In this document: positions 1 through 47,561 of the stretch, one piece after another
How the letters are laid out: each line of letters begins with the position of its first letter
How positions within the stretch are numbered: the first letter of the stretch is position 1
From: an uncultured Erysipelotrichaceae bacterium
GTDB lineage: Bacteria; Bacillota_I; Bacilli_A; RF39; UBA660
Length of the DNA: 47,561 bases
Direction of reading: 5' to 3'
NCBI GenBank assembly: GCA_902783985.1
Contig: CACZTI010000061.1
Coordinates: 1 to 47,561 of the forward strand
The notes under the pieces: model-generated
Database searches by the model: none
What the model was told of the DNA's origin: nothing
What the model saw: the letters and a program-made list of their open reading frames with translations, nothing else
Made by a program: the position numbers and the translations under genes

Positions 1-285
1 GTAGGATTTATAACAGCAGATGAAATAGCATATGCCGGAGGAAAATATAGTTCATCGAATAGTACATTCTATTTAAATAATAATTCAAGTTATTGGTCTG
101 GCTCGCCTGATCACTTTAGTTATGGCTATGCTTTCGAGTTCGTTGTGAATATTGCCGGCGACCTTGACTACAGCGGTGTGTCTAGCACTAATGTCAATGG
201 CGTGCGTTCTGTCGTTTCGCTAGTACCTGGAACAGCAATAACTTCTGGAGATGGAACACCAACAAATCCATATATAATAGAATAA
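1..285 (+). CDS. 3' fragment (94 codons plus TAA; 5' end outside the window) of a probable surface protein ending in a C-type-lectin-like (DUF1566/FISUMP-like) domain with a hypervariable cassette
   Basis: Frame 1 is open from base 1 to TAA at 283-285. Translation: VGFITADEIAYAGGKYSSSNSTFYLNNNSSYWSGSP...NGVRSVVSLVPGTAITSGDGTPTNPYIIE. The YWSGSP ... G-VR-x-V layout resembles lectin-fold C-terminal domains. An inverted near-identical paralogue lies at 47280-47561. Confidence 0.6.
   Translation, partial: VGFITADEIAYAGGKYSSSNSTFYLNNNSSYWSGSPDHFSYGYAFEFVVNIAGDLDYSGVSSTNVNGVRSVVSLVPGTAITSGDGTPTNPYIIE
109..198 (+). other. Hypervariable cassette (DGR variable-region-like), 30 codons, followed by a conserved GC-rich 21-mer at 199-219
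   Basis: About 50% G+C in a roughly 25% G+C background. Differs from the paralogous cassette at 47367-47453 only at codon positions 1 and 2 over the first 22 aligned codons. The flanks are otherwise almost identical. Confidence 0.5.
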
Positions 286-294
286 TATTAAATT

Positions 295-326
295 AAGAAA
301 TATTGTCAAAGATATTTCTTTTTTTA
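295..326 (+). terminator. Rho-independent terminator of the left-end gene
   Basis: AAGAAATAT (295-303), 8-nt loop, ATATTTCTT (312-320), then a T6 run. Confidence 0.7.
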
Positions 327-358
327 TGAAAATTTTGTACAATTAAATAGGTGATAAT

Positions 359-2695
359 ATGAACTTAGAGTTTTTAAAAGAAGATAATCTGTTAATAATT
401 ACAACTTCTTCTTATAAGAAAAGTATTTTAAAGTATTTAGAAGATAATAAACTTATCTTAAATATTAAATTTATGAGTATGGAAGAATACTTAAAGAATT
501 ATTTTTTTGATTATGATATTAAAACGATTAATTATTTAGTTAATAAAGGTTTAACTGTTGGAAATAGTAAAGAATTAATTAATAATTTATATTATATTGA
601 AGATAAGGAATATTCTAATGAAAAATTAGATTATTTAGTAAGTATAAAGAAAGAACTTGATGATAATAATTTATTAAGATATAATCCTTTATTTAAAAAG
701 ATATTAAATAGATATAAAATCATTGTTTATGGATATGGAAAGATTAATAATTATTACAAGAAAATACTTAATAATCCTTTGGTTATAGAATATCCTAAAA
801 ATAATAAGAAATATCAAATATATCACTATAACAATATTGATATGGAAGTAGAATGCATCTTTCAAAAAATAGTTGATTTATTAAGAAATAATATTGATAT
901 TAATAAAATAAGTTTAATGAATTTAGATGATGAATATATACCAATAATTAAGAAATATAGTATCTTTTATAAAATACCTGTAAATATAATAGATAATAAT
1001 TCTATAATAGGAACTACTATTGGTAAAGAATTTTTAAGAATGATTAAAGAAGGTAAAAAACGAGAAGATATCTTTAAATACTTAGATAAATATCAAGATA
1101 ATAGTAATTATATAACTTTAATTAATATCTTAAATAAATATTATGATATGGATGATATTGATTATAGATTACAAATAGAAGATGAAATAAAAAGTACTAA
1201 GATTAAGAGTATTAACTTGGATAATACTGTTAAGATTAAAGATTTATTTGATTATATCGAGGATGATGAATACATCTTTCTTCTTAATTTTAATAATCCT
1301 GCAATCCCTAATTTAAAACTTGATACTGATTATATCACTGATAATATTAAAGAATTAATTGATCTTGATTTAACAGAATATGAAAATAGTTTAATTAAAG
1401 AAAATATCATTAATTATTTATCAAGTATTAAGAATTTATATATATCTTATAAAGATAAAACATCATTTAATGAGTGTTATCCTAGTATCTTACTAGATTT
1501 AATAGATCATGAAATAATTAATGAAGAAAGAAGTTTAAATTATAGTGATTCCGCTAATAAATCTTACTATACCGAATACTTAGATGATTTTATTAAATAT
1601 GGAATTAAAAATAATTTAATAGATAAATTATATTATAATTATCATGATAATGATTATCTAAAATATCATAATGAATATAGTGGTATTACTAATTTAAGAG
1701 ATTATATTAAAGATAATTTAACATTATCATATACCAGTATTAATAGTTATTATGAATGTGCTTTTAAATACTATTTAGGAAATATCTTAAAAATAAATAA
1801 ATTTGAAACTAATTTTACAGCCCTTCTTGGAACATATTTTCATAAAGCCTTAGAAAATATTGATAATAATAGTTTTGCTTTAGATAGTTATACAATAGAA
1901 TTTATTAATGATAATAATTTTAGTAATAAAGAGAAATATTTTATTGAAAAAATCAAAAAAGATTTATTATATGTTATAGAAACTGTTAAACATCATCACT
2001 TTATCTCAGGTTTTAAGAATTTCTTATCTGAACAAAATGTCAATATTGTCATTAATAAAGATCCGTTAGTTAAATTTAATGGTTATGTTGATAAGATCAT
2101 GTATGAAGAAAAAGGTAATGAAACATTAATTAGTGTTATTGATTATAAAACAGGAAGTGTTATTACGGATATTAAAAATTTACAATTTGGATTATCAATG
2201 CAATTACCAGTATATTTATATTTAGTAGAGAAGAGTAATTTATTTCATAATCCTAAGTTTGCGGGTTTCTATTTAATGCATGTTTTGGACAATAAAATAA
2301 AAAAAGGAAAGAAATCATTTGAAGAACAAAAGAAGGATAATTTAAAACTTATTGGTTACACAACAGATAATTTAGATAGAGTAAGTATCTTTGATTCAAC
2401 ATATGAAAATAGTGAAATGATTAAAGGATTTAAATTAAAAAAAGATGGGGGAATCGATTCAAGAAGTAAAGTACTTTCTGATGAGGAAATAGATGACTTA
2501 ATTAATTTAACAGAAGAAAAAATAATAGAAGCGAAAGATAATATCTTAAAAGCGGATTTTCCAATAAATCCGAAATTATTAGATGGAAAAAATATCTCAT
2601 GTAAATTCTGTGATTACTTTGATATATGTTATCATAATGATTCAAATAACGTTTATTTAAATAGAGACATGGAAGAAGGTGATGAGGATGAGTAA
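359..2695 (+). CDS. addB: Helicase-nuclease AddAB subunit B (RexB-like), compact 778-aa form
   Basis: C-terminal PD-(D/E)XK nuclease (VIDYKTG) flanked by Fe-S cysteines (YYECAF ... CKFCDYFDIC). Sits directly upstream of and overlapping addA. RBS AGGTGA lies 4 nt before the ATG. Confidence 0.8.
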   Translation: MNLEFLKEDNLLIITTSSYKKSILKYLEDNKLILNIKFMSMEEYLKNYFFDYDIKTINYLVNKGLTVGNSKELINNLYYIEDKEYSNEKLDYLVSIKKELDDNNLLRYNPLFKKILNRYKIIVYGYGKINNYYKKILNNPLVIEYPKNNKKYQIYHYNNIDMEVECIFQKIVDLLRNNIDINKISLMNLDDEYIPIIKKYSIFYKIPVNIIDNNSIIGTTIGKEFLRMIKEGKKREDIFKYLDKYQDNSNYITLINILNKYYDMDDIDYRLQIEDEIKSTKIKSINLDNTVKIKDLFDYIEDDEYIFLLNFNNPAIPNLKLDTDYITDNIKELIDLDLTEYENSLIKENIINYLSSIKNLYISYKDKTSFNECYPSILLDLIDHEIINEERSLNYSDSANKSYYTEYLDDFIKYGIKNNLIDKLYYNYHDNDYLKYHNEYSGITNLRDYIKDNLTLSYTSINSYYECAFKYYLGNILKINKFETNFTALLGTYFHKALENIDNNSFALDSYTIEFINDNNFSNKEKYFIEKIKKDLLYVIETVKHHHFISGFKNFLSEQNVNIVINKDPLVKFNGYVDKIMYEEKGNETLISVIDYKTGSVITDIKNLQFGLSMQLPVYLYLVEKSNLFHNPKFAGFYLMHVLDNKIKKGKKSFEEQKKDNLKLIGYTTDNLDRVSIFDSTYENSEMIKGFKLKKDGGIDSRSKVLSDEEIDDLINLTEEKIIEAKDNILKADFPINPKLLDGKNISCKFCDYFDICYHNDSNNVYLNRDMEEGDEDE

Positions 2696-5600
2696 TTTAA
2701 CTAAAGAACAGACTCTTGCCGTTAATGAAGAAGGGAAAAACATTATTGTATCAGCCGGAGCTGGAAGTGGCAAGACGATGGTTTTATCAACAAGGGTAAT
2801 TAGAAAAATAAAAGATGGAACAGATATTGATCATATGTTAATTCTAACTTTCACCATAGCAGCTGCTAATGAAATGAAAGCAAGAATAAGAAAGAACATT
2901 AAAAAGAATAATCTTTTAGAACAACTTAATAAACTAGATAATAGTTATATTACTACATTTGATAGTTTCTTCTTATCTCTTGTTAAAAAGTATCATTATG
3001 TCCTAAATATTAATAAGAATGTCAATATTATTGAAAGTAATATTCTAGAACTTAAAATTAAAGAATATTTAAATGATATTTTAGAAGAAGAATATCTAAA
3101 GAAAGATGAATATTTTACAAAATTAATTAATGATTTTTGTATTAAAGATGATGATGAAATAAGAAAAGCTATTCTAAGTATTTATAATAAATTAAATATG
3201 AAATATAATAAAGTTGAATATTTAAACAACTATTTAGATTACTTTTATAGTGATACTTTTATTGATAATAAAATAAGGGAATATGAAAACTATTTAAAAG
3301 AAAAAATAGAAGACTATAATATTCTATTAACGAAATTATCTAATGTAACAGATGCCGATTATTTTTCAAAGGTTATCGCATCATCAAATGACCTATTAAA
3401 TAGTAATACTTATAAGGAAATAAGAGAAAATATTTTGAAATTAGAGATTCCTAGACTTCCAAATAAAAGTGGGGAAGAAGCTACTAATATTAAAAATGAT
3501 ATCAAAAAACTAACAGATGAAATAAAAAATCTTACTGAAAATGAAGATATTATTTCTCTTAAAAATGATATTCAATATACCTCTAATTATACTAAACCAA
3601 TAATTGATATCATAAAAAAACTAGATGATAAAATAAACGAATATAAAAAGAAAAATGATTTATATGACTTTGTTGATATTAACAAAATGGCTATTAAAAT
3701 AGTAAAAGAAAACGAAAATATTAGAAATGAAATAAAATACTATTTTAATGAAATAATGGTTGATGAATATCAAGATACATCTGATTTACAAGAAGAATTA
3801 ATTACTTTAATTAGTAATAATAATTTATACATGGTAGGGGATATTAAACAATCAATCTATCGTTTTAGAAATGCCAATCCCACCATCTTTAAAAATAAAT
3901 ATGATAATTACGCTAAAGGAAACAATGGTTTAAAAATAGATTTATTAAATAACTTCCGTTCCCGTGAAGAAGTCCTTGATAACATTAATTTATTATTTAA
4001 ATTTATTATGAGTGATGATATTGGAGGGGCTAATTACATCAAGGATCACCAAATGATTTTTGGTAATACTTCATATAATCAAGAAGGTAAAACTATTCAA
4101 GATAATAACATGGAAATATATCACTATGATAAAGATAATGATTTACTAAAAAAATTCAAAAAAGAAGAAATTGAAGCTTTTATTATAGCTCGCGATATTA
4201 AAGAAAAAGTAGAGAATCATTACCAAATATTTGATAAAGATGAAAAGATATTAAAAGATATTACTTATAATGATTTTTCTATTTTAATTGATAGATCAAC
4301 AAATTTTGAATTATATAAAAAAATATTTTTATACTTTAATATACCATTAAGTATTTATAAAGATGAAACCTTAACTAACAGTGATATCTTTAGTGTTATT
4401 AATAGTATTATTAAATTTATATGTATTATTAATGATAAACCAAATTTAAAAGATATGAATTATTTATATTTATCAATTGGAAGAAGTTTCTTATTTAATA
4501 TTGATGATGATACTTTATTTAAAGTAATTACTTTAGGTACGGTTAAAGATACTTTAATATACCAAATGATTAATGATATTGCCCAAAATATTGATAATAA
4601 AACCATAACTAATCTTTTAGATGAAATAATAATTAAATTTGATTTTTATAATAAATTAAGAACTATTCCAAATATTAGAGATAATTATACTAAAATAGAA
4701 TATCTTTATACATTATCGAATACTTTAAATAAAATGGGATATACTTATAAAGATTTTACAGGATTAATTGAAGAAATCTTTAATAGTGAAAAAGAAATAA
4801 AATTTAGTGTATCAAAAGAAGAAAACAATAGTGTTAAATTAATGACTATTCATCACTCTAAAGGGTTAGAGTACCACATATGTTATTTCCCTGGATTATA
4901 TAAACAGTTTAATTTTAAAGATATCTTAGAAAACTTTAACTATAGTAAAAGATTAGGTATAATAACTCCTATCTTTAATGATGGCATAAGTAAAACTTTT
5001 TATGATTATTTAAATAAAAATGATTATTATAATGATGAAATTAGTGAAAAAATAAGATTATTTTATGTAGCAGTAACTAGAGCTAAAGAAAAAATGATTT
5101 TTATATCTAGTATGAAAGATAAATATGAAGAATATGATAAATCAGGAATAGTATCCGATAATATAAGAAGAAAATATCGTACATTTGATGGATTACTAGA
5201 ATCAATAAAATCACATATCAATCCATATATTAAAGAAATAGATTTAAATAGTCTAAATTTATCTAAAGATTATAATTTAATTAATTCCAATAATATCTTT
5301 GGTAATATTAACAATATCCAAGATAAAATAAATATTTATAATTATGAATTAAAAGAAACATCTGAAATAACTGAATCTCATTATTCTAAAAGTAATATTA
5401 AATTAATTACTAAAGAAGAAAGAGATGTCATGGATTTTGGTACGATGATGCACTATTTATTAGAAACAATGGATTTAGTTAACCCTGACTATACTGGTAT
5501 TGATGATAAATATGTAAATTATATTAAGAAATTTTTAAATAATGATTTAGTAAAAGATATCAAAAAAGCTAAAATATATCAAGAATATGAGTTTATTCAT

Positions 5601-5816
5601 CAAGAAGAAGATAATATCAGTCATGGTATTATAGATTTGATGTTAGAATACTCCGATCACATTGATATTATAGATTATAAATTAAAACACATTGATGATC
5701 CTGCCTATATAAAACAATTAACAGGATATCAAGATTATATAAAATCATTAAAAAATAAACCCGTTAATATATACTTATATTCAATAATTGATAATATCTA
5801 TAAAAAGTTGAATTAG
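2688..5816 (+). CDS. addA: ATP-dependent helicase/nuclease AddAB subunit A (UvrD/Rep-type)
   Basis: LTKEQTLAVNEEGKNIIVSAGAGSGKT Walker A, DEYQDTS motif, C-terminal nuclease IIDLMLEY..IDIIDYK. The ORF opens at GTG 2679. ATG 2688 has GAAGG 8 nt upstream, so the start could be 2679, 2682 or 2688. Confidence 0.9.
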   Translation: MSNLTKEQTLAVNEEGKNIIVSAGAGSGKTMVLSTRVIRKIKDGTDIDHMLILTFTIAAANEMKARIRKNIKKNNLLEQLNKLDNSYITTFDSFFLSLVKKYHYVLNINKNVNIIESNILELKIKEYLNDILEEEYLKKDEYFTKLINDFCIKDDDEIRKAILSIYNKLNMKYNKVEYLNNYLDYFYSDTFIDNKIREYENYLKEKIEDYNILLTKLSNVTDADYFSKVIASSNDLLNSNTYKEIRENILKLEIPRLPNKSGEEATNIKNDIKKLTDEIKNLTENEDIISLKNDIQYTSNYTKPIIDIIKKLDDKINEYKKKNDLYDFVDINKMAIKIVKENENIRNEIKYYFNEIMVDEYQDTSDLQEELITLISNNNLYMVGDIKQSIYRFRNANPTIFKNKYDNYAKGNNGLKIDLLNNFRSREEVLDNINLLFKFIMSDDIGGANYIKDHQMIFGNTSYNQEGKTIQDNNMEIYHYDKDNDLLKKFKKEEIEAFIIARDIKEKVENHYQIFDKDEKILKDITYNDFSILIDRSTNFELYKKIFLYFNIPLSIYKDETLTNSDIFSVINSIIKFICIINDKPNLKDMNYLYLSIGRSFLFNIDDDTLFKVITLGTVKDTLIYQMINDIAQNIDNKTITNLLDEIIIKFDFYNKLRTIPNIRDNYTKIEYLYTLSNTLNKMGYTYKDFTGLIEEIFNSEKEIKFSVSKEENNSVKLMTIHHSKGLEYHICYFPGLYKQFNFKDILENFNYSKRLGIITPIFNDGISKTFYDYLNKNDYYNDEISEKIRLFYVAVTRAKEKMIFISSMKDKYEEYDKSGIVSDNIRRKYRTFDGLLESIKSHINPYIKEIDLNSLNLSKDYNLINSNNIFGNINNIQDKINIYNYELKETSEITESHYSKSNIKLITKEERDVMDFGTMMHYLLETMDLVNPDYTGIDDKYVNYIKKFLNNDLVKDIKKAKIYQEYEFIHQEEDNISHGIIDLMLEYSDHIDIIDYKLKHIDDPAYIKQLTGYQDYIKSLKNKPVNIYLYSIIDNIYKKLN

Positions 5817-5836
5817 AAGAGGAAACTCTTCTTTTC
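5815..5836 (+). terminator. Probable addA terminator
   Basis: AGAAGAG-GAAA-CTCTTCT hairpin overlapping the TAG stop, followed by TTTTCT. The U tract is short. Confidence 0.5.
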
Positions 5837-5837
5837 T

Positions 5838-5866
5838 AACACATAAATATAAAAGTGTGGTATAAT
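5838..5866 (+). promoter_or_regulatory. Extended -10 promoter for dxs
   Basis: TGGTATAAT (5858-5866) with a weak -35 AACACA 17 nt upstream. RBS AGGTGAT precedes ATG 5897. Confidence 0.5.
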
Positions 5867-5896
5867 GATTATTAATTGCATGTGAAGGTGATATAA

Positions 5897-7747
5897 ATGA
5901 TTTTAGACAAAATAAAAAATCCCAGTGATATAAAAAAATTATCTCTTAATGAAAAAAAGATATTATCTGAAGAAATAAGAGACATAATTCTTAAAACAGT
6001 ATCTGAAAATGGTGGTCACTTAGCTTCTAATCTTGGTGTTGTTGAACTTACTATTGCTTTATTATCATATCTCGATTTAGATAAAGATAAAATAATTTGG
6101 GATGTAGGGCACCAATGTTATACATATAAATTATTAACAGGAAGAAAAGATAAGTTTAATACTTTAAGAAAAACTGGTGGAATATCAGGTTTTCCCAGAA
6201 GTAATGAATCTAATTATGATTTCTTTGATGTGGGACATTCTAGTACTTCAATATCCGTTGCTTTAGGTATGGCACGTGCCATATCAATTAAAAAGGAAAA
6301 GAAAAAAGTAGTGGCTATCATAGGAGATGGAGCTCTAACATCAGGTCTTGCTATGGAAGCTTTAAATGATGCAGGAATTAGTAAAACTAATTTAATAGTC
6401 ATATTAAATGATAATAAAATGAGTATTTCTAAAAATACTGGTGGATTAAGTCAATTTTTATCACATCTTCGAACTAGAAAAACATATGTTAAATTAAATT
6501 CCATAATAAGAAAAATAGTTACTAATATTCCTTTTATTGGCAAATATCTATATAAAATAGTTGCATATATTAAAAAAAGAATTAAAGGTCTTTTTATCAA
6601 AAATATGTATTTTGAAAATATTGGATATACATACCTAGGTCCCGTTAATGGTCATAATATCTCGGATATGATTAATATCTTAAAAAGTACTAATAATATC
6701 GATGGTCCAATATTACTTCATGTAATAACAAAAAAAGGGAAGGGATACTTGAAAAGTGAACTAGAACCAAATAAATATCATGCAGTATCACCCTTTGATA
6801 TCAATAAAGGTTTAATAAATAAACATAATGAAACTTATTCTGATATTGTTGGCAATACTTTAGTTAAACTTGCTAAAAATGATAAAAGAATTGTTGCTGT
6901 AACTGCCGCAATGGCAGAAGGTACCGGATTAAGTAATTTCAAGAAGCATTATCCTAAAAGATTCTATGATGTTGAAATATGTGAAGAACATGCTTTAACA
7001 ATGTCTTCTGGTATGGCTAAAGAAGGAATGATTCCTTTTGTAGCGATATATTCAACTTTTATTCAAAGAGGATATGATGAAATAATCCATGATATATGTT
7101 TAAATGATTGTCATGTTGTATTATTAGTAGATAGAGCAGGTAATACAGGAAATGATGGAGAAACTCACCATGGTATATATGATTTATCTTTTTTAAAAAC
7201 AATTCCTAATTTAGTTATTATGGCCCCTAAAGATGCTTTTGAATTATATTTAATGATAAAATTTTCCATTAATTACCATCATCCTATTGCTATTAGATAT
7301 CCCAAAGGTAATATTATTAATATTAATGAAAATAAAAAAATATTATTAGGTAAAAGTGAAATATTAAAAGAGGGAAGGGATATTACTATTTTAGCAGTTG
7401 GCAAAATGGTTCAAAGAAGTCTTAATATATCACATAAATTATCTAATGATAATATTGATGCTGAAGTAATAAATATAAGGTTTATTAAACCATTTGATTA
7501 TGATACAGTAATACAATCATTCAATAAAACACATTTATTAGTAACAATAGAAGATAATGATTATGAATATGGATTTGCAGAAATAATTACTAAATATATA
7601 AACCAAGATAAAGTTAAATCATTTGGTTATCCAGATACCTTTATATCACATGGTAACATTTCTGATTTAGAAAAGAAATATCATCTAGATGAAGATAGTT
7701 TATACAATGAAATAATAGATTTTTATCAAAAAAATAAACAAGTTTAA
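5897..7747 (+). CDS. dxs: 1-deoxy-D-xylulose-5-phosphate synthase
   Basis: GGHLASNLGVVELTIAL, DVGHQCYTYKLLTGR, IGDGALTSG (ThDP motif), and a transketolase-like C-terminal half. Confidence 0.95.
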   Translation: MILDKIKNPSDIKKLSLNEKKILSEEIRDIILKTVSENGGHLASNLGVVELTIALLSYLDLDKDKIIWDVGHQCYTYKLLTGRKDKFNTLRKTGGISGFPRSNESNYDFFDVGHSSTSISVALGMARAISIKKEKKKVVAIIGDGALTSGLAMEALNDAGISKTNLIVILNDNKMSISKNTGGLSQFLSHLRTRKTYVKLNSIIRKIVTNIPFIGKYLYKIVAYIKKRIKGLFIKNMYFENIGYTYLGPVNGHNISDMINILKSTNNIDGPILLHVITKKGKGYLKSELEPNKYHAVSPFDINKGLINKHNETYSDIVGNTLVKLAKNDKRIVAVTAAMAEGTGLSNFKKHYPKRFYDVEICEEHALTMSSGMAKEGMIPFVAIYSTFIQRGYDEIIHDICLNDCHVVLLVDRAGNTGNDGETHHGIYDLSFLKTIPNLVIMAPKDAFELYLMIKFSINYHHPIAIRYPKGNIININENKKILLGKSEILKEGRDITILAVGKMVQRSLNISHKLSNDNIDAEVINIRFIKPFDYDTVIQSFNKTHLLVTIEDNDYEYGFAEIITKYINQDKVKSFGYPDTFISHGNISDLEKKYHLDEDSLYNEIIDFYQKNKQV

Positions 7748-7762
7748 TTGTTTATTTTTTAA
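7732..7762. terminator. Bidirectional hairpin between dxs and the kinase remnant
   Basis: AAATAAACA (7732-7740) and TGTTTATTT (7749-7757) span the dxs stop codon, with A/T runs on both sides. Confidence 0.5.
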
Positions 7763-7967
7763 TTTCAAAATAAAAAGTAGTTCCTTTATTTTTTTTAGAT
7801 ATTACCCCATATTTATAACTGTGTAATTCTAAAATATTTTTAACTATTGATAATCCAAGACCTGTTCCAATAGTATTTCTTTTATGATTTTTATTTACTT
7901 TATAATATTTATCCCATATATTATTAATATCTTCTTGTTTAATGCCATGACCAGTATCATTATAATA
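7752..7967 (-). pseudogene. 5'-truncated remnant of a sensor histidine kinase (HATPase_c G1-G2 boxes to the native stop only)
   Basis: The minus strand reads YYNDTGHGIKQEDINNIWDKYYKVNKNHKRNTIGTGLGLSIVKNILELHSYKYGVISKKNKGTTFYFEIKK*. It is preceded by an in-frame TGA (7968-7970) and has no start codon, DHp domain or sensor domain. It abuts the stop of the 7992 gene. Confidence 0.65.
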
Positions 7968-7991
7968 TCAAAATATGAAATATTTGTGAAA

Positions 7992-8354
7992 TCAACTGGA
8001 TTTTCGCATTATTCCAAGCATAGAACCAAATGTTATACAAATACTTATAATCAGATAATATAAAATATTTAATAAATTAATACTATTAAAAATTATACCC
8101 AATATTATAAAAATTAAAACCATTATTATAGATAATTTTATTCCATATAAATATCCTTTATTAGGAACATTTTTTCCTAAGATAAATCCTCCAATAAATG
8201 AAGATAGCATAACCATTACCATTTCAAAATATTTCATAGTAGTATTACTAAAAATATCAAAATAGTAAAAGATACAGCCAATTAATGAGAAAATAACCAT
8301 TAAAGTTATAATGATTAAAAATGACTTAAGAATCTTTTTCCAAATTATATTCAT
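7992..8354 (-). CDS. Small polytopic membrane protein (3-4 TM helices), function unknown
   Basis: Hydrophobic segments run throughout. ATG 8354 is preceded by GGTGA. The ORF opens further upstream at 8384. Confidence 0.6.
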   Translation of the reverse strand: MNIIWKKILKSFLIIITLMVIFSLIGCIFYYFDIFSNTTMKYFEMVMVMLSSFIGGFILGKNVPNKGYLYGIKLSIIMVLIFIILGIIFNSINLLNILYYLIISICITFGSMLGIMRKSS

Positions 8355-8438
8355 ATTATCACCATTAAAATATATGAAAAACATTTACAAATGAGAACTA
8401 TTTTGATATAATAATAATTAAAAGGAAGGGTTTATTTT

Positions 8439-8681
8439 ATGGAATATTACTATGATTCTTCTAATGATATTTATGTTATCAAACTCGATGAAAGAGCTAA
8501 TCAAAAAGAATATTTACATATATTAAAGAAAATATTACAAGATGAAAAAAGAGGAGATCTAAGAGTATATTATTCGACATTTACAGATGGTTATGAATAT
8601 GTCATAATTGATTTTAATAATCGTAAATTATCCAATGAAGAAATATTTACTTTTTTACGAGAAAAGAGAAGAGGAAAATAA
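8439..8681 (+). CDS. Hypothetical 80-aa protein, translationally coupled to the NUDIX gene
   Basis: RBS AGGAAGGG. Its stop overlaps the next start (TAATG at 8679-8683). Confidence 0.5.
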   Translation: MEYYYDSSNDIYVIKLDERANQKEYLHILKKILQDEKRGDLRVYYSTFTDGYEYVIIDFNNRKLSNEEIFTFLREKRRGK

Positions 8682-9133
8682 TGACATTATATCAAGATGG
8701 GCGAAGAGTAGTAGCTCGAGGAATAACTTTTATTAATGATAATGTTTTATTAATTGAAAGATATCGTAAAGAAAATAATCAGATGCTCCATTATTATACA
8801 ATACCTGGTGGAGGTGTAGAAATAAACGAAAAATATGAAGATGCCGCCATTCGTGAAACATTAGAAGAGACAACATGTGATGTAAAAATAAAAGAATATT
8901 TAGGAAAAGAATATTATCCAAATGGTATCTGTCATTGGTTTTATTGTGAATATATAAAAGGTACACCAACATTATCTGGCGAAGAAAAAGAAAGAAATAA
9001 TCCAGATAATTTCTATAAAGTCGTATTAATTAAAATGAGTGATATTGATAATATTAATATTCTAGGAAAAGGTAAAGAGTATCTTAAAGAATGTTATAAA
9101 AAATATATAAATGAAAAAGGAACTATTGTCTAA
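8681..9133 (+). CDS. NUDIX hydrolase
   Basis: Nudix box GGGVEINEKYEDAAIRETLEETT. Confidence 0.85.
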   Translation: MTLYQDGRRVVARGITFINDNVLLIERYRKENNQMLHYYTIPGGGVEINEKYEDAAIRETLEETTCDVKIKEYLGKEYYPNGICHWFYCEYIKGTPTLSGEEKERNNPDNFYKVVLIKMSDIDNINILGKGKEYLKECYKKYINEKGTIV

Positions 9134-9238
9134 TAGATAATAGTTTTTTCTTATAATTAACTTACAAAAACAATAAATTTACATAATACTCTAGATTTTC
9201 TTTAATTTATTTGATAAAATTAAATATGGTAGGCGATA

Positions 9239-10126
9239 ATGAAAGATACAATAAGTGATTATTTAGACTATATAACTTTAGAAAAAGGATTAACTGATAA
9301 TACTCGTGAAAGTTATGCCTTTGATTTAGCATGTTTTTGTAATAAATTTAATAATTATAAAATTAATCAAATTACAGAAAATGATTTAGTAAACTATCTC
9401 AAGTATTTAAAAGATGAAAAGAAATTATCTTCAAGAAGTATTGAAAGACACTTAACAACTTTAAGAGGCTTTTATAAGTATTTAAAAAAAATGAATATTA
9501 TTAATGAAGATATAACTAGTAATATTGATAATTTAAAGTTAGAAAAAAAATTACCAACTACCTTAGATTTAGAAGAAATAAATACTCTTATGAATATAAA
9601 ACTTGATACACCATTTAATATAAGAACCAAAGCTATGCTAGAACTTATGTATTCATCAGGATTAAGAGTATCAGAATTAGTTAGTTTGACAATAAATGAT
9701 ATTGATTTATATAATGATACCATTATTGTTAATGGTAAAGGAAGAAAAGAAAGAATAGTACCAATTGGTGCTGTTGCTAAAGAATCCTTAATTAACTATT
9801 TAAACTGTAGAAATGCTTTATTAAAAAGAAAAAAAGGTAATCCCAATGAATTATTTTTAAATAATCATGGTCTTGCAATAACAAGGAATGGTTTTAATTA
9901 TCTTTTAAATAATATTTTAAAAGAGAAGGGGATAGAGAAGAAAGTATCTCCCCATACACTTAGACATTCTTTTGCCACCCATATGCTTGATAATGGTGCA
10001 GATTTAAGAACTATTCAAGAATTGCTAGGGCACACTGATATTGTAACAACTAGAATATATACTCATGTATCAAAAAAACAAATTCAAGATAATTATAATA
10101 AATATGAAAATAGAGGTGAAAAATAA
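9239..10126 (+). CDS. xerD: Tyrosine recombinase XerD (RipX-type)
   Basis: LRHSFATHMLDNGADLRTIQELLGHTDIVTTRIYTHV catalytic region. The xerD-deoB neighbourhood matches the Bacillus ripX-drm arrangement. Confidence 0.85.
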   Translation: MKDTISDYLDYITLEKGLTDNTRESYAFDLACFCNKFNNYKINQITENDLVNYLKYLKDEKKLSSRSIERHLTTLRGFYKYLKKMNIINEDITSNIDNLKLEKKLPTTLDLEEINTLMNIKLDTPFNIRTKAMLELMYSSGLRVSELVSLTINDIDLYNDTIIVNGKGRKERIVPIGAVAKESLINYLNCRNALLKRKKGNPNELFLNNHGLAITRNGFNYLLNNILKEKGIEKKVSPHTLRHSFATHMLDNGADLRTIQELLGHTDIVTTRIYTHVSKKQIQDNYNKYENRGEK

Positions 10127-11289
10127 TGAAATTTAAAAGAATATTTCTAATCGTTTTAGATTCTATTGGTGTAGGAGCTAGTATTGATGCAGAAAAATAT
10201 AATGATAATAATGCCAATACCTTATCTCATTTAATTTCCCAAACAGATATTTTTATTCCTAATTTAAGGAAAATGGGCTTTATCAATACAATAACTATGG
10301 ATAATCAAGAAGCAGATGCATATTATACCATTGCTGAACCTAAAAACGATGGTAAAGATTGTGTTAGTACTCACTATGAAATGATGGGCATAACACCAAA
10401 TAAACCATTTGTAACATTTAACTATGGTCCTTTTCCAAGAGATTTATTGGAAAAAATTGCTAGTGTTACCAAAAAACCAATAGTTGGTAATATTATAAGC
10501 GATGCTTTAGGAGCAATAAATAGATTATATAAAAGACAAAGAGAAACTAATTCATTAATTATATATACAACAGGTGATTCTAATTTAGAAGTAGCTGCTG
10601 ATGAAGATATCATTTCTTTAAATGATCTATACATGTATTGTGAACAAATAAGAGATATTACTAAAAATGATAAATGGCAAGTAGCATCTATTGTTGCAAG
10701 ACCATTTAAAAATATTGATAATCAAATTGTCTTAACCGAAGATGCAAAATTATTTACTATTTCCCCTAATAATAAATCGGTTTTAGAATCTCTAAAAAAT
10801 AATAATTATCAAACAATATCAATTGGTAAAATCAATGATTTATTTAATGGAGTAGGGATAAACAAAATTATTAAATCGTCTTCAAATACTGAAGGTATAA
10901 ATAAACTATTGGATATAATGAATAAAAATTTTGAAGGATTATGCTATGTTAATTTAACTGATTTTGATTATTTATATGGTGCATCAAGAAATATTGATGG
11001 ATATAAAAAAGCACTAGAAGAATTTGATGTTCAAATACCTCTAATTTTAAATGAATTAAATGTTGATGATTTATTAATAATAACCAGTGATCATGGAAAT
11101 GATGTAACATTAGAAAATTTTAATCATACAAGAGAAAATGTACCTGTATTGATATATTCAAGAAGTTTTATCGAAAGTGGTCAAATAGATATATTAAACA
11201 CTCTTGCTGATATTGGAGCTACTATAGCTGATAATTTTGATGTTGAAAAGCCATGGATTGGTAATAGTTTCCTAAATAAATTAAAATAA
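10126..11289 (+). CDS. deoB: Phosphopentomutase
   Basis: N-terminal RIFLIVLDSIGVG and the metal site ITSDHGND. Its start overlaps the xerD stop. Confidence 0.9.
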   Translation: MKFKRIFLIVLDSIGVGASIDAEKYNDNNANTLSHLISQTDIFIPNLRKMGFINTITMDNQEADAYYTIAEPKNDGKDCVSTHYEMMGITPNKPFVTFNYGPFPRDLLEKIASVTKKPIVGNIISDALGAINRLYKRQRETNSLIIYTTGDSNLEVAADEDIISLNDLYMYCEQIRDITKNDKWQVASIVARPFKNIDNQIVLTEDAKLFTISPNNKSVLESLKNNNYQTISIGKINDLFNGVGINKIIKSSSNTEGINKLLDIMNKNFEGLCYVNLTDFDYLYGASRNIDGYKKALEEFDVQIPLILNELNVDDLLIITSDHGNDVTLENFNHTRENVPVLIYSRSFIESGQIDILNTLADIGATIADNFDVEKPWIGNSFLNKLK

Positions 11290-11304
11290 TTGTAGCGGAT
11301 TTAC

Positions 11305-11340
11305 TTCCCCTACTTTTTAATTATCATAAAAAAGGGGAGG
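11305..11340 (+). other. GC-cored hairpin after deoB (atypical terminator?)
   Basis: CCCCTACTTTTT, 9-nt loop, AAAAAAGGGGAG. No U tract follows on either strand. Confidence 0.3.
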
Positions 11341-11450
11341 GAATAATAAATTAATATGAATACGGCTATATAATATTTAATCCAATATTTCATAAATTTA
11401 TTATTATCATATAACTATAATATTTATAATTAATAGAAAATAATATATCT

Positions 11451-11735
11451 AAAACGATTCGAGTTTTAAATAATTGAATAATCATCCATCTTAAATATCA
11501 TTAGAAATTTATAAACCGTTTTTAAAACGATTCGAGATATCAATAAACGGATGATTATCCATCTCAAAGAAGATTAATAAAACGCTCTGTGACGATTCGA
11601 GATATAAATAGATGAATATTTATCCATCTAAATGAAGAATATTAAATAGCATCAAGATATGATATTAAAAATAATAAATTAATGTAAAACGATTTGATAA
11701 CTTAAAACATGAACAATTATAGAACTCAAAATATA
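11451..11735 (+). repeat. Intergenic array of three 38-bp direct repeats plus one degenerate copy
   Basis: Cores lie at 11454-11491, 11527-11564 and 11592-11629. Each has ACGATTCGAG, then 20 variable nt, then ATCCATCT. Spacers are 35 and 27 bp. A degenerate ACGATTTGAT copy sits at 11689. An extremely AT-rich tract follows at 11700-11880. Confidence 0.7.
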
Positions 11736-11887
11736 TAAAAAGATATTCATATAGTTATTATTAATAAAATATCATTAAATAATAATATTATATTAATATA
11801 ATATAAAAATATCTAATTATTCTTTAAAATATATCGTTTCTTATAATATATATTATGTTAAGTTCTATAAAAATAAATAATGATAGA

Positions 11888-12151
11888 TTATCCTCTATCA
11901 TTATTTTTATAATTATTGTTTTTATAATTATTATTGTAGTAATAATATTTTTTCTTTTTCTTTTTTTTAATCAACTCATCAACAGTTTCAGTATCTTTAG
12001 ATTCATCATTTTGTGATCTTTTTTCATGTCTTTTTTGAAATTCTTCTTTTTTCATTTTTTTTATCGTTATAAAAGATCCTATTATTACTGAAATAGTTGC
12101 CGCAATAAGAAATGTAAAATTCCATGTATCTGTAAAAGCTTCTAGTATCAT
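11888..12151 (-). CDS. Small membrane protein with one N-terminal TM helix and a low-complexity K/Y/N tail
   Basis: 87-aa ORF immediately downstream of the XRE gene. The TM segment is FTFLIAATISVIIGSFITI. Confidence 0.45.
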   Translation of the reverse strand: MILEAFTDTWNFTFLIAATISVIIGSFITIKKMKKEEFQKRHEKRSQNDESKDTETVDELIKKKKKKKYYYYNNNYKNNNYKNNDRG

Positions 12152-12175
12152 ATTCCACCCACTCTACTCTCTTTT

Positions 12176-12943
12176 TTATACCTTTCTTGTTTGAATTTCA
12201 GCTATTTTCTCAAACACTTCTTTGGCATTTGTTTCCGTTATAGTTGTATATCCAAGTTCTTTTAACGCTTGCATTTTAACACTGTTTAACTCTTGTGTTC
12301 TTGATAATTTTTCTTCATGTCTTTGTTCTATATCTCTTACAAATTTTTCATGTTGATCTTTAACTTTTCTTGTGGAAGCTCCCCCATTGTTATACAATGT
12401 AAAACCACTATACATTATACTTTCAAATAATATTTGTTGATCTTCATTATATATAAATTCATGAGGATTTGTAAAGCCATACATTTTGGAAACAAAACCT
12501 AATAAATACTTTAATTCTTTACTTGTTTCCATACTTTGTAAGAAATGATAAAGATATACAAAAGTATTATATGTTTCTTTAGTTTTATCATCTTTTAATC
12601 TATCTTTTAATAATGTTGTAATATCACTTAAAACCTCAATTTCTTTTCTATTAAATCCTTTTAAATCACCAAAATTACCAGTTGATAAGGCAACTTTAAC
12701 TCCTTCATTTAACTTATTATCAATTTTAATTATGAAATCACCATCAACAACTATATTATTAAGTTCTTCTGAATTTTTAATATCTAATAATTGCATTAAT
12801 CTTGTAGCTTTTTCACTTGGCCATTCATCTAAATTTTCACATGCTAAATAGTTGTATAGCATTTGTCTAGATACTCCCAAATATTTTGCAAGTCTAACTT
12901 TTGATACTCCTAATTCTTGTAATATATCATTTATTTTGCTCAT
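12176..12943 (-). CDS. XRE-family helix-turn-helix protein with an uncharacterised 190-aa C-terminal domain
   Basis: N-terminal LGVSKVRLAKYLGVSRQMLYNYL HTH motif. RBS GGAGGG lies upstream. Confidence 0.75.
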   Translation of the reverse strand: MSKINDILQELGVSKVRLAKYLGVSRQMLYNYLACENLDEWPSEKATRLMQLLDIKNSEELNNIVVDGDFIIKIDNKLNEGVKVALSTGNFGDLKGFNRKEIEVLSDITTLLKDRLKDDKTKETYNTFVYLYHFLQSMETSKELKYLLGFVSKMYGFTNPHEFIYNEDQQILFESIMYSGFTLYNNGGASTRKVKDQHEKFVRDIEQRHEEKLSRTQELNSVKMQALKELGYTTITETNAKEVFEKIAEIQTRKV

Positions 12944-12963
12944 TAATAGCCCTCCTATAATTT

Positions 12964-13003
12964 ATTTTAGCATTAATTATTTTTTTGTCAATATCTATGA
13001 CAA
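12964..13003 (-). promoter_or_regulatory. Promoter of the XRE gene with an overlapping palindromic operator
   Basis: Minus strand: TTGACA (12991-12986), 16-nt spacer, TAAAAT (12969-12964). The perfect palindrome TTGTCA-N7-TGACAA at 12985-13003 covers the -35. Confidence 0.6.
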
Positions 13004-13018
13004 TTTTTGTAAAGCATT

Positions 13019-14125
13019 TTATAACAAATACCATAATTTTTCATCATTAAATCTTACTTCTTTTATAATACCGCCACCTATACATTTATCATCTACATAG
13101 AACACACATGCCTGTCCAGGAGTAACAGCTTTAGCGCCATCATACCTAACAATTATTTCTCCATTATCTAAATACTCTAATTTAACATCTATATCTTTTT
13201 GACGATATCTAAATTTAGCAGTACATTTATTAGGTCTTAATTCACAATTAAAATTAATATTATCTACTAAACAACTGTTTGATATTAAATAATGATTATC
13301 ATCTTTAAAACAAACATATAAAATATTTTTATCTAAATTTTTTCCCACAACAAACATTTTATCTTTATATCCACCAATGTTTAATCCTTTTCTTTGACCA
13401 ATAGTATAGTACATTAATCCCAAATGCTCCCCTACTTTTTCATTGGTATCAATATCAATAACATCACCAGGTTTATTTGGAAGATAATTTTCCAAGAACT
13501 TTTTAAAATTACGTTCTCCAATAAAACATATTCCCGTTGAATCTTTCTTCTTTGCAGTTACTAAACCATATTTTAAGGCTATATCACGAACTTCACTTTT
13601 AACCATATCCCCTACAGGAAATAATACATTTGCAAGTTGTTCTTTAGTTAATTGACTTAAAAAATAAGTTTGATCTTTATTATCATCAATACCTCTTAAT
13701 AAATAGCCATCTTTTATTCTGGCATAATGACCTGTTGCTATATAATCTGCCCCTAATCTTTTAGCTTCTTTTATAAAATAATCAAATTTAATATATTTAT
13801 TACACATAATATCAGGATTAGGAGTTCTTCCATTTTTTAATTCATCCAAAAAATATGTAAATACATAATCCCAGTATTCTTTAACAAAATCAATTCGATG
13901 TAATGGAATTCCAATTTTGTCGCATACAGCTTTTGCATCATTATAATCTTCTTCTTGAGGACATATATCATTATTTAAATTAGGATTACCTAAAAAATCA
14001 TTATTTATTGTACTATCCCAATTTCTCATAAATAACCCAATAACTTCATATCCCGCTTCTTTTAATAATATGGCAGCAACAGAGGAATCTACTCCACCAC
14101 TCATTCCAATAACAACTTTTTTCAT
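13019..14125 (-). CDS. mnmA: tRNA 2-thiouridine(34) synthase
   Basis: [38 protein letters not shown]-loop and full-length MnmA architecture. Confidence 0.95.
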
Positions 14126-14162
14126 ATCTCACCAACCAATGCATATTGTACCATAAAATGAA

Positions 14163-14202
14163 TAAAAAAAAACAAAAAATAATAAATATTTATTATTTTT
14201 TT
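14163..14202 (-). terminator. Rho-independent terminator after the spoIIM-like gene
   Basis: Palindrome AATAATAAAT/ATTTATTATT (14175-14202) followed on the minus strand by a long T run. Confidence 0.6.
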
Positions 14203-14225
14203 AATAACAATAAATCGTAAAATCA

Positions 14226-14825
14226 TTATTTAATTAAAAAACTAAATAATTTAATGGTAAATGGTGTAATAAATGTTTCATAAACACTACTTAATAATAA
14301 TAGTATAAGAGAAATTCCTGCTAATTTAAAATAATTTTTTATAATATTAGCAAATTGATATTCTTTTTTCTTAAATAAAACATTATATAATTTAATAGAA
14401 AAATCATTAGCTCTTGATATCATCACTGCATAAATTAAAATATTAAATATCATTATTGGAAAAACATAGATAAATCCTAGTATTATTCCACGATATAAAT
14501 AAATATTAATAATTGAACCAAAAGAAAAGCCAAGAATAAAACTTTTTAAAAATAAAATAAAGTTATTAAACAATAAACCGATAATTGATAAACCAAAAAC
14601 AACAATTAATATTAAATAAATAATATTATTTTTTATACTAACAAATAAATTCCTACCATAATCTATCATAATATCATTTTTCAGATTATTAAAATAAGAT
14701 GATATTTTTTCAAATACAATTTTTTGATCAGAACTTGATAATATATTTGCAAAAAGAAAACCCATAATAATACCAATTATTATAATTATTAATAAAAATA
14801 AATATTTCTTTTTTAGTTTATCCAT
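14226..14825 (-). CDS. SpoIIM-like integral membrane protein (stage II sporulation protein M family)
   Basis: 199 aa, with an N-terminal TM helix followed by a soluble stretch and 4-5 more TM helices, as in SpoIIM. Called on architecture only. Confidence 0.5.
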   Translation of the reverse strand: MDKLKKKYLFLLIIIIIGIIMGFLFANILSSSDQKIVFEKISSYFNNLKNDIMIDYGRNLFVSIKNNIIYLILIVVFGLSIIGLLFNNFILFLKSFILGFSFGSIINIYLYRGIILGFIYVFPIMIFNILIYAVMISRANDFSIKLYNVLFKKKEYQFANIIKNYFKLAGISLILLLLSSVYETFITPFTIKLFSFLIK

Positions 14826-14896
14826 TATTTCACCATTAAATATTATTATAATAATTCAAGTAATATGAAAAAAATAATATGACATAATATATCATA

Positions 14897-16351
14897 TTAT
14901 TTATTATCTTTTAAATACTCAGAAATTTTCTTTTTAGCATGAGTGGTTTCAGCCATTGATATCCATGATGTTCTATCAACAAAAACTGTTTTATCACATA
15001 TAATTCTTACTCGATCATTATTTTGTAATTTATAATCAAATGGTACCATCTTTTCATTTACTACTGCAGCAATCATAGTATTACCAATATCTGAATGTAT
15101 TTTATAAGCAAAATCAATTGGTGTAGCATTATATGGAAGTTCAAGTACTTCTCCACTTGTTGTTCTTACATAAACATTTCTTGAAAATAATTCCTCTTTA
15201 ACTCTTCTTACAAATTCGATATTATCTACTATTGTTGAATCTAATTCTTCAATAGATTTAAAAAATTGAAAATTATTCTCTAAATCATTTTGCATAACTT
15301 CTTTAGCAAGAGATTTATTTTTAAACCAATATGATGTTAAACCATATTCAGCAACTTTATCCATTTCTTTTGTTCTAATTTGAAATTGAACTAATCGATC
15401 ATTTTGTCCAAAAACAGTTGTATGAAGAGCTTTATACATGTTAGTTTTTGGTTTTACAATATAATCTTTAAATTTATAGTTAAGTGGAATATACATATTA
15501 TGAATAATCATTAAAGTTAAATAACAGTCACGAATATTTTTAACAATAATTTCAATACCTAATAAATCATGAATATTATTAAGTTCCATTCCATTAGTTA
15601 TCATTTTTTTATAGACACTATAAATATCTTTATATCTTATTCTTAATTGACATTTAATTCCTTCAGAATTTAATTTTTTCTTTGTATCATTTATCATTTT
15701 GTTTAGCATTTTTTTGTTACCATTATAAATATTAGATAATTTATTTGATAAATCTTGATATTCTTGTGGTTTTAGATACATAAAACTAATGTTTTCTAAC
15801 TCACTTTTAATTTTGTAAGCACCAATATAATAAGCAAGAGGAACATATATTTCTAATGTTTGAAGAGCAATTTCTCTTCTTCTTTCTTCTTTTTTATATT
15901 CAATGGTTCGCATATTATGAAGTCTATCAACTAATTTTATAATTACTATTCTTGCATCTTCTCTAATACTAACAATGATTCTTCGAATATTACTGGCTTG
16001 AAATTCATCTTGATTATTAAAATTTAAATGAGTAAGTTTGGTAACTCCATCAACAAGATAGGCAATTTCATGATTGAAATTTTTTTCAATATCTTGATAT
16101 GTTACTTTCGTATCTTCAATAATATCATGTAATAATGCCGCACAAATAACTGATGATTCTGCTTTCATTTCAGATAAAATATAGGCTACAGTAAGAGGAT
16201 GAACAATATAATCTTCCCCACTTTCTCTTTTTTGACCACTATGATATTTTTTAGCAAAATTATAAGCTTTTAAAATAATAGGCCAATCCTTTTTCATATA
16301 AGTATTAACTTTATTTTTTAATAATTCAACTGTAACAACATTATTCATCAT
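14897..16351 (-). CDS. rel: Bifunctional (p)ppGpp synthetase/hydrolase Rel, short form ending just after the TGS domain
   Basis: HD hydrolase region (HSGQKRESGEDYIVHPL, LLHDIIEDT), synthetase region (YKALHTTV, QIRT) and TGS domain (VYVRTTSGEVLELPYNATPIDFAYKIHSDIG). Only 484 aa. Confidence 0.85.
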   Translation of the reverse strand: MMNNVVTVELLKNKVNTYMKKDWPIILKAYNFAKKYHSGQKRESGEDYIVHPLTVAYILSEMKAESSVICAALLHDIIEDTKVTYQDIEKNFNHEIAYLVDGVTKLTHLNFNNQDEFQASNIRRIIVSIREDARIVIIKLVDRLHNMRTIEYKKEERRREIALQTLEIYVPLAYYIGAYKIKSELENISFMYLKPQEYQDLSNKLSNIYNGNKKMLNKMINDTKKKLNSEGIKCQLRIRYKDIYSVYKKMITNGMELNNIHDLLGIEIIVKNIRDCYLTLMIIHNMYIPLNYKFKDYIVKPKTNMYKALHTTVFGQNDRLVQFQIRTKEMDKVAEYGLTSYWFKNKSLAKEVMQNDLENNFQFFKSIEELDSTIVDNIEFVRRVKEELFSRNVYVRTTSGEVLELPYNATPIDFAYKIHSDIGNTMIAAVVNEKMVPFDYKLQNNDRVRIICDKTVFVDRTSWISMAETTHAKKKISEYLKDNK

Positions 16352-16433
16352 ACATCCACCTACTCTATATACAATATATTATAACTGAAAAAAAAATATT
16401 TATCAATAATTCCAAATAAAAAAAGTTAAAGGT

Positions 16434-17612
16434 TTATTTTTTAATACCTTTAACTCCCTTAATACCTTTATTATTAAAATCACTTAAGATATTTGTATCG
16501 AAAGAATAAGTTTTACTTTGTTTATTTTTATAATCTTTAATACCTATATTTAAAATATCTTCTAATAATTCTTGATATTCTTTATCAGTTTTATTCCATA
16601 AATAAAATGATAATGATCCAGGAATGCTATTAATTTCATTTGCATAAACTTTATTATTTTTGGTATCAACTAAGAAGTCAATTCTAACAACTCCAGATGA
16701 ATTTAAAGCTTTAAATGCTTTTATAGCAATATCGCCAACTTCTTTTTCAAGTTTTTCATCAATATTAGCTGGTATAATTCTTTTAGCAGATGCCATACCT
16801 TTGCCTTCTTTTCCTCCACCTTTATATTTATCATCATAAGACAAAAAGTTATTTTTACCACCAACTTCTTCAATAACACTTAATTGTTGTTTTTGATAGT
16901 TTCCTAAAACACTAATATTTAATTCTTTTAAATTTTCAACTACTTCTTCAACTAAAATTTTTGTATCATAGTTAATAGCATCAGAAATAGCTTCTGTAAG
17001 TTCAACACTATTATGAGCAATAGCAATTCCTACACTACTTCCAAGTCTTGCTGGTTTAACAATTAATGGATATCCCATTTTCTCTAATCTTTCAATTATT
17101 TTATCAGGATTTTTATTATAATCAGTATCAAAGAACCAATCATATTTTACTGTAGGTACACCACAAGAATTCCAAATTTGTTTCATAAACACTTTATCTT
17201 GTCCTACAACAGAAGCATAAGTATCACTTTCGCAAAAAGGAATTCCTACTGTTTCTAAATATCCTTGTAAATTACCATCTTCTCCTTTTGTTCCATGCAT
17301 AATAGGAAGAACTAAATCAACAGTAGTAATATCTTTTCTTAATAATCCTCTTTTAGATTGAAGAATAAATTCATTATCTCTTTTATATAGAACAACTTCT
17401 TTTGCATATCTTTTCATTAAATCTAAATCATTAAAGATTTTAATATCTCGAAGCATCGCTCCAGAATACCATATCCCTTTTTTATCAATATAAATAGGAA
17501 TAATATCATATTTTTTAGTATCAATATTATTCATCGCTTGAATTGCAGTAATGATACTAACCTCATGTTCAACAGAACATCCTCCAAAAATAACCGCTAA
17601 TTTAATTTTCAT
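16434..17612 (-). CDS. ddl: D-alanine--D-alanine ligase
   Basis: KIKLAVIFGGCSVEHEVSIITA, ATP-grasp core, C-terminal NEINSIPG. Its start overlaps the murF stop (ATGA). Confidence 0.9.
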   Translation of the reverse strand: MKIKLAVIFGGCSVEHEVSIITAIQAMNNIDTKKYDIIPIYIDKKGIWYSGAMLRDIKIFNDLDLMKRYAKEVVLYKRDNEFILQSKRGLLRKDITTVDLVLPIMHGTKGEDGNLQGYLETVGIPFCESDTYASVVGQDKVFMKQIWNSCGVPTVKYDWFFDTDYNKNPDKIIERLEKMGYPLIVKPARLGSSVGIAIAHNSVELTEAISDAINYDTKILVEEVVENLKELNISVLGNYQKQQLSVIEEVGGKNNFLSYDDKYKGGGKEGKGMASAKRIIPANIDEKLEKEVGDIAIKAFKALNSSGVVRIDFLVDTKNNKVYANEINSIPGSLSFYLWNKTDKEYQELLEDILNIGIKDYKNKQSKTYSFDTNILSDFNNKGIKGVKGIKK

Positions 17613-19210
17613 TTTTTCACCTCTTCATAAATATCTGGTAAATCATTTTCATATAAAGCAAAAATATCTTTTCCATCTTCTTTTAGTGCTTCAACAACAC
17701 CATATGAATCTTTTACATTATTTAAAATAAATATATTGTCTTTGTCAAAATTATTTTCAATTAAGCCATCATAAATAGCTTTTGTTTTCTTTTCACCAAT
17801 TAAAATACAATAATCAGCTACATTACTTATTTCTTTTCCAAATTCATAATTTTTTTCTTTTTCAACTTTTCCCAACTCTACCATTCCAGGAGTTACAACA
17901 ACCTTCGTTCCATGCATCATACTAAGTGTTTCAAGAGCACTTTTAGCACCAATTGGATTAGAGTTATAGGCATCATCTAACATATAAATATCATTTAGTT
18001 TTTTTAATTCCAAACGGTGTTCTGTTGGTTTTAAAGTTAAAATACTACTTTTAATATCATTAATATCTACTTTTAAATGAAGTCCTAATGCTATTCCCGC
18101 TAAAATATTATATATATTATGTTTACCTAAAAGTCTTGTTTTAACATTAATTTTTTCGCCATTATAATTACAAGTAAAACTCATTCCATAACTACCATAA
18201 TTAATATTTGTTGCATAAATATCAGCATCATGATTTAAAACACCAATCCATATAACAGGAACATTGTTTTTTAATTTATAATTAACCTGATATGGATCAT
18301 CTTTATTTAATATAGCAACACCATCACTAGGTAATGATTCAATAAGTTCAAATTTTGTTTTACAAATATTTTCACGAGATCCAAATGTTTCTAGATGAGC
18401 TTCTCCTATAACAGTTAAAATTCCATATTTAGGATGAACAAAATCACATAGATTCTTAATTCTACCCATTTTATAGGCACCCATTTCTGCTATTAAAACA
18501 TTATCAAATTTATCTAAATAATTATTAATAGTTATCATAAGACCATATGGTGTATTATAATTCTTCGGTGTAGCACGAGTTATATATTTACTGGATAAAA
18601 TATCATTTAAAATATTTTTACTTGATGTTTTTCCATAACTACCCGTTATTCCAATAACAGTTAAGTCTTTTCTTTCTTTTAATTTTCTTTTAGCTTTATT
18701 ATAATAATATAAATATTCTAGTCCATTTAATGGTGTATCGATAATACTGCAAATAAAGATTAGATAATAGATAATTATTTCAATAAAACATAAAATCATA
18801 AAATAAATTAACTTAATATCCATATTACTTTCTTTAATGGTTAATATTAAAATAAAACCAACAACAATAATAAAAGTTATAAATAATCTTTTTATTCTTG
18901 CAGTTACTTTTAATGGTAATTTATTTTGATTATCTTTATTCTTACTATATTCGTGATATATACAATATATATAAACAAACATACTAGATACATAAAAAAG
19001 ATCTAATAATGTATAATCTTTTGATACATAGACAAAAGCAAAGAAAAGTAATGGAATAAAATCAAATATACAAAATATTTTCGATATATTTCTAATAGTC
19101 CACTTTAAATAACGATTATTTTCATTATATAAATTTTGTTGTAACATATGCATTGCTTCCATACTACGATATACAATATATATAATATAAGTTAATAAAA
19201 ATAATATCAT
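17609..19210 (-). CDS. murF: MurF-type ligase (UDP-MurNAc-tripeptide--D-Ala-D-Ala ligase) with an N-terminal polytopic membrane domain
   Basis: Mur ligase P-loop VIGITGSYGKTSSKN lies at about residue 190, with central and C-terminal Mur domains downstream. It is coupled to ddl. Residues 1-175 are about 5 hydrophobic helices. A strong GGAGG RBS precedes ATG 19210. Confidence 0.8.
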   Translation of the reverse strand: MILFLLTYIIYIVYRSMEAMHMLQQNLYNENNRYLKWTIRNISKIFCIFDFIPLLFFAFVYVSKDYTLLDLFYVSSMFVYIYCIYHEYSKNKDNQNKLPLKVTARIKRLFITFIIVVGFILILTIKESNMDIKLIYFMILCFIEIIIYYLIFICSIIDTPLNGLEYLYYYNKAKRKLKERKDLTVIGITGSYGKTSSKNILNDILSSKYITRATPKNYNTPYGLMITINNYLDKFDNVLIAEMGAYKMGRIKNLCDFVHPKYGILTVIGEAHLETFGSRENICKTKFELIESLPSDGVAILNKDDPYQVNYKLKNNVPVIWIGVLNHDADIYATNINYGSYGMSFTCNYNGEKINVKTRLLGKHNIYNILAGIALGLHLKVDINDIKSSILTLKPTEHRLELKKLNDIYMLDDAYNSNPIGAKSALETLSMMHGTKVVVTPGMVELGKVEKEKNYEFGKEISNVADYCILIGEKKTKAIYDGLIENNFDKDNIFILNNVKDSYGVVEALKEDGKDIFALYENDLPDIYEEVKK

Positions 19211-19219
19211 AACGCCCTC

Positions 19220-19936
19220 CTATATAAAATTATTTAAAATATCAGTTACTCTTTCAAGATTTTCAAGATAACAATAATGAGTTCCAGGTAAAATAATTAA
19301 TGCACTATTCTTAAGTAAACCATCAAGTTCCTTAGCTTCACTTACTGATACAGCAGTATCATTTTCACCCCATATAAGAAGTGCATCACATTTAATTTTT
19401 TTAGCATATTCTGATAAATCTAAATTAACTGTCTTAACCAAAATATCACGCATTTTAGGGGTTGCATTTTTATAATCTACGCTACCTAAATGTTTTTTTA
19501 ATATATTAACAAATGGTCTAAAAATAATTATTTTTTTCATAAATTTAAATACCGCTTGTTTCTTACTTTTATGTTCATGTCGAACACATGGTGCCCCAAA
19601 TAAAACCATTTTCTTAGTAGGATATTTAGAAGCATAGCAAATAGCAACTCTACCACCAAAAGAATGACCAATAATTATGGGATTTGATATTTTTAATTCT
19701 TTTAATAATTCATATACTATATCTGCATAATCTGGTACACCTAAAACACTTTCTGGTTCACTTGATAAACCAAATCCTGGTAAATCAATAATGGTAATTC
19801 GATGATTATCTTCTATTTTTTTACCTAATGGATCCATCATAGCAATATTTTGTCCCCATCCATGTAAAAGAATGACATCATCACCTTTTCCATATTGCTT
19901 ATAATTTATTTTAATATTTTTAATTTTTTTAAACAT
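19220..19936 (-). CDS. Alpha/beta-fold hydrolase
   Basis: VILLHGWGQN and nucleophile elbow GHSFGG. ATG 19936 follows AGGTG. The ORF opens at GTG 19945. Confidence 0.8.
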   Translation of the reverse strand: MFKKIKNIKINYKQYGKGDDVILLHGWGQNIAMMDPLGKKIEDNHRITIIDLPGFGLSSEPESVLGVPDYADIVYELLKELKISNPIIIGHSFGGRVAICYASKYPTKKMVLFGAPCVRHEHKSKKQAVFKFMKKIIIFRPFVNILKKHLGSVDYKNATPKMRDILVKTVNLDLSEYAKKIKCDALLIWGENDTAVSVSEAKELDGLLKNSALIILPGTHYCYLENLERVTDILNNFI

Positions 19937-20013
19937 AATAAACACCTACTCCATTGTATCACAAATTCTTTATTATCCTATATGGAGATAAAAATTATTG
20001 ACATTTTTTTACA

Positions 20014-20421
20014 TTAATTGGTATAATCTTTACATTTGTTAAAACGATTACATTTTAAACAAACATGATATTTAAGACCAGAAGTTCCTTTATCATTTAC
20101 TGCTTTTAAATATTCCACACGTACATAACTATCGCTGTTTACACAGTAATCACCGGCTTCATATGGATTATTAAATTTATCTATAGGTAAATTATTTAAA
20201 TATAATGTTTTAACATCTCCTGTATTCATTGGTTTTTCATTTCCATGCTCTAAAAAATACATTATTGTTGCTTCATGCATATTATCCATGTATGTTTCAA
20301 ATACTCTTTCAGCAGAAGTATTTTGATATGAAATATAAGATATCGTAGCTATTCCTCCAAGTAATGCAATAATAACAATTACTGCCAATAATTCAACTAA
20401 AGTATATCCTTTATTATTCAT
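20014..20421 (-). CDS. Small prepilin-type (class III signal) pilin/pseudopilin-like protein
   Basis: MNNKG|YTLVELLAVIVIIALLGGIA has G at -1 and E at +5. The C-terminal cysteine motif YHVCLKC is shared with the 1038-aa protein. The start overlaps the last codons of tkt, with AGGTGAT inside tkt serving as the RBS. Confidence 0.8.
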   Translation of the reverse strand: MNNKGYTLVELLAVIVIIALLGGIATISYISYQNTSAERVFETYMDNMHEATIMYFLEHGNEKPMNTGDVKTLYLNNLPIDKFNNPYEAGDYCVNSDSYVRVEYLKAVNDKGTSGLKYHVCLKCNRFNKCKDYTN

Positions 20422-22351
20422 GTTTATCACCTATCTCCTTAATTATTTTATTAGAAATTTCTATTTCGGTGAATTTAAAATGATTTAATAAATCCATTTT
20501 ATTACCTGTATCACCAAATTTATTCATACCAAATACTTTTCTTGTATAACCATAATAATAATCTTTAATACCATATGTTATAGCATAAACATTGTTTTTA
20601 GGAATAAGATGTTTCCGATTATTTAAATAATTCTTCTTACATGGCATACTAACAACTCTTGTATCTATTTTATTTTGATTTAATACTTCACTAACTTTTA
20701 AAGCTAAATGAACTTCTTCTCCATTAGCTAATAATGTTACAAATTTTCTTTTCTTTTCTTCTTTTATAATATAAGCGCCACTTTTTATATCAACCTTTTT
20801 TGATAATTCCGTATACTCTTTATTATCTCTAGGAAGTACTAAAACAGATGGATGTCTATTATTTAAAATATCCTTATAACATGCAATAAGTTCATTACTA
20901 TCACATGGACGATAAATATAAAGATTAGGAATAAGTTCAAGTGATGCCAATTGTTCTATTGGTTCATGAGTTATTCCATCTTCACCAACAGTAATAGAAT
21001 CATGAGTAAAAATATAAATTACTGGAAGATTCATAATAGCACTCATTCTAATAGCACCTCTTAAATAATCAGAAAAAACTAAAAAGGTACTACCAAAAGC
21101 TCTTAAATTAGATAGAGACATTCCATTCATTATCGCTCCCATAGCATGTTCTCTAATACCAAAATAGATATTTCTTCCACCATAATTATTACTATCAAAG
21201 ATACCTAAATCTAATAAATTAGTTTTACAAGATGATGAAAGATCAGCAGATCCTCCCATAAGTAATGGAAATTCCTTTGCTATATCATTTAATATTTTAC
21301 CAGAAATATCACGAAGTGAAGTATTATTTTCATGATAATTACTTTTCCTAAAATTATAAGTAATATCATTATTAAAAATCATATCTACTCTATCTTTATC
21401 AACTTGTTTTAAATTATTATAACTTCGATTAAAACTTCTTAATTTCATATACATTCTATTTTGAATTATTCCAACAAAATAATTACTTGAATCATTATCT
21501 AAATAGAATTCTTCATTTGGTATACCAAGTTTACTTTTTATATTTAAAATATCTTCCATATCAAGTGGTTTTCCGTGAGATATATTACTCCCTTCTACTT
21601 TAGAATATTTTCCAATAGTTGTTTTACATATAATAATATTTGGCATATCACTTGAAAAACATTTGTTTATAGCTTGTTCTATATCTTTAATACTATCACC
21701 ATCAACAACCAAAATATTAAAATTCAATGCTTTAAATCTCGTAATTATATCTTCACTACTGGTTCTTCCTAAATCACTATCTAGTGTAACGTTATTATTA
21801 TCATATAAAATGATTAATTTATTAAGTTTAAGTTTACTGGCTAAAGCAAGTGCTTCATAACTTATTCCCTCTTCTAAATCACCATCACCACATAAAACAT
21901 AGGTATAATGATTTATCAAAGTTTTATGGATAGTTTTATTCAAGTATCTTTCTGCAATAGCCATACCTACACTCATTCCAATACCTTGACCAAGAGGTCC
22001 TGTGGCTGCATCAACAAAAGGAATACTAAGTTCTGGATGTCCTTTTAAAACACCACCTAATTTACGAAAGTTTTTAACATCATCTAAACTAATTAAATGT
22101 AACATATAAAGCATACTGTAAAACATTGGAGCCCCATGACCAGCTGATAATATAAAACGATCTCTATTATACCAATTAGAATTATTTAAATCAATATTCA
22201 TAAATCTCGAATATAAAGTATAAAGAATTGTACTAGCTCCTAAACATATCCCAGGATGACCTGATTTAGCATGATTAATCATATCAAGAGATAAACATCT
22301 CATATTATTAATAACTTTATAATCTTCTTCATAAATATTTTTCTTACTCAT
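20414..22351 (-). CDS. tkt: Transketolase
   Basis: HAKSGHPG, GDGDLEEG ThDP motif, and Pyr and C-terminal domains. ATG 22351 is preceded by GGAGA. The ORF opens at 22378. Confidence 0.95.
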   Translation of the reverse strand: MSKKNIYEEDYKVINNMRCLSLDMINHAKSGHPGICLGASTILYTLYSRFMNIDLNNSNWYNRDRFILSAGHGAPMFYSMLYMLHLISLDDVKNFRKLGGVLKGHPELSIPFVDAATGPLGQGIGMSVGMAIAERYLNKTIHKTLINHYTYVLCGDGDLEEGISYEALALASKLKLNKLIILYDNNNVTLDSDLGRTSSEDIITRFKALNFNILVVDGDSIKDIEQAINKCFSSDMPNIIICKTTIGKYSKVEGSNISHGKPLDMEDILNIKSKLGIPNEEFYLDNDSSNYFVGIIQNRMYMKLRSFNRSYNNLKQVDKDRVDMIFNNDITYNFRKSNYHENNTSLRDISGKILNDIAKEFPLLMGGSADLSSSCKTNLLDLGIFDSNNYGGRNIYFGIREHAMGAIMNGMSLSNLRAFGSTFLVFSDYLRGAIRMSAIMNLPVIYIFTHDSITVGEDGITHEPIEQLASLELIPNLYIYRPCDSNELIACYKDILNNRHPSVLVLPRDNKEYTELSKKVDIKSGAYIIKEEKKRKFVTLLANGEEVHLALKVSEVLNQNKIDTRVVSMPCKKNYLNNRKHLIPKNNVYAITYGIKDYYYGYTRKVFGMNKFGDTGNKMDLLNHFKFTEIEISNKIIKEIGDKHE

Positions 22352-22580
22352 TTTTACTCTCCTATAATTATTATACATTTTATTTAAATTATTCTCAAGA
22401 GTTTTTTATTATTAAAAAGAGAAGAAAATTAAATCTATAATGAATTTTTTAAGAATAAAATAGATAAATTAAACATTTCATTCTAGTTTTCTCCTAAAAG
22501 ATATACTAATTCGCCTAATAAGTCCTTGAAAAACATCACATTTTATCATATTCTATAAGTGTCTAGACGAAAGGAATGTT

Positions 22581-23249
22581 ATGAACGGAGAAAAAATTGG
22601 TAAATTTATTAAAGAACTACGAATTCAAAATAATTTAACTCAACAAGAACTTGGTGATAAATTAGGAATTAGTGGTAAATCAATATCCAAATGGGAACGT
22701 GGTATTAATCTACCTGATATCACTATACTTTCTGATATATCAAAAATCTTTCATATTACTATAGATGAATTATTAAATGGATCTTTAATAGATAAAGAAA
22801 AGAATAATAACTATTTTAAAAAAATATTAATTCTTACAATAACTTTGATAATAATACTGATATCATTTATCATTATTAAAAATTATCATACATATGAAAT
22901 ATATCATTTAAATAGTGATAATACTATTCTCGATGTCGATGGATATTTAATATTTAATCATAAGGAACATATCTTATTAATAAATTCACTTAAATATCAT
23001 GGAGATATAAATGAACACACTGATAATATAAAAATTATTTTACAAAATAATGATGATGAACTAATTAATTACAATATTAATTATCAAAAAGATTTAATAA
23101 AAAATTTAATTAATAAAACAACATTAAATATTAAAACATCAAAAAATTATAAAAAAATTGATAATTTAAATTTAATAATTAAGTTTAATAATCAAAGTAT
23201 TGCAACGAAATTAAGAATTACGGAAAAATTATCAAATAATATATTTTAA
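22581..23249 (+). CDS. Membrane-anchored XRE-family transcriptional regulator
   Basis: HTH LTQQELGDKLGISGKSISKWERG, one TM helix (ILILTITLIIILISFIII), and an extracytoplasmic C-terminal domain. Confidence 0.75.
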   Translation: MNGEKIGKFIKELRIQNNLTQQELGDKLGISGKSISKWERGINLPDITILSDISKIFHITIDELLNGSLIDKEKNNNYFKKILILTITLIIILISFIIIKNYHTYEIYHLNSDNTILDVDGYLIFNHKEHILLINSLKYHGDINEHTDNIKIILQNNDDELINYNINYQKDLIKNLINKTTLNIKTSKNYKKIDNLNLIIKFNNQSIATKLRITEKLSNNIF

Positions 23250-23261
23250 AAAGGAGATTTT

Positions 23262-24476
23262 ATGAAAAAAAATATTATCAGAACAATATCAATAATTATT
23301 TTAATAATAACTTTTATTATTGACTTTTTCTTTAACGAAAAAACTAATTTTCAATATGAAAATTTAATTAATATTACCTATTTATTAGGAATATCAATAA
23401 TCTTTTATTTAACAAATAAAGATAATAAAAACAACTATAAATACTATTTATTATTTTATATTATTCTATATATTTACTTATCTTTTAATAGAGATTTTAA
23501 ATATAATTATCAATTCTATAATTTAATACCATTTAGAACTATTTTATCCATTAATAATAATCAATTTATTTTGAAAACATTAATATATAATTTAGTAATT
23601 TTTATACCATTTGGTATTATAATATACAATTTAAAAGATGAAAATAAATACTTTAAAAATTATTTTATTACAATAACCTTTTTAACCGTATTAATAAGAG
23701 GTCTTGGATATTTATTTCATTATATGGTCTTTGATATTGATGATATTATCTTAAATATAATTGGATCTTTAATAACCTACATTATTTTAAAGAAAAATAA
23801 ATATAATATCAAAATTAATATTAAAGAAAAAAACAAGACAATATGGATTATAATTATATATATCATAATAATCTTAATATCAATATATAAAATATTAGGA
23901 GGAAGTATATCATTTTATAATATTTATCACCGTGATTTTAGTCATATTACCTGTATTAAAACAAATGAAAAACTAATTACTTCTAAGGGAAATTATCATT
24001 ATTATTCAAATTGTGATTATCAAAATAGTTATGTTATTGCAGGTCACTATCAATATAGCATAAGAGAATATATTAATTCATTTTATTTTAAAGAAAGTGA
24101 TCTTGATAAATTAAAACTATATAAAAAAGAAATATTACATGATATTAATGTATATCAAAAAGATAACATTATTAAAGAAATAAAAACTAATACTTATACG
24201 AAAAAATATTTAGTTAATATCGATTATATTACTTTATATAAAGATAATACTTTATATGAAATAAAAGATATCATACCCGATGATATTAATATCTATTCTT
24301 TAGTTAAATTTAATCGAAATCAAAATTTTGGAAAATATCATGTAATAATATATGAAGGAGAATATTTTAATATTATAAATATTCATTTACAAGATAAAGC
24401 TGGAAGTGAATATATCATACCAAAAAATTATCCATTAAATGAAAGAAATATTACTAAACTATATAACCATAAATAA
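23262..24476 (+). CDS. VanZ-like membrane protein with an extra C-terminal domain
   Basis: NLIPFRTI and FIPFGIIIY motifs typical of VanZ. Multiple TM helices, then a 180-aa soluble tail. Confidence 0.65.
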   Translation: MKKNIIRTISIIILIITFIIDFFFNEKTNFQYENLINITYLLGISIIFYLTNKDNKNNYKYYLLFYIILYIYLSFNRDFKYNYQFYNLIPFRTILSINNNQFILKTLIYNLVIFIPFGIIIYNLKDENKYFKNYFITITFLTVLIRGLGYLFHYMVFDIDDIILNIIGSLITYIILKKNKYNIKINIKEKNKTIWIIIIYIIIILISIYKILGGSISFYNIYHRDFSHITCIKTNEKLITSKGNYHYYSNCDYQNSYVIAGHYQYSIREYINSFYFKESDLDKLKLYKKEILHDINVYQKDNIIKEIKTNTYTKKYLVNIDYITLYKDNTLYEIKDIIPDDINIYSLVKFNRNQNFGKYHVIIYEGEYFNIINIHLQDKAGSEYIIPKNYPLNERNITKLYNHK

Positions 24477-24564
24477 TAGAAATTTTTTCTATTATTTTTT
24501 TTAATTTGTTATTGAAAAAAAGACACAATTCGACTATACTATTTATTGTAAGAAGAGGTGGAAA

Positions 24565-24885
24565 ATGAAAAAGCAAGAAAAACAAGAAAAAGAAACAAAA
24601 ACCAATAAAGTAACAATCATTCTTTTAATTATAAGTATTCTTTTATTAATCGCAAGTTGTACTTATTTTATTATATTAAAAGACAAAAACAATAATTATG
24701 ATAAGGAGTTATCTAATCTAAATACCAGTATTACTAAAGCAAAGGACAAATTAACAACTGATGCTGAAACCAAAGAAGAAAAAAATAAAAAATTAGAAGA
24801 TTTAAAAAATGAATTAAAGGATAATGTTGAGGAGTTAGAATTATGGAAAGAACTAAAGAAACAATTAGAAGATGCTTTATCATAA
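24565..24885 (+). CDS. Membrane-anchored coiled-coil protein, function unknown
   Basis: RBS AGAGGTGG. One TM helix, then a K/E-rich heptad-like sequence. Confidence 0.5.
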   Translation: MKKQEKQEKETKTNKVTIILLIISILLLIASCTYFIILKDKNNNYDKELSNLNTSITKAKDKLTTDAETKEEKNKKLEDLKNELKDNVEELELWKELKKQLEDALS

Positions 24886-25778
24886 TTAATGTTATTGCTG
24901 TTGGTATATTTGTTTATTTAATATTTAATGAGAATAATCTTACTAAAGAAAAATTAAATGAAAAAGATAAAATAACCAAAGAATATCAAGTATTAATGAA
25001 TGATACCTCTATTAGTGAAAAAGAAATCGAAGAAGTCAATAAAAGTATTGATGAATTAGAACATGTTGATGAAACAGTTAAAACTATCAAAGAAGAAGTA
25101 TTTAAACTAGCAAGTAATGTAGAACAAAAAATACAAAAAAATGAATCAAAAATGAAAATAGCTTATCTAACATTTGATGATGGACCATATTATAATACAT
25201 ATAAAGTACTAAATATTTTAAAAGAAAATCATGTTAAAGCAACTTTCTTTACCACCAATGTTAATGGTGACAAATGCTTTGATAACAGAAATTATGAATG
25301 TCATAAATTATATAAAGAATATGCCAAAGCCAATCATACAATAGCTAATCATACATATACTCATGGTTGGAGTAGAGGTTTATATAGAAGTACTGAAAGT
25401 TTTATGGATGCCGTTAAAAAACAAGAAAACCTAGTTAAAAGTGAAACGGGACTTATTACTAATATTGTAAGATTCCCAGGTGGCAGTGGAACTCCAGGCA
25501 AAACTAAAGGTGCTGCTATGAAACAAGCTCTTTATAAAGCTGGATATGGTTGGGTTGATTGGTCAGCCCAAGATGGTGATGGTAAAGGTGTATCAAGTCT
25601 TGATGAAGCAAGAAATATCTTTAAAAAAAGCATTGATAATCCTATTGAAGTTATCTTATTTCATGATTATGATCAAAAAACCACTAAATTATTACCAGAA
25701 TTTATTAAATATCTAAGAGATAGAAATTATATATTACTTCCATTATTTTATGAAAGTGTTATGATAAACAAAAAATAA
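24843..25778 (+). CDS. Polysaccharide (peptidoglycan) deacetylase, NodB homology domain, membrane anchored
   Basis: IAYLTFDDGPY, VKATFF and HTYTHG motifs. N-terminal TM helix plus coiled coil. Confidence 0.85.
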   Translation: MERTKETIRRCFIIINVIAVGIFVYLIFNENNLTKEKLNEKDKITKEYQVLMNDTSISEKEIEEVNKSIDELEHVDETVKTIKEEVFKLASNVEQKIQKNESKMKIAYLTFDDGPYYNTYKVLNILKENHVKATFFTTNVNGDKCFDNRNYECHKLYKEYAKANHTIANHTYTHGWSRGLYRSTESFMDAVKKQENLVKSETGLITNIVRFPGGSGTPGKTKGAAMKQALYKAGYGWVDWSAQDGDGKGVSSLDEARNIFKKSIDNPIEVILFHDYDQKTTKLLPEFIKYLRDRNYILLPLFYESVMINKK

Positions 25779-25790
25779 GTTAGCAATAAC

Positions 25791-27098
25791 TTATTTTTTT
25801 AATAATTCTTTATATTTATTAATCATTGGTGATATATTAGCACAACTCATAAAGCATAAAACAGCATTATGATATTTAAGTAATTCATTAACTTTTTCAA
25901 TACTAATCATTTCACTATTATTAATTTTTTTAGTTAAATTAAAACTTGATACATCAGGATAATCTTCTTGTTTTTCCCTATCACACTTAATATCCATCAA
26001 ATAAGCTTTATCATATAAACTAAGAGATTTAATAAAATCACTTTCTAAAGCTTTAGTTCTTGAATAAGTATTAGGAAGAAATATTGCAATTATTTCTTTA
26101 TTAGGATACTTAGCTTTAGCAGAATCATAAGTAACTCTTATTTCTGTTGGATGATGAGCATAATCATCAATAATAACATTATCACCTATTATTTCTTCTG
26201 AAAACCTTCTTTTAGCATGAGAAAAACTTTCTATTTCTTCTTTAATAATCTTTTTATCTATATTATATAAAATACTTGCAAGAATAGCAGCAGAAGCATC
26301 TAATATTAAATGTTTACCAAATAAATTTACTTCATATGAATCAAAATATTGTTCTTTATAATAAACATCAAACTTTGTCTTATTATCCTCTACTCGATAA
26401 TTTTTAATTATTAAATCATTATTATCGTTAAAACCATAATAATATCCTTTATTAACTTTTAACTTTAAAGAATTAATATCATCTCCACATAAAATAACAT
26501 TATTTTTATTTTTATCTACAAATTCTTGAAAAGCCTTTACCATATCAATGATTGTTGGATATGTTTCTGTATGATCCAACTCAATATTAGTTATTATAGT
26601 ATCAAATGGATGGTATGACAAAAAATGCTTATTATATTCACATGATTCAATAACTAATAAATTACTATTTTTATTACCAAAACCTGTTCCGTCACCTACG
26701 AAGTAAGAACATCCTAAAGCTTTATTTAAAATTTTAGCAAACATAAGAGATGTTGTTGTTTTACCATGTGTTCCACAAACACAAATACTTTGTTTATCAA
26801 GAGTAAGTTTTGCCATGACATCTTTATATGGTATAACCTTAAATCCTAAATCAATACATCTTTTTACTTCATGATGATTAGTATCAATTGCCGCAGTATA
26901 AGTAACAATGGTATCTTTATTTAAATTAGGAAGATCACTTCCAGTATAGATTTTAATATTTCTATCTAATAATCCTTCCATAGTAAATTTATAAGATTCA
27001 GCATCATCATACCCCATTACATTATTTCCTAAATCATGTAAAAGACAAGCTAATGTACTCATACCACTTCCCTTTATACCAATTAAATAATAATTCAT
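25791..27098 (-). CDS. murC: UDP-N-acetylmuramate--L-alanine ligase
   Basis: YYLIGIKGSGMSTLACLLHDLG and GTHGKTTT. ATG 27098 lies after GGAAGTGA. The ORF opens at GTG 27113. Confidence 0.9.
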   Translation of the reverse strand: MNYYLIGIKGSGMSTLACLLHDLGNNVMGYDDAESYKFTMEGLLDRNIKIYTGSDLPNLNKDTIVTYTAAIDTNHHEVKRCIDLGFKVIPYKDVMAKLTLDKQSICVCGTHGKTTTSLMFAKILNKALGCSYFVGDGTGFGNKNSNLLVIESCEYNKHFLSYHPFDTIITNIELDHTETYPTIIDMVKAFQEFVDKNKNNVILCGDDINSLKLKVNKGYYYGFNDNNDLIIKNYRVEDNKTKFDVYYKEQYFDSYEVNLFGKHLILDASAAILASILYNIDKKIIKEEIESFSHAKRRFSEEIIGDNVIIDDYAHHPTEIRVTYDSAKAKYPNKEIIAIFLPNTYSRTKALESDFIKSLSLYDKAYLMDIKCDREKQEDYPDVSSFNLTKKINNSEMISIEKVNELLKYHNAVLCFMSCANISPMINKYKELLKK

Positions 27099-27187
27099 TT
27101 CAATCACTTCCACAAGTATTATATCAAAAAATCAAAATAATGTATCTATTTTTTCTAAATTTCGCTATAATATACCTTGGTGATATT

Positions 27188-28081
27188 ATGAATTTATATA
27201 AAGATTGTACATTATGTCCTAGACTATGTCATATTAATCGTTATCAAAATAAAGGTTTTTGTAAATTAAATAATAAAGTTAAATTATCTCTTGCTAAACC
27301 TTTTTTCTATGAAGAACCACCTATTAGTGGAACCAATGGTTCTGGAACCATCTTCTTTACAGGATGTAATTTACGTTGTGTTTTCTGCCAAAATATCGAA
27401 ATATCTAAATATATGAAAGGAATTAATGTAAGTATTAAACGACTTTCAGAAATTATGTTAGAACTCCAAGAAAAAAAGGTTCATAACATTAATTTAGTAA
27501 CACCAACAATGTTTGTCCCAAGTATAATTAAAGCTATTAAATTAGCAAGAAAAAATGGTCTTAAGATACCAATAGTCTATAATTCTAGTGGCTATGAAAA
27601 TGTCGAAACAATTAAATTATTAGAAGGTTACATTGATATATATTTACCAGATTTCAAGTATTTTAATAATGATTTAGCCAAAAAATATTCTAATATTAAT
27701 AATTATGTAGAAAATGCAAAAGCATCACTTAAAGAAATGGTTAAACAAACTGGTACTTGTTCATTTGATAATAATGGTATCATGAAAAAAGGTATTATAG
27801 TAAGACACTTATTATTGCCAACACTTTTAGATGATTCAAAGAAAATAATTAAATATTTATATGATACATATCACGATGATATCTATATAAGTATCATGAA
27901 TCAATATACTCCCAATAAAGAAGTAACTGGAATACTCAAAAACACGATTAAAGAAAATGATTATAATAAACTAATTGATTATGCGGTAGAACTAGGTATT
28001 AATAATGCTTTCTGTCAAATTGAAGGTACTCAAAATGATAGTTTTATCCCAAATTTTAATTATTATGGCATTAAAAAATAA
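27188..28081 (+). CDS. Radical SAM protein, PflX-like (pyruvate formate-lyase activase homologue)
   Basis: CNLRCVFCQN radical SAM cluster plus N-terminal CTLCPRLC. ATG 27188 follows GGTGAT. The upstream part of the ORF is antisense to murC. Confidence 0.8.
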   Translation: MNLYKDCTLCPRLCHINRYQNKGFCKLNNKVKLSLAKPFFYEEPPISGTNGSGTIFFTGCNLRCVFCQNIEISKYMKGINVSIKRLSEIMLELQEKKVHNINLVTPTMFVPSIIKAIKLARKNGLKIPIVYNSSGYENVETIKLLEGYIDIYLPDFKYFNNDLAKKYSNINNYVENAKASLKEMVKQTGTCSFDNNGIMKKGIIVRHLLLPTLLDDSKKIIKYLYDTYHDDIYISIMNQYTPNKEVTGILKNTIKENDYNKLIDYAVELGINNAFCQIEGTQNDSFIPNFNYYGIKK

Positions 28082-28086
28082 CTTTG

Positions 28087-28923
28087 TTATTTTTTTATTT
28101 TTTTAACAAAGTTATAATTAACCGGTATATTTTCATAAAGAATATTTAAATAGTTATATTCTTTAATAGATATAGGCAACCCCATTTTTAATCTTTCAAA
28201 TAAAGAATAGTTATTTTGATATATTAATTCTCTTAATCTATTTATTCCAAGATGGTTATAATCATTTTGATAGTAATTTAAAACTTCTAGTAACGATTCA
28301 CTACTACTTCTTATTATATCATCTTCTTTAGAATACTTACCTATTACTTCTTTAAAAGCAAGTCTTGCATATATTTCTTTATCATTTTTACTAATAATAT
28401 CCGAAGGAGCATTTTTATATATATTAAATGCCTTTAACATACCTTCATTAAAAGCATTGACCTCTGTTAAAAATATTTCATAATGATCTTTATAAAAACC
28501 CTTAATATTATCCAATATTTGATAACAAATTCGATATATTTCAGCTTCTTTATTATTAATTCTTTTACATACTAAATAATCTTGTCTTATATGAGCAAAT
28601 TCATGAAAAACAGTATTTAATATTTCAAAATTAATATAACTTATTGCCCCACCATATAAATAAATATTATCATTTTTTAGTTTCTGATAATTGTCATTCG
28701 CTAAATCATAACCATTTAAAAGATAAAAAACCAAATCTTCACCATCAAAACTAGCTACATCATCCATATTGTCATTATCCTTTATAAAGATAATTCTTCT
28801 TACCATTTTGTCATATTTCATTTTATTAATCAAAATATAGCATATCTTTCTTATATCATCCTTATTAAGTCTTTTATTTTTAATATTTCTTGGTAAAACT
28901 ATTTTTAAAATCTCTTCAACCAT
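28087..28923 (-). CDS. Hypothetical protein with an HExxH zinc-metallopeptidase-like motif
   Basis: FHEFAHIRQ lies at about residue 98. No signal peptide is apparent. Confidence 0.5.
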   Translation of the reverse strand: MVEEILKIVLPRNIKNKRLNKDDIRKICYILINKMKYDKMVRRIIFIKDNDNMDDVASFDGEDLVFYLLNGYDLANDNYQKLKNDNIYLYGGAISYINFEILNTVFHEFAHIRQDYLVCKRINNKEAEIYRICYQILDNIKGFYKDHYEIFLTEVNAFNEGMLKAFNIYKNAPSDIISKNDKEIYARLAFKEVIGKYSKEDDIIRSSSESLLEVLNYYQNDYNHLGINRLRELIYQNNYSLFERLKMGLPISIKEYNYLNILYENIPVNYNFVKKIKK

Positions 28924-28992
28924 ATGTTCCCCACAAACATCATTATTATAGTAAAATTCCTTTTATTTGTCAAAAAAATAGTTCAAATTGAA

Positions 28993-29523
28993 CTATTTAT
29001 CTTCAAGGTAATTTTCATCAACTTTATTAATTTCATCAAGAGCATCATCTTGTTTTTCTTCAGGAATAAGATCATAATCATCTAAATTATCTAAAACCTC
29101 TACCTTTACTTTAACATCCCCTACTAATTCAAGACCAAGAGTAAATTCTACTTGATAATTAAGATTTTGATCTTTGATTACAACATCACTACATTTTGGA
29201 TCAGATAAACTTCTTACAATAACTGTAGTATTATCATATTCATCACTATAATCTTTCATTTTGACAGTTTCAGTATATTTTTCAGTTTTCTTAACAACAT
29301 CCGTTTTTGTATCATTATCATATGAATACCAAATATTTATATCATAACTTCCATTAATTGATATTTGATTATCTTGTTTAATACCTGTAAATTGATGATT
29401 AATAACCCAACATCCTAATACTGTCTTTGGTTTATTATTAACTTCTATAATACCATCTTTTTTAAATGTTTTCTTACCTTTACTAATAACTGATTTAGAA
29501 ATAATTTCACGATAATTTGCCAT
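28993..29523 (-). CDS. cotE: Outer spore coat morphogenetic protein CotE
   Basis: Collinear with my recollection of B. subtilis CotE: YREII.K.V..KG.K, GCWVINH, YDINIWYSY.N.TKT, and an acidic C-terminus. ATG 29523 lies after GGAG. Confidence 0.8.
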   Translation of the reverse strand: MANYREIISKSVISKGKKTFKKDGIIEVNNKPKTVLGCWVINHQFTGIKQDNQISINGSYDINIWYSYDNDTKTDVVKKTEKYTETVKMKDYSDEYDNTTVIVRSLSDPKCSDVVIKDQNLNYQVEFTLGLELVGDVKVKVEVLDNLDDYDLIPEEKQDDALDEINKVDENYLEDK

Positions 29524-29583
29524 TAATACACTCCTCATATTAATTTATGCAAATATCTCGTTTTTGAGACTATTTTTATAAAT

Positions 29584-31170
29584 TTATTTTTTTATAGAAG
29601 TTATCTCTCGAACATCTTTATTAGAATATACAATATTAACACTATCTCCTACTTTAATAAATGGTAATAAATTACTATTTATCTTAATACTTACACGATA
29701 TTTATTATTTTCTGTATCTATAATATAATAATATGTATTTCCATCAATAATTACTGATGTAATAGAAGATATCGTAATATTAATATCATTACCTTTTGTT
29801 ACAATACCATTATTATTTAAATAATTATAAGCAGCAGCTTCAATACCATCTTTAGAATCAGTAACAATTACTTTTTGATAATCACTGACATCAACAAAAG
29901 CATACATTTTAACAAGACCAGCAGCATCTTTTAAACTTATGACATATGTAGGTCTTCCAGATAAATTAATTAATATTGGGAAAGATGCTGTATAATTCAT
30001 CTGTTGCATTGCACCTTTAGCACTATCCATTGCACTATATTCCTCAGCTCCTGGACAATCAAAGAATTTTGTTTCTTTAGTTCTTAAGTTTGTTAAAACA
30101 AATCCTAAATTACTCTCATCAGATACAATACTTGTAATTCCAGTATACATATAAATATCATCATCTTGTGCAATATAATTATAACCATCAGTAGTCATTT
30201 TCATACCTTTTTGACCAAATAATGTATTCCAAAAACCATTTGTATATGTACCCCAATCATCAATTTGATCAATAATAAGTTCTGGTGAATACACGTGATC
30301 TACCCAACTTGGTATTTCTGAAACATCATATCGTTTACTTTCACCAGTAATAGCGTTAAAAATAATTGCTCCATTAACATCTTCTCTTTTACCAACAGCA
30401 CTATAAGTTAATGTTGGCATAATGTAATATGGAATTCCTTCATTATCTATTTCAAAATTAATATCTCCAAAAATAGCAGTTGGATAAGTAAATCTTAATT
30501 TACGATAAATATTATCAAAAAACATTGCATTAACAGAATATTTCATCCCTTCTTGTAATTTAATTAATTTAGCTTCCCCTGTTACAGAATTAACCATTAC
30601 ATATCCAGGAATACCATTCTTTTTATTAGTAAAATACTTTATCCAATCAGAATAATCAAGTGGTGTAACACGAACAATATCATCATTATAGTTTATTTGC
30701 GTATACAAATTACTAACTTCAAATTGACTAACAAGTTCATTAATACTACCCATTACTCTATCTCCTAGTTTTTCACTAGAATTACGGTCAACTATTGCTA
30801 ATGTATTAAAATTAACTTCTTTAATTTCATCTTGGAAAGATGCGTTATTAACGATAATTCGATTAGCGTATTTCTTTGCCATAAAAAATGGTCCATTAAT
30901 AAAATTAATAACAATAATCAATAAAATAATAATTACTGGTAATATAAATGGATAATAATTACTTTTATTTTTTAAATCAAATTCTCTATTTCTAATGCTT
31001 AATATTCCACTACCAAAATTAATAATACCAAATACCAATAATAAAAAGATAAAATAAGCCCAAAAAGCACCACTATGAATATTAATTGGTGGTAAAAATA
31101 CATAGAACATAACAAATCCCACTATTAATGTAACTAAAATACTAAAAATTAATCTTTTTCCCTTTTTCAT
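29584..31170 (-). CDS. Membrane protein with 3-4 N-terminal TM helices and a large extracytoplasmic domain, function unknown
   Basis: 528-aa ORF with a hydrophobic N-terminal 100 aa. Confidence 0.6.
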   Translation of the reverse strand: MKKGKRLIFSILVTLIVGFVMFYVFLPPINIHSGAFWAYFIFLLLVFGIINFGSGILSIRNREFDLKNKSNYYPFILPVIIILLIIVINFINGPFFMAKKYANRIIVNNASFQDEIKEVNFNTLAIVDRNSSEKLGDRVMGSINELVSQFEVSNLYTQINYNDDIVRVTPLDYSDWIKYFTNKKNGIPGYVMVNSVTGEAKLIKLQEGMKYSVNAMFFDNIYRKLRFTYPTAIFGDINFEIDNEGIPYYIMPTLTYSAVGKREDVNGAIIFNAITGESKRYDVSEIPSWVDHVYSPELIIDQIDDWGTYTNGFWNTLFGQKGMKMTTDGYNYIAQDDDIYMYTGITSIVSDESNLGFVLTNLRTKETKFFDCPGAEEYSAMDSAKGAMQQMNYTASFPILINLSGRPTYVISLKDAAGLVKMYAFVDVSDYQKVIVTDSKDGIEAAAYNYLNNNGIVTKGNDINITISSITSVIIDGNTYYYIIDTENNKYRVSIKINSNLLPFIKVGDSVNIVYSNKDVREITSIKK

Positions 31171-31333
31171 AAATACCTCACTTATTTATATTATATCAAA
31201 AACAGTATAGACATGCTATACTATTTATAAAAAAAGATTATTTTTTAATTTTACACAAATCTTTACATTATTTTACAATATAAATATTAATCATATAATA
31301 ATATTTTTATCATATTATTTAAAGAGGAATAAT

Positions 31334-31882
31334 ATGACATTATTAGAAATAATACTTACCGGTTTATCGTTATCAATGGATGCTTTTACTGTAAGTATAA
31401 GTAAAGGATTATGTAGTAAAAAGAAAAATTATCATAATGCTATTATAATATCTTTATATTTTAGTATTTTTCAATTTATTATGCCAATTTTAGGTTATTA
31501 TATTGGTAATATCTTTAGTGAAAAAATAATATATTATAATCCATATATATCAATGATTCTATTAATAGTTATAGGAACATTAATATATAAAGAAGATAAT
31601 TTAGAAAAAATAGAAGACACCATTAAATTTAGTGAAATGATTATTCTTGCTATTGCTACTAGTATTGATGCTTTTGTAATAGGAATATCCTTTTCCTTTT
31701 TAAAGACAAATATCTTTGTATCATCATTGATTATAGGAATAACAACATTTATTATGTGTTTAATAGGCTATTTATTAGGTAATAAATTAAATAATAGATT
31801 AAATAAGTATTCTAACAAAATAGCGGGAATAATTTTAATTATAATAGGTATAAAAATTTTTTTACAAAATATTTTAAAATAA
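31334..31882 (+). CDS. mntP: Manganese efflux pump MntP
   Basis: LSLSMDAFTVSISKG and a second ATSIDAFVIGISF repeat (DUF204 duplication). Confidence 0.85.
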   Translation: MTLLEIILTGLSLSMDAFTVSISKGLCSKKKNYHNAIIISLYFSIFQFIMPILGYYIGNIFSEKIIYYNPYISMILLIVIGTLIYKEDNLEKIEDTIKFSEMIILAIATSIDAFVIGISFSFLKTNIFVSSLIIGITTFIMCLIGYLLGNKLNNRLNKYSNKIAGIILIIIGIKIFLQNILK

Positions 31883-31894
31883 AAAAAAGTTAAA

Positions 31895-32644
31895 TTATTC
31901 ATCTAACTTTTTCTTTTTAGTTTCTTTCTTTTCTTCTTTTTTATTATCTTTATTCTTAATAGCATCTACTATTTCATTTCTTGTTTTAGTTAAGAAATAA
32001 ATAATGCATCCTGTTCCTGCTGCAATGAAAACAAAATTCCAAAAAATAATAGCAAAAGTACTACTACCATTACTTGATGATGTATTACTATAAGTATTGG
32101 CATTACCATTACCATTTTGACTATCATCTGTTGCTGGTGCTGTCCATGTTCCATCATCTAAACCTTGTAACTTTTCAAAAACATCCATATCTTTCTTATT
32201 GTATTCATTCATTATAGCTTCTTTTATTTGACTATCATAACTTTCAGTATAACCATCAAATACCTTACTTCCAATAATAACATATGGAACACCTTCTGTT
32301 GGAACATTGGTTACTTTAGACATTTTATTAAATAATGCACTATTCTCTTTGTCATTCCATACTTCAAAAGATACTAATCTAAAATACTTTCCATATTCTT
32401 TTGAAATAGAATTAATAAATGTTAAGAATTTACGACAAAATCCACATCCTTGTCCACGAAACATATAAACAATTGCTTGATCATTAGTTTCTTTATAATC
32501 CTTATTTTCAATTTCCATACCCTCTGCTTTTAATGTTTCAACTAAATTCATAGTCTTATAAGTATCATAATAAGTTTTAGCATTTGTAATAAATGGAACA
32601 GATATCATTACAACTGCTATTAATAATAAAATCTTTTTCTTCAT
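31895..32644 (-). CDS. Extracytoplasmic thioredoxin-fold CxxC protein with a signal peptide and C-terminal TM anchor
   Basis: MKKKILLLIAVVMISVPFITNA signal peptide, FRGQGCGFCRKF active-site-like motif, an N/S/G-rich linker, and TM helix FAIIFWNFVFIAAGTGCIIYF. GGAGG RBS. Confidence 0.7.
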   Translation of the reverse strand: MKKKILLLIAVVMISVPFITNAKTYYDTYKTMNLVETLKAEGMEIENKDYKETNDQAIVYMFRGQGCGFCRKFLTFINSISKEYGKYFRLVSFEVWNDKENSALFNKMSKVTNVPTEGVPYVIIGSKVFDGYTESYDSQIKEAIMNEYNKKDMDVFEKLQGLDDGTWTAPATDDSQNGNGNANTYSNTSSSNGSSTFAIIFWNFVFIAAGTGCIIYFLTKTRNEIVDAIKNKDNKKEEKKETKKKKLDE

Positions 32645-32717
32645 GTCATCCTCCATATTTAACACACATATAATTGTAAACTATTAGAAAAAAAAATACA
32701 AGATATTTTACAATATT

Positions 32718-34079
32718 TCATATTTTTTTCAAACTTTCTAACACATCTATATCATTATATGGTATTTTTTCATCATTAATAATCATATAGTTATCTCTAC
32801 CTTTACCTAAAATTAATACAAGGTCATCCTTCTTTGCTTCATTAACTGCTTTTTTAATAGCATCTTCTCTATTGATAATAATTTCATAATTTTTCTTTTT
32901 AGTCTCAGCTAACATATCATGAATAATATCACGAGGATCTTCCCATCTTGGATCATCCATAGTAAAAAATGCTTTTTTAGAATATTTCAAAACTATTTTC
33001 CCAATTAATGGTCTTTTTTCAATGTATCTACCACCAGCACAACCTAAAACAGTAATTATTTTTTTATGATGAAATAAATCCATAAACTTTAATACTTCAT
33101 TCGTTGCTTTAATGGTATGTGCATAATCAATAACAACATGTTTATTATTAATATAAAAATGCTCCATTCTTCCTGGAATAACTTTAATATTTTTTATTCT
33201 TTTAATAATATCATTCATGGAATAATTTAACGCTAACAAAGTAAGAATACTAGAAGCTAAATTATAAACATTATATTCCCCTATTAATGGACTTATAATT
33301 TGATATTCTTTTTTTTGATATATAAAGGTAATTATTGTTTTATCTTCGCATAACTGATAATCCTTAATTCTTAAATCACTTTTCTTTTTACCAAATGTTA
33401 AATAATTATCAATATCTTTAGTAATTTCATTAAAATATTTATCATCACGATTTATTATTTTAATATCACTATTTTTTAATAATTCTTTTTTACATGATAA
33501 ATAATTATCAAAAGTATGATGTTTATCTAAATGTTCATAACTTATGTTTAAGAATATTCCAACTTTAAACTTCAAAGTAGGAATTCTTTTAGTTAAATAA
33601 CTTTCACTACTAACTTCCATTACAATATCATGAACTCTTCTTTCTTTAAACATTTGGAAATATTCAAATAAATAATCAATACTTGGTGTTGTATTATTAG
33701 TATCTATTACCATTTCTTGATATCTAACACCATTTGTCCCAATATAAGAACCATTAATCATATCTTTAATAATTGAAGCTGCTGTTGTTTTACCATCAGT
33801 TCCTGTTACCCCAATTAAATTAACATTATCCAAAGGATAATCATACTTTATATCTAATAAATATCTTAAATATTTATCAATATCACCTACTTTAAGATAT
33901 TTTATTTTATCAGTTATATCTCTATCTGTAATAACTAAAGAACAACCTTTTTTAATAGCATCAGGAATAAACTCATTTTTATCCATTAAACCAGTTGTAC
34001 AAACAAAAATATCTCCTTTTTTGACATCTTTTGTATTAACTCTAATATTTTTTTTCTTAATTAAATTCTCTATTTTCAT
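32718..34079 (-). CDS. murE: UDP-MurNAc-L-Ala-D-Glu--(meso-DAP or L-Lys) ligase
   Basis: LIGVTGTDGKTTAASI and MEVSSE. The substrate motif reads DDPR, so amino-acid specificity is not assigned. Confidence 0.9.
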   Translation of the reverse strand: MKIENLIKKKNIRVNTKDVKKGDIFVCTTGLMDKNEFIPDAIKKGCSLVITDRDITDKIKYLKVGDIDKYLRYLLDIKYDYPLDNVNLIGVTGTDGKTTAASIIKDMINGSYIGTNGVRYQEMVIDTNNTTPSIDYLFEYFQMFKERRVHDIVMEVSSESYLTKRIPTLKFKVGIFLNISYEHLDKHHTFDNYLSCKKELLKNSDIKIINRDDKYFNEITKDIDNYLTFGKKKSDLRIKDYQLCEDKTIITFIYQKKEYQIISPLIGEYNVYNLASSILTLLALNYSMNDIIKRIKNIKVIPGRMEHFYINNKHVVIDYAHTIKATNEVLKFMDLFHHKKIITVLGCAGGRYIEKRPLIGKIVLKYSKKAFFTMDDPRWEDPRDIIHDMLAETKKKNYEIIINREDAIKKAVNEAKKDDLVLILGKGRDNYMIINDEKIPYNDIDVLESLKKI

Positions 34080-34093
34080 ACTATATTATATTC

Positions 34094-34654
34094 CTACATA
34101 TTACTTTTGTCCCATTGATATATATAAATATATTTATCACCATATTTTTTCTCTTTAATTAATGTATACTTACTATTATTATAATTCATACAATAATTTA
34201 CTTCACAAACAATAATCCCTTTATCTTTTAATAAATCTTTTTTTAATATATTATCCATAATATTTTCATTAATTAAATCTTTATATGGTGGATCTAAAAA
34301 GATAATATCAAACTTTATATTTTCCTTATGATAGTATTCTATTGCTTTTAAGTAATCAAAAGAAGTTATAACACACTTTTCATTTATACCAAGATTATTA
34401 ATATTATCTTTAATTATTTGAACACATTTTTTATTATAATCATTAAAATATCCTTTTTTGGCTCCATTGCTTATTGCCTCTATCCCTAAATTACCACTTC
34501 CAGAGAATAAATCTAATATAATGCTATCTGGCAAATAATAAGAAATCATCGCGAATAAACTTTCTTTTACCCGATCCATTGTAGGTCTTGTTCCTTCGAT
34601 ATCAAAACCATTAATTTTTCTTCCCTTTAAATTACCACTGATTACTTTTGGCAT
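34094..34654 (-). CDS. rsmD: 16S rRNA (guanine966-N2)-methyltransferase
   Basis: LDLFSGSGNLGIEAISNGA SAM motif and FLDPPY. Confidence 0.85.
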   Translation of the reverse strand: MPKVISGNLKGRKINGFDIEGTRPTMDRVKESLFAMISYYLPDSIILDLFSGSGNLGIEAISNGAKKGYFNDYNKKCVQIIKDNINNLGINEKCVITSFDYLKAIEYYHKENIKFDIIFLDPPYKDLINENIMDNILKKDLLKDKGIIVCEVNYCMNYNNSKYTLIKEKKYGDKYIYIYQWDKSNM

Positions 34655-34911
34655 ACCTTACTCCTTTTTAATTTTTTATTTATTTCCATTATTAAATAAT
34701 TAAGATTATTTTCACTAATTAAATATTCTTTAATTATCTCATTGTCATATAATTTTTTTTTATTATCAATAGTTGGATTATTACGATAATTAATAATTAA
34801 TTCTTTTTCTGTATCAGTTATTTTATTTTTTAATAAATCAATATTTTGAATATCTTGGTTTTTATCAAATAATTTAAAAAGTTCTTCTAATTTTTCTTCC
34901 ATATACATCAC
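34642..34911 (-). CDS. Small helical protein, possibly YlbF/YmcA-like
   Basis: 89-aa ORF overlapping the rsmD start. No clear RBS. The assignment is weak, based on composition and context. Confidence 0.35.
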   Translation of the reverse strand: MMYMEEKLEELFKLFDKNQDIQNIDLLKNKITDTEKELIINYRNNPTIDNKKKLYDNEIIKEYLISENNLNYLIMEINKKLKRSKVCQK

Positions 34912-34933
34912 AATGTTATTTTATCATTATAAA

Positions 34934-34959
34934 TAAAAAAATGCTAGATTAACTAGCAT
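34934..34959 (-). terminator. tig terminator
   Basis: The minus strand reads ATGCTAG-TTAAT-CTAGCAT followed by T7. Confidence 0.75.
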
Positions 34960-34960
34960 A

Positions 34961-36214
34961 TTATTTATTATATTCTTCTAATTTGTCAACTAATTTCTTA
35001 AGTTGTAAATTAGCTTTTAAGTTATCTTTACTATCATATTCACGAAGAATTTCTTCTTCTTTAACTTGATATTCTTTTGCAAGACGTTTAATCTCTTCAT
35101 TAATTTCATCATCGGTTACATCAATGTTTTCCATTTTAAATAATTCTTCGATAATTAAACGATATAAAACATTCTTTCTTGCTTGTTCTTCATATTGTTT
35201 ATGTAAATCTTCATGAGTAGTTTTAGTTATTTGATGATATAAGTCAAGTGATAATCCTTGAGAATTTAATGTATGTTCAAATTCATGAATCATATAGTGA
35301 ACTTCATCATCTATAAGTTCTTCTGGAATATCACATTCTGTATTTTCTGCAATTTTAGATAACATTTCATCAATAAATTTATTTTCTACTTCCATTTTCT
35401 TGTTATCTTCAAGATGTTTTTTCATGTGATTTTCTAAATCTTCTTTATTTTTAACATCTTCAATTGCTAAATCTTCAAAAAATTCATCATTTAATTCTCT
35501 TTTAACTTTTTCTTTAATTTCATGTAATTTTACTTTAAAGACAACATCTTTTCCTTTTAGTTCTTCACTAGGATACTCTTTAGGGAAAGTTAAGTTGATC
35601 TCTTTTTCTTCTCCTGGCATCATCCCAATTAAACTATCTTCAAACCCAGGAATAAAAGTATTACTACCAATTTCTAAAGAATAATTTTCGGCTTTACCTC
35701 CATCAAAGGCTACTCCATCTTTAAATCCTTCATAATCAATGATAGCAGTATCACCCTTAGCTAAAGGTCCTTCTTTAACAGATAATTCCGTGAATCTATC
35801 TAATAAATTTTCAATTTCTTTATTAATTTCTTCTTTAGTTACTTTAACTTTTTCCTTTTTTACTTTTAAATCTTTATATTTTTTTATTTCAACAACTGGT
35901 TTAGTTATAACAGTAAAAACATATTCAATTCCATTATCATCAACATGTTTAATATCGACACTTCCTGGTACAATAGGAACAAGTTTTTCCTTCTTTATCA
36001 TATCTTGATATGCTTCTTGAACTAATTTATCAGCAGCTTCTTCATATAATGATAACATACCATAATGTTTAATATAAATATCTTTAGGAGCTTTACCTGG
36101 TCTAAAACCATCAATCTTTGCTTTACTATTTAATTTCTTAAAAGCATTATCAAGAGCTTTTGTCCATTTTTCTCCTTCTACTTTATAACTTATTTCTTTT
36201 TTAGATTTCTCCAT
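34961..36214 (-). CDS. tig: Trigger factor
   Basis: IDGFRPGKAPKDIY ribosome-binding region, an FKBP-type PPIase middle domain, and a helical C-terminus. Confidence 0.95.
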   Translation of the reverse strand: MEKSKKEISYKVEGEKWTKALDNAFKKLNSKAKIDGFRPGKAPKDIYIKHYGMLSLYEEAADKLVQEAYQDMIKKEKLVPIVPGSVDIKHVDDNGIEYVFTVITKPVVEIKKYKDLKVKKEKVKVTKEEINKEIENLLDRFTELSVKEGPLAKGDTAIIDYEGFKDGVAFDGGKAENYSLEIGSNTFIPGFEDSLIGMMPGEEKEINLTFPKEYPSEELKGKDVVFKVKLHEIKEKVKRELNDEFFEDLAIEDVKNKEDLENHMKKHLEDNKKMEVENKFIDEMLSKIAENTECDIPEELIDDEVHYMIHEFEHTLNSQGLSLDLYHQITKTTHEDLHKQYEEQARKNVLYRLIIEELFKMENIDVTDDEINEEIKRLAKEYQVKEEEILREYDSKDNLKANLQLKKLVDKLEEYNK

Positions 36215-36234
36215 AATTCCTCCACTTCTTCCAT

Positions 36235-36263
36235 ATTATATCTAATTATTGTAAAATATTCAA
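36235..36263 (-). promoter_or_regulatory. Sigma-A type promoter for tig
   Basis: Minus strand: TTGAAT, 17-nt spacer, TATAAT. RBS GGAGGA lies downstream. Confidence 0.7.
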
Positions 36264-36290
36264 CTATTTTTTAAAGAAAAATTTTACTTA

Positions 36291-37271
36291 TTATTCATAA
36301 GTAAAATTTAAAAAGTTATTTATATCAACTTTGTCTTCTAATGATTTAGGAAAAGTAACTCTTAATTTAGTATAATCATCAATCATTATGATATAATCAT
36401 CATATTCTACTTCTTTGTGAATAGTTGTATATAACCAAGCAACATAATCTTTAAGCATCAACTTTTTACTATTTTTAATAGTAAATGTAGTATTAATATT
36501 TTCATCTATTCCCTTTTGATCATAGTAAAAATATATGTTAATTAATTTATCGGAATCTTTATCAACTTTTAAAGATAGTATATTACCTTGATAATCATCA
36601 TTTTTTATATATTTTGATGGATTATAATTCAATTCAAAAGCCTTTTTATTATTGGCATGTAGATATAAATACCATTTTCCATCTTGGTTTAAATAATTAC
36701 TATCGTCTTTATATTTGTCCATATTGATTACTTCATTAATAAATGAATCACTAAAAGTCTTATTATTTATTTGATAACATACATAATAATAATGTTGTTC
36801 AAAAGCTTTAATAAATATATGTAATCGTTCATTATAACTACCATTTCTTAATTTTTTTTCTAAATAAATGATATTACCATTATCTAATTCATGTTTTAAA
36901 ACTACTTTGGAAGTATTTGATTCATCTGACAAATCTATTAAATTTAATATTTCATCATTATCCACAGCATTGTTGTATTTTAAAATATTAATATCGTTGT
37001 TATTATATTCCGTTATACTATTTATTATCTTATATAAGTACACATCTAAAGGTATAATATAAGATATCGCATTATCTTTATTAATAATTATTTTTTGGAA
37101 GGAACTTGCATTATATTTTTCAAATTTGATAGAAATATCCTCTTTATTTTGATATTCAGTAGTCCATAATAAAGTATTTTCACTATTGATTTCTTTAGTT
37201 AAGAGTAATATCGAAATAACAATCGATATTACTCCTAATAATCCTAAGATATAACTTATTTTTTTCATCAT
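36291..37271 (-). CDS. Membrane-anchored or secreted hypothetical protein, last gene of the pilin-like operon
   Basis: N-terminal TM/signal ISYILGLLGVISIVISILLL. AGGAG RBS lies 27 nt after the stop of the 1038-aa gene. Confidence 0.6.
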   Translation of the reverse strand: MMKKISYILGLLGVISIVISILLLTKEINSENTLLWTTEYQNKEDISIKFEKYNASSFQKIIINKDNAISYIIPLDVYLYKIINSITEYNNNDINILKYNNAVDNDEILNLIDLSDESNTSKVVLKHELDNGNIIYLEKKLRNGSYNERLHIFIKAFEQHYYYVCYQINNKTFSDSFINEVINMDKYKDDSNYLNQDGKWYLYLHANNKKAFELNYNPSKYIKNDDYQGNILSLKVDKDSDKLINIYFYYDQKGIDENINTTFTIKNSKKLMLKDYVAWLYTTIHKEVEYDDYIIMIDDYTKLRVTFPKSLEDKVDINNFLNFTYE

Positions 37272-37298
37272 TAAGTCTCCTTACTTTATAACATTTTA

Positions 37299-40200
37299 TT
37301 AGCATGGGCTTCCACAAATCATACCATCAAAATTACCTGTTACAGGATCATGGCAAGTGGTAAGATGTTCTCTCTCACCACTACATGAACGAACACATCC
37401 TGTCCAACGATAGCATTCTTCTTTGATAGTTAATGTTGCCACATTTGATTCTGAAGACGTATTATAATTAGCATTTCCAGCCTTTCTTGCTTGTATTTCC
37501 CAAGTACCGATTTCTTTTCCGCAAGCGGTATTAGTTTTGTCCGAACTCCAAGCCGACCAAGAACCACCAACATTTCTCCATCTATATTCTGTGGTTAATC
37601 CTGATGTTCCACCAGTTTCTCCTATACAATGGGAATTACCATCTTTATCAAAAGAGGCATTAGATAACGTTGGGGCAGTTGGAGTAGCTTTATTTATTTT
37701 CCAACTTACTGAACATGATCCAGTATAGTTCCCCGAACCAGTACATGTATATGAATATGAATTAGCATTGGTTGCTGAGGTTGTTCCACTTGTTGCACTA
37801 CTTCCTGTTGGACATGATACTCCACTATTTTGTGATCCACCATTGTATGTTCTTGTTGCTCCTGTTGGACAACTTCCTATTGCTTTTGGATTTATTTTCC
37901 AACTTACTGAACATGATCCAGTATAGTTTCCCGAACCAGTACATGTATATGAATATGAATTAACATTGGTTGCTGAGGTTGTTCCACTTGTTGCACTACT
38001 TCCTGTTGGACATGATACTCCACTATTTTGTGATCCACCATTATATGTTCTTGTTGCTCCTGTTGGACAACTTCCTATTGCTTTTGGATTTATTTTCCAA
38101 CTTACAGAACAACTACTTGAGAATTTATATCCTGCATTTGATGTACAATTATGATAATATGTATTGGCATTTTGAGCTTTAGTAGTCCCACCGGCACTAC
38201 TTCCGCTTGGACATGTTACTCCACTATTTTGATCTGCGCCATTATATGTTTTATCAGCAGGACTTCCTGGACATGCAATGGTCATTCTATTTACTGTTGC
38301 TGTATACGTCTTACTTACTCCATTATAATTTGTTCCAGCAGCTTGCGTAATTGTTATTGTTGCCTTTTTACCATCAGCTGTTGTTGCTTGTGGGATTATT
38401 GTTAGAGTCTTTCCACTTACACTACATTTTGCAACAGATTGATCACTTGATGTACAACTTAATGCTCCATCTCCATCTGTCGTTATTGTTACTGTTCCGT
38501 TTGTTCCATATGTTAATGTCCCACTTGTTACATTTAAACTCATTGTGGTATTCTTTCTATTTATTTTCCAACTTACTGAACATGTATTCGAAAATTTATA
38601 TCCCGCGTTTGCTGTACAACTATGATGATATGTATTGGCATTTTTTCCTTTTAAATCTCCTCCTGCTGTACTTCCATTTGGACATGTTACTCCACTATTT
38701 TGATCTGCTCCATTATATGTTTTATCAGCAGGACTTCCTGGACATGCTAAAGTCTTTCTATTTACTGTTACACTATATGTTTTACTATTTGCAAGATAAT
38801 TTGCTGTTTCTGCTTGACTTACTGTTATTGTGGCAGTTTTATTATCTGCACTATTTGCTTGTGGTATTACTGTTAAAGTATTTCCACTTATACTACATTT
38901 TGCTACTGCTTGATCACTTGATGTACAACTTAATGCTCCATTACTATCTGTTGTTATTGTTACTGTTTCATTTGTTTCATATATTGCTATTCCACTTGTT
39001 TTACTTAATGACATATCTGGTAATTTTTTCTTTATATTACATACAAATGTCTTATCTGTTGTTGTTCCATCACTCCATGCTAATCCATATAATATTTTTG
39101 CTGTTACTGTATAATTTCCTGCATTTGTTCCTGTGTTATTTACAAATGTTACTCCACTTGGTGGGGCTACCGTTATTTTTTGACTCTTTGTATTATATGT
39201 TATATCATCACAATAAATATTCGTTGTTACATTTACTTTATCGGTATGTTCTGTCGTTAACATATGTGTCTTTTTTTGCGTTACTACTGTATTATTTGTT
39301 ACTTCACTTCCATTGTACATCCATTTTATTAACTTTTTATTATATATTCCTGGTAATTTATCTAAATATCCATATGGTTTTCCTGTTACTACTTCATATT
39401 GTTCGGTTGTTCCATCATCATATTTTAATGTTATATAATATGATACATCAAATTTACTACTTTTTTCTGTTTTATTTCCTACAACATCATATACTCTAAC
39501 ATTTAATTGATAACTTCCACTTTCTAACTTTTCATTGATATTATATACATTACTTGCTAATGTTTTATAATCACTATCACTACATGTTTCATTTGCTTTC
39601 TTTAGACAATATTCTATTTTTGATACTCCCATATCATCTTTGACATTATCTAATTTTATATTAACATTCTTTTTGTCTGTTCCATCTGTTATCGTATATC
39701 TATTTTCATTCTTTATTTCAAATGTAGGAGCATCTTTATCTATTTTGACATTGATTACTCTATCATCTGCTACTTTCTCTCCGTTTCTATTATAGGCTGA
39801 TACTAAATAACTTCCTCCATCATTGATTGTTATAGTACACTTCTTACTTACCGCTACACAATGATCATTTACTTTATCAATGCTATAGTATGCTATATCT
39901 TCTTTATCTAAATATAATTCTACTTGTATTCCTTCATTTATTACTTCAACGTTTTTATATGATAACAATGGATTATATCTAATTCCTGTATTTACTCTTT
40001 TTGCTGATACATTTATCGTTCCTGGTACATATCCTTGACAAAATTTTCCATCACTTTCATAATCTAAACATTTCAAACATACTTCATAATCATATGTATT
40101 GGTTACACTATCACGAAATACATAGACATCACCTTTTTCACATGTTCCACCTTTTTTATCTTTTACTGGTGATACATAATTACCACTTTCTAAGTTTTCT

Positions 40201-40415
40201 AATGCAACTATATTGTATCCCTTTATTGGTAATTCTTCACGATTCTTCTCGAAATATTCATTTCCTGATAATAACAAACTATTTTCTATTGTTTTATAAT
40301 AATTATCGCTTGCTGTATCAAAAATATAGTTATAACTTATTATTCCTATTCCTCCCAACAATGCAATAATTACCATTGTTACTATTAATTCAACTACTGT
40401 AAATCCCTTTTTCAT
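37299..40415 (-). CDS. Giant (1038 aa) prepilin-type N-terminal domain protein with Ig-like and cysteine-rich repeats; probable pilus-displayed or cell-surface adhesin
   Basis: MKKG|FTVVELIVTMVIIALLGGIG class III signal with E at +5. A pilin-like head ends in YEVCLKC. Big_2-like segments (SSDQAVAKCSISGNTLTV..ATITV) follow. The KTYNGADQNSGVTCP...CSVSWKIN module is repeated 4 times. The last 38 aa contain 6 Cys. RBS AGGTGA. Confidence 0.8.
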   Translation of the reverse strand: MKKGFTVVELIVTMVIIALLGGIGIISYNYIFDTASDNYYKTIENSLLLSGNEYFEKNREELPIKGYNIVALENLESGNYVSPVKDKKGGTCEKGDVYVFRDSVTNTYDYEVCLKCLDYESDGKFCQGYVPGTINVSAKRVNTGIRYNPLLSYKNVEVINEGIQVELYLDKEDIAYYSIDKVNDHCVAVSKKCTITINDGGSYLVSAYNRNGEKVADDRVINVKIDKDAPTFEIKNENRYTITDGTDKKNVNIKLDNVKDDMGVSKIEYCLKKANETCSDSDYKTLASNVYNINEKLESGSYQLNVRVYDVVGNKTEKSSKFDVSYYITLKYDDGTTEQYEVVTGKPYGYLDKLPGIYNKKLIKWMYNGSEVTNNTVVTQKKTHMLTTEHTDKVNVTTNIYCDDITYNTKSQKITVAPPSGVTFVNNTGTNAGNYTVTAKILYGLAWSDGTTTDKTFVCNIKKKLPDMSLSKTSGIAIYETNETVTITTDSNGALSCTSSDQAVAKCSISGNTLTVIPQANSADNKTATITVSQAETANYLANSKTYSVTVNRKTLACPGSPADKTYNGADQNSGVTCPNGSTAGGDLKGKNANTYHHSCTANAGYKFSNTCSVSWKINRKNTTMSLNVTSGTLTYGTNGTVTITTDGDGALSCTSSDQSVAKCSVSGKTLTIIPQATTADGKKATITITQAAGTNYNGVSKTYTATVNRMTIACPGSPADKTYNGADQNSGVTCPSGSSAGGTTKAQNANTYYHNCTSNAGYKFSSSCSVSWKINPKAIGSCPTGATRTYNGGSQNSGVSCPTGSSATSGTTSATNVNSYSYTCTGSGNYTGSCSVSWKINPKAIGSCPTGATRTYNGGSQNSGVSCPTGSSATSGTTSATNANSYSYTCTGSGNYTGSCSVSWKINKATPTAPTLSNASFDKDGNSHCIGETGGTSGLTTEYRWRNVGGSWSAWSSDKTNTACGKEIGTWEIQARKAGNANYNTSSESNVATLTIKEECYRWTGCVRSCSGEREHLTTCHDPVTGNFDGMICGSPC
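37693..38105 (-). repeat. Near-perfect 198-bp (66-codon) in-frame tandem duplication, about 2.1 copies
   Basis: Unit starts lie at 37693, 37891 and 38089. Copies 1 and 2 differ at 3 of 198 nt (one V/A change and two synonymous changes). Confidence 0.9.
38085..39020 (-). repeat. Older, diverged tandem duplication of a roughly 157-codon module (residues 466-620 and 621-777)
   Basis: The protein-level repeat runs from LSKTSG..TITTDSNGALSCTSSDQ..CSVSWKINRK to LNVTSG..TITTDGDGALSCTSSDQ..CSVSWKINPK. Confidence 0.8.
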
Positions 40416-40428
40416 ATCTCATCACCTA

Positions 40429-40953
40429 TTACATAAAATATATTAAACTAACAACCAATACCACTAAAAAGAAAACACTTATTAATAAAATTGATTTAAA
40501 TGAAGCAAAACCGGAATAAGCTGGAGTTAAACGTCCATTATCATAATTTAATTCATCATTTAACTTAAGATTTAATTCATTAATCTTTATAACTTTATTA
40601 TACAAACTATTTCTAATTTTATTAATATAACTAATATCAAAACCATTTAATTGTATTTTTCTACCATTTTTAAATTGAGCATAATACTTACAATAATCTT
40701 GTTTTCTATCATATTGATACTTTTCATCAACAATAACAGATGAATTCTTATAAAAACTTAATAAAGTATCAAGATTTTCATCAAATAAATCCATTGGAAA
40801 AAAGAAACAAGTTTTATTAGAACCACCTGAATTCATATTAAAATTAAATTCAATATTTTCATTTTTTTTAACAATTTTCATACTTGTTTTACAATCTTTG
40901 TTTTCTTTTCTAAAATATAAATTCATTATACTATATAAATATTCAATATTCAT
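40429..40953 (-). CDS. Tail-anchored hypothetical protein (C-terminal TM helix), coupled between ftsK and the giant pilin-like gene
   Basis: ATG 40953 lies after AGGTGGTG. The ORF opens at GTG 40962, directly abutting the ftsK stop. C-terminal ILLISVFFLVVLVVSLIYF. Confidence 0.55.
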   Translation of the reverse strand: MNIEYLYSIMNLYFRKENKDCKTSMKIVKKNENIEFNFNMNSGGSNKTCFFFPMDLFDENLDTLLSFYKNSSVIVDEKYQYDRKQDYCKYYAQFKNGRKIQLNGFDISYINKIRNSLYNKVIKINELNLKLNDELNYDNGRLTPAYSGFASFKSILLISVFFLVVLVVSLIYFM

Positions 40954-40962
40954 AAACACCAC

Positions 40963-43266
40963 CTATATTATTTCTTCATCGTCAGTATTATTCAATTTAA
41001 CTAAAACTTCTCTAGGTTTACTACCATTCATTGGACCAATAATACCTCTTTCTTCTAATAAGTCGATTACTCTCGCAGCTCGATTATAACCAAGTTTAAA
41101 TCTTCTTTGAAGAAGTGATGCTGAAGCTTTTCCAGATTTAACAACAAACTCTACGATTTCATCATATAATGGATCATCATATTCTTCATCTTTATCCATT
41201 GCTTCCCCAACTCCAGTAGTTTCACCCTGAACATGATCAAGATTTTCGAATCTTGCATCATACTGAGCCACTTGTTCTTTACAAACAAATTCAACAATTC
41301 TTAATATTTCCTCTTCACTTATCCATGCACCTTGAATTCTTGTTGGAGCATTTTCTCCTTGTGGTAGGAATAACATATCACCTTTACCAAGAAGTTTTTC
41401 AGCACCTTGCATATCAAGGATTGTTCGAGAATCAATTCCTGATGATACAGCAAAAGCAATTCTTGTAGGGATATTAGCTTTAATAACACCTGTAATAACA
41501 TCTGTTGAAGGTCTTTGAGTAGCAATAATTAAGTGAATTCCAGCAGCACGAGCCATCTGAGTAATTCTCATAATACTATCTTCAACTTCTTTACTAGCAA
41601 CCATCATTAAATCCGCTAATTCATCTACAACAACGATAATATATGGCATTTTTGCCATTTTATCTTCTTGACTGCGATTTTTATTTTCCGTTTCAACCTT
41701 TTGATTATATGACTCAATATTCTTAACTTTACTTTCTTCAAAAACATCATATCTATGTTCCATTTCCGAAACAATCATTTGTAATGCAGCTGATGCTTTT
41801 TTAGGATCAGTAACAACAGGTCTTAATAAATGAGGTACACCATTATACATTGATAACTCTACTTTTTTAGGATCTACTAATAATAATTTAACTTCATCTG
41901 GTTTACAACGCATTAATATACTTGCCAAAATACAGTTAATACAAACAGATTTTCCGCTACCAGTAGCTCCGGCAACTAACATATGAGGTGTTTTATTAAT
42001 AGGATACATTCTAATTTCACCTTTAATATCTTTACCTAATGCCATTAATATCTTATTTGGATTAACTGGTTCACTAACAAGTTTTTCCATTATTTCACGA
42101 ATATAAACAATTGTTGCTGTATCATTAGCTATCTCAATACCACATGTACTCTTTCCTGGAATTGGAGCTTGAATTCTAACATCTTTTTTAGCAAGAGCTA
42201 AAGATATTTCTTTGTTGATACTTGTAAGTCTTGATAACTTAGTACCTGCCTTAATAGCAAGTTCATATTGTGTACAAGCAGGTCCAACTGTTACTGCAAC
42301 AACTTTACCAACAACACCAAATTCATTTAGAACCTCTTCTAAAATATTAATATTCTTTTCAATATTATCTTGATTATTTGTTTTTGATTTTTCTGGTTTG
42401 TTTAAAAGACTCGTTGGTGGCAAATGATAATTATAATTATCTATTATTTTAACAGGAGTTTTAATTCCTTCCTTATCGTCATCTTCTTTTTCTTCTTTGA
42501 TATCTGGTTTATTTCTATTTTTTATTTCATCTAAACTATTAATAATCACTTTATTAGATGTTTCTTTATCTTCTTTTATTGTATCATCAATATTGGTATT
42601 ATCATTAATTTTAACATCAACAACAGAATCATCACTTACCCCAATTAAATGACTTTCTCTTTCTTTCTTTTCATGTTTTGGAACAAGTTCTTTACTCTTA
42701 TCATAACCTTTTCTAATTAATTCAACGATTGAAATACCAGTGAATAATGTAAATCCTCCAATAATTAATATCCAATAAATGATTCTTGTACCTTCAAGGG
42801 CAAATAAAGAATAACAAAGGCTTAACAATAATCCTCCAAGTATTCCTCCACCAATATTAGCAAATACAGCATCACGACTAGCACCATTAACCGTTTTAAA
42901 AACATTTATTGTTTCATTAAAAGTATTATTAATAATGCTTTTCCATGTACTACCTTCTTCAATATAATTAATATGTACTAATATTAATACCCCAATAATC
43001 ACTAAAGAAAGACCTATTATCTTAGAACTTAAAAAATCAGGATATTCTTTATTAAACAAAACATATAACCCTATTAAAATAATCAATACCAAAGGAACTA
43101 GATATAAACTCCCAAACAAAAAGGCAAAAAAAGCACAAATTAATTTGCCACAAGGACCATATCCACATATTCCTAAAACACCTAATAAAATTAAAATAAT
43201 TCCATACACTTCAATACTTAAAGAAAACTTCGTTTTTGTTTCTTTTTTTCTTTTTCTCTTTGCCAT
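40963..43266 (-). CDS. ftsK: DNA translocase FtsK/SpoIIIE
   Basis: Four or five N-terminal TM helices, a linker, the motor with AGATGSGKSVCIN Walker A, and a gamma winged-helix C-terminus (LLQRRFKLGYNRAARVIDLLEERGIIG). Confidence 0.95.
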   Translation of the reverse strand: MAKRKRKKETKTKFSLSIEVYGIILILLGVLGICGYGPCGKLICAFFAFLFGSLYLVPLVLIILIGLYVLFNKEYPDFLSSKIIGLSLVIIGVLILVHINYIEEGSTWKSIINNTFNETINVFKTVNGASRDAVFANIGGGILGGLLLSLCYSLFALEGTRIIYWILIIGGFTLFTGISIVELIRKGYDKSKELVPKHEKKERESHLIGVSDDSVVDVKINDNTNIDDTIKEDKETSNKVIINSLDEIKNRNKPDIKEEKEDDDKEGIKTPVKIIDNYNYHLPPTSLLNKPEKSKTNNQDNIEKNINILEEVLNEFGVVGKVVAVTVGPACTQYELAIKAGTKLSRLTSINKEISLALAKKDVRIQAPIPGKSTCGIEIANDTATIVYIREIMEKLVSEPVNPNKILMALGKDIKGEIRMYPINKTPHMLVAGATGSGKSVCINCILASILMRCKPDEVKLLLVDPKKVELSMYNGVPHLLRPVVTDPKKASAALQMIVSEMEHRYDVFEESKVKNIESYNQKVETENKNRSQEDKMAKMPYIIVVVDELADLMMVASKEVEDSIMRITQMARAAGIHLIIATQRPSTDVITGVIKANIPTRIAFAVSSGIDSRTILDMQGAEKLLGKGDMLFLPQGENAPTRIQGAWISEEEILRIVEFVCKEQVAQYDARFENLDHVQGETTGVGEAMDKDEEYDDPLYDEIVEFVVKSGKASASLLQRRFKLGYNRAARVIDLLEERGIIGPMNGSKPREVLVKLNNTDDEEII

Positions 43267-43292
43267 AATGCACTCTACTTTCTTATATATCC

Positions 43293-43321
43293 ATTATAGT
43301 AAATATTTTGTTTTTTTTCAA
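43293..43321 (-). promoter_or_regulatory. Sigma-A type promoter for the ftsK operon
   Basis: Minus strand: TTGAAA, 17-nt spacer, TATAAT. Confidence 0.7.
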
Positions 43322-43352
43322 GTTAAAATGCTCTAAAATTTAGTTTTTTTTA

Positions 43353-43380
43353 ATTTAAAAAAAATACTTAGAAAAGTATT
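43353..43380 (-). terminator. Terminator of the two-gene unknown cassette
   Basis: AATACTT-TTCT-AAGTATT on the minus strand overlaps the stop codon and is followed by T8. Confidence 0.7.
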
Positions 43381-43909
43381 ATTTTACTTTTTTAAGTATT
43401 TTATGATTATCTTCATATTGATCATTTATGATTAATAAAAATTTACTAATATCCCATGATACATTTTGATTATCAATAATTCTTTCATATTTATTACTGT
43501 TATTAATTAATATTTTTAAAATTTCACGAAAACTAATTGATGTGAAAAAATATTCAGAAGATTTTTCGAAAGCAATATTTTGACCATTAGGATTATATGT
43601 CAATATACCATTTTGATATATAAATGTACCCTTAATAATGCTTTCAGGATCTCTTAATATAATAACATTATTTTTAATATCATATACCATCATTCCCATC
43701 GCAGGACTATCACATTTATAAAAAATATTTTGAAATTTCTTGATATCTTCTTGATTTTGAAAATCAAAGTTCTTCAATATCTTTTCAGGAATATAATCTA
43801 CATAAACATAGTGTTTATCAGTATTTTTTATTTTATCAAATAAATTTTCATTTTCAAGAATATTTATTTCATCAATTTTAATTATTTTATCATTATATAT
43901 TTTTTTCAT
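43379..43909 (-). CDS. Hypothetical 176-aa cytoplasmic protein
   Basis: ORF with AAGAAAGAGG-like RBS. I recognise no motifs. Confidence 0.55.
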   Translation of the reverse strand: MKKIYNDKIIKIDEINILENENLFDKIKNTDKHYVYVDYIPEKILKNFDFQNQEDIKKFQNIFYKCDSPAMGMMVYDIKNNVIILRDPESIIKGTFIYQNGILTYNPNGQNIAFEKSSEYFFTSISFREILKILINNSNKYERIIDNQNVSWDISKFLLIINDQYEDNHKILKKVK

Positions 43910-43938
43910 AATAACCTCTTTCTTATAATAATTTTATT

Positions 43939-44733
43939 CTATTTTTTTAAAACTTTTTCTTTATTTTCTTGAATAAAATTCGCATAGTGTTTTCCAATTC
44001 TTTTATAGCCCCTAATTCCATTTAAATAAAAATTTATTATTTCTGTAACCCTTATTATTTCATTATAACTTCTTCCTTTTATCATACCCAAATCATTTAT
44101 TTTATTAATCATATATGAACAATATTCTTTCATCATTTCAATATCAATATCTAAATTATTATAATTAAGATATTCTAAAGAAAATAATTTGATGAATAAT
44201 TCTGTAATAATATCTTCATTATTAATACTTAACTCTTTAATAGCTACAATAATACTTTTATATAAATTTAATATTTCTTTATTACCACTAATAATATAAT
44301 CATTATCATATGTTTTATCTAGTTCTTCAATTTTATCTAAATAATTATATTGATATGCACCATCATAACCTGTATATATTTTATAATTTTTCATATTTCT
44401 CATATGTAAATTAATATCTGGTATATCAACATTGATAATTGTCGATAATTCTTTATTTAACCTATCATGATTATGAACTATTGTGTCTTGATTATATAAA
44501 CCAACATTATTAAAAGAATGGTAATCAATAACATCTTGAAATATTAAATCTTTTAATTCTAAATACATTGTACGATAATCTTCATCAGTAAAATTTTTAA
44601 AAATATTTAAAAATAATTCTTCTCTTCTTGTAAAATAATCTGACATATATAATTCTTTAACTTTATCCCTAATTTTATTAATCCACCAATAACTAGTAAT
44701 TTCAAAGGGATTTAAATCAAATTTATCAAACAT
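43939..44733 (-). CDS. Hypothetical 264-aa cytoplasmic protein
   Basis: ORF with GGGAG RBS. I recognise no motifs. Confidence 0.55.
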   Translation of the reverse strand: MFDKFDLNPFEITSYWWINKIRDKVKELYMSDYFTRREELFLNIFKNFTDEDYRTMYLELKDLIFQDVIDYHSFNNVGLYNQDTIVHNHDRLNKELSTIINVDIPDINLHMRNMKNYKIYTGYDGAYQYNYLDKIEELDKTYDNDYIISGNKEILNLYKSIIVAIKELSINNEDIITELFIKLFSLEYLNYNNLDIDIEMMKEYCSYMINKINDLGMIKGRSYNEIIRVTEIINFYLNGIRGYKRIGKHYANFIQENKEKVLKK

Positions 44734-44751
44734 ATAAACTCCCGTGTGAAT

Positions 44752-44760
44752 ACTATACCA
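44752..44760 (-). promoter_or_regulatory. Extended -10 element (TGGTATAGT) for the two-gene cassette
   Basis: Lies directly downstream of the ruvB terminator and 19 nt upstream of ATG 44733. No good -35 was seen. Confidence 0.45.
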
Positions 44761-44761
44761 T

Positions 44762-44794
44762 AAAAAAAGAAAAAAGTTAAAAATTTAACTTTTT
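44762..44794 (-). terminator. ruvB terminator
   Basis: AAAAAGTT/AACTTTTT hairpin followed on the minus strand by a T-rich run. Confidence 0.65.
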
Positions 44795-44800
44795 TTGACA

Positions 44801-45799
44801 CTAAAATAATCTATCTTGATATTCTATCTCTAAATGTTCATATGCTTTTTTAGTAACTACTCTTCCTCTTGCGGTTCTTTTAATATAACCATTTTGAAGT
44901 AAGTATGGTTCATAAACATCTTCAATAGTACTTATCTCTTCTCCAATACTAGACGCAATTGTTTCAATACCAACTGGTCCACCATTAAATTTTTCAATTA
45001 TAGCACGCAAGAATTGATGATCAGTTTCATCTAATCCCACTTTATCTACTTTAAGTCTTGATAATGCTTTATCCGTTATCTCATTATTTATTTCTTCTAA
45101 TCCCTCAACAAGAGCAAAATCACGTACTCTTTTAAATAAACGATTAGCAATTCTTGGAGTTCCACGACTTCTTTTGGCAAGTGATATTGCAGCATCATGT
45201 GATATTGGCATATCAAGAACCCTACTAGTTCTTTCAATAATCATTCTAAGTTCATCTTCATCATAATATTTAAGTTTACAAGTAATACCAAATCGATCTC
45301 TTAATGGACTTGTCAAGTCACCTGCTCTTGTAGTAGCACCAACCAAAGTAAATGGTGGTAAATCAATTTTTATACTTCTTGTATTATTATCACTTCCAAT
45401 AACAATATCCAATGTAAAATCTTCCATTGCTGGATAAAGTATTTCTTCAATGAATCTTGGCATTCTGTGTATTTCATCAATAAATAAGACATCACCTGGT
45501 TCAAGAGTTGAAAGTATTGCAGCTAAGTCACCTGATTTTTCAATAGCAGGACCACTAGCAGTTTTTAAATTACTTCCAAGTTCATTAGCAATAATATTAG
45601 CAAGGGTTGTTTTACCAAGTCCTGGTGGACCATATAAAAGTACATGATCAAGTGGTTCATTTCTCATTTTAGCAGCTTCAATAAATACTTTAATATTTTC
45701 TTTTACTTCACTCTGACCAATATATTCATCAAGACTTTCTGGTCTAATACTACTATCCTTATCTTCATTTAATTCTTTTGCATCAAGTACATCTTCCAT
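44801..45799 (-). CDS. ruvB: Holliday junction branch-migration helicase RuvB
   Basis: [28 protein letters not shown] and VLFIDEIHR. Confidence 0.97.
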
Positions 45800-45881
45800 T
45801 AAAACACCATCCTTCTATTTCTATCTAATTGTATCATAATAATATTTTTTATTTATTTTATTTGACAATATTTTGACAAAT

Positions 45882-46355
45882 TTAATTATTTATTTCTTTC
45901 ATCATTTGTTTTTTTATTGAATCTATATCTGTAAAAAATAAATTAATACCCCTAGTTTTTAATTTCATTAAATATTCAAAATAATATAAAATTTCTTCTT
46001 TTATTGATTCAACAACTTTAGCAGGTTTACCATCACTTGTTAAGTGAATATGATCAATATATTTTTCTAATGTTGGAAAAGCATTTTGTAATAAAATAAC
46101 TGATTTTTCACCTAAAATTTCTCTAATTAGTATTGTATCACATCTACCAAATTTCTTCATTTTATTATCAACTATTTTTTTATACTTATCAACTTTACTA
46201 CTTAATGGAATAAACCACAAAATATCTCCTTCTTTTATTGTAAAATATGTGGGTCTCTTTTTACCCCTTTCATGATTAGTCATTAAATTTTTATCATTTA
46301 CAATATCAAAAAATTCATCTTTTATATGATATAAGTATCCTGTTTGAATTTCCAT
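45882..46355 (-). CDS. Type III toxin-antitoxin toxin, ToxN/AbiQ-family endoribonuclease
   Basis: Collinear with ToxN/AbiQ as I recall them: YLYHIKDEFFDIV, KKRPTYF, WFIPLSSKVDKY, LLQNAFPT. ATG 46355 follows AGGAGAT. The ORF opens at 46376. It is preceded by an RNA repeat array and a terminator. Confidence 0.75.
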   Translation of the reverse strand: MEIQTGYLYHIKDEFFDIVNDKNLMTNHERGKKRPTYFTIKEGDILWFIPLSSKVDKYKKIVDNKMKKFGRCDTILIREILGEKSVILLQNAFPTLEKYIDHIHLTSDGKPAKVVESIKEEILYYFEYLMKLKTRGINLFFTDIDSIKKQMMKEINN

Positions 46356-46384
46356 AAAACCATCTCCTATTGACATTCTAACAC

Positions 46385-46421
46385 AAAATAAAAGAAAACT
46401 CTATATAATATAAGAGTTTTC
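46385..46421 (-). terminator. Attenuating terminator between the antitoxin repeats and the toxin gene
   Basis: The minus strand reads GAAAACTCT-10 nt-AGAGTTTTC followed by TTTTATTTT. Confidence 0.8.
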
Positions 46422-46424
46422 TAC

Positions 46425-46530
46425 ATTTTCACCCGGAATAATTTATTACTCACACCATCCGGAAGTGAGAAACATTGTCGACCGGAATAATTTATTACTC
46501 GCAAGCCATCCGGGAGCGAGAAACATTTAC
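46425..46530 (-). ncRNA. Type III antitoxin RNA: 2.1 tandem copies of a 49-nt repeat
   Basis: The minus strand reads AATGTTTCTCGCTCCCGGATGGCTTGCGAGTAATAAATTATTCCGGTCGAC, then AATGTTTCTCACTTCCGGATGGTGTGAGTAATAAATTATTCCGGGTGAA, then AATGT. The internal stem CTCGC/GCGAG versus CTCAC/GTGAG shows one compensatory pair change. Confidence 0.7.
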
Positions 46531-46555
46531 ACACAAATTTCTTTGATGCATAATT

Positions 46556-46584
46556 AATATACTACAAATTTACGAAAATGTCAA
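46556..46584 (-). promoter_or_regulatory. Sigma-A promoter of the type III TA module
   Basis: Minus strand: TTGACA (46584-46579), 17-nt spacer, TATATT (46561-46556). Confidence 0.7.
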
Positions 46585-46620
46585 ATAGTATATCACTATT
46601 ATTATATGTCATTTTATTAA

Positions 46621-47178
46621 TTATTTACCAACTAATAATCTTAAAGCTTCTTTTATTTGTTCTTCAATTGATTTTTCTTTATCTACTCTTGGAATAACAA
46701 CTTTAATTTCCTTATCTTTATAACCAAGTCCTTTTAAAGCTTCCAATAGTTCATTATCAGTATTTTCTTCTTCTACAACACCTGAAATAACAAGTTTACC
46801 TTTTAAATCAAGTATCATTTGTCTTGCTAATTTATCTCCAATTTTAGGAAATTTCTTTAAATATAAAATATTTTCACGATTAATAGCATCAGCTATCCCA
46901 TTAATACTTCCCATTGCTATAATAGGAAGAGCCATCTTAGGACCTAGTCCCTTAACATCAATTAATTTTAAAAACAATTCTTTCTCTTCATATTTTTTAA
47001 ATCCATATAAACTATGTTCATCTTCTCTAATATAATCATAGATATAAACAGTATACTCTTTATTTTCTTCAAATGAATATGGATTAGGTGTATATATTAA
47101 ATATCCAATTCCATTATTATCTAAAGTAATACTATTACTATTTATTTCCACAACCATACCTTTAATATAACTATACAT
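46621..47178 (-). CDS. ruvA: Holliday junction DNA-binding protein RuvA
   Basis: MYSYIKGMVVEI..ITLDNNGIGYLIY OB fold, HhH region LIDVKGLGPKMALPI, and a C-terminal domain III. Confidence 0.93.
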   Translation of the reverse strand: MYSYIKGMVVEINSNSITLDNNGIGYLIYTPNPYSFEENKEYTVYIYDYIREDEHSLYGFKKYEEKELFLKLIDVKGLGPKMALPIIAMGSINGIADAINRENILYLKKFPKIGDKLARQMILDLKGKLVISGVVEEENTDNELLEALKGLGYKDKEIKVVIPRVDKEKSIEEQIKEALRLLVGK

Positions 47179-47245
47179 AACATTCTCCTTCTATTCACCA
47201 ATTATAATATCATAATAATTGATATTAATGAAGATAATTGACAAA

Positions 47246-47264
47246 AAAAGATAAAAAATCTTTT
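47246..47264 (-). terminator. Terminator of the right-end gene
   Basis: The minus strand reads AAAAGAT-TTTTT-ATCTTTT followed by a T run. Confidence 0.55.
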
Positions 47265-47279
47265 TGATTTCTTATCTTT

Positions 47280-47561
47280 CTATCCAACAATGTATGGATT
47301 TGTTGGTGTTCCATCTCCAGAAGTTATTGCTGTTCCAGGAACGACCGAAACGACAGAACGCACGCCCGAGCTAGCGCTAGCCACACCACCGCTGACGCTA
47401 AGGTTGCCACCATACATATTGAACTCGTAAGCAGTGCCATTACTAAAGCTACGAGGCGAGCCAGACCAATAACCTGAATTATTATTTAAATAGAATGTAC
47501 TATTCGATGAACTATATTTTCCTCCGGCATATGCTATTTCATCTGCTGTTATAAATCCTAC
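47280..47561 (-). CDS. 3' fragment (93 codons plus TAG; 5' end outside the window) of a paralogue of the left-end gene
   Basis: The reverse complement of 47454-47561 matches 1-108 at 107 of 108 positions. Translation: ...YWSGSPRSFSNGTAYEFNMYGGNLSVSGGVASASSGVRSVVSVVPGTAITSGDGTPTNPYIVG*. Confidence 0.6.
   Translation of the reverse strand, partial: VGFITADEIAYAGGKYSSSNSTFYLNNNSGYWSGSPRSFSNGTAYEFNMYGGNLSVSGGVASASSGVRSVVSVVPGTAITSGDGTPTNPYIVG
47367..47453 (-). other. Hypervariable cassette (DGR variable-region-like), 29 codons, followed by the conserved 21-mer at 47346-47366
   Basis: Same position as 109-198 in the paralogue. About 55% G+C. The differences are confined to codon positions 1 and 2 in the first 22 aligned codons. 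Confidence 0.5.

What the first reader, a model, noticed from the sequence alone, without database searches (positions are those of the whole stretch)
109..219. Left-end gene carries a hypervariable cassette with a DGR-type (adenine/AAY) substitution signature
I aligned codons 109-177 with the inverted paralogue at 47453-47388, allowing one codon gap. Twelve of 22 codons differ, by 19 nucleotide substitutions. All 19 fall at codon position 1 or 2, and all 22 third positions are identical. By contrast, the 108 nt upstream differ at one base, and the 21 nt downstream (GGCGTGCGTTCTGTCGTTTCG, 199-219) are identical. Ordinary paralogue drift would concentrate changes at third positions, so this pattern is the opposite. 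Setting every variable site to A gives an implied template: AAT AAC TTT AGT AAT GGC AAT GCT TAC GAG TTC AAT ATG AAT AAT .. GGC AAC CTT AAC AAC AGC GGT. That is a run of AAY codons, which is how DGR template repeats are built, since adenine-specific mutagenesis randomises positions 1 and 2 of Asn codons. The cassette sits at the extreme C-terminus of a YWSGSP...GVRxV lectin-like domain, the usual place for a DGR variable region. It is about 50% G+C in a roughly 25% G+C genome. The conserved GC-rich 21-mer is a candidate IMH-like element. No template repeat or reverse transcriptase is present in this window.
Basis: partly seen in the sequence, partly recalled or inferred. Interest (0 to 1): 0.8.

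Follow-up and report, generated by a model that had tools for sequence, protein, structure and literature searches.

The report
Remote DGR variable regions in paralogous surface-protein genes
Both ends of this contig are the tails of two sister surface-protein genes that each carry a short hypervariable cassette with the hallmarks of a diversity-generating retroelement, a known mechanism seen here in an uncharacterised gene family, although the template for these two cassettes was not found.

Summary
Window 1-285 (+) and 47280-47561 (-) are the 3' ends of two inverted paralogues, P0001-like and P0002-like. Their flanks are almost identical. The cassette (109-198 versus 47453-47367) differs by 19 substitutions in the first 22 aligned codons, all at codon positions 1 or 2. 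The block 94-219 is 50% G+C, and none of its 83 codons (both copies) ends in A, against 48% in the rest of the gene.

The DGR reading is supported. Two relatives in other MAGs have a target gene followed by TR, Avd and RT (L066; L082, cut at the RT start), with 24/25 and 17/17 TR-VR mismatches at template adenines. A contig of what appears to be the same population (L089) carries a paralogue with a TR, bAvd and RT. That TR matches a remote VR (15/16 mismatches at A) in the metagenome that holds the window's scaffold.

That TR serves a sister cassette class ("type-L"), not the window's "type-S" class. No type-S TR was found. The sites that vary among type-S VRs coincide with adenines of the type-L TR (p = 5e-8). 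The 21-mer carries the VR-type 3' motif GTCGTTTC; the two TRs carry GTATTTTC.

Verdict: a new member of a known kind, namely remote DGR targets. Current activity is unproven.

The parts
1..285 (+). 3' end (94 codons plus the TAA stop at 283-285) of the left paralogue. Its full length is P0001, 550 aa, at L005:8275-9927. It has an N-terminal signal-anchor, a beta-rich stalk and a C-terminal module of about 290 aa.
   Evidence: The AF2 model has pLDDT 85.
94..108 (+). 5' invariant, adenine-free anchor of the variable region, TGGTCTGGCTCGCCT (W-S-G-S-P). By analogy with L089, TR homology would start at about base 92.
   Evidence: Identical in both window copies and, apart from one third-position change in L095 (CCC for CCT), in all five type-S genes. 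Contains no A.
109..198 (+). Mutagenised body of the left variable region: 30 codons, NNY-type variable codons interspersed with fixed A-free scaffold codons.
199..219 (+). IMH-like 3' element GGCGTGCGTTCTGTCGTTTCG. It is A-free and G+C-rich, and it contains the VR-type motif GTCGTTTC.
   Evidence: Identical in both copies. The VR/TR contrast GTCGTTTC versus GTATTTTC is seen in L089 and L066. The A-free run ends here across the family.
47280..47561 (-). 3' end (93 codons plus the TAG stop at 47282-47280) of the inverted right paralogue. Its C-terminus is identical to that of P0002, 547 aa.
47454..47468 (-). 5' A-free anchor of the right variable region (TGGTCTGGCTCGCCT).
47367..47453 (-). Mutagenised body of the right variable region (29 codons).
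47346..47366 (-). IMH-like 21-mer of the right copy, identical to 199-219.

Best explanation
The two window ends are remote variable regions (VRs) of a cellular diversity-generating retroelement. Each lies at the C-terminus of a secreted or surface protein of a large paralogous family.

Proposed mechanism. A DGR elsewhere in the genome (RT, bAvd and a template repeat, TR) transcribes the TR. The RT makes a cDNA in which template adenines are copied unfaithfully. The cDNA then replaces the VR, with homing primed at the G+C-rich 3' element (199-219). The 5' junction is set by homology to the A-free anchor (94-108). The TR places adenines at positions 1 and 2 of AAY codons, so each homing event recodes about 15 to 20 surface residues without creating stop codons. 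Scaffold residues use A-free codons and stay fixed. Single-codon length differences arise by slippage on AAY runs.

Shown here: the substitution pattern, the adenine avoidance, DGR targeting of this protein family, a sister cassette class with its own TR/Avd/RT that matches a remote VR in the metagenome holding the window's scaffold, and the VR-type 3' motif.

Inferred: that a cognate 'type-S' TR exists, that homing still occurs, and that the domain binds a ligand.
For: The pattern at positions 1 and 2 is confirmed. None of the 83 codons of 94-219 in the two copies ends in A, against 48% in the rest of the gene, and the block switches to GGC/GGT, GTG/GTC/GTT, CGT, CCT and GCT codons. Complete or near-complete DGRs sit next to family members in L066, L082 and L089, with 24/25, 17/17 and 16/18 mismatches at TR adenines. 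RVT_1 and bAvd were confirmed by Pfam for L066 and L089; L082 has an Avd-like ORF and only the N-terminus of the RT. The L089 TR matches the remote VRs of P0006 (L011, same metagenome as the window's scaffold) and P0005, with no RT within 10 kb of P0006 or on the short P0005 contig. Variable columns of type-S VRs coincide with adenines of the type-L TR (p = 4.7e-8). The 3' motif is GTCGTTTC in VRs and GTATTTTC in the TRs. The P0009 VR has a 9-nt insertion relative to its own adjacent TR, so the indels seen in the window are compatible with a DGR; codon indels next to AAC runs are also documented in PMC5758913. The window cassettes fall in the 'pristine' class (third-position A at most 0.07) together with all proven VRs, whereas about 21 other family cassettes look decayed at 0.2-0.28. 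Other type-S sequences show differences confined to the VR on otherwise identical flanks: P0251 and P0244 are identical over about 180 residues upstream of the cassette but differ at about 13 of 30 VR positions. One orthologous locus has three VR alleles.
Against: No TR matching the window's cassette class was found. It is absent from the window, from 97 fetched loci, and from the GTDB genome, JGI metagenome and IMG/VR collections, which do not appear to hold this organism at all (the GTDB pattern was also slightly too strict). Both window VRs are identical in three or four assemblies from other samples, although those contigs are 99.95-100% identical overall. The right-copy VR is also unchanged in L008, which has a different downstream context. 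No convincing inverted repeat follows the 21-mer. Foldseek did not hit the solved DGR variable proteins, and the Pfam match to Lcl_C is far below threshold. The C-terminal halves of these genes are also mosaic through gene conversion.
Confidence: 0.8

Rival explanations
1. Fossil VRs. The cassettes were written by a DGR in the past, but the cognate type-S TR or its RT has been lost from this lineage. The cassettes now change only by ordinary mutation and by gene conversion between paralogues.
For: No type-S TR was found anywhere. The VRs are invariant across assemblies and across alleles that differ by 1%. About a quarter of family cassettes in related MAGs look decayed, with third-position A at 0.2-0.28, so orphaning does happen in this family. 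L090 carries the same gene and about 100 nt of downstream sequence as L089 but lacks TR-Avd-RT.
Against: The window cassettes have no third-position A and 50-55% G+C in a 24% G+C genome. AT-biased mutation should erode that state, as it apparently has in the decayed cassettes. The flanks of the two window copies are almost identical while the cassettes differ at 19 or more sites of the adenine type, so the cassettes diverged after the flanks were last homogenised. Several type-S VR alleles sit on near-identical flanks.
Confidence: 0.14
2. No retroelement is involved. The paralogous adhesin-like genes are under strong diversifying selection on a surface loop, combined with segmental gene conversion or cassette exchange between paralogues.
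For: The C-terminal halves of family genes are clearly mosaic; blocks rich in synonymous differences alternate with identical blocks. Many paralogues occur per genome. No TR is in hand for this cassette class.
Against: Selection does not explain the absence of third-position change alongside 19 changes at positions 1 and 2, the adenine-free codon choice of scaffold residues, the G+C-rich A-free 3' 21-mer, or the match between variable columns and adenines of a real TR in a sister cassette. Donor cassettes carrying the observed variants were not found.
Confidence: 0.04
3. Assembly artefact. The terminal repeats and their differences come from chimeric or collapsed assembly of a multi-copy gene.
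For: The contigs break at the repeat in every assembly. L008 joins the right-copy gene to a different downstream sequence.
Against: Three independent assemblies made with different assemblers and from different samples give the same two cassettes, each joined to the same unique neighbours. A 115-kb scaffold reads through the left copy.
Confidence: 0.02

Closest known systems
DGRs found here next to relatives of the same protein family: L089 (ENA ERZ919344 scaffold_3339) and L066 (rumen MAG RUG14705, CADCJQ010000003.1)
   Same: The protein family is the same, and the VR sits at the same place (between W-x-x-S-P and G-x-R-x-V-V-S). The codon design is the same, with AAT/AAC runs between A-free scaffold codons. 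The 3' motif is the same (VR GTCGTTTC). Targets can be remote. The RT has a MutS_I-like C-terminal extension and is preceded by bAvd.
   Different: Their TRs are not cognate to the window's cassettes: 44-51 mismatches, only half of them at A. The window's 'type-S' scaffold (TCT GGC TCG ... GTG CGT TCT) differs from 'type-L' (TTG GGC TCT ... TTG CGT GCT).
Treponema denticola DGR (TvpA plus non-adjacent targets)
   Same: It is a cellular DGR that acts in trans on several non-adjacent paralogous targets with C-terminal VRs. Seven non-adjacent targets are reported in PMC5758913.
   Different: The phylum and the VR class differ. TvpA has a solved C-type-lectin fold; here the fold assignment is only indirect. 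The TR for the window's cassettes is unknown.
Legionella pneumophila DGR target LdtA and the DUF1566/Lcl_C ('CLec2', category d) VR class of Wu et al. 2018
   Same: The VR is C-terminal with a YWS...VR-type frame. There is a faint Pfam match to Lcl_C/DUF1566 and to DUF6273. The only PDB structural neighbour is the IgAse N-terminal domain, which its authors compare to the Lcl C-terminal domain.
   Different: The Pfam score is far below the gathering threshold (12.8 versus 34.9 bits). The host is a Gram-positive-type low-G+C organism. The N-terminus is a signal-anchor rather than a lipoprotein signal.
Bordetella phage BPP-1 DGR (Mtd, Avd, TR, Brt)
   Same: It is the prototype of the inferred mechanism: A-to-N mutagenesis of AAY codons, a G+C-rich IMH at the VR 3' end, and a non-identical IMH* in the TR (PMC5758913).
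   Different: It is phage-borne with an adjacent target that is a tail fibre, and a G+C-rich inverted repeat follows the IMH. No such repeat is evident here. The RTs are only distantly related: the L089 RT is about 30% identical to phage DGR RTs.

Membership tests
Diversity-generating retroelement (target gene / VR) | VR differences confined to sites that are adenine in the TR, seen as changes at codon positions 1 and 2 of AAY-type codons | tested here: met
   All 19 changes between the window copies are at positions 1 or 2. Five type-S genes differ by 47.5/36.2/10.9% at positions 1/2/3 in the VR against about 10/10/20% in the flanks. Variable columns coincide with A in the homologous type-L TR, p = 4.7e-8. 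The test is indirect because the cognate TR is not in hand.
Diversity-generating retroelement (target gene / VR) | A cognate template repeat in the same genome, matching the VR except at TR adenines | tested here: inconclusive
   Not found in the window, in 97 loci or in three public collections. Those collections do not hold this organism, and only about 100 kb of its genome was visible. A cognate TR was found for the sister cassette class (L089).
Diversity-generating retroelement (target gene / VR) | A DGR-type reverse transcriptase, with an Avd-type accessory gene, in the same genome | tested here: inconclusive
   Absent from the window. Present in L089: RVT_1 at 2.9e-13, the YMDD and LGVVSSQ motifs, and bAvd at 2.2e-7. 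The L089 TR matches the VR of P0006 in the metagenome that holds the window's scaffold. L089 itself comes from another sample.
Diversity-generating retroelement (target gene / VR) | A G+C-rich IMH at the 3' boundary of mutagenesis, distinct from the IMH* of the TR | tested here: met
   The A-free 21-mer (199-219) is identical in both copies. The motif is GTCGTTTC in VRs and GTATTTTC in the TRs of L089 and L066. Function is inferred by analogy.
Diversity-generating retroelement (target gene / VR) | An inverted repeat (hairpin or cruciform) just downstream of the IMH | tested here: not met
   No fold is better than shuffled sequence (z = +0.47 and -0.42). The feature is not universal: it was found in 34% of DGRs (PMC5758913).
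Diversity-generating retroelement (target gene / VR) | Adenine avoidance in scaffold codons of the VR | tested here: met
   0/83 codons have third-position A, against 48% in the rest of the gene. The two invariant elements (15 + 21 nt) contain no A; P = 7e-9 at the gene's A frequency.
Diversity-generating retroelement (target gene / VR) | Population heterogeneity restricted to the VR (evidence of activity) | tested here: inconclusive
   The two window VRs are invariant in three or four near-clonal assemblies. Other type-S genes show VR-restricted differences on identical flanks (P0251 versus P0244) and three VR alleles at one orthologous locus. Reads were not available.
C-type-lectin-fold DGR variable proteins (Mtd / TvpA / DUF1566-Lcl_C class) | The VR is displayed on a C-type-lectin-like fold, or the sequence belongs to DUF1566/Lcl_C or FGE-sulfatase | tested here: inconclusive
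   Pfam Lcl_C scores E = 0.15 and 12.8 bits against a cutoff of 34.9. DUF6273 is below its cutoff in a relative. The profile found no relevant PDB homologue; the one weak hit was an unrelated phage head protein. Confident AF2 models hit only 9qa6, the T. ramosa IgAse (E = 8e-4 and 0.088), whose N-terminal domain is described as a CTLD similar to Lcl-C. BFVD gave a DUF6273 protein at probability 1.0. There was no hit to Mtd or TvpA.
Recombinational antigenic variation (silent-cassette gene conversion) | Promoterless donor cassettes whose segments reappear in the expressed copy | tested here: not met
   No additional copies of the cassette occur in the window or the loci apart from full-length paralogues. 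The codon-position bias is not what this mechanism predicts.

The most novel reading that the evidence does not exclude
This uncultured low-G+C gut and rumen Bacilli lineage may run a DGR network with at least two template classes (type-S and type-L). The network would diversify a large repertoire of paralogous surface proteins in trans. One metagenome shows at least four VRs (three type-S and one type-L), and related MAGs carry many 'pristine' A-free cassettes (about 40 across the fetched loci). The displayed domain is related to the lectin-like N-terminal domain of a gut IgA protease. If this holds, it would be among the larger DGR-diversified repertoires in host-associated bacteria. Metagenome surveys that require the VR to lie next to the RT would have missed it.
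Probability: 0.35. Interest if true: 0.6.

Novelty: new member of a known kind. Interest (0 to 1): 0.4.

Why it matters
The finding shows that remote DGR targets can be recognised from sequence alone, through paralogue comparison and adenine avoidance, even when no TR or RT is on the contig. Large surveys state explicitly that they miss this class (PMC8144416). It assigns a mechanism of variation to an uncharacterised surface-protein family with no Pfam model. That family has more than 2,000 homologues and about 2,000 clusters at 50% identity, and it is expanded in uncultured gut and rumen Bacilli. It also explains why assemblies of these genomes break at these genes. The mechanism itself is well known, so the value lies in annotation and ecology rather than in a new concept.

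Tried and rejected
- **Template search.** I looked for a TR in the window by low-stringency blastn and found none. Degenerate VR/TR patterns found nothing in GTDB genomes, JGI metagenomes or IMG/VR. The organism appears to be absent from these collections. The GTDB pattern also wrongly required NGT at one codon.
- **Protein searches.** A search with the 94-aa fragment returned only two hits because word seeding failed, so that search was wasted. The L066 RT was used to look for the organism's own RT, but no hit was more than 51% identical to the L089 RT.
- **RT look-ups and scans.** Scanning JGI and IMG/VR for it found nothing.
- **Neighbouring genes.** The neighbours of seven type-S and type-L genes were checked for an RT. 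Only L089 had one.
- **Type-L TR as the template.** Rejected for the window's cassettes: half of the 44-51 mismatches are not at A.
- **Hairpin after the IMH.** Not supported.
- **Fold assignment.** A sequence-profile search of the PDB found no relevant homologue, and Foldseek gave no hit to Mtd or TvpA.
- **RNA genes.** No tRNA or Rfam hit occurs in the window.
- **Terminators.** No consensus terminator follows either gene end.

Full report
**What is at the coordinates.** The window is a 47.5-kb contig with 24.3% G+C. Its two ends are inverted copies of the same sequence. Bases 1-285 (+) and 47561-47280 (-) each encode the last 93-94 residues of a protein and its stop codon. The 108 nt before the cassette differ at one base (position 88). 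The 21-mer GGCGTGCGTTCTGTCGTTTCG (199-219 and 47366-47346) is identical in both copies. Between them, 12 of the first 22 aligned codons differ by 19 substitutions, all at codon positions 1 or 2. The last third of the cassette (175-198) is less tidy, with single-codon indels: the cassette is 90 nt in the left copy, 87 nt in the right copy and 84 nt in a third paralogue.

**Composition of the cassette.** The block 94-219 is 50% G+C (55% in the right copy). None of its 83 codons in the two copies ends in A, whereas 48% of codons in the rest of the gene do. Scaffold residues switch to A-free codons: Gly GGC/GGT instead of GGA, Val GTG/GTC/GTT instead of GTA, Arg CGT instead of AGA, Pro CCT instead of CCA. 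The two invariant elements (15 + 21 nt) contain no adenine, with P about 7e-9 at the gene's A frequency. This adenine avoidance is what a DGR template/variable repeat pair requires, and ordinary diversifying selection does not predict it.

**Source and reality of the sequence.** Exact look-ups of two flanking proteins found the same region in three other assemblies from three or four samples: ERZ27280292, ERZ1024288 and two STEW19-1 samples. Two assemblies break at the same repeat. A 115-kb scaffold reads through the left copy. This gives the full-length left gene, P0001 (550 aa), which has an N-terminal signal-anchor, a beta-rich stalk and a conserved C-terminal module of about 290 aa. Both cassettes are identical in all of these assemblies. 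The contigs are 99.95-100% identical overall, so this says little about activity. The neighbouring genes on a contig from the same metagenome (YabP, YqfD, Cse60, YabG-type peptidase) indicate a spore-forming Firmicute.

**The family.** P0001 has more than 2,000 homologues and no Pfam or NCBIfam model. In an alignment of 59 members, a conserved frame Y-W-x-x-S-P ... A-x-E-F ... G-V-R-P-V-V-S-L-x-P-G encloses positions that vary almost entirely among residues that NNY codons can encode: S, Y, N, V, G, F, T, L, D, R, A, H. Relatives occur in uncultured Bacilli, Erysipelotrichaceae and 'Tenericutes' MAGs from rumen and gut, often with many copies per genome.

**Direct evidence that the family is a DGR target.** I compared about 1.07 Mb of fetched loci with themselves and kept repeat pairs in which at least 80% of mismatches had A in one copy. 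This singled out two loci.
- In L066 (rumen MAG RUG14705), a 756-aa family member has a VR at 5487-5606. It is followed by a TR at 5944-6063 (25 mismatches, 24 at TR adenines), a bAvd-like ORF and a 491-aa RT.
- In L082, 17/17 mismatches are at TR adenines. An Avd-like ORF follows the TR, and the contig ends at the N-terminus of the RT.

A closer paralogue, P0009, is followed by a TR, bAvd and RT on L089, a 24.9% G+C contig. Its N-terminal half is about 90% identical at the DNA level to the P0001 gene. The RT has the YMDD and LGVVSSQ motifs and a MutS_I-like C-terminal extension.

The L089 TR is TGGTGGTTGGGCTCTCCT AAT AAC TTT AAT AGT GGT AAT GCT AAT GAG TTC ATT GTC AAT AAT GCT ... GGCTTGCGTGCTGTATTTTCC. 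It matches three VRs:
- the adjacent VR of P0009 (18 mismatches, 16 at A, plus a 9-nt insertion);
- the VR of P0005 (21 mismatches, 19 at A);
- the VR of P0006 (16 mismatches, 15 at A).

No RT lies within 10 kb of P0006 or on the short P0005 contig. P0006 lies on a scaffold of ERZ28614400, the metagenome that holds the window's 115-kb scaffold. That metagenome therefore holds a remote target of an L089-type TR, which suggests that the window's population carries a DGR acting in trans on this family.

**Relation of the window's cassettes to that DGR.** The window's cassettes belong to a sister class that I call type-S (YWSGSP...GVRSVVS). The class served by the L089 TR is type-L (WWLGSP...GLRAVVS). 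The L089 TR is not the template for type-S: 44-51 mismatches, only half of them at A. The two classes are nevertheless homologous position by position. Over the first 21 codons, columns that vary among five type-S VRs coincide with adenines of the type-L TR: 15 variable and A, 6 variable and not A, 2 invariant and A, 40 invariant and not A (Fisher p = 4.7e-8).

Across five type-S genes, pairwise differences in the cassette are 47.5/36.2/10.9% at codon positions 1/2/3, against about 10.5/10/20% in the flanks. The cassette's synonymous sites are thus more uniform than those of the surrounding gene, as expected if each cassette is periodically rewritten from a common template.

The 3' element supports the IMH idea. 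In both L089 and L066 the VR reads ...GTCGTTTC... where the TR reads ...GTATTTTC.... The window's 21-mer carries the VR version. The two window copies diverge immediately after it, at 220-225.

**Indels.** Length differences between the copies first looked like an argument against a single template. However, the P0009 VR has an extra NNT-NNT-GCT unit relative to its own adjacent TR. In-frame indels next to AAC runs are also documented in about 7% of DGRs and are attributed to RT slippage (PMC5758913).

**Recency.** About 84-90 family cassettes from all loci were scored for third-position A. About 40 are 'pristine' (third-position A at most 0.07, G+C 0.45-0.63). This group includes every VR with a proven TR and the window's cassettes. 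About 21 look decayed (at least 0.2, approaching the background of 0.41). In a genome this AT-rich, a cassette that is no longer rewritten should drift toward the decayed state. The window's cassettes have not done so. That argument is an inference.

The two window copies have nearly identical flanks but different cassettes, so the cassettes diverged after the flanks were last homogenised. Elsewhere in the type-S class, P0251 and P0244 are identical over about 180 residues upstream of the cassette but differ at about 13 of 30 cassette positions. One orthologous locus (LysM, sortase, two small ORFs, then the gene) has three VR alleles in different samples. One of these alleles, P0244, lies in the window's metagenome. 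That metagenome therefore has at least three type-S VRs and one type-L VR.

Against rapid turnover, a given VR allele persists across alleles that differ by 1% elsewhere. The C-terminal halves of these genes are also mosaic through gene conversion.

**What is missing.** No type-S TR was found. It is absent from the window, the 97 loci and the three public DNA collections, which do not contain this organism. No RT or Avd is in the window. No RT lies next to any of the type-S genes inspected. The L089 contig ends 8 nt after the RT stop codon, so what follows the RT is unknown. No convincing hairpin follows the 21-mer, but only about a third of DGRs have one.

**Fold.** AF2 models are confident: pLDDT 85 for the full-length protein and 90 for the C-terminal 140 aa. 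They hit only 9qa6, the Thomasclavelia ramosa IgA protease, in the PDB (E = 8e-4 and 0.088). Its authors describe the N-terminal domain as a C-type-lectin-like domain similar to the Lcl C-terminal domain (PMC12237041). BFVD gave a DUF6273 protein at probability 1.0. Pfam gave only a faint Lcl_C match. A lectin-like fold is therefore plausible but not established. I could not see which residues Foldseek aligned.

**Comparison with what is known.** All the elements seen here are documented variants of DGRs (PMC5758913): non-adjacent and remote targets, several targets per element, in-frame indels, lack of a hairpin, a DUF1566/Lcl_C-like VR class, and a MutS_I-like extension on the RT. Large metagenome surveys required the VR to lie next to the RT and say they miss remote targets (PMC8144416). 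This is therefore a new member of a known kind. What is new is the host lineage, the unannotated target family, and the presence of two cassette classes in one population.

**Verdict.** I put about 0.8 on 'remote VRs of a DGR with an unseen cognate TR', about 0.14 on 'DGR-written but now orphaned', and a few percent on explanations that do not involve a DGR. Interest is moderate at 0.4.

Noticed in passing
window 37299-40415 (-): A 1038-aa ORF with raised G+C (33-35%) contains long internal tandem repeats: period 471 at 38088-39000 (81% identity) and period 198 at 37692-38111 (98%). Its length differs between assemblies: 972 aa in L001 and L002, and disrupted in L003. It has no Pfam hit on record.
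   Followed up: partly
window 11290-11890: The GC-skew sign changes and gene orientation converges here (cumulative skew maximum), which suggests a replication terminus. The 600-bp AT-rich intergenic region holds three or four direct repeats of about 55 nt (starts at 11454, 11527, 11592 and 11689; ACGATTCGAG...GGATGATTATCCATC). A XerC/D-type integrase gene lies at 9239-10126 and FtsK at 40963-43266.
   Followed up: partly
window 1-290 and 47275-47561: The contig is bounded by inverted copies of the paralogue 3' ends, and independent assemblies break at the same place. Both genes point into the 47-kb segment, so recombination between the gene bodies could invert the segment and swap the two VR-bearing tails. 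L008 joins a right-copy-like gene to a different downstream sequence.
   Followed up: partly
L089:12521-13987 and L066:6586-8061: The DGR RTs carry a C-terminal extension of about 190 aa with a MutS_I-like match (E about 1e-6). Many of the 120 listed RT homologues have the same Pfam pair. Wu et al. 2018 noted this for only three RTs.
   Followed up: partly
L005:2475-3767, L005:6630-7958, L011:6125-7447, L066:8369-9562: AAA_14/DUF4143 ATPase genes recur next to family genes and directly after the L066 RT. This multi-copy gene may also explain assembly breaks near the DGR.
   Followed up: no
L066:1106-2986: A large serine recombinase gene lies immediately upstream of the DGR target gene, so the L066 DGR may sit on a mobile element.
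   Followed up: no
L090:2010-2115 versus L089:11650-11755: L090 shares the target gene and about 100 nt of downstream sequence with L089 (95.6% identity). It then diverges just before the TR and lacks TR-Avd-RT. This is either a presence/absence polymorphism of the DGR or a duplicated locus.
   Followed up: no
L092:3586-5230: A family gene is split into 409-aa and 140-aa ORFs (P0007 and P0241), apparently by a frameshift. Its VR-like cassette is intact.
   Followed up: no
P0248, P0249, P0250, P0291: Giant proteins of 2,500-4,900 aa carry 5 to 20 copies of the VR-bearing domain. About 2,000 clusters at 50% identity match the 94-aa fragment.
   Followed up: no
Family cassettes in L012-L088: Third-position A in the VR-equivalent block is bimodal: about 40 'pristine' cassettes (at most 0.07) and about 21 'decayed' ones (at least 0.2). 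This could serve as a sequence-only index of whether a remote DGR target is still being rewritten.
   Followed up: partly

Follow-up and report, generated by a model that had tools for sequence, protein, structure and literature searches.

A modular type IV prepilin with a long, cysteine-rich stalk as a putative fibrillar adhesin of uncultured Bacilli

Results

The window (the whole 47.6-kb stretch of DNA analyzed) carries a complete gene for a 1038-aa protein with a class III (prepilin) signal, situated between two genes for small membrane proteins and downstream of ftsK, together with a separate gene for a much smaller prepilin. The features concerned are as follows.

37299..40415, minus strand: modular prepilin gene, complete, 1038 aa; stop codon at 37299-37301 (ORF list)
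40332..40415, minus strand: class III signal, aa 1-28; leader MKKG, cleavage before F(+1), E(+5), hydrophobic α1N
40032..40415, minus strand: pilin head module, aa 1-128; helix 7-57, small β-sheet and four invariant cysteines (profile and AF2)
40429..40953, minus strand: orf174, small tail-anchored protein; Shine-Dalgarno sequence AGGTGG overlaps the ftsK stop codon
36291..37271, minus strand: orf326, single-pass membrane protein with an N-terminal TM segment; Shine-Dalgarno sequence AAGGAGA, 27-nt gap from the pilin gene; ends ...FLNFTYE
20014..20430, minus strand: small prepilin, paralogue of the head, 135-138 aa; overlaps the tkt 3' end; Pfam N_methyl E=2e-7

The modular pilin gene has a Shine-Dalgarno sequence (GGTGA) 7 nt 5' of its ATG and an in-frame TGA two codons before it. 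Its product begins with the leader MKKG followed by FTVVELIVTMVIIALLGGIGII, with FTVVE after the cleavage point, which places E9 at E(+5) of the mature protein. The initial annotation had proposed a class III signal, and this is borne out by a TIGR02532 score above the cutoff (20.2 versus 16.3 bits) and by the near invariance of the motif: among 113 relatives, no more than 50% identical to one another, position -1 is G in 107 and A in five, +1 is F in 110 and +5 is E in 112. Pfam N_methyl (PF07963; IPR012902) falls slightly under its cutoff (19.2 versus 21.2), which was passed by all eight MAG relatives tested. Alignments A2 and A4 show no variation at G4, F5, T6, E9 and L10, and the cleavage motif appears to be under strong selection across the family. 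A competence pseudopilin of the ComGC-ComGG type was considered and rejected, because no ComG pilin model in NCBIfam matched and neither comGA nor comGB lies nearby; the only matches from that search, to PRK10574 and PRK10506, were confined to the N-terminal motif and far under the cutoffs.

The head, also predicted earlier to be pilin-like, proved so on profile searching: profile A3 matched solved type IV pilins only, including Neisseria PilE (8p3b, E=5.5e-8), with an alignment that reaches profile position 96, past the hydrophobic helix, and S. sanguinis PilE1 (8pfb_G, E=1.7e-7), the third-ranked sequence-profile match. In the AF2 model of the head (pLDDT 82) the helix is followed by two or three β-strands, a predicted topology that fits a small pilin module. 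Foldseek with this model returned nothing significant; the best match was an S. sanguinis pilus chain (8pfb_C, E=0.28, TM 0.33), and Thermus ComZ was also among the insignificant matches (E=2.4). The four invariant cysteines are C92, C113, C116 and C126, with the motif YEVCLKC, and the head is 33% identical to the small prepilin encoded at 20014-20430. Judged from its sequence, the head appears to be a true type IV pilin module.

The head is followed by about 11 β-rich modules, which are arranged as a conserved base, a cysteine-rich repeat region and a distal end.

39426..40031, minus strand: two β-sandwich (Ig-like) modules, aa 129-228 and 229-330; conserved base; all-β in AF2, pLDDT 74-92
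39012..39425, minus strand: small β module, aa 331-392, then a 2-Cys YNG...NAG.Y...WSDG module, aa 393-468; end of the conserved base; strands in AF2
38277..39011, minus strand: first A-B unit and second A module (A aa 469-556, B1 aa 557-626, A aa 627-713); AF2 pLDDT 80-92
37680..38276, minus strand: B2, B3 and B4 (4-Cys), aa 714-780, 781-846 and 847-912; HMM E=2.5e-41, 9e-34 and 2e-33
37416..37679, minus strand: distal module E, aa 913-1000; GGSWSAWS, 2 Cys; common to protein P0002 (side-by-side reading)
37302..37415, minus strand: C-terminal 38-aa tail with six cysteines (1001, 1007, 1011, 1021, 1034 and 1038)

The AF2 model of the whole protein is a string of β-sandwiches, confident to about residue 715, and its best Foldseek matches (cadherins, S-layer proteins and other multi-Ig rods) are generic only. 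The Ig-like segments described initially are recovered as AF2 β-sandwiches, and the module at aa 229-330 matches both Big_3_2 (23.6 bits; cutoff 23.3) and Big_13 (E=1.9e-5). The base comprises aa 129-468 (about 340 aa) and shows 29-60% identity across the family. Its last module, aa 393-468, can be aligned to the B modules and to cysteine-free copies in the non-pilin surface proteins P0020 and P0021, and is a fifth, ancestral 2-Cys copy of the cysteine module. This copy was overlooked by the initial annotation, as were the two 2-Cys, Ig-like A modules that are interleaved with the cysteine modules. The four fixed-cysteine copies that it did report were all confirmed by HMM (aa 557-626, 714-780, 781-846 and 847-912; E=1e-33 to 1e-41), with E=1.7e-41 for the 4-Cys module B1. 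At the DNA level, the A-B unit repeats with a spacing of 471 nt and 79% identity, and B3 and B4 form a 198-nt tandem repeat at 37692-38087 with 98% identity, which suggests a recent tandem duplication. A near-identical protein, P0001, differs by a 19-aa deletion within the B2-B4 region. Assignment of the B modules to MBG_2 or YDG (PF18676/PF18657) was rejected, since a search with the B modules by themselves yielded nothing from Pfam at E≤10; both domains are present in relatives, but in segments other than the cysteine modules. Because it has no Pfam match, B is treated as an unnamed module type.

Module E likewise has no Pfam match at E≤10, and AF2 confidence for it is low to medium. A thrombospondin-like reading of SWSAWS and of some relatives' tails was dismissed, as no TSP_1 was found in the window segment (E≤10) or in eight relatives (E≤0.01). 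The C-terminus had been described as a six-cysteine knot. Its six cysteines within the last 38 residues stand, although the knot is an interpretation only: the tail has an AF2 pLDDT below 30 and no Pfam family match. Cysteine-dense tails recur through the family with differing sequences. The C-terminus (...GNFDGMICGSPC, ending ...MICGSPC) carries no LPXTG sorting signal or hydrophobic tail, and no recognizable binding domain (vWA or lectin) or ligand was identified for the modular pilin.

With 38 cysteines (3.66%, versus 0.99% in the 39 other ORFs), the protein has the highest cysteine density in the window. This content is far above that usual for exported Firmicute proteins (PMC2823432), in keeping with the unusual density remarked on in the initial annotation. 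The number of cysteines is even in 67 of 84 large family members (p=3.5e-8), and within the cysteine module C2 and C3 are present or absent jointly, while C1 goes with C4. Gain and loss of cysteines in pairs within modules argues for disulfides; the cysteines probably behave as disulfide pairs, and the stalk would then be disulfide-braced.

The homologues form a metagenomic family of 169 clusters (E≤1e-30), frequent in metagenomes and unannotated past the N-terminal motif, with members of up to 2751 aa. Scans of genome contigs and metagenome contigs gave at least 18 and at least 30 relatives, respectively, but these were mostly ordinary pilins, as the generic N-terminal pattern dominated. All family matches lie on low-GC contigs (24-32% GC), and at several MAG loci two or three giant paralogues stand in tandem. 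Domains of the MBG_2, YDG, Flg_new and Bact_surface_Ig-like types are present in relatives. Throughout the family, distal modules are swapped on a conserved head and base. The near-conspecific contig L003 illustrates this: its RuvB, RuvA and FtsK are 98%, 95% and 90% identical to those of the window and its pilin is 73% identical in the head and 57% in the base, with no detectable similarity over the distal 570 aa. The distal end is replaced wholesale between close relatives and appears to be a fast-changing surface end.

The genes ftsK, orf174, modular pilin and orf326 form a chain with gaps of 9, 13 and 27 nt, each gene having its own Shine-Dalgarno sequence. No terminator-like site was found between ftsK and the end of tig, and a promoter scan was uninformative in this AT-rich DNA (114 sites versus 102 expected). 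The chain underlies the proposal of an operon with ftsK, which holds as gene order but not in functional meaning. A pair consisting of ftsK and orf177 (45% identical to orf174) occurs in L059 and L060 and is not followed there by a giant pilin gene; in L053 and L058, the pilin gene and orf326 stand together beside IS110 and apart from ftsK. A functional operon was therefore rejected and the ftsK linkage is considered incidental; orf174 seems to belong with ftsK and not with the modular pilin. In L003, L057, L058 and L053, the gene immediately downstream of the pilin gene is an orf326 homologue (25-49% identical), so that orf326 appears to be a conserved downstream partner of the close pilin subfamily. 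It has no Pfam or credible PDB relative, and weak matches to toxin A repeats look compositional. A partner conserved across the wider family was also considered and rejected: downstream genes there share the N-terminal TM topology, but no similarity is detectable outside the close subfamily.

The initial annotation correctly found no assembly machinery: T2SSE, T2SSF and Peptidase_A24 are absent from the window (Pfam on ORFs; tblastn with PilC and PilD). Among the other family loci, assembly genes were found near the pilin gene only in L004, where T2SSF (pilC) and Peptidase_A24 (pilD) lie among housekeeping genes, 4 kb upstream of a 1669-aa family member. The small prepilin gene at 20014-20430, which the initial annotation had overlooked, encodes a protein of the form MNNKG↓YTLVE...YHVCLKC (conserved family length of 127-141 aa); the tkt-small pilin arrangement is kept in L028, L059, L060 and L061, and the product is a candidate filament subunit. 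A membrane-anchored, thioredoxin-like protein with a CGFC motif is encoded at 31895-32665.

The modular pilin gene is indeed more GC-rich than its surroundings (32.3% versus 19-31% in neighbors), but the cause is compositional. The sole site of the excess is codon position 2 (GC2 0.478), and GC3 is 0.121, within the 0.09-0.15 of housekeeping genes; an excess at position 2 with host-like GC3 reflects amino-acid composition, and foreign origin as an explanation of the GC content was rejected.

Discussion

To our knowledge, the concept of the modular pilin is recent, and the very few examples studied so far all have one extra module. The protein described here joins a pilin module to a Big_3_2/Big_13 module and to a YNG module common to non-pilin surface proteins, which is the composition expected of a modular pilin. 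Its adhesin-type modules and hypervariable distal end hint, indirectly, at an adhesive role. We favor, with moderate confidence, the view that the product is a modular type IV pilin acting as a fibrillar adhesin; in our reading it is a large example of the known modular pilin adhesins, in a family from uncultured, very AT-rich Bacilli. The earlier suggestion of a giant minor pilin, a tip adhesin or a surface protein using the prepilin pathway is consistent with the pilin head, the selected cleavage motif, the Ig-like, adhesin-type body and the machinery in L004. A functional link to ftsK is not supported, the higher GC content is compositional and the knot is an interpretation only.

CofB of ETEC type IVb pili and ComZ of Thermus are large minor pilins with extra β-rich domains, for which a tip location is known or proposed. 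The modular pilin shares with them a pilin domain followed by extra β-rich domains, but CofB and ComZ come from diderm hosts, are encoded in pilus operons and have one or two extra domains, and no sequence similarity to either was detected. Modular pilins are described as widespread and have been proposed to sit at pilus tips (PMC8179133). Close parallels are PilB (vWA module) and PilC (lectin module) of S. sanguinis (Raynaud et al. 2021, PMC8179133; Shahin et al. 2023, PMC9934059), which likewise combine a monoderm host, a short class III leader, a small pilin module and grafted modules that are not pilus-specific with a proposed role as tip-located adhesins. However, PilB and PilC carry one extra module, are roughly half the size of the 1038-aa protein with its 11 or so modules beyond the head, and have their genes within the pil locus, whereas the present gene is an orphan among housekeeping genes. 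The modular pilin also differs from them in being very cysteine-rich, with the even-number bias of its family, and in having no recognizable vWA or lectin domain. The largest multi-repeat modular pilin of the 2021 survey, an 860-aa Candidatus Falkowbacteria protein with 12 IPR013211 motifs (PMC8179133), similarly has a pilin motif and then many repeated modules, but its repeats are of another type and its phylum is different; the 340-aa base, swapped distal modules and paired cysteines set the present family apart, and its members exceed the Falkowbacteria protein by up to three-fold. An Ig-like rod, common module types and a variable distal end are shared with the LPXTG-anchored fibrillar adhesins of Gram-positive bacteria, which contain Ig-like, MBG or Flg_new repeats. 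An N-terminal pilin anchor takes the place of the C-terminal LPXTG, and the polarity is thus reversed.

A display mechanism is proposed where the precursor is inserted into the membrane by its α1N helix and is cleaved behind Gly4 by a prepilin peptidase from another part of the genome. The exported modules would fold outside the membrane and be braced by disulfides, possibly with the help of the CGFC thioredoxin-like protein, and the pilin head would be taken up by type IV filament machinery. Given its bulk, the modular pilin would most probably enter first and so occupy the tip, the filament itself being made of a small pilin such as the tkt-linked product of 20014-20430. From there, a stalk of about 11 modules could carry the variable C-terminal modules past the cell wall, where they would bind a putative ligand. 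We know of no direct precedent at this size, that is, for a protein of more than 100 kDa that crosses the wall on a filament tip, and this counts against the filament reading. So do the lack of an ATPase, platform or prepilin peptidase in the window and near the gene at all other family loci but L004, the insignificant Foldseek result for the head and the failure to identify a ligand or binding domain.

The protein might instead be a surface protein that is anchored but not polymerized, in which the signal is cleaved by the prepilin peptidase, α1N stays in the membrane, the stalk spans the wall unaided and the prepilin pathway serves as a display route. Nearly all loci place this orphan gene apart from any assembly genes, and orf326 is a dedicated membrane partner conserved beside it. 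The tandem arrays of two or three large paralogues in MAGs are no less compatible with an anchored surface repertoire than with a single tip subunit. The layout of anchor, stalk and tip resembles that of fibrillar adhesins, with a modeled stalk whose estimated length could in principle cross a Gram-positive wall. Against this, E(+5) is kept in all but one of the 113 relatives, and in studied systems this residue is needed for filament assembly but is not required for cleavage. Furthermore, the whole head is conserved, not the helix alone, and is paralogous to small stand-alone pilins. There is an archaeal parallel in the class III-signal solute (sugar)-binding proteins of the Sulfolobus bindosome (PMC3047682), which are not filament subunits. 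They are large functional proteins on the prepilin pathway that are not classical pilus subunits, but they have a dedicated Bas assembly system and do not have an Ig-like stalk. On balance we regard anchoring without polymerization as possible, but somewhat unlikely.

An uncleaved type II membrane protein, with the N-terminus as a signal-anchor and the prepilin-like motif as a relic, would account for the absence of a prepilin peptidase from the window and for the N_methyl score just under the gathering cutoff. A relic would drift, whereas 107-112 of the 113 relatives, none more than 50% identical to another, retain G(-1), F(+1) and E(+5). In addition, the TIGR02532 score passes its cutoff, the eight MAG relatives all exceed that of Pfam, a Peptidase_A24 gene lies near the L004 relative and a second prepilin gene is held in conserved synteny. 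We consider this explanation improbable. The least probable of the readings, and a very improbable one, is that the gene arrived recently as foreign or mobile DNA, from phage or other horizontal transfer, and has no part in host pilus biology. The GC content above that of its neighbors, the IS110 transposases adjoining the pilin-orf326 pair in two relatives and the ftsK-orf177 locus of L059 and L060 that lacks this pair could all be read in its favor. The host-like GC3, with an excess wholly at codon position 2, speaks against it, as do the paralogy of the head with a core small pilin in conserved synteny and the restriction of family matches to contigs of similarly low GC. Mobility of the modular pilin gene within the lineage is likely, but foreign origin is not.

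Significance

The family stretches the modular-pilin idea to heads bearing rods of at least 10 modules, in proteins of up to about 2750 aa, and swaps their outer ends between near-identical strains. Its cysteine pattern implies extensive extracellular disulfide bonding in a phylum known to avoid cysteine in exported proteins. If displayed on filaments, these proteins would be candidate adhesins with which uncultured Bacilli bind hosts or partners; if anchored in the membrane only, they would put the bacterial prepilin pathway to a different use. As a broader and quite tentative idea, which we think doubtful at present, the pilin module may serve this uncultured, very AT-rich lineage of Bacilli as a general anchor for a repertoire of giant, disulfide-braced, module-swapping adhesins, each with a small membrane partner such as orf326 and moving as two-gene cassettes. 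In that case, surface display would rely on the prepilin pathway in place of sortase, and the family would be a clear exception to the "cysteine exclusion" of exported Firmicute proteins.

The Giant Pilin Gene and Its Pilin Head

The open reading frame at 37299-40415 on the minus strand of the window encodes a protein of 1038 aa, here called the giant pilin. Its ATG is preceded by a Shine-Dalgarno sequence (GGTGA, 7 nt before) and has an in-frame stop just 5' of it. The N-terminus, MKKG followed by FTVVELIVTMVIIALLGGIGII, carries a class III signal, which exceeds the TIGR02532 cutoff (20.2 bits vs. 16.3) and falls slightly below that of Pfam N_methyl (19.2 vs. 21.2). The protein contains 38 cysteines (3.66%), compared with a mean of 0.99% in the 39 other ORFs of the window, none of which exceeds it, and no T2SSE, T2SSF or Peptidase_A24 protein is encoded within the 47.6 kb. 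The initial annotation had described a class III prepilin of high cysteine density in a window without pilus assembly machinery, and this description holds. Identity as a ComG pilin was contradicted by an NCBIfam search, and identity as an LPXTG protein by the sequence itself.

A profile of 13 sequences of the head (aa 1-128), searched against all PDB sequences, matched type IV pilins only, apart from one borderline match to HIV Vpu (E=0.21). Among these were Neisseria PilE (8p3b, E=5.5e-8), with an alignment reaching profile position 96, S. sanguinis PilE1 (8pfb, 1.7e-7) and Geobacter PilA. This sequence test was positive, and the head is thus predicted to be a pilin. Its AlphaFold2 model (pLDDT 82) has the topology expected for a pilin; Foldseek with this model gave nothing significant, the top match being the S. 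sanguinis pilin chain 8pfb_C (E=0.28).

A word-indexed search returned ~15 relatives, all unnamed metagenome proteins, and an exhaustive search with an HMM of the first 468 aa returned 169 clusters (50% identity) at E<=1e-30. Among the representatives listed, 84 combine the class III motif with a length of at least 450 aa (median 940 aa, maximum 2751 aa). Identity across the family is 43-76% in the head and 29-60% in the adjoining base (aa 129-468); beyond residue 468 the sequences are often unrelated, and the segment past the base carries MBG_2, YDG, Flg_new, cadherin-like or Bact_surface_Ig-like domains in relatives. Among the GTDB matches listed, the MAGs are mostly labelled uncultured Bacilli and have a GC content of 25-32%, with single records labelled Mycoplasma sp., Clostridia, Muribaculaceae and CAG:884. 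A literature search found no paper on such a family.

Some MAGs carry two or three giant-pilin-type genes in tandem. On contigs L005-L013, from MAGs mostly labelled uncultured Bacilli, the tandem prepilin genes (for example L008 9992-15675 and L013 7499-15320) encode 479-1582 aa with 22-64 cysteines; behind each there is usually a small gene whose product has an N-terminal TM segment, and several of the prepilins terminate in ...TC[CW]H[LNY]. The same head occurs with and without grafted modules, since contig L055 encodes a pilin that consists of the head alone and is complete at 132 aa (P0121; 10001-10399) just upstream of dnaE and contig L004 a family member of 1669 aa (10001-15010) upstream of dnaE with one gene between.

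Module Organization

An AlphaFold2 model of the giant pilin, built on a 14-sequence family alignment, has a mean pLDDT of 68; it is good to about residue 715 and poor past it, where the alignment is shallow.

Segments of the giant pilin (gene on the minus strand)
aa 1-128: pilin head, helix 7-57 then a few strands (AlphaFold2)
aa 129-228: beta-sandwich (AlphaFold2)
aa 229-330: beta-sandwich, Big_3_2 23.6 bits (cutoff 23.3), Big_13 E=1.9e-5
aa 331-392: small beta module (AlphaFold2)
aa 393-468: ancestral 'YNG...NAG.Y...WSDG' module with 2 Cys
aa 469-912: A-B-A-B-B-B module string
aa 913-1000: distal module E (window 37416-37679)
aa 1001-1038: Cys-rich tail

The four cysteine modules noted initially correspond to the 4-Cys modules B1-B4 at aa 557-626, 714-780, 781-846 and 847-912 (HMM E 1e-33 to 1e-41), and the six cysteines of the tail lie within the last 38 residues. 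Two features can be added to that account: two 2-Cys Ig-like modules (A) that alternate with the B modules, and the ancestral 2-Cys version of the B module at aa 393-468. At the DNA level B3 and B4 form a 198-nt tandem repeat, 98% identical, and an older repeat unit recurs at 471-nt spacing with 79% identity. With the whole model, Foldseek matched only Ig-like-domain rods (cadherins, S-layer proteins, DSCAM, GhpA). In Pfam neither MBG_2 nor YDG matched the cysteine modules, so these are domains of neither kind. Module E contains GGSWSAWS...ACG, and a MAG relative among the L008 tails contains CSWSAWTTTACSGNNCQTRTVYRTR; both recall WSXWS and thrombospondin-type repeats, a resemblance only, as TSP_1 was unmatched in Pfam.

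Paired Cysteines

Firmicutes usually avoid cysteine in exported proteins (PMC2823432). The cysteine count is even in 67 of the 84 large family members (binomial p=3.5e-8), and some of those with odd counts may be truncated or mis-assembled. Across 26 aligned B-type module copies, C2 never occurs without C3, nor C3 without C2, and C1 accompanies C4 or an alternative site close by; the copies that belong to non-pilin proteins are without these cysteines. Parity and co-occurrence together form the pattern predicted by disulfide pairs, which within each B module would be C1-C4 and C2-C3. A gene 5 kb downstream of the giant pilin (31895-32665, minus strand) encodes an exported thioredoxin-like protein that, besides its CGFC active-site motif, has a signal peptide, a C-terminal TM anchor and a Lys-rich tail. 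It is conserved in L059 and L060 (46% identity to the L059 counterpart) and may act on Cys-rich pilins as an extracytoplasmic thiol-disulfide oxidoreductase, a link that we offer as a suggestion.

A Fast-Changing Distal End

A very close relative is represented by contig L003, whose RuvB, RuvA and FtsK are 98%, 95% and 90% identical to those of the window. The pilin on this contig, P0005, is only 73% identical to the giant pilin over the head and 57% over the base, and over the distal 570 aa similarity is undetectable. This indicates that the outer end has been swapped between near-conspecific genomes, and such replacement would be as expected of an exposed adhesin or antigen. A metagenome protein, P0001, equals the giant pilin bar one substitution (N883T) and a 19-aa deletion (aa 848-866) between two SCPTG motifs in module B4 (window 37680-37877). 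The deletion may reflect real repeat slippage, which would leave an odd cysteine count, or an assembly in which the 98%-identical tandem repeat collapsed.

Small ORFs between ruvA, ruvB and ftsK (43379-44733 and 45882-46376, minus strand) are poorly conserved or absent in L003: orf176 is 32% identical and orf264 is without any match beside the 98%-identical RuvB, and at the spot of a 164-aa ORF between ruvA and ruvB, L003 has only a 100-aa gene, matched by position. Small accessory genes turn over fast in this genome.

Gene Neighborhood

The order in the window is ftsK, orf174, giant pilin, orf326, tig, with gaps of 9, 13 and 27 nt after the first three, a Shine-Dalgarno sequence for each gene and no predicted terminator from ftsK until past tig. 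This order is kept in L003 and L057. An operon with ftsK had been proposed at the outset, but the linkage is incidental. In L053 and L058 the pilin-orf326 pair lies directly after an IS110-family transposase gene (8410-9693 and 749-2032, respectively), and in L059 and L060 ftsK-orf177 is followed directly by ylbF-like and rsmD genes, with no pilin. Thus, orf174 belongs with ftsK and the pilin travels with orf326, and the IS110 genes beside the pair in two close relatives suggest a two-gene cassette that moves within the lineage. More distant family members lie after rpsR (L001) and before dnaE (L004).

Loci of the orf326 partner gene
36291-37271, minus strand: window
12859-13836: L003
4410-5375: L057
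5184-6170: L058
12374-13405: L053

The orf326 proteins (321-343 aa, 25-49% identity among the five loci) are single-pass, with an N-terminal TM segment and an invariant C-terminus, ...FLN(F/I)TYE. They have no relatives in Pfam and no credible ones in the PDB, and the gene stays paired with the pilin gene even beside IS110.

A Small Pilin and Apparently Scattered Pilus Genes

A second prepilin gene, absent from the initial annotation, lies at 20014-20430 on the minus strand and encodes 135-138 aa beginning MNNKG followed by YTLVE...YHVCLKCNRFNKC. This small pilin is a paralogue of the giant pilin head (33% identity), with the same four cysteines including the Y.VCLKC motif, and is a candidate major or filament pilin. 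Its gene overlaps the 3' end of tkt (transketolase), an arrangement kept in L028, L059, L060 and L061. Members of its family have a constant length (127-141 aa).

Among the family loci, assembly genes occur nearby only in L004, where a T2SSF platform gene and a Peptidase_A24 prepilin peptidase gene (4270-6446) lie 4 kb upstream of the 1669-aa member. They form an isolated pair, with no adjoining ATPase gene, between pheT and a UvrD-like helicase gene; since these surroundings are housekeeping genes, genomes of this kind seem to have their pilus genes scattered.

Cumulative GC skew peaks at ~11-12 kb of the window, where gene orientation flips from plus to minus. A XerC/D-type tyrosine recombinase gene (9239-10126) sits at this switch (~9200-12200), and ftsK is 30 kb away. 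The region could be a replication terminus or merely reflect gene orientation.

Interpretation

Foreign DNA is a highly improbable explanation of the giant pilin gene. The gene is richer in GC than its surroundings, as first observed (32.3% vs. ~23% for the genome), but its GC3 (0.121) is within the range of housekeeping genes (0.09-0.15) and the whole excess falls at codon position 2 (0.478), because the protein is rich in Thr, Ser, Gly, Ala and Cys; gene transfer is not indicated. That the N-terminus is merely an uncleaved anchor is also quite improbable. Of 113 representatives with a recognisable N-terminus, 107 have G and 5 have A at position -1, 110 have F at +1 and 112 have E at +5, and retention of these residues among sequences <50% identical argues strongly against it. 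A more serious rival, albeit one we consider rather unlikely, is that the giant pilin is cleaved but kept in the membrane by alpha1N and never polymerised. The orphan position of the gene, its tandem paralogues in relatives and a membrane protein as dedicated partner would fit this, but near-invariant E(+5) and the conserved head would not.

We lean, with moderate confidence, towards a type IV pilin of the modular kind that serves as a fibrillar adhesin, a reading that draws on the class III signal, the pilin head and the string of modules behind it, the hypervariable end and the paired cysteines. The modular pilins that have been studied are PilB and PilC of S. sanguinis. Such proteins are already established as a class of >1,200 members in 264 architectures, the largest cited having 860 aa (PMC8179133). 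The giant pilin has their signal, E(+5) and grafted non-pilus modules, but differs in size, module number, the conserved 340-aa base, heavy and paired cysteine content, the orphan position with a private partner gene, and distal-module swapping. As a modular pilin, it would be cut by a prepilin peptidase encoded elsewhere, type IV filament machinery would take up its head, probably placing it at the tip of a small-pilin filament, and its distal modules would be displayed past the cell wall.

Follow-up and report, generated by a model that had tools for sequence, protein, structure and literature searches.

The minus strand of the window, by which we mean the whole 47,561-nt stretch of DNA that was analysed, very probably carries an intact toxin-antitoxin locus of type III that belongs to the CptIN family. 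The module spans positions 46584 to 45882 in the order promoter, repeats, terminator, ribosome-binding site (RBS) and open reading frame (ORF). Its assignment to CptIN is based on a match to the family model, a solved homologous structure, a fold match and covariation in the RNA. A first-pass annotation of this DNA had proposed a complete type III module in canonical order on this strand, and all four of its parts were found where it had placed them (Table 1). Family membership and fold of the toxin, conservation of its Ser-Ser-Arg triad, the repeat-terminator-toxin architecture and the pseudoknot, the last by covariation, are established for the locus.

Table 1. Features of the cptIN module and of the genes that flank it
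Feature	Position	Strand	Detail or basis
ruvA	46621..47178	-	upstream flank, outside module
Inverted repeat round promoter	46555..46595	-	arms 46595-46585 and 46565-46555; 11 pairs, two G-U
Antitoxin array promoter	46556..46584	-	TTGACA 46584-46579, 17 nt, TATATT 46561-46556
Predicted 5' leader hairpin before unit 1	46527..46553	-	minimum-free-energy fold; whole region z -3.9
cptI unit 1, 51 nt	46477..46527	-	repeat comparison and covariation
cptI unit 2, 49 nt	46428..46476	-	repeat comparison and covariation
Third-unit start, AAUGU, 5 nt	46423..46427	-	completes junction motif 3' of unit 2
Intrinsic terminator	46385..46422	-	stem, loop, U-tract; folding
Extended -10-like element TGTTAGAAT	46375..46383	-	TG 46383-46382, TAGAAT 46380-46375
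RBS AGGAG	46364..46368	-	read from sequence; 8 nt before ATG 46355
cptN, predicted endoribonuclease, 157 aa + stop	45882..46355	-	NF047359, 4RMO, fold
ruvB	44801..45799	-	downstream flank, outside module

The toxin gene and its product

The toxin ORF had earlier been described as a protein of 157 amino acids with a good RBS and the motifs KKRPTYF, WFIPLSSKVDKY and LLQNAFPT; these motifs were all found, and the start at ATG 46355, behind the AGGAG at 46368-46364, is shared by the homologues. An upstream start at ATG 46376, which would give an ORF of 164 amino acids, was rejected; it overlaps the -10-like element and lacks an RBS, and the homologues begin at 46355. The curated NCBIfam model NF047359 (CptIN equivalog) matched the toxin over profile positions 1-150 of 150 with 152.3 bits (cut-off 90; E 8e-45), and CptIN was the sole credible match in NCBIfam at E values up to 1. 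A phmmer comparison of the toxin with CptN of E. rectale (PDB 4RMO) gave an E value of 3e-16, and a profile built from 60 homologues retrieved the same structure from the PDB at E 2e-44 with no other credible match.

The fold led to the same family. The AlphaFold2 model of the toxin reached a pLDDT of 92.6 with a diverse alignment; an alignment of 40 close homologues had given an unusable model (pLDDT 54). The best Foldseek match was 4RMO_A (TM 0.85, rmsd 2.2 Å), and further matches were AbiQ (TM 0.77), ToxN of B. thuringiensis (0.70) and MazF (about 0.48). The ToxIN systems of P. atrosepticum and B. thuringiensis and AbiQ/antiQ of L. lactis hence have a fold related to that of the window's toxin and share its operating principle and architecture, with a pseudoknot antitoxin, although there is no significant sequence match; ToxI units measure 34-36 nt and form a triangular 3:3 complex, and ToxIN and AbiQ have a proven abortive infection (Abi) phenotype. 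The type II toxins MazF and Kid are also endoribonucleases with a distantly similar core fold, but they have a protein antitoxin and no repeat array and are much shorter.

The toxin of the window is 35.5% identical to E. rectale CptN, to which it is homologous over its full length; pairwise identities among the three CptN toxins that have been validated are 35-44% (Rao et al. 2015; PMC4627078). The Ser-Ser-Arg catalytic triad is common to both proteins: Arg34, Ser52 and Ser53 align with R30, S51 and S52 of the E. rectale enzyme. Throughout the clade Arg34 and Ser52 do not vary, and Ser53 is found in 76 of 78 clade sequences. The triad is given without residue numbers in PMC4627078, and R30 as its arginine is our reading of the alignment. 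The ORF is full length and retains every clade-invariant residue. In E. rectale CptN the scissile adenine is specified by Asp81, Ser85 and Tyr104, residues which characterise this single member and are not a family definition. In the clade, Ser85 is kept, the position of Asp81 is variable (G/N/D/E) and Tyr104 is replaced by an invariant His, which is also the residue in the window's toxin. Where the enzyme cuts, and even its base specificity, may therefore differ, and judging from these residues substrate recognition may not be the same as in E. rectale CptN.

The antitoxin array and its pseudoknots

The array had been described as 2.1 tandem repeats of 49 nt. The tandem arrangement was borne out but the uniform length was not, since the units measure 51 and 49 nt and are followed by 5 nt of a third. 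The latter, AAUGU, is presumed to be the 3' processing site by analogy with E. rectale CptI (PMC4627078). Units 1 and 2 agree at 43 of the 49 positions that align, and a 2-nt indel sets them further apart. The ungapped tandem score was 20, as compared with a maximum of 13 in 300 shuffles, and a profile of related units, run over the 47.5-kb window, returned exactly these two units (E 4e-19 and 2e-16). Tandem Repeats Finder at a minimum score of 30 did not report the array because of the indel and the presence of two copies only; a repeat search reported the pair in fragments, 49 and 51 nt apart. Nearly all of the 80 related loci have a 49-51 nt periodicity upstream of the toxin gene, and two units was the commonest array size (69 of 79 loci). 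Tandem units directly 5' of the toxin gene, on its strand, were likewise seen in 77 related loci.

According to an alignment of 120 distinct units from 77 related loci, each unit adopts an H-type pseudoknot in which loop L2 is A-rich. In unit 1, stem S1 is formed by CUCGC (46520-46516) and GCGAG (46502-46498) and stem S2 by CCGGA (46513-46509) and UCCGG (46486-46482), with the junction UGGCUU and the A-rich loop UAAUAAAUUAU. Unit 2 has S1 as CUCAC (46469-46465) with GUGAG (46453-46449), which is a compensatory change from G-C to A-U relative to unit 1, and S2 as CCGGA (46462-46458) with UCCGG (46437-46433), with the junction UGGU. S1 and S2 are thus fully paired in both units. The units for the alignment were chosen by a pattern that fixes UGG and part of S1 and leaves the 3' strand of S2 unconstrained. 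The pseudoknot was paired in 94.3% of cells of the 120-unit alignment, as compared with 23-50% when the partners were slid. Changes on both sides occurred in 8 of the 10 pairs, and covariation was seen at all five pairs of S2, the knot-forming helix. At pair 22-46, for example, 62 units have A-U and 58 have G-C, and no unit is unpaired; the observed covariation score was reached by 0 of 500 shuffles. Loop L2 has invariant A positions across the alignment. Rfam searches gave no credible match for the locus at permissive thresholds or for the whole window at gathering thresholds; rows for rimP and AgrB, with E values of 4-9, were discarded as chance. Therefore, the assignment of the RNA rests on the present alignment.

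The first-pass annotation had suggested that the repeats might belong to a distinct subfamily, which is not so in kind. The order of elements, namely 5' tail, S1, short L1, S2, S1', long A-rich L2, S2' and 3' tail, is that of the 45-nt unit of E. rectale CptI, whose locus was taken from metagenome contigs with a numbering that agrees with the residues named in PMC4627078. The E. rectale locus also agrees in its overall layout, with a promoter, 2.1 repeats, a terminator and then the toxin gene. Both RNAs have S1 and S2 of 5 bp, a short L1, a long A-rich L2 with AUAAAU and an A-rich inter-unit junction with GA. The units of 49-51 nt are longer than those of E. rectale by about 2 nt in the 5' tail, 1 to 3 nt in the invariant UGG-containing S2-S1' junction and 2 nt in L2. 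A survey of 33 cptIN loci in 2012 tabulated repeats of 40-48 nt, a range which is descriptive and not a definition of CptIN (Blower et al. 2012; PMC3401426); the window, with 51 and 49 nt, and its clade lie just above it. The loci of that survey share with the present one a chromosomal location, a Firmicutes host, about two repeats, a toxin of about 150-160 amino acids and a terminator before the toxin gene.

The motif G-N-N-A-A-U-G is conserved at the junction. Column 54, which by distance corresponds to the scissile A45, is not invariant, whereas the AA located 2-3 nt downstream is. Distance from S2 hence favours a cut after GA (column 54), while conservation favours the AA of AAUG (columns 56-57). 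The units of E. rectale are 100% identical, unlike those of the window. In many loci, units 1 and 2 are kept distinct by compensatory changes in the stems, and two antitoxin isoforms, different by design, may be encoded by the array. If true, such isoforms could serve to build an asymmetric 2:2 complex or to keep the units from mispairing with each other.

Transcription signals and the ruvA-ruvB site

The promoter that had been proposed for the array, near-consensus with a spacer of 17 nt, was located; it matches the consensus at 11 of 12 positions and is the top-scoring site of the region. The pattern TTGAC[A/T]-N16-18-TAnnnT precedes the array in 69 of 77 related loci. The promoter's -35 hexamer is surrounded by the inverted repeat, whose 3' arm extends into the -10; when the 58-nt segment with the promoter was folded, 11 pairs formed around the -35. 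At least 6 pairs enclosing the -35 were found in 60 of 68 related loci, with differing arm sequences, and this covarying hairpin could insulate or gate the antitoxin promoter. The sequences of relatives also show a hairpin at the position matching the 5' leader hairpin.

Between array and toxin gene, the intrinsic terminator consists of a 10-bp stem, AGAAAACUCU/AGAGUUUUCU (46422-46413 and 46402-46393), a 10-nt loop and then UUUUAUUUU (ΔG -10.4 kcal/mol, z -4.0). It had been called strong; the terminator is there, and being A/U-rich it is moderate. A generic terminator scan found none at the locus, its limit for the loop being 8 nt. In 77 of 77 related loci, array and toxin are separated by a hairpin with a U-run behind it.

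[quoted passage not shown] TGnTAnnnT occurs within -42 to -17 of the ATG in 47 of 79 loci (shuffles: mean 6.6, maximum 14), with a peak at -28 to -30. The distance from terminator to start, 35-45 nt with this conserved motif, is about 17 nt in E. rectale. Type III reviews describe a single promoter for the module (PMC5086642). In addition to the array promoter, a conserved motif thus lies 3' of the terminator, so a second transcription start is possible and TGTTAGAAT is a candidate for a separate toxin promoter.

The homology search gave 2765 homologous protein clusters and 262 genome loci. Relatives of CptN are common in low-GC gut Bacilli, a clade known here from metagenome-assembled genomes (MAGs) alone. 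Some genomes hold several or tandem copies of the family, and more distant toxin homologues are located on plasmids. In L010 and L034, a CptN homologue has no recognisable array and no Rfam match was obtained. None of the 80 related loci had the ruvA-ruvB context, and the position of the module between these genes is specific to the window's lineage. In close relatives the same site is empty or has a frameshifted or internally deleted toxin gene, and the relatives with such a toxin keep the antitoxin array. A costly toxin and a protective antitoxin would be expected to leave just such a record, with the toxin inactivated and the array retained. In the window the ruvAB operon is interrupted by the module; no hairpin was evident in the 82 nt 3' of the cptN stop, and transcription of ruvB may now depend on the toxin gene transcript. 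As to the downstream flank itself, ruvB has an upstream element of its own, TGATACAAT (45836-45828), and the two ORFs beyond it gave no Pfam match.

Other identities of the locus were weighed against this evidence. The first-pass annotation had named the toxin as ToxN/AbiQ-like, and the fold does resemble both proteins; the matches were, however, weak, with 16.4 bits for Pfam ToxN (PF13958; gathering threshold 25) and only E 0.003 for AbiQ in PADLOC, and the family profile retrieved no ToxN or AbiQ chain from the PDB at E values up to 1. This identity is refuted at the level of family assignment, and as CptN is by far the best match in sequence and fold and the RNA has the CptI rather than the 34-36-nt ToxI layout, membership in ToxIN or AbiQ is barely conceivable. 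It is no more credible that the repeats act in cis, as an attenuator- or riboswitch-like leader of an RNase gene, and not as a trans-acting antitoxin. They do lie 5' of the ORF and end in a terminator, behind which the promoter-like element could separate the two units transcriptionally; but tandem pseudoknots with conserved A-rich junctions are a type III antitoxin signature, no cis-regulatory family of Rfam was matched, and the homologous RNA of E. rectale is a proven trans inhibitor of which one unit suffices (PMC4627078). The inactivated toxins at the same site in close relatives, together with truncated CptN genes with intact arrays known elsewhere (PMC3401426), raise the question of whether the locus is a fossil, no longer toxic or processed. 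This is very improbable given a full-length ORF that aligns end to end with the family model and keeps all clade-invariant residues, complete pairing of S1 and S2 in both units, and an intact promoter, terminator and RBS.

Proposed mechanism, possible biological roles and significance

The processing, cleavage position, inhibition, stoichiometry and toxicity that we infer for the CptIN of the window would combine as follows. The strong array promoter would give rise to a short RNA with two pseudoknot-forming units, ending at the intrinsic terminator, and the downstream gene would supply CptN, a sequence-specific endoribonuclease with a ToxN/Kid-like fold. By analogy with the E. rectale complex, CptN would cut the transcript in its A-rich junctions (G-A-C/A-A-A-U-G) into units of about 49-51 nt. 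Each unit would stay bound as an H-type pseudoknot and block the active site, probably in a closed ring of 2 protein and 2 RNA molecules. If the antitoxin supply dropped or the RNA was degraded, free CptN would cleave cellular RNA and growth would stop.

The biological role could be phage defence or self-stabilising addiction. When cptIN was introduced into E. coli, it conferred no resistance against six phages (PMC3401426) or against more than 200 coliphages (PMC4627078), and abortive infection is hence not to be assumed. A phage may, with considerable doubt, lower or degrade CptI, whereupon the freed CptN would destroy RNA and the infected cell would die before phage release. ToxIN, AbiQ and TenpIN of the same architecture do act in this way (PMC3401426, PMC5086642), and the phage challenges cited above were confined to E. 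coli. In gut MAGs the family is frequent and patchily distributed, with several or tandem copies in some genomes, and its presence varies at one site among close relatives. Accessory defence genes are often patchy, multi-copy and variable at one site. No homologue was found, though, when phage genomes were searched with the toxin, and no known defence genes were identified adjoining the module in the window. A plausible reading, if short of probable, is that the module is chiefly self-stabilising, in that loss of the short-lived RNA frees the toxin, and has no defence function. The cptIN locus of E. rectale raised plasmid retention from about 50% to 100% (PMC4627078), and distant homologues occur on plasmids. 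Furthermore, the site lies in a conserved housekeeping operon, and its empty, intact, frameshifted and deleted states, with the array always retained, are typical of toxin-antitoxin decay. A single-copy chromosomal site offers little to stabilise, however, and this pattern fits a defence gene under fluctuating selection equally well.

The family and its mechanism are already known, and the locus is a further member; CptIN is established, a crystal structure exists and a curated NCBI model recognises the toxin, so that the main finding in itself adds little. E. rectale belongs to the Lachnospiraceae, whereas the host of the window is one of the low-GC gut Bacilli, and the non-identical units, the promoter-like element, the -35 hairpin and the His in place of Tyr104 appear to be clade-specific leads. 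It is suggested, with more doubt than conviction, that the gut-Bacilli clade is a regulatory variant of CptIN with its own toxin promoter, distinct antitoxin isoforms and a hairpin-enclosed antitoxin promoter. If true, a toxin promoter after the terminator would uncouple the synthesis of toxin and antitoxin, which would then not be set by terminator read-through.

Uncultured low-GC gut Bacilli hold a large CptIN clade that had not been characterised before, and natural covariation within this clade lends support to the CptI pseudoknot beyond the crystal structure. Gain and decay of a toxin-antitoxin module within a housekeeping operon are compactly illustrated by a single chromosomal site, where alleles are empty, intact, frameshifted or deleted. 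Three features of the clade, namely its non-identical units, its candidate toxin promoter and His104, bear on how the toxin-to-antitoxin ratio is set in type III systems, and a Firmicute-derived CptIN like that of the window is a reasonable candidate for addressing the question of phage defence in a Gram-positive host.

Architecture of the module and identity of the toxin

The four parts of a minus-strand module named in the first-pass annotation (promoter, repeats, terminator and a 157-aa ORF) were all found in order in a window of about 23% G+C, and the observation is thus confirmed. The tandem array stood as well, though with units of 51 and 49 nt rather than a uniform 49 nt. Across 49 aligned positions the two units agree at 43, and a 2-nt indel separates them; because of this, the array was not reported by Tandem Repeats Finder, and a repeat search broke it into pieces at 49- and 51-nt spacing. 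Its tandem signal was 20, against a maximum of 13 among 300 shuffles, and a profile of related units run over the whole window gave exactly two sites, namely unit 1 and unit 2. Pseudoknot stem S1 is CUCGC/GCGAG in one unit and CUCAC/GUGAG in the other, which represents one compensatory change.

Features of the cptIN module and its flanks in the window
Feature	Position	Strand	Remarks
Gene upstream of ruvA, 3' end	47264-47561	minus	G+C far above rest of window; C-terminus Gly/Ser/Val-rich (...GVRSVVSVVPGTAITSGDGTPTNPYIVG)
ruvA	47178-46621		flank upstream of module
Inverted repeat around -35 box	46555-46595	minus	3' arm overlaps -10
Array promoter, TTGACA-17 nt-TATATT	starts 46584	minus	11/12 matches; top promoter-like site of region
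Leader, short	between promoter and unit 1	minus	hairpin by fold prediction
cptI unit 1, 51 nt	46527-46477	minus	
cptI unit 2, 49 nt	46476-46428	minus	
AAUGU, beginning of third unit	directly after unit 2	minus	
Terminator hairpin, A/U-rich	46422-46385	minus	10-bp stem, 10-nt loop, U-tract; -10.4 kcal/mol, z -4.0
TGnTAnnnT copy, TGTTAGAAT	46383-46375	minus	directly past U-tract
AGGAG	8 nt before ATG 46355	minus	
cptN ORF, 157 aa	ATG 46355, end 45882	minus	
cptN-ruvB gap	45800-45883	minus	82 nt from cptN stop to ruvB start; direct repeat TTGTCAAA(N3)TTGTCAAA
Extended -10-like TGATACAAT	45836-45828		in cptN-ruvB gap
ruvB	45799-44801		flank downstream of module

The ORF encodes a CptN toxin. It matched the whole of the NCBIfam equivalog 'type III toxin-antitoxin system CptIN family toxin' at 152.3 bits (cut-off 90). 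The ToxN/AbiQ assignment proposed earlier was not borne out, as Pfam ToxN_toxin gave 16.4 bits, short of its gathering score of 25, and PADLOC AbiQ an E-value of 0.003 at best. By sequence, only one relative has a solved structure, Eubacterium rectale CptN (PDB entry 4RMO), found at E 3e-16 with the single sequence and at 2e-44 with a profile of 60 homologues; the same profile matched no ToxN or AbiQ chain. An AlphaFold2 model built from a diverse alignment (pLDDT 92.6) had 4RMO_A as its top structural match (TM 0.85, rmsd 2.2 A), followed by AbiQ (TM 0.77), ToxN of B. thuringiensis (0.70) and MazF-type toxins (about 0.48). The ORF is 35.5% identical to E. rectale CptN; mutual identity among the three CptN toxins validated by experiment is 35-44% (PMC4627078). 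Arg34, Ser52 and Ser53 align to R30, S51 and S52 in E. rectale CptN, and among 78 sequences of the clade the first two are invariant and Ser53 is present in 76. Among the residues by which the scissile adenine is specified in the E. rectale crystal structure, Ser85 is retained in the window clade, whereas the position of Asp81 is variable and Tyr104 is replaced by an invariant His. Hence, of the earlier reading, the type III toxin-antitoxin assignment holds, with the family narrowed to CptIN.

The antitoxin RNA in related loci and in E. rectale

A scan with one genome per species gave 262 loci that encode relatives, of which 80 with 63-81% identity were taken, all from uncultured gut 'Bacilli'/'Tenericutes' MAGs (rabbit, deer, sheep, chicken, mouse, human). 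In nearly all of the 80, a period of 49-51 nt is seen at 70-230 nt before the start of the toxin gene, and 69/79 have exactly two units. An H-type pseudoknot was tested on an alignment of 120 distinct units, with S1 at columns 11-15/29-33 and the second stem, S2, at columns 18-22/46-50. It was found that 94.3% of cells pair, compared with 23-50% after shifting the 3' partners by 1-3 columns. Two-sided changes occur in 8/10 pairs, including all five of S2; columns 22 and 46 pair in every unit, as A-U in 62 and as G-C in 58. The observed covariation score was reached by 0/500 shuffles. The pattern used to pick units fixed UGG and part of S1 and left the 3' strand of S2 free, so that the S2 covariation is no selection artefact.

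The E. rectale cptIN locus was retrieved from human-gut metagenome contigs; in it, a 45-nt unit is present in 2.1 perfect copies. Rotated to finish in G-A, this unit (AAGUUUACCACUGACCGAUAUGUGGUAUAUAAAUGGUCGGGUUGA) agrees with all residue identities named for CptI, namely G13 (loop L1), A27-G35 (loop L2), U30, A33, G44 and A45 (PMC4627078). The order of elements is identical in the window units.

Elements of the window units and of the E. rectale CptI unit
Element	Window	E. rectale
5' tail	8 nt	6 nt
S1	5 bp	5 bp
L1	2 nt	2 nt
S2	5 bp	5 bp
S2-S1' junction	4 or 6 nt, invariant UGG	about 3 nt
L2	11 nt, UAAUAAAUUAU	9 nt, AUAUAAAUG
3' tail	4 nt	5 nt

This shared order, with a few extra nucleotides, argues that the 49-51-nt unit is a slightly expanded CptI and no different kind of RNA, and the distinct subfamily that the first-pass annotation had considered from the 49-nt repeat is not upheld. 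The inter-unit junction reads G-(A/U)-N-A-A-U-G, in which AA is invariant or nearly so. Placed by its distance from S2, the E. rectale cut GA^A maps to GA^(C/A)AAUG in the window units; as an alternative by conservation, cleavage could lie inside the junction AA.

Two complete tandem cptIN modules on the same strand occur in L016 (634 and 1488), L038 (2127 and 3001), L048 (3001 and 5907), L071 (1361 and 3001) and L078 (3001 and 3871), the array of L038 at 3001 having four units, and several MAGs have cptIN copies spread over different contigs. CptN homologues in L010 (upstream of 563) and L034 (upstream of 848) have no recognisable cptI array, and their upstream regions gave no Rfam match; these may be orphan toxins or have a different antitoxin. 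In L010, the place of the array is taken by a G+C-richer, structured-looking stretch of about 110 nt, followed by a terminator and a TTGACG-type promoter. L007 carries a 44-nt tandem repeat of GAUAUAGGUUUGAUAUUGAUUU-like units at about 2670-2790, immediately before the cptIN promoter and 330 to 211 nt ahead of the toxin start; this repeat is missing from the near-identical locus L008.

Clade-specific leads and the ruvA-ruvB site

Three features of the clade are regarded as leads rather than findings: non-identical units, a candidate toxin promoter and a promoter hairpin. The repeats of toxI and cptI are described as 'nearly identical' in the literature (PMC12283969). In 77 adjacent unit pairs of the clade, S2 differs in 58 and S1 in 31, and both are alike in only 17; pairing within a unit is 4.8/5 pairs, and cross-pairing between neighbours averages 3.9-4.0. 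Units 1 and 2 usually differ, and the same difference (for example, unit 1 with S2 CCGGA/UCCGG and unit 2 with S2 UCGGG/CCCGA) recurs over many loci (alignment A1 of repeat units; L001-L080), which makes the two units look like long-maintained distinct isoforms and not homogenised repeats.

Between terminator and start codon, the conserved, extended -10-like motif TGnTAnnnT lies in the -42 to -17 interval in 47/79 loci (composition-matched shuffles: mean 6.6, maximum 14), with a peak at -28 to -30 within a stretch of -26 to -35 before the toxin ATG. Loci with a longer spacer (about 90-100 nt) have a full -35/-10-like pair instead, TTGACG or TTGCAA with a -10-like box, whereas only about 17 nt separate terminator and toxin start in E. 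rectale. Type III operons are described with a single promoter in reviews (PMC5086642); unlike that layout, the clade has sequences that suggest a separate promoter for the toxin gene. In 60/68 related loci, the array promoter has its -35 box enclosed by at least six pairs (mean z -1.9 vs shuffles), and the arm sequences vary between loci, a pattern that points to a nucleic-acid structure and not a protein operator. The hairpin could act as an insulator against upstream read-through, in the window from ruvA.

Neighbouring ruvA or ruvB was sought at the 80 related loci and found in none (0/80); contigs with an identical toxin have the order ruvA-cptIN-ruvB in common. Comparison of close-relative contigs in one 90%-identity RuvB cluster, covering five contig families only, revealed four states of the site. 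It is empty in L164 (ruvA stop, 10 nt, ruvB start), intact in the window, L161 and L162, frameshifted in L165 and L167 (an A5 run becomes A6 by one added A, cutting the toxin to 100 aa) and deleted in L166 and L168 (about 350 nt gone within the toxin gene). Array and terminator are present in all non-empty alleles, the frameshifted and deleted ones included. The module is thus an insertion in the ruvAB operon specific to one lineage, after which some strains lost the toxin and kept the antitoxin.

In the empty-site relative, ruvB has a GTG start 10 nt past ruvA. No terminator was found in the 82-nt cptN-ruvB gap, and ruvB may have its own promoter, be co-transcribed with cptN, or both. On the upstream side of ruvA, close relatives carry a DnaB_2/DnaD-type gene in place of the one seen in the window, indicating that the ruvA-side flank of the window is also rearranged.

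Mechanism and biological role

It is established that CptN cuts the repeat transcript into single units with 2',3'-cyclic phosphate ends, that each released unit stays on the toxin as a pseudoknot, that two proteins and two RNAs form a closed ring with occluded active sites, that one unit is enough for antitoxicity and that antitoxins of the CptIN family are strictly cognate (PMC4627078, PMC5086642). From family membership, fold, triad and RNA structure, we infer that the same mechanism operates at the window locus, where CptN would process the repeat transcript, the units would remain bound as pseudoknots and inhibition would occur in the closed ring.

The abortive-infection role suggested in the first-pass annotation is not established for CptIN, and phage defence is lowered to a possibility. 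Against it, cptIN loci cloned in E. coli gave no protection from six phages (PMC3401426) or from more than 200 coliphages (PMC4627078), and no toxin relatives were encoded in the phage genomes of the collection searched. Defence and addiction are kept as alternatives; E. rectale cptIN did stabilise a plasmid (PMC4627078). A 2012 survey described cptIN on chromosomes only (PMC3401426); nine plasmids were found with distant CptN relatives (28-40% identity, all under 40%), the hosts being Megamonas, Clostridium perfringens, Planococcus, Oscillibacter and others.

Overall, the interpretation as a toxin-antitoxin module is supported, with CptIN as its family. CptIN is an already known kind of system, and the window locus adds a member to it, which is of modest significance.

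What the first reader, a model, noticed from the sequence alone, without database searches (positions are those of the whole stretch)
47346..47453. Right-end paralogue carries a second, independently diversified cassette of different length
The cassette has the same architecture on the minus strand but is 29 codons long instead of 30. The first 22 codons fit the position-1/2-only pattern. The last 7-8 codons (GGT GTG GCT AGC GCT AGC TCG versus GTG TCT AGC ACT AAT GTC AAT) can only be aligned with indels. One alignment even requires a third-position change. That is not expected if both cassettes were copied from a single template by substitution only. Either two different template repeats serve the two targets, or the paralogues diverged by indels before or alongside diversification. 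This cassette also contains the perfect palindrome GCTAGCGCTAGC.
Basis: seen in the sequence. Interest (0 to 1): 0.65.

Follow-up and report, generated by a model that had tools for sequence, protein, structure and literature searches.

The report
Orphan DGR-type variable cassettes, unequal length
The right end of the window holds the tail of a surface-protein gene whose 29-codon hypervariable cassette looks written by a diversity-generating retroelement. It is a paralogue of the 30-codon cassette at the left end. The template and reverse transcriptase are not in the window, so the length difference stays unexplained.

Summary
At 47367-47453 (minus strand) there is a 29-codon cassette. It sits between sequences identical to those around the 30-codon cassette at 109-198.

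The best codon alignment needs three whole-codon gaps and one third-position change. The palindrome GCTAGCGCTAGC (47370-47381) is at chance level.

Both cassettes carry a strong adenine-mutagenesis signature. There are 0 third-position A in 43 and 44 codons, against 49% elsewhere in the same gene. GC is 49-54% in a 24% GC window.

The gene family has more than 2000 members and a weakly DUF6273-like C-terminus. It is a genuine DGR target family: four relatives carry a gap-free template repeat 250-430 nt behind the gene, and 85-91% of mismatches lie at template adenines. One such locus differs between two samples only in its variable region.

For this window, no template, reverse transcriptase or Avd lies in the 47.5 kb or in the flanks I could reach. 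Both cassettes are identical in 3-5 near-clonal assemblies. Family templates range from 26 to 31 codons.

Verdict: these are two orphan or remote DGR variable regions, a new member of a known kind. Whether they use two templates or acquired indels later is unresolved.

The parts
47280..47561 (-). 3' end (93 codons plus stop TAG) of the right-end paralogue. The gene runs off the window. A full-length gene carrying the same 3' end is P0002 (547 aa), found on L139.
   Evidence: Translation; homologue list and sequences; L139 matches 47561-47268 at 98.3%, with the cassette identical.
47454..47474 (-). 5' constant, A-poor part of the variable region (GGT TAT TGG TCT GGC TCG CCT; G/S-Y-W-S-G-S-P). 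The first codon differs from the left copy at position 1 (A versus G). In relatives, template homology starts at the W codon.
   Evidence: A-free runs; template boundaries in L218, L200, L232 and L235.
47367..47453 (-). Right hypervariable cassette, 29 codons (RSFSNGTAYEFNMYGGNLSVSGGVASASS). There is no third-position A, and every A lies at codon position 1 or 2.
   Evidence: It is identical in ERZ27280292, ERZ1024288, ERZ28614400, ERZ28613845 and ERZ1029114.
47346..47366 (-). 21-nt A-free element GGCGTGCGTTCTGTCGTTTCG (G-V-R-S-V-V-S), identical in both copies. It lies at the position of the IMH-like 3' boundary of the variable region.
   Evidence: only 2 matches, 0 expected. Relatives end TR-VR homology here, for example VR GTCGTTTC against TR GTATTTTC in L200.
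47370..47381 (.). Perfect palindrome GCTAGCGCTAGC inside the cassette. It is judged coincidental.
   Evidence: frequency 0.005-0.015 per cassette in simulations; seen in 1 of 47 family cassettes.
1..285 (+). 3' end (94 codons plus stop TAA) of the left-end paralogue (P0001, 550 aa, full length in L136:8275-9927).
109..198 (+). Left hypervariable cassette, 30 codons (DHFSYGYAFEFVVNIAGDLDYSGVSSTNVN). This is the comparison partner of the finding.
   Evidence: It is identical in three other assemblies.
199..219 (+). Left copy of the 21-nt A-free 3' element.

Best explanation
Main claim. The right-end cassette, like the left-end one, is the variable region (VR) of a diversity-generating-retroelement target. 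It lies at the C-terminus of a secreted or surface protein with a DUF6273-like (C-type-lectin-like) end domain.

Inferred mechanism. It was written by mutagenic retrohoming. An RNA copy of an adenine-rich template repeat (AAY codons on a conserved A-free scaffold) is reverse-transcribed with random misincorporation opposite template adenines. The cDNA then replaces the segment between the W-S-G-S-P codons and the GC-rich 3' element.

Shown here.
- The adenine signature in both cassettes.
- Homologous genes have such templates, with 85-91% of mismatches at template A.
- One relative is diversifying now.

Inferred, not shown.
- The same process wrote the two cassettes of this window.
- Their template(s) and the reverse transcriptase lie outside the 47.5 kb, so these are orphan or remote VRs.

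The length difference. Retrohoming copies the template gap-free, so a 30-codon and a 29-codon cassette separated by three codon indels cannot both be in register with one template. I think it most likely that they were last rewritten from different template copies or alleles. In relatives, template copies sit directly behind individual paralogues and differ by whole AAY codons. The indels fall where AAY runs are inferred. In the sampled near-clonal population both cassettes are static.
For: Signature in the window.
- 0/43 and 0/44 third-position A, against 48.6% in the rest of the gene. GC is 0.54 and 0.49, against 0.24 for the window. All A lie at codon positions 1-2.
- Differences between the copies sit at positions 1-2, with identical scaffold codons TTT, GGC, GCT, GAG TTC and CTT.
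- Flanks are identical.

Family evidence.
- More than 2000 homologues.
- 12 of 27 end domains weakly match DUF6273. DUF6273 is a known DGR target domain with the VR at its C-terminus (PMC11792537 and PMC10743442).
- Cassettes are depleted in K, Q, M and W.
- Composition forms a gradient from A-free, GC-rich cassettes to background-composition cassettes, so the signature is not a family-wide codon habit.

Templates in relatives.
- L218 has 20/22 mismatches at TR adenines, L200 20/23, L232 17/20 and L233 18/20. All four are gap-free, with TR-VR spacing of 429-576 nt.
- L232 and L233 are the same locus in two samples, with the same TR and different VRs.
- More than 100 short N-rich template ORFs were found. 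In the 48 pristine ones the cassette is 26-31 codons, with one 35-codon outlier that includes anchor sequence.

The window's own subgroup.
- L235 carries a copy in the template position. It is preceded by the spacer found behind the L139 and L226 genes.
- Its first four codons, AAT AAC TTT AAT, equal the template I had inferred from the window's cassettes.
- Subgroup cassettes are 27, 28, 28, 28, 29, 29 and 30 codons long.

Remote DGR targets more than 100 kb from the RT are documented (PMC5758913).
Against: - No template repeat exists in the window, in the 10-12 kb beyond the left gene, or downstream of the L139 and L140 homologues.
- No DGR-type RT exists in the window or in about 100 family loci (969 kb), using a query shown to be sensitive.
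- No Avd or RT Pfam hit was found in the window ORFs that were scanned.
- Both cassettes are identical in 3-5 other assemblies. Those assemblies are 99.95-100% identical overall, so this is weak evidence.
- Some differences are not of A-to-N type: GCC against GGT, and one third-position change.
- No hairpin follows the 3' element (z-scores -0.5 to +1.1).
- Fold evidence for a C-type-lectin domain is weak. The best PDB match has E 0.39, and CD23 lectin appears only at E above 3.
- Indels are not a known product of retrohoming.
Confidence: 0.6

Rival explanations
1. One template serves (or served) both genes. The length difference arose afterwards by ordinary in-frame replication slippage or deletion inside the variable regions. 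The cassettes are now fossil VRs of a DGR that has decayed in this lineage.
For: - The cassettes are static in all assemblies.
- There are non-A-type differences and three indels in 30 codons.
- The template-position copy of this subgroup (L235) has itself been diversified, so it would be a poor template.
- No TR or RT was found anywhere near.
- R contains a GGT GGT duplication.
Against: - The A-free signature is undecayed (0 third-position A in a gene with 49% third-position A). That argues for recent rewriting.
- Indels recur at different places in seven subgroup cassettes, and templates themselves vary by whole codons.
- A related lineage is demonstrably active.
Confidence: 0.25
2. The cassettes are diversified mainly by segmental gene conversion from partial, promoterless 3'-end copies (such as the L235 module) and from other paralogues. 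This would resemble pilS/pilE or vls systems. Retro-mutagenesis would be only the historical source of the donor diversity.
For: - Paralogues are mosaics, with 100%-identical blocks alternating with blocks about 90% identical.
- The R cassette travels unchanged into a different genomic context, L139.
- A partial 3' copy with a diversified cassette exists in this subgroup.
- Gene conversion tolerates indels.
Against: - Conversion alone cannot create the A-free, NNY-only composition.
- No donor copy is present in the window.
- In relatives, the downstream partial copies are pristine AAY templates with A-specific mismatches, not a library of variants.
Confidence: 0.1
3. There is no special mechanism. 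The two cassettes are ordinary paralogue divergence under diversifying selection on a surface loop.
For: - The loop is surface-exposed in the model, and cassette length varies across the family.
- No RT or TR is present in the window.
Against: - There are 25 changes at positions 1-2 and 1 at position 3, within flanks that are 100% identical.
- Third-position A is 0/43-44 (P of about 1e-13).
- GC is twice the background.
- Homologues have A-specific templates.
Confidence: 0.03
4. This is an assembly artefact: one gene with a polymorphic cassette was assembled at both contig ends.
For: All short-read assemblies break inside this gene.
Against: - The two copies have different downstream flanks, addB on one side and ruvA on the other.
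- Both are reproduced identically in independent assemblies. One 115-kb scaffold runs through the left copy.
Confidence: 0.02

Closest known systems
Non-adjacent or remote target genes of cellular DGRs (for example Treponema denticola; survey of Wu et al. 2018, PMC5758913)
   Same: - The variable region sits at the 3' end of a surface-protein gene.
- It has the adenine-mutagenesis signature.
- There are several paralogous targets per genome, embedded among housekeeping genes far from any RT.
   Different: - In the survey, remote targets were assigned because they match a known TR gap-free. Here no TR or RT is known for the two cassettes.
- Here the paralogous cassettes differ in length by whole codons.
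DUF6273-type DGR target proteins of Faecalibacterium prophages and 'tentaclins' (PMC11792537, PMC10743442)
   Same: - The end domain is C-type-lectin-like, with the variable region mapping to its C-terminus.
- The template scaffold is of the same type (NNFNNNNANxFNVNSxGNLNNNNVNNxNGVRP).
   Different: - Those are phage tail proteins next to avd-TR-RT cassettes.
- This family is chromosomal and was not found in IMG/VR.
- It matches DUF6273 only weakly (best E 3e-4; none for P0001 itself).
- It has no RT within 10 kb.
Bordetella phage BPP-1 mtd VR1/TR/brt cassette (AY029185)
   Same: - The VR lies at the gene's 3' end, and the TR lies a few hundred nt downstream of the target gene (one search compared).
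- Substitutions are A-to-N, with a GC-rich 3' boundary.
   Different: - In BPP-1 the TR is flanked by avd and brt. In the relatives found here the TR is a tandem duplicate of the gene's 3' end, and no avd or RT was seen nearby.
- No hairpin follows the VR.
- The window itself has neither TR nor RT.
Antigenic variation by gene conversion from silent cassettes (Neisseria pilE/pilS, Borrelia vlsE, Treponema tprK). This comparison rests on my own knowledge.
   Same: - A hypervariable segment with indels lies between conserved flanks.
- Partial promoterless copies exist in relatives (L235).
- Paralogues are mosaic.
   Different: - Those systems change all codon positions and have no adenine rule.
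- Here variation is NNY-restricted, and relatives' partial copies are AAY templates.

Membership tests
Diversity-generating retroelement (complete DGR locus) | DGR-clade reverse transcriptase encoded near the VR or TR | tested here: not met
   tblastn with BPP-1 Brt at E<=10 gave no hit in the window or in 93 family loci (884 kb). The loci fetched after that scan (L226-L235) were not re-screened with Brt. The same query finds Bacillus, Faecalibacterium, Butyrivibrio, Lactobacillus and Tenericutes phage RTs at 1e-7 to 1e-52 in 2.3 Gb. Pfam scans of selected window and L218 ORFs show no RVT domain.
Diversity-generating retroelement (complete DGR locus) | Template repeat matching the VR gap-free, with mismatches at template adenines | tested here: not met
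   For the window's two cassettes, no second copy was found. A-tolerant scans, blastn-short and an N-rich ORF scan were run over the window, L132-L144 and L226-L235. A degenerate 48-nt pattern is absent from JGI metagenomes and IMG/VR.
Diversity-generating retroelement (complete DGR locus) | Accessory variability determinant (Avd) gene | tested here: not met
   No Avd-like Pfam hit among the ten window ORFs scanned because they had no obvious housekeeping function. The remaining window ORFs look like housekeeping genes on reading their translations; precomputed Pfam labels exist only for those near the two ends. Small-ORF sensitivity is limited.
DGR target gene / variable region | Homologous genes possess TR-VR pairs with adenine-specific mismatches | tested here: met
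   L218 has 20/22 mismatches at TR A, L200 20/23, L232 17/20 and L233 18/20. All are gap-free, with the TR 250-430 nt behind the stop codon.
DGR target gene / variable region | Adenine avoidance at invariant and third-codon positions, with variation confined to positions 1-2 (NNY codons) | tested here: met
   0/43 and 0/44 third-position A, against 48.6% in the rest of the gene. There are 25 differences at positions 1-2 and 1 at position 3. K, Q, M and W are depleted in family cassettes.
DGR target gene / variable region | Conserved GC-rich 3' boundary (IMH-like) shared by the targets | tested here: met
   The identical A-free 21-mer lies at 199-219 and 47346-47366. TR-VR homology ends at the equivalent place in L200 and L218. 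Its function was not tested.
DGR target gene / variable region | Hairpin or cruciform just downstream of the VR (as in BPP-1) | tested here: not met
   DNA folds of the 87-93 nt after the boundary give z-scores of 0.37, -0.54, 1.11 and -0.26.
DGR target gene / variable region | VR lies in a C-type-lectin-like (DUF6273) or Ig-like fold | tested here: inconclusive
   12 of 27 end domains hit DUF6273 below the cut-off (best E 3e-4), and P0001 has no hit. The AF2 model has pLDDT 82. The best PDB match is the Thomasclavelia IgA peptidase at E 0.39, and CD23 lectin appears only at E above 3.
DGR target gene / variable region | Between-strain or within-population variation confined to the VR | tested here: inconclusive
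   The window cassettes are invariant in 3-5 assemblies, but those assemblies are 99.95-100% identical overall. In the relative L232/L233, variation is confined to the VR. Read-level data are not available.

The most novel reading that the evidence does not exclude
In these very low-GC rumen and gut Firmicutes the DGR may be split up.
- Each paralogous surface-protein gene carries, or once carried, its own template as a tandem duplicate of its 3' end.
- The reverse transcriptase is encoded far away, or on a mobile element or phage.
- Some template copies keep the same 3' boundary as the VR, so they can themselves be overwritten (L235).
- VR-template recombination collapses such modules and leaves orphan VRs like the two in this window.
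- Whole-codon indels arising in the AAY runs let each paralogue's cassette length evolve independently.
Probability: 0.3. Interest if true: 0.7.

Novelty: new member of a known kind. Interest (0 to 1): 0.5.

Why it matters
If the reading is right, this organism keeps at least two, and with P0006 three or more, hypervariable surface-protein genes. Their ligand-binding loops were randomised by a retroelement that lies nowhere near them.

RT-centred DGR searches would miss such targets, and would also miss the RT-distant template modules seen in relatives. The family is large (more than 2000 members) and common in rumen and gut metagenomes. It could therefore be a sizeable, uncatalogued pool of DGR-diversified adhesin-like proteins.

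The unequal cassette lengths raise a concrete question that canonical substitution-only retrohoming does not answer: how do template and target lengths co-evolve? The convergent inverted arrangement would also allow cassette swapping by inversion.

Tried and rejected
- **16-mer genome scan.** I scanned GTDB genomes and IMG/VR with GGCGTGCGTTCTGTCG. With hindsight the 16-mer could also have missed a template, because in L200 the template reads GTATTTTC where the VR reads GTCGTTTC.
- **Degenerate 48-nt VR/TR pattern.** It gave 0 hits in JGI metagenomes and in IMG/VR.
- **Synthetic template translation as a protein query.** No candidate shared enough words. A profile that also included real template translations did work.
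- **The search for related loci.** With A3 on IMG/VR, no family member was found.
- **15-mer anchor in IMG/VR.** Only chance hits.
- **Rfam.** No hits on the window, L139 or L140.
- **GC-rich island at 25401-25600.** Considered as a possible template, but it is a polysaccharide-deacetylase-like gene judging from its sequence.
- **ORFs downstream of L139, L226 and L228.** Checked as possible RTs. They are Lon protease, an Rpn-like nuclease and a partial 530-aa ORF that I did not identify; none was an RT.
- **Hairpin after the VR.** None found.
- **Foldseek against PDB.** Nothing below E 0.001.
- **The listing of cluster members.** Used to try to name the organism; it returned no names.
- **Palindrome as a functional site.** Rejected as chance.

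Full report
**What is at the coordinates.** The window is a 47.5-kb chromosomal stretch with 24% GC. It carries addAB, dxs, a xerD-like gene, mnmA, relA, ddl, murF, tkt, murC, murE, tig, ftsK, ruvAB and cotE. It is bounded by two convergent, inverted partial copies of one gene.
- The left copy reads 1-285 on the plus strand. The right copy reads 47561-47280 on the minus strand.
- Codon by codon, the copies are identical for 29 codons and differ at codon 30 position 1.
- They then diverge in a cassette of 30 codons on the left (109-198) and 29 codons on the right (47453-47367).
- They rejoin in the A-free 21-mer GGCGTGCGTTCTGTCGTTTCG (199-219 and 47366-47346). This 21-mer occurs nowhere else in the window.
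- The finding's interval is therefore the right cassette plus this 21-mer.

- A codon-aware dynamic-programming alignment gives 25 differences at codon positions 1-2, one at position 3, and three whole-codon gaps (two in the right copy, one in the left). The result is stable over gap costs 3-8.
- Ungapped, the position-1/2-only pattern breaks at cassette codon 18, not after codon 22.
- GCTAGCGCTAGC is at 47370-47381. A perfect palindrome of 12 nt or more arises in 0.5-1.5% of simulated cassettes, and it occurs once among 47 distinct family cassettes. I treat it as chance.

**Is it more than chance?**
- In the full-length left gene, 48.6% of third codon positions outside the variable region are A. 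Inside, the count is 0 of 44 (left) and 0 of 43 (right). That gives P of about 2e-13 and 4e-13.
- All 21 and 18 adenines in the two regions sit at codon positions 1 or 2. GC is 0.49 and 0.54, against 0.24 for the window.
- Between three full-length paralogues, differences outside the cassette are mostly at position 3 (for example 32/20/83). Inside, they are mostly at positions 1-2.
- Identity drops from about 90-100% along the gene to about 65% in the cassette. Elsewhere the pattern is mosaic, which indicates recombination between paralogues.
- This is the expected footprint of adenine-specific mutagenesis of an AAY-rich template. Diversifying selection would not produce it.

**The gene and its family.**
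- Other public assemblies gave the full genes. P0001 (550 aa) is the left gene. P0002 (547 aa) carries exactly the right-end cassette. P0003 carries a third, 28-codon cassette.
- The proteins start with a signal-anchor-like segment. More than 2000 homologues exist, many with two tandem units.
- The end domain matches Pfam DUF6273 only weakly: 12 of 27 members, best E 3e-4, and none for P0001 itself.
- DUF6273 is a C-type-lectin-like domain already known as a DGR target, with the variable region at its C-terminus (PMC10743442 and PMC11792537).
- An AlphaFold model of the last 135 residues has pLDDT 82. Its PDB matches are not significant: the best is Thomasclavelia IgA peptidase at E 0.39, and CD23 lectin appears at E above 3.
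- Across the family the cassette is 23-37 codons long, with a mode of 28. It is depleted in K, Q, M and W.
- Among 59 cassettes in fetched loci there is a gradient. At one end are A-free, GC-rich cassettes (0-3 third-position A, GC 0.45-0.62). At the other are cassettes of background composition (10-18 third-position A). The window's two cassettes belong to the first class.

**Search for the retroelement around the window's cassettes.**
- No template is present in the window.
- None is present in the 8 kb upstream of the left gene, nor downstream of the L139 and L140 homologues.
- No DGR-type RT is in the window or in the 93 family loci screened (884 kb), by tblastn with BPP-1 Brt at E<=10. 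The loci fetched later (L226-L235) were not re-screened with Brt.
- That query detects RTs of Bacillus, Faecalibacterium, Butyrivibrio, Lactobacillus and Tenericutes phages at 1e-7 to 1e-52 in a 2.3-Gb database. The negative result is therefore meaningful.
- Family members are embedded among housekeeping genes and are absent from IMG/VR.

**Templates do exist in relatives.** I searched each cassette against its own locus and found downstream second copies in L218, L200 and L185, the last one truncated. A lookup of a template ORF added the locus L232/L233.
- In the four full pairs, the second copy is AAY-rich and aligns gap-free.
- 20/22, 20/23, 17/20 and 18/20 mismatches lie at its adenines.
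- TR-VR spacing is 429-576 nt, which places the template 250-430 nt behind the stop codon.
- Homology begins at the W codon of W-x-x-S-P in every case. In L232 the copy extends through the gene's tail and terminator, so the template is a tandem duplicate of the gene's 3' end.
- L232 and L233 are the same locus from two samples, with the same template and different variable regions. That lineage is diversifying now.
- No RT lies within 11.4 kb upstream or 8.6 kb downstream of the L218 template, nor within 10 kb downstream of the L230 template.

**A catalogue of templates.** A profile of template translations retrieved more than 100 short N-rich ORFs.
- Their cassettes are 26-31 codons long, with a mode of 28. 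Template length itself varies by whole codons between lineages.
- P0136 is the template type for the WWLGSP subgroup. P0006, a paralogue from the same sample as one of the window's assemblies, belongs to that subgroup. Its scaffold codons differ from the window's cassettes at third positions. At least two template types are therefore needed in this organism.

**The window's own subgroup.** Seven cassettes with the same anchors are 27, 28, 28, 28, 29, 29 and 30 codons long, with indels at different places.
- The indels coincide with positions where I infer runs of AAY codons in the template. This is an inference, based on sites that vary between copies and on real family templates.
- L235 is informative. 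Its bases 1-98 are the spacer found behind the L139 and L226 genes. From base 136 on, it is a copy of the gene's 3' end starting exactly at TGGTCTGGCTCGCCT. Its downstream sequence is that of the L140 gene.
- L235 therefore sits in the template position. Its first four cassette codons, AAT AAC TTT AAT, equal the template I had inferred from the window's cassettes. The rest is diversified, and it keeps the VR-type 3' boundary.
- I infer that this template copy has itself been overwritten. I also infer that recombination between a VR and its downstream copy can collapse such a module into a gene without a template, as in L140 and perhaps both genes of this window.

**Stability.**
- The left cassette is identical in three other assemblies and the right cassette in four, but those assemblies are 99.95-100% identical to the window over 10-13 kb.
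- The right cassette is also unchanged in L139. There the context downstream of the stop codon is different, and the 5 mismatches appear to lie in the last ~25 aligned bases, judged by eye from the sequences.
- I see no evidence of ongoing diversification of these two cassettes. Consensus assemblies cannot exclude it.

**Conclusion.**
- The DGR-type reading is well supported for the family. For these two cassettes it rests on signature and homology, about 0.85 in my judgement.
- The window contains no DGR, only two orphan or remote variable regions.
- Retrohoming is gap-free in every pair I could examine. A 29-codon and a 30-codon cassette with three codon indels therefore cannot both be in register with one template.
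- I favour different template copies or alleles, which is part of the composite statement rated 0.6, over post-homing slippage in fossil VRs (0.25). Only the complete genome and read-level data can decide.
- Remote DGR targets are known (PMC5758913), so this is a new member of a known kind.
- Three points are less ordinary: the RT-distant template modules, the overwritten template copy, and the codon indels.

Noticed in passing
window 45882-46376 (-) and 46420-46535: The ORF is a CptIN-family type III toxin (NCBIfam NF047359, E 9.5e-45, above cut-off; weak Pfam ToxN hit). Just upstream on the minus strand are two tandem repeats of about 58 nt with compensatory stem changes (CTCAC/GTGAG against CTCGC/GCGAG). 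They are probably the antitoxin RNA. There is no Rfam hit, and TRF does not report the repeats.
   Followed up: partly
window 11454-11743: Four direct repeats of about 55 nt (ACGATTCGAG...ATCCATCT) lie in the gap where gene orientation and GC skew change sign. This is next to a xerD-like recombinase gene (9239-10126). The repeats could be a replication-terminus or regulatory element.
   Followed up: no
window 37299-40415 (-): A 1038-aa protein with a pilin-like N-terminal methylation motif contains a 198-nt tandem repeat (37692-38087, 98% identical) and 300-nt repeats. In two other assemblies the gene encodes 972 aa, which is one repeat unit fewer, so copy number varies between near-identical strains.
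   Followed up: partly
window 1-285 and 47280-47561: The two cassette genes are convergent inverted paralogues 47 kb apart. Recombination between them would invert the segment and swap the cassettes between the two gene bodies. Three short-read assemblies, besides the window, end inside this gene at both sides.
   Followed up: no
L218:11915-12811; L139:3856-4803; L226:5290-5907: Rpn-family (PDDEXK_2, TIGR01784-like) nuclease or 'putative transposase' genes sit just downstream of the template repeat (L218) and of the post-gene spacer (L139, L226). The two proteins are homologous to each other (BLASTP E 5e-8). Weaker copies occur in L185 and L194. This could be coincidence or a link to the module.
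   Followed up: partly
L232:620-820 / 1196-1396 and L233:479-679 / 1055-1255: This is the same locus from two samples. The template repeat is identical, but the variable regions differ at template adenines. It is a currently active DGR target in a relative, again with no RT in the available flanks.
   Followed up: yes
L235:136-324: This is a partial 3'-end copy of the window's own subgroup, sitting in the template position (spacer upstream, L140-type sequence downstream). Its cassette is diversified except for the first four codons, AAT AAC TTT AAT. The template copy seems to have been overwritten.
   Followed up: partly
L139:2617-2960, L226:4591-4940, L218:11207-11290: Right after the stop codon, several family genes share a motif AGTAAG(C/G)GTTCCAA followed by GC-rich hairpins (for example GACCCGACGCAGCGCCGGAGGGTC and CTGCCGTAAGGCAG). 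These sequences are absent from the window, and L139 gives no Rfam match (L226 and L218 were not searched).
   Followed up: no
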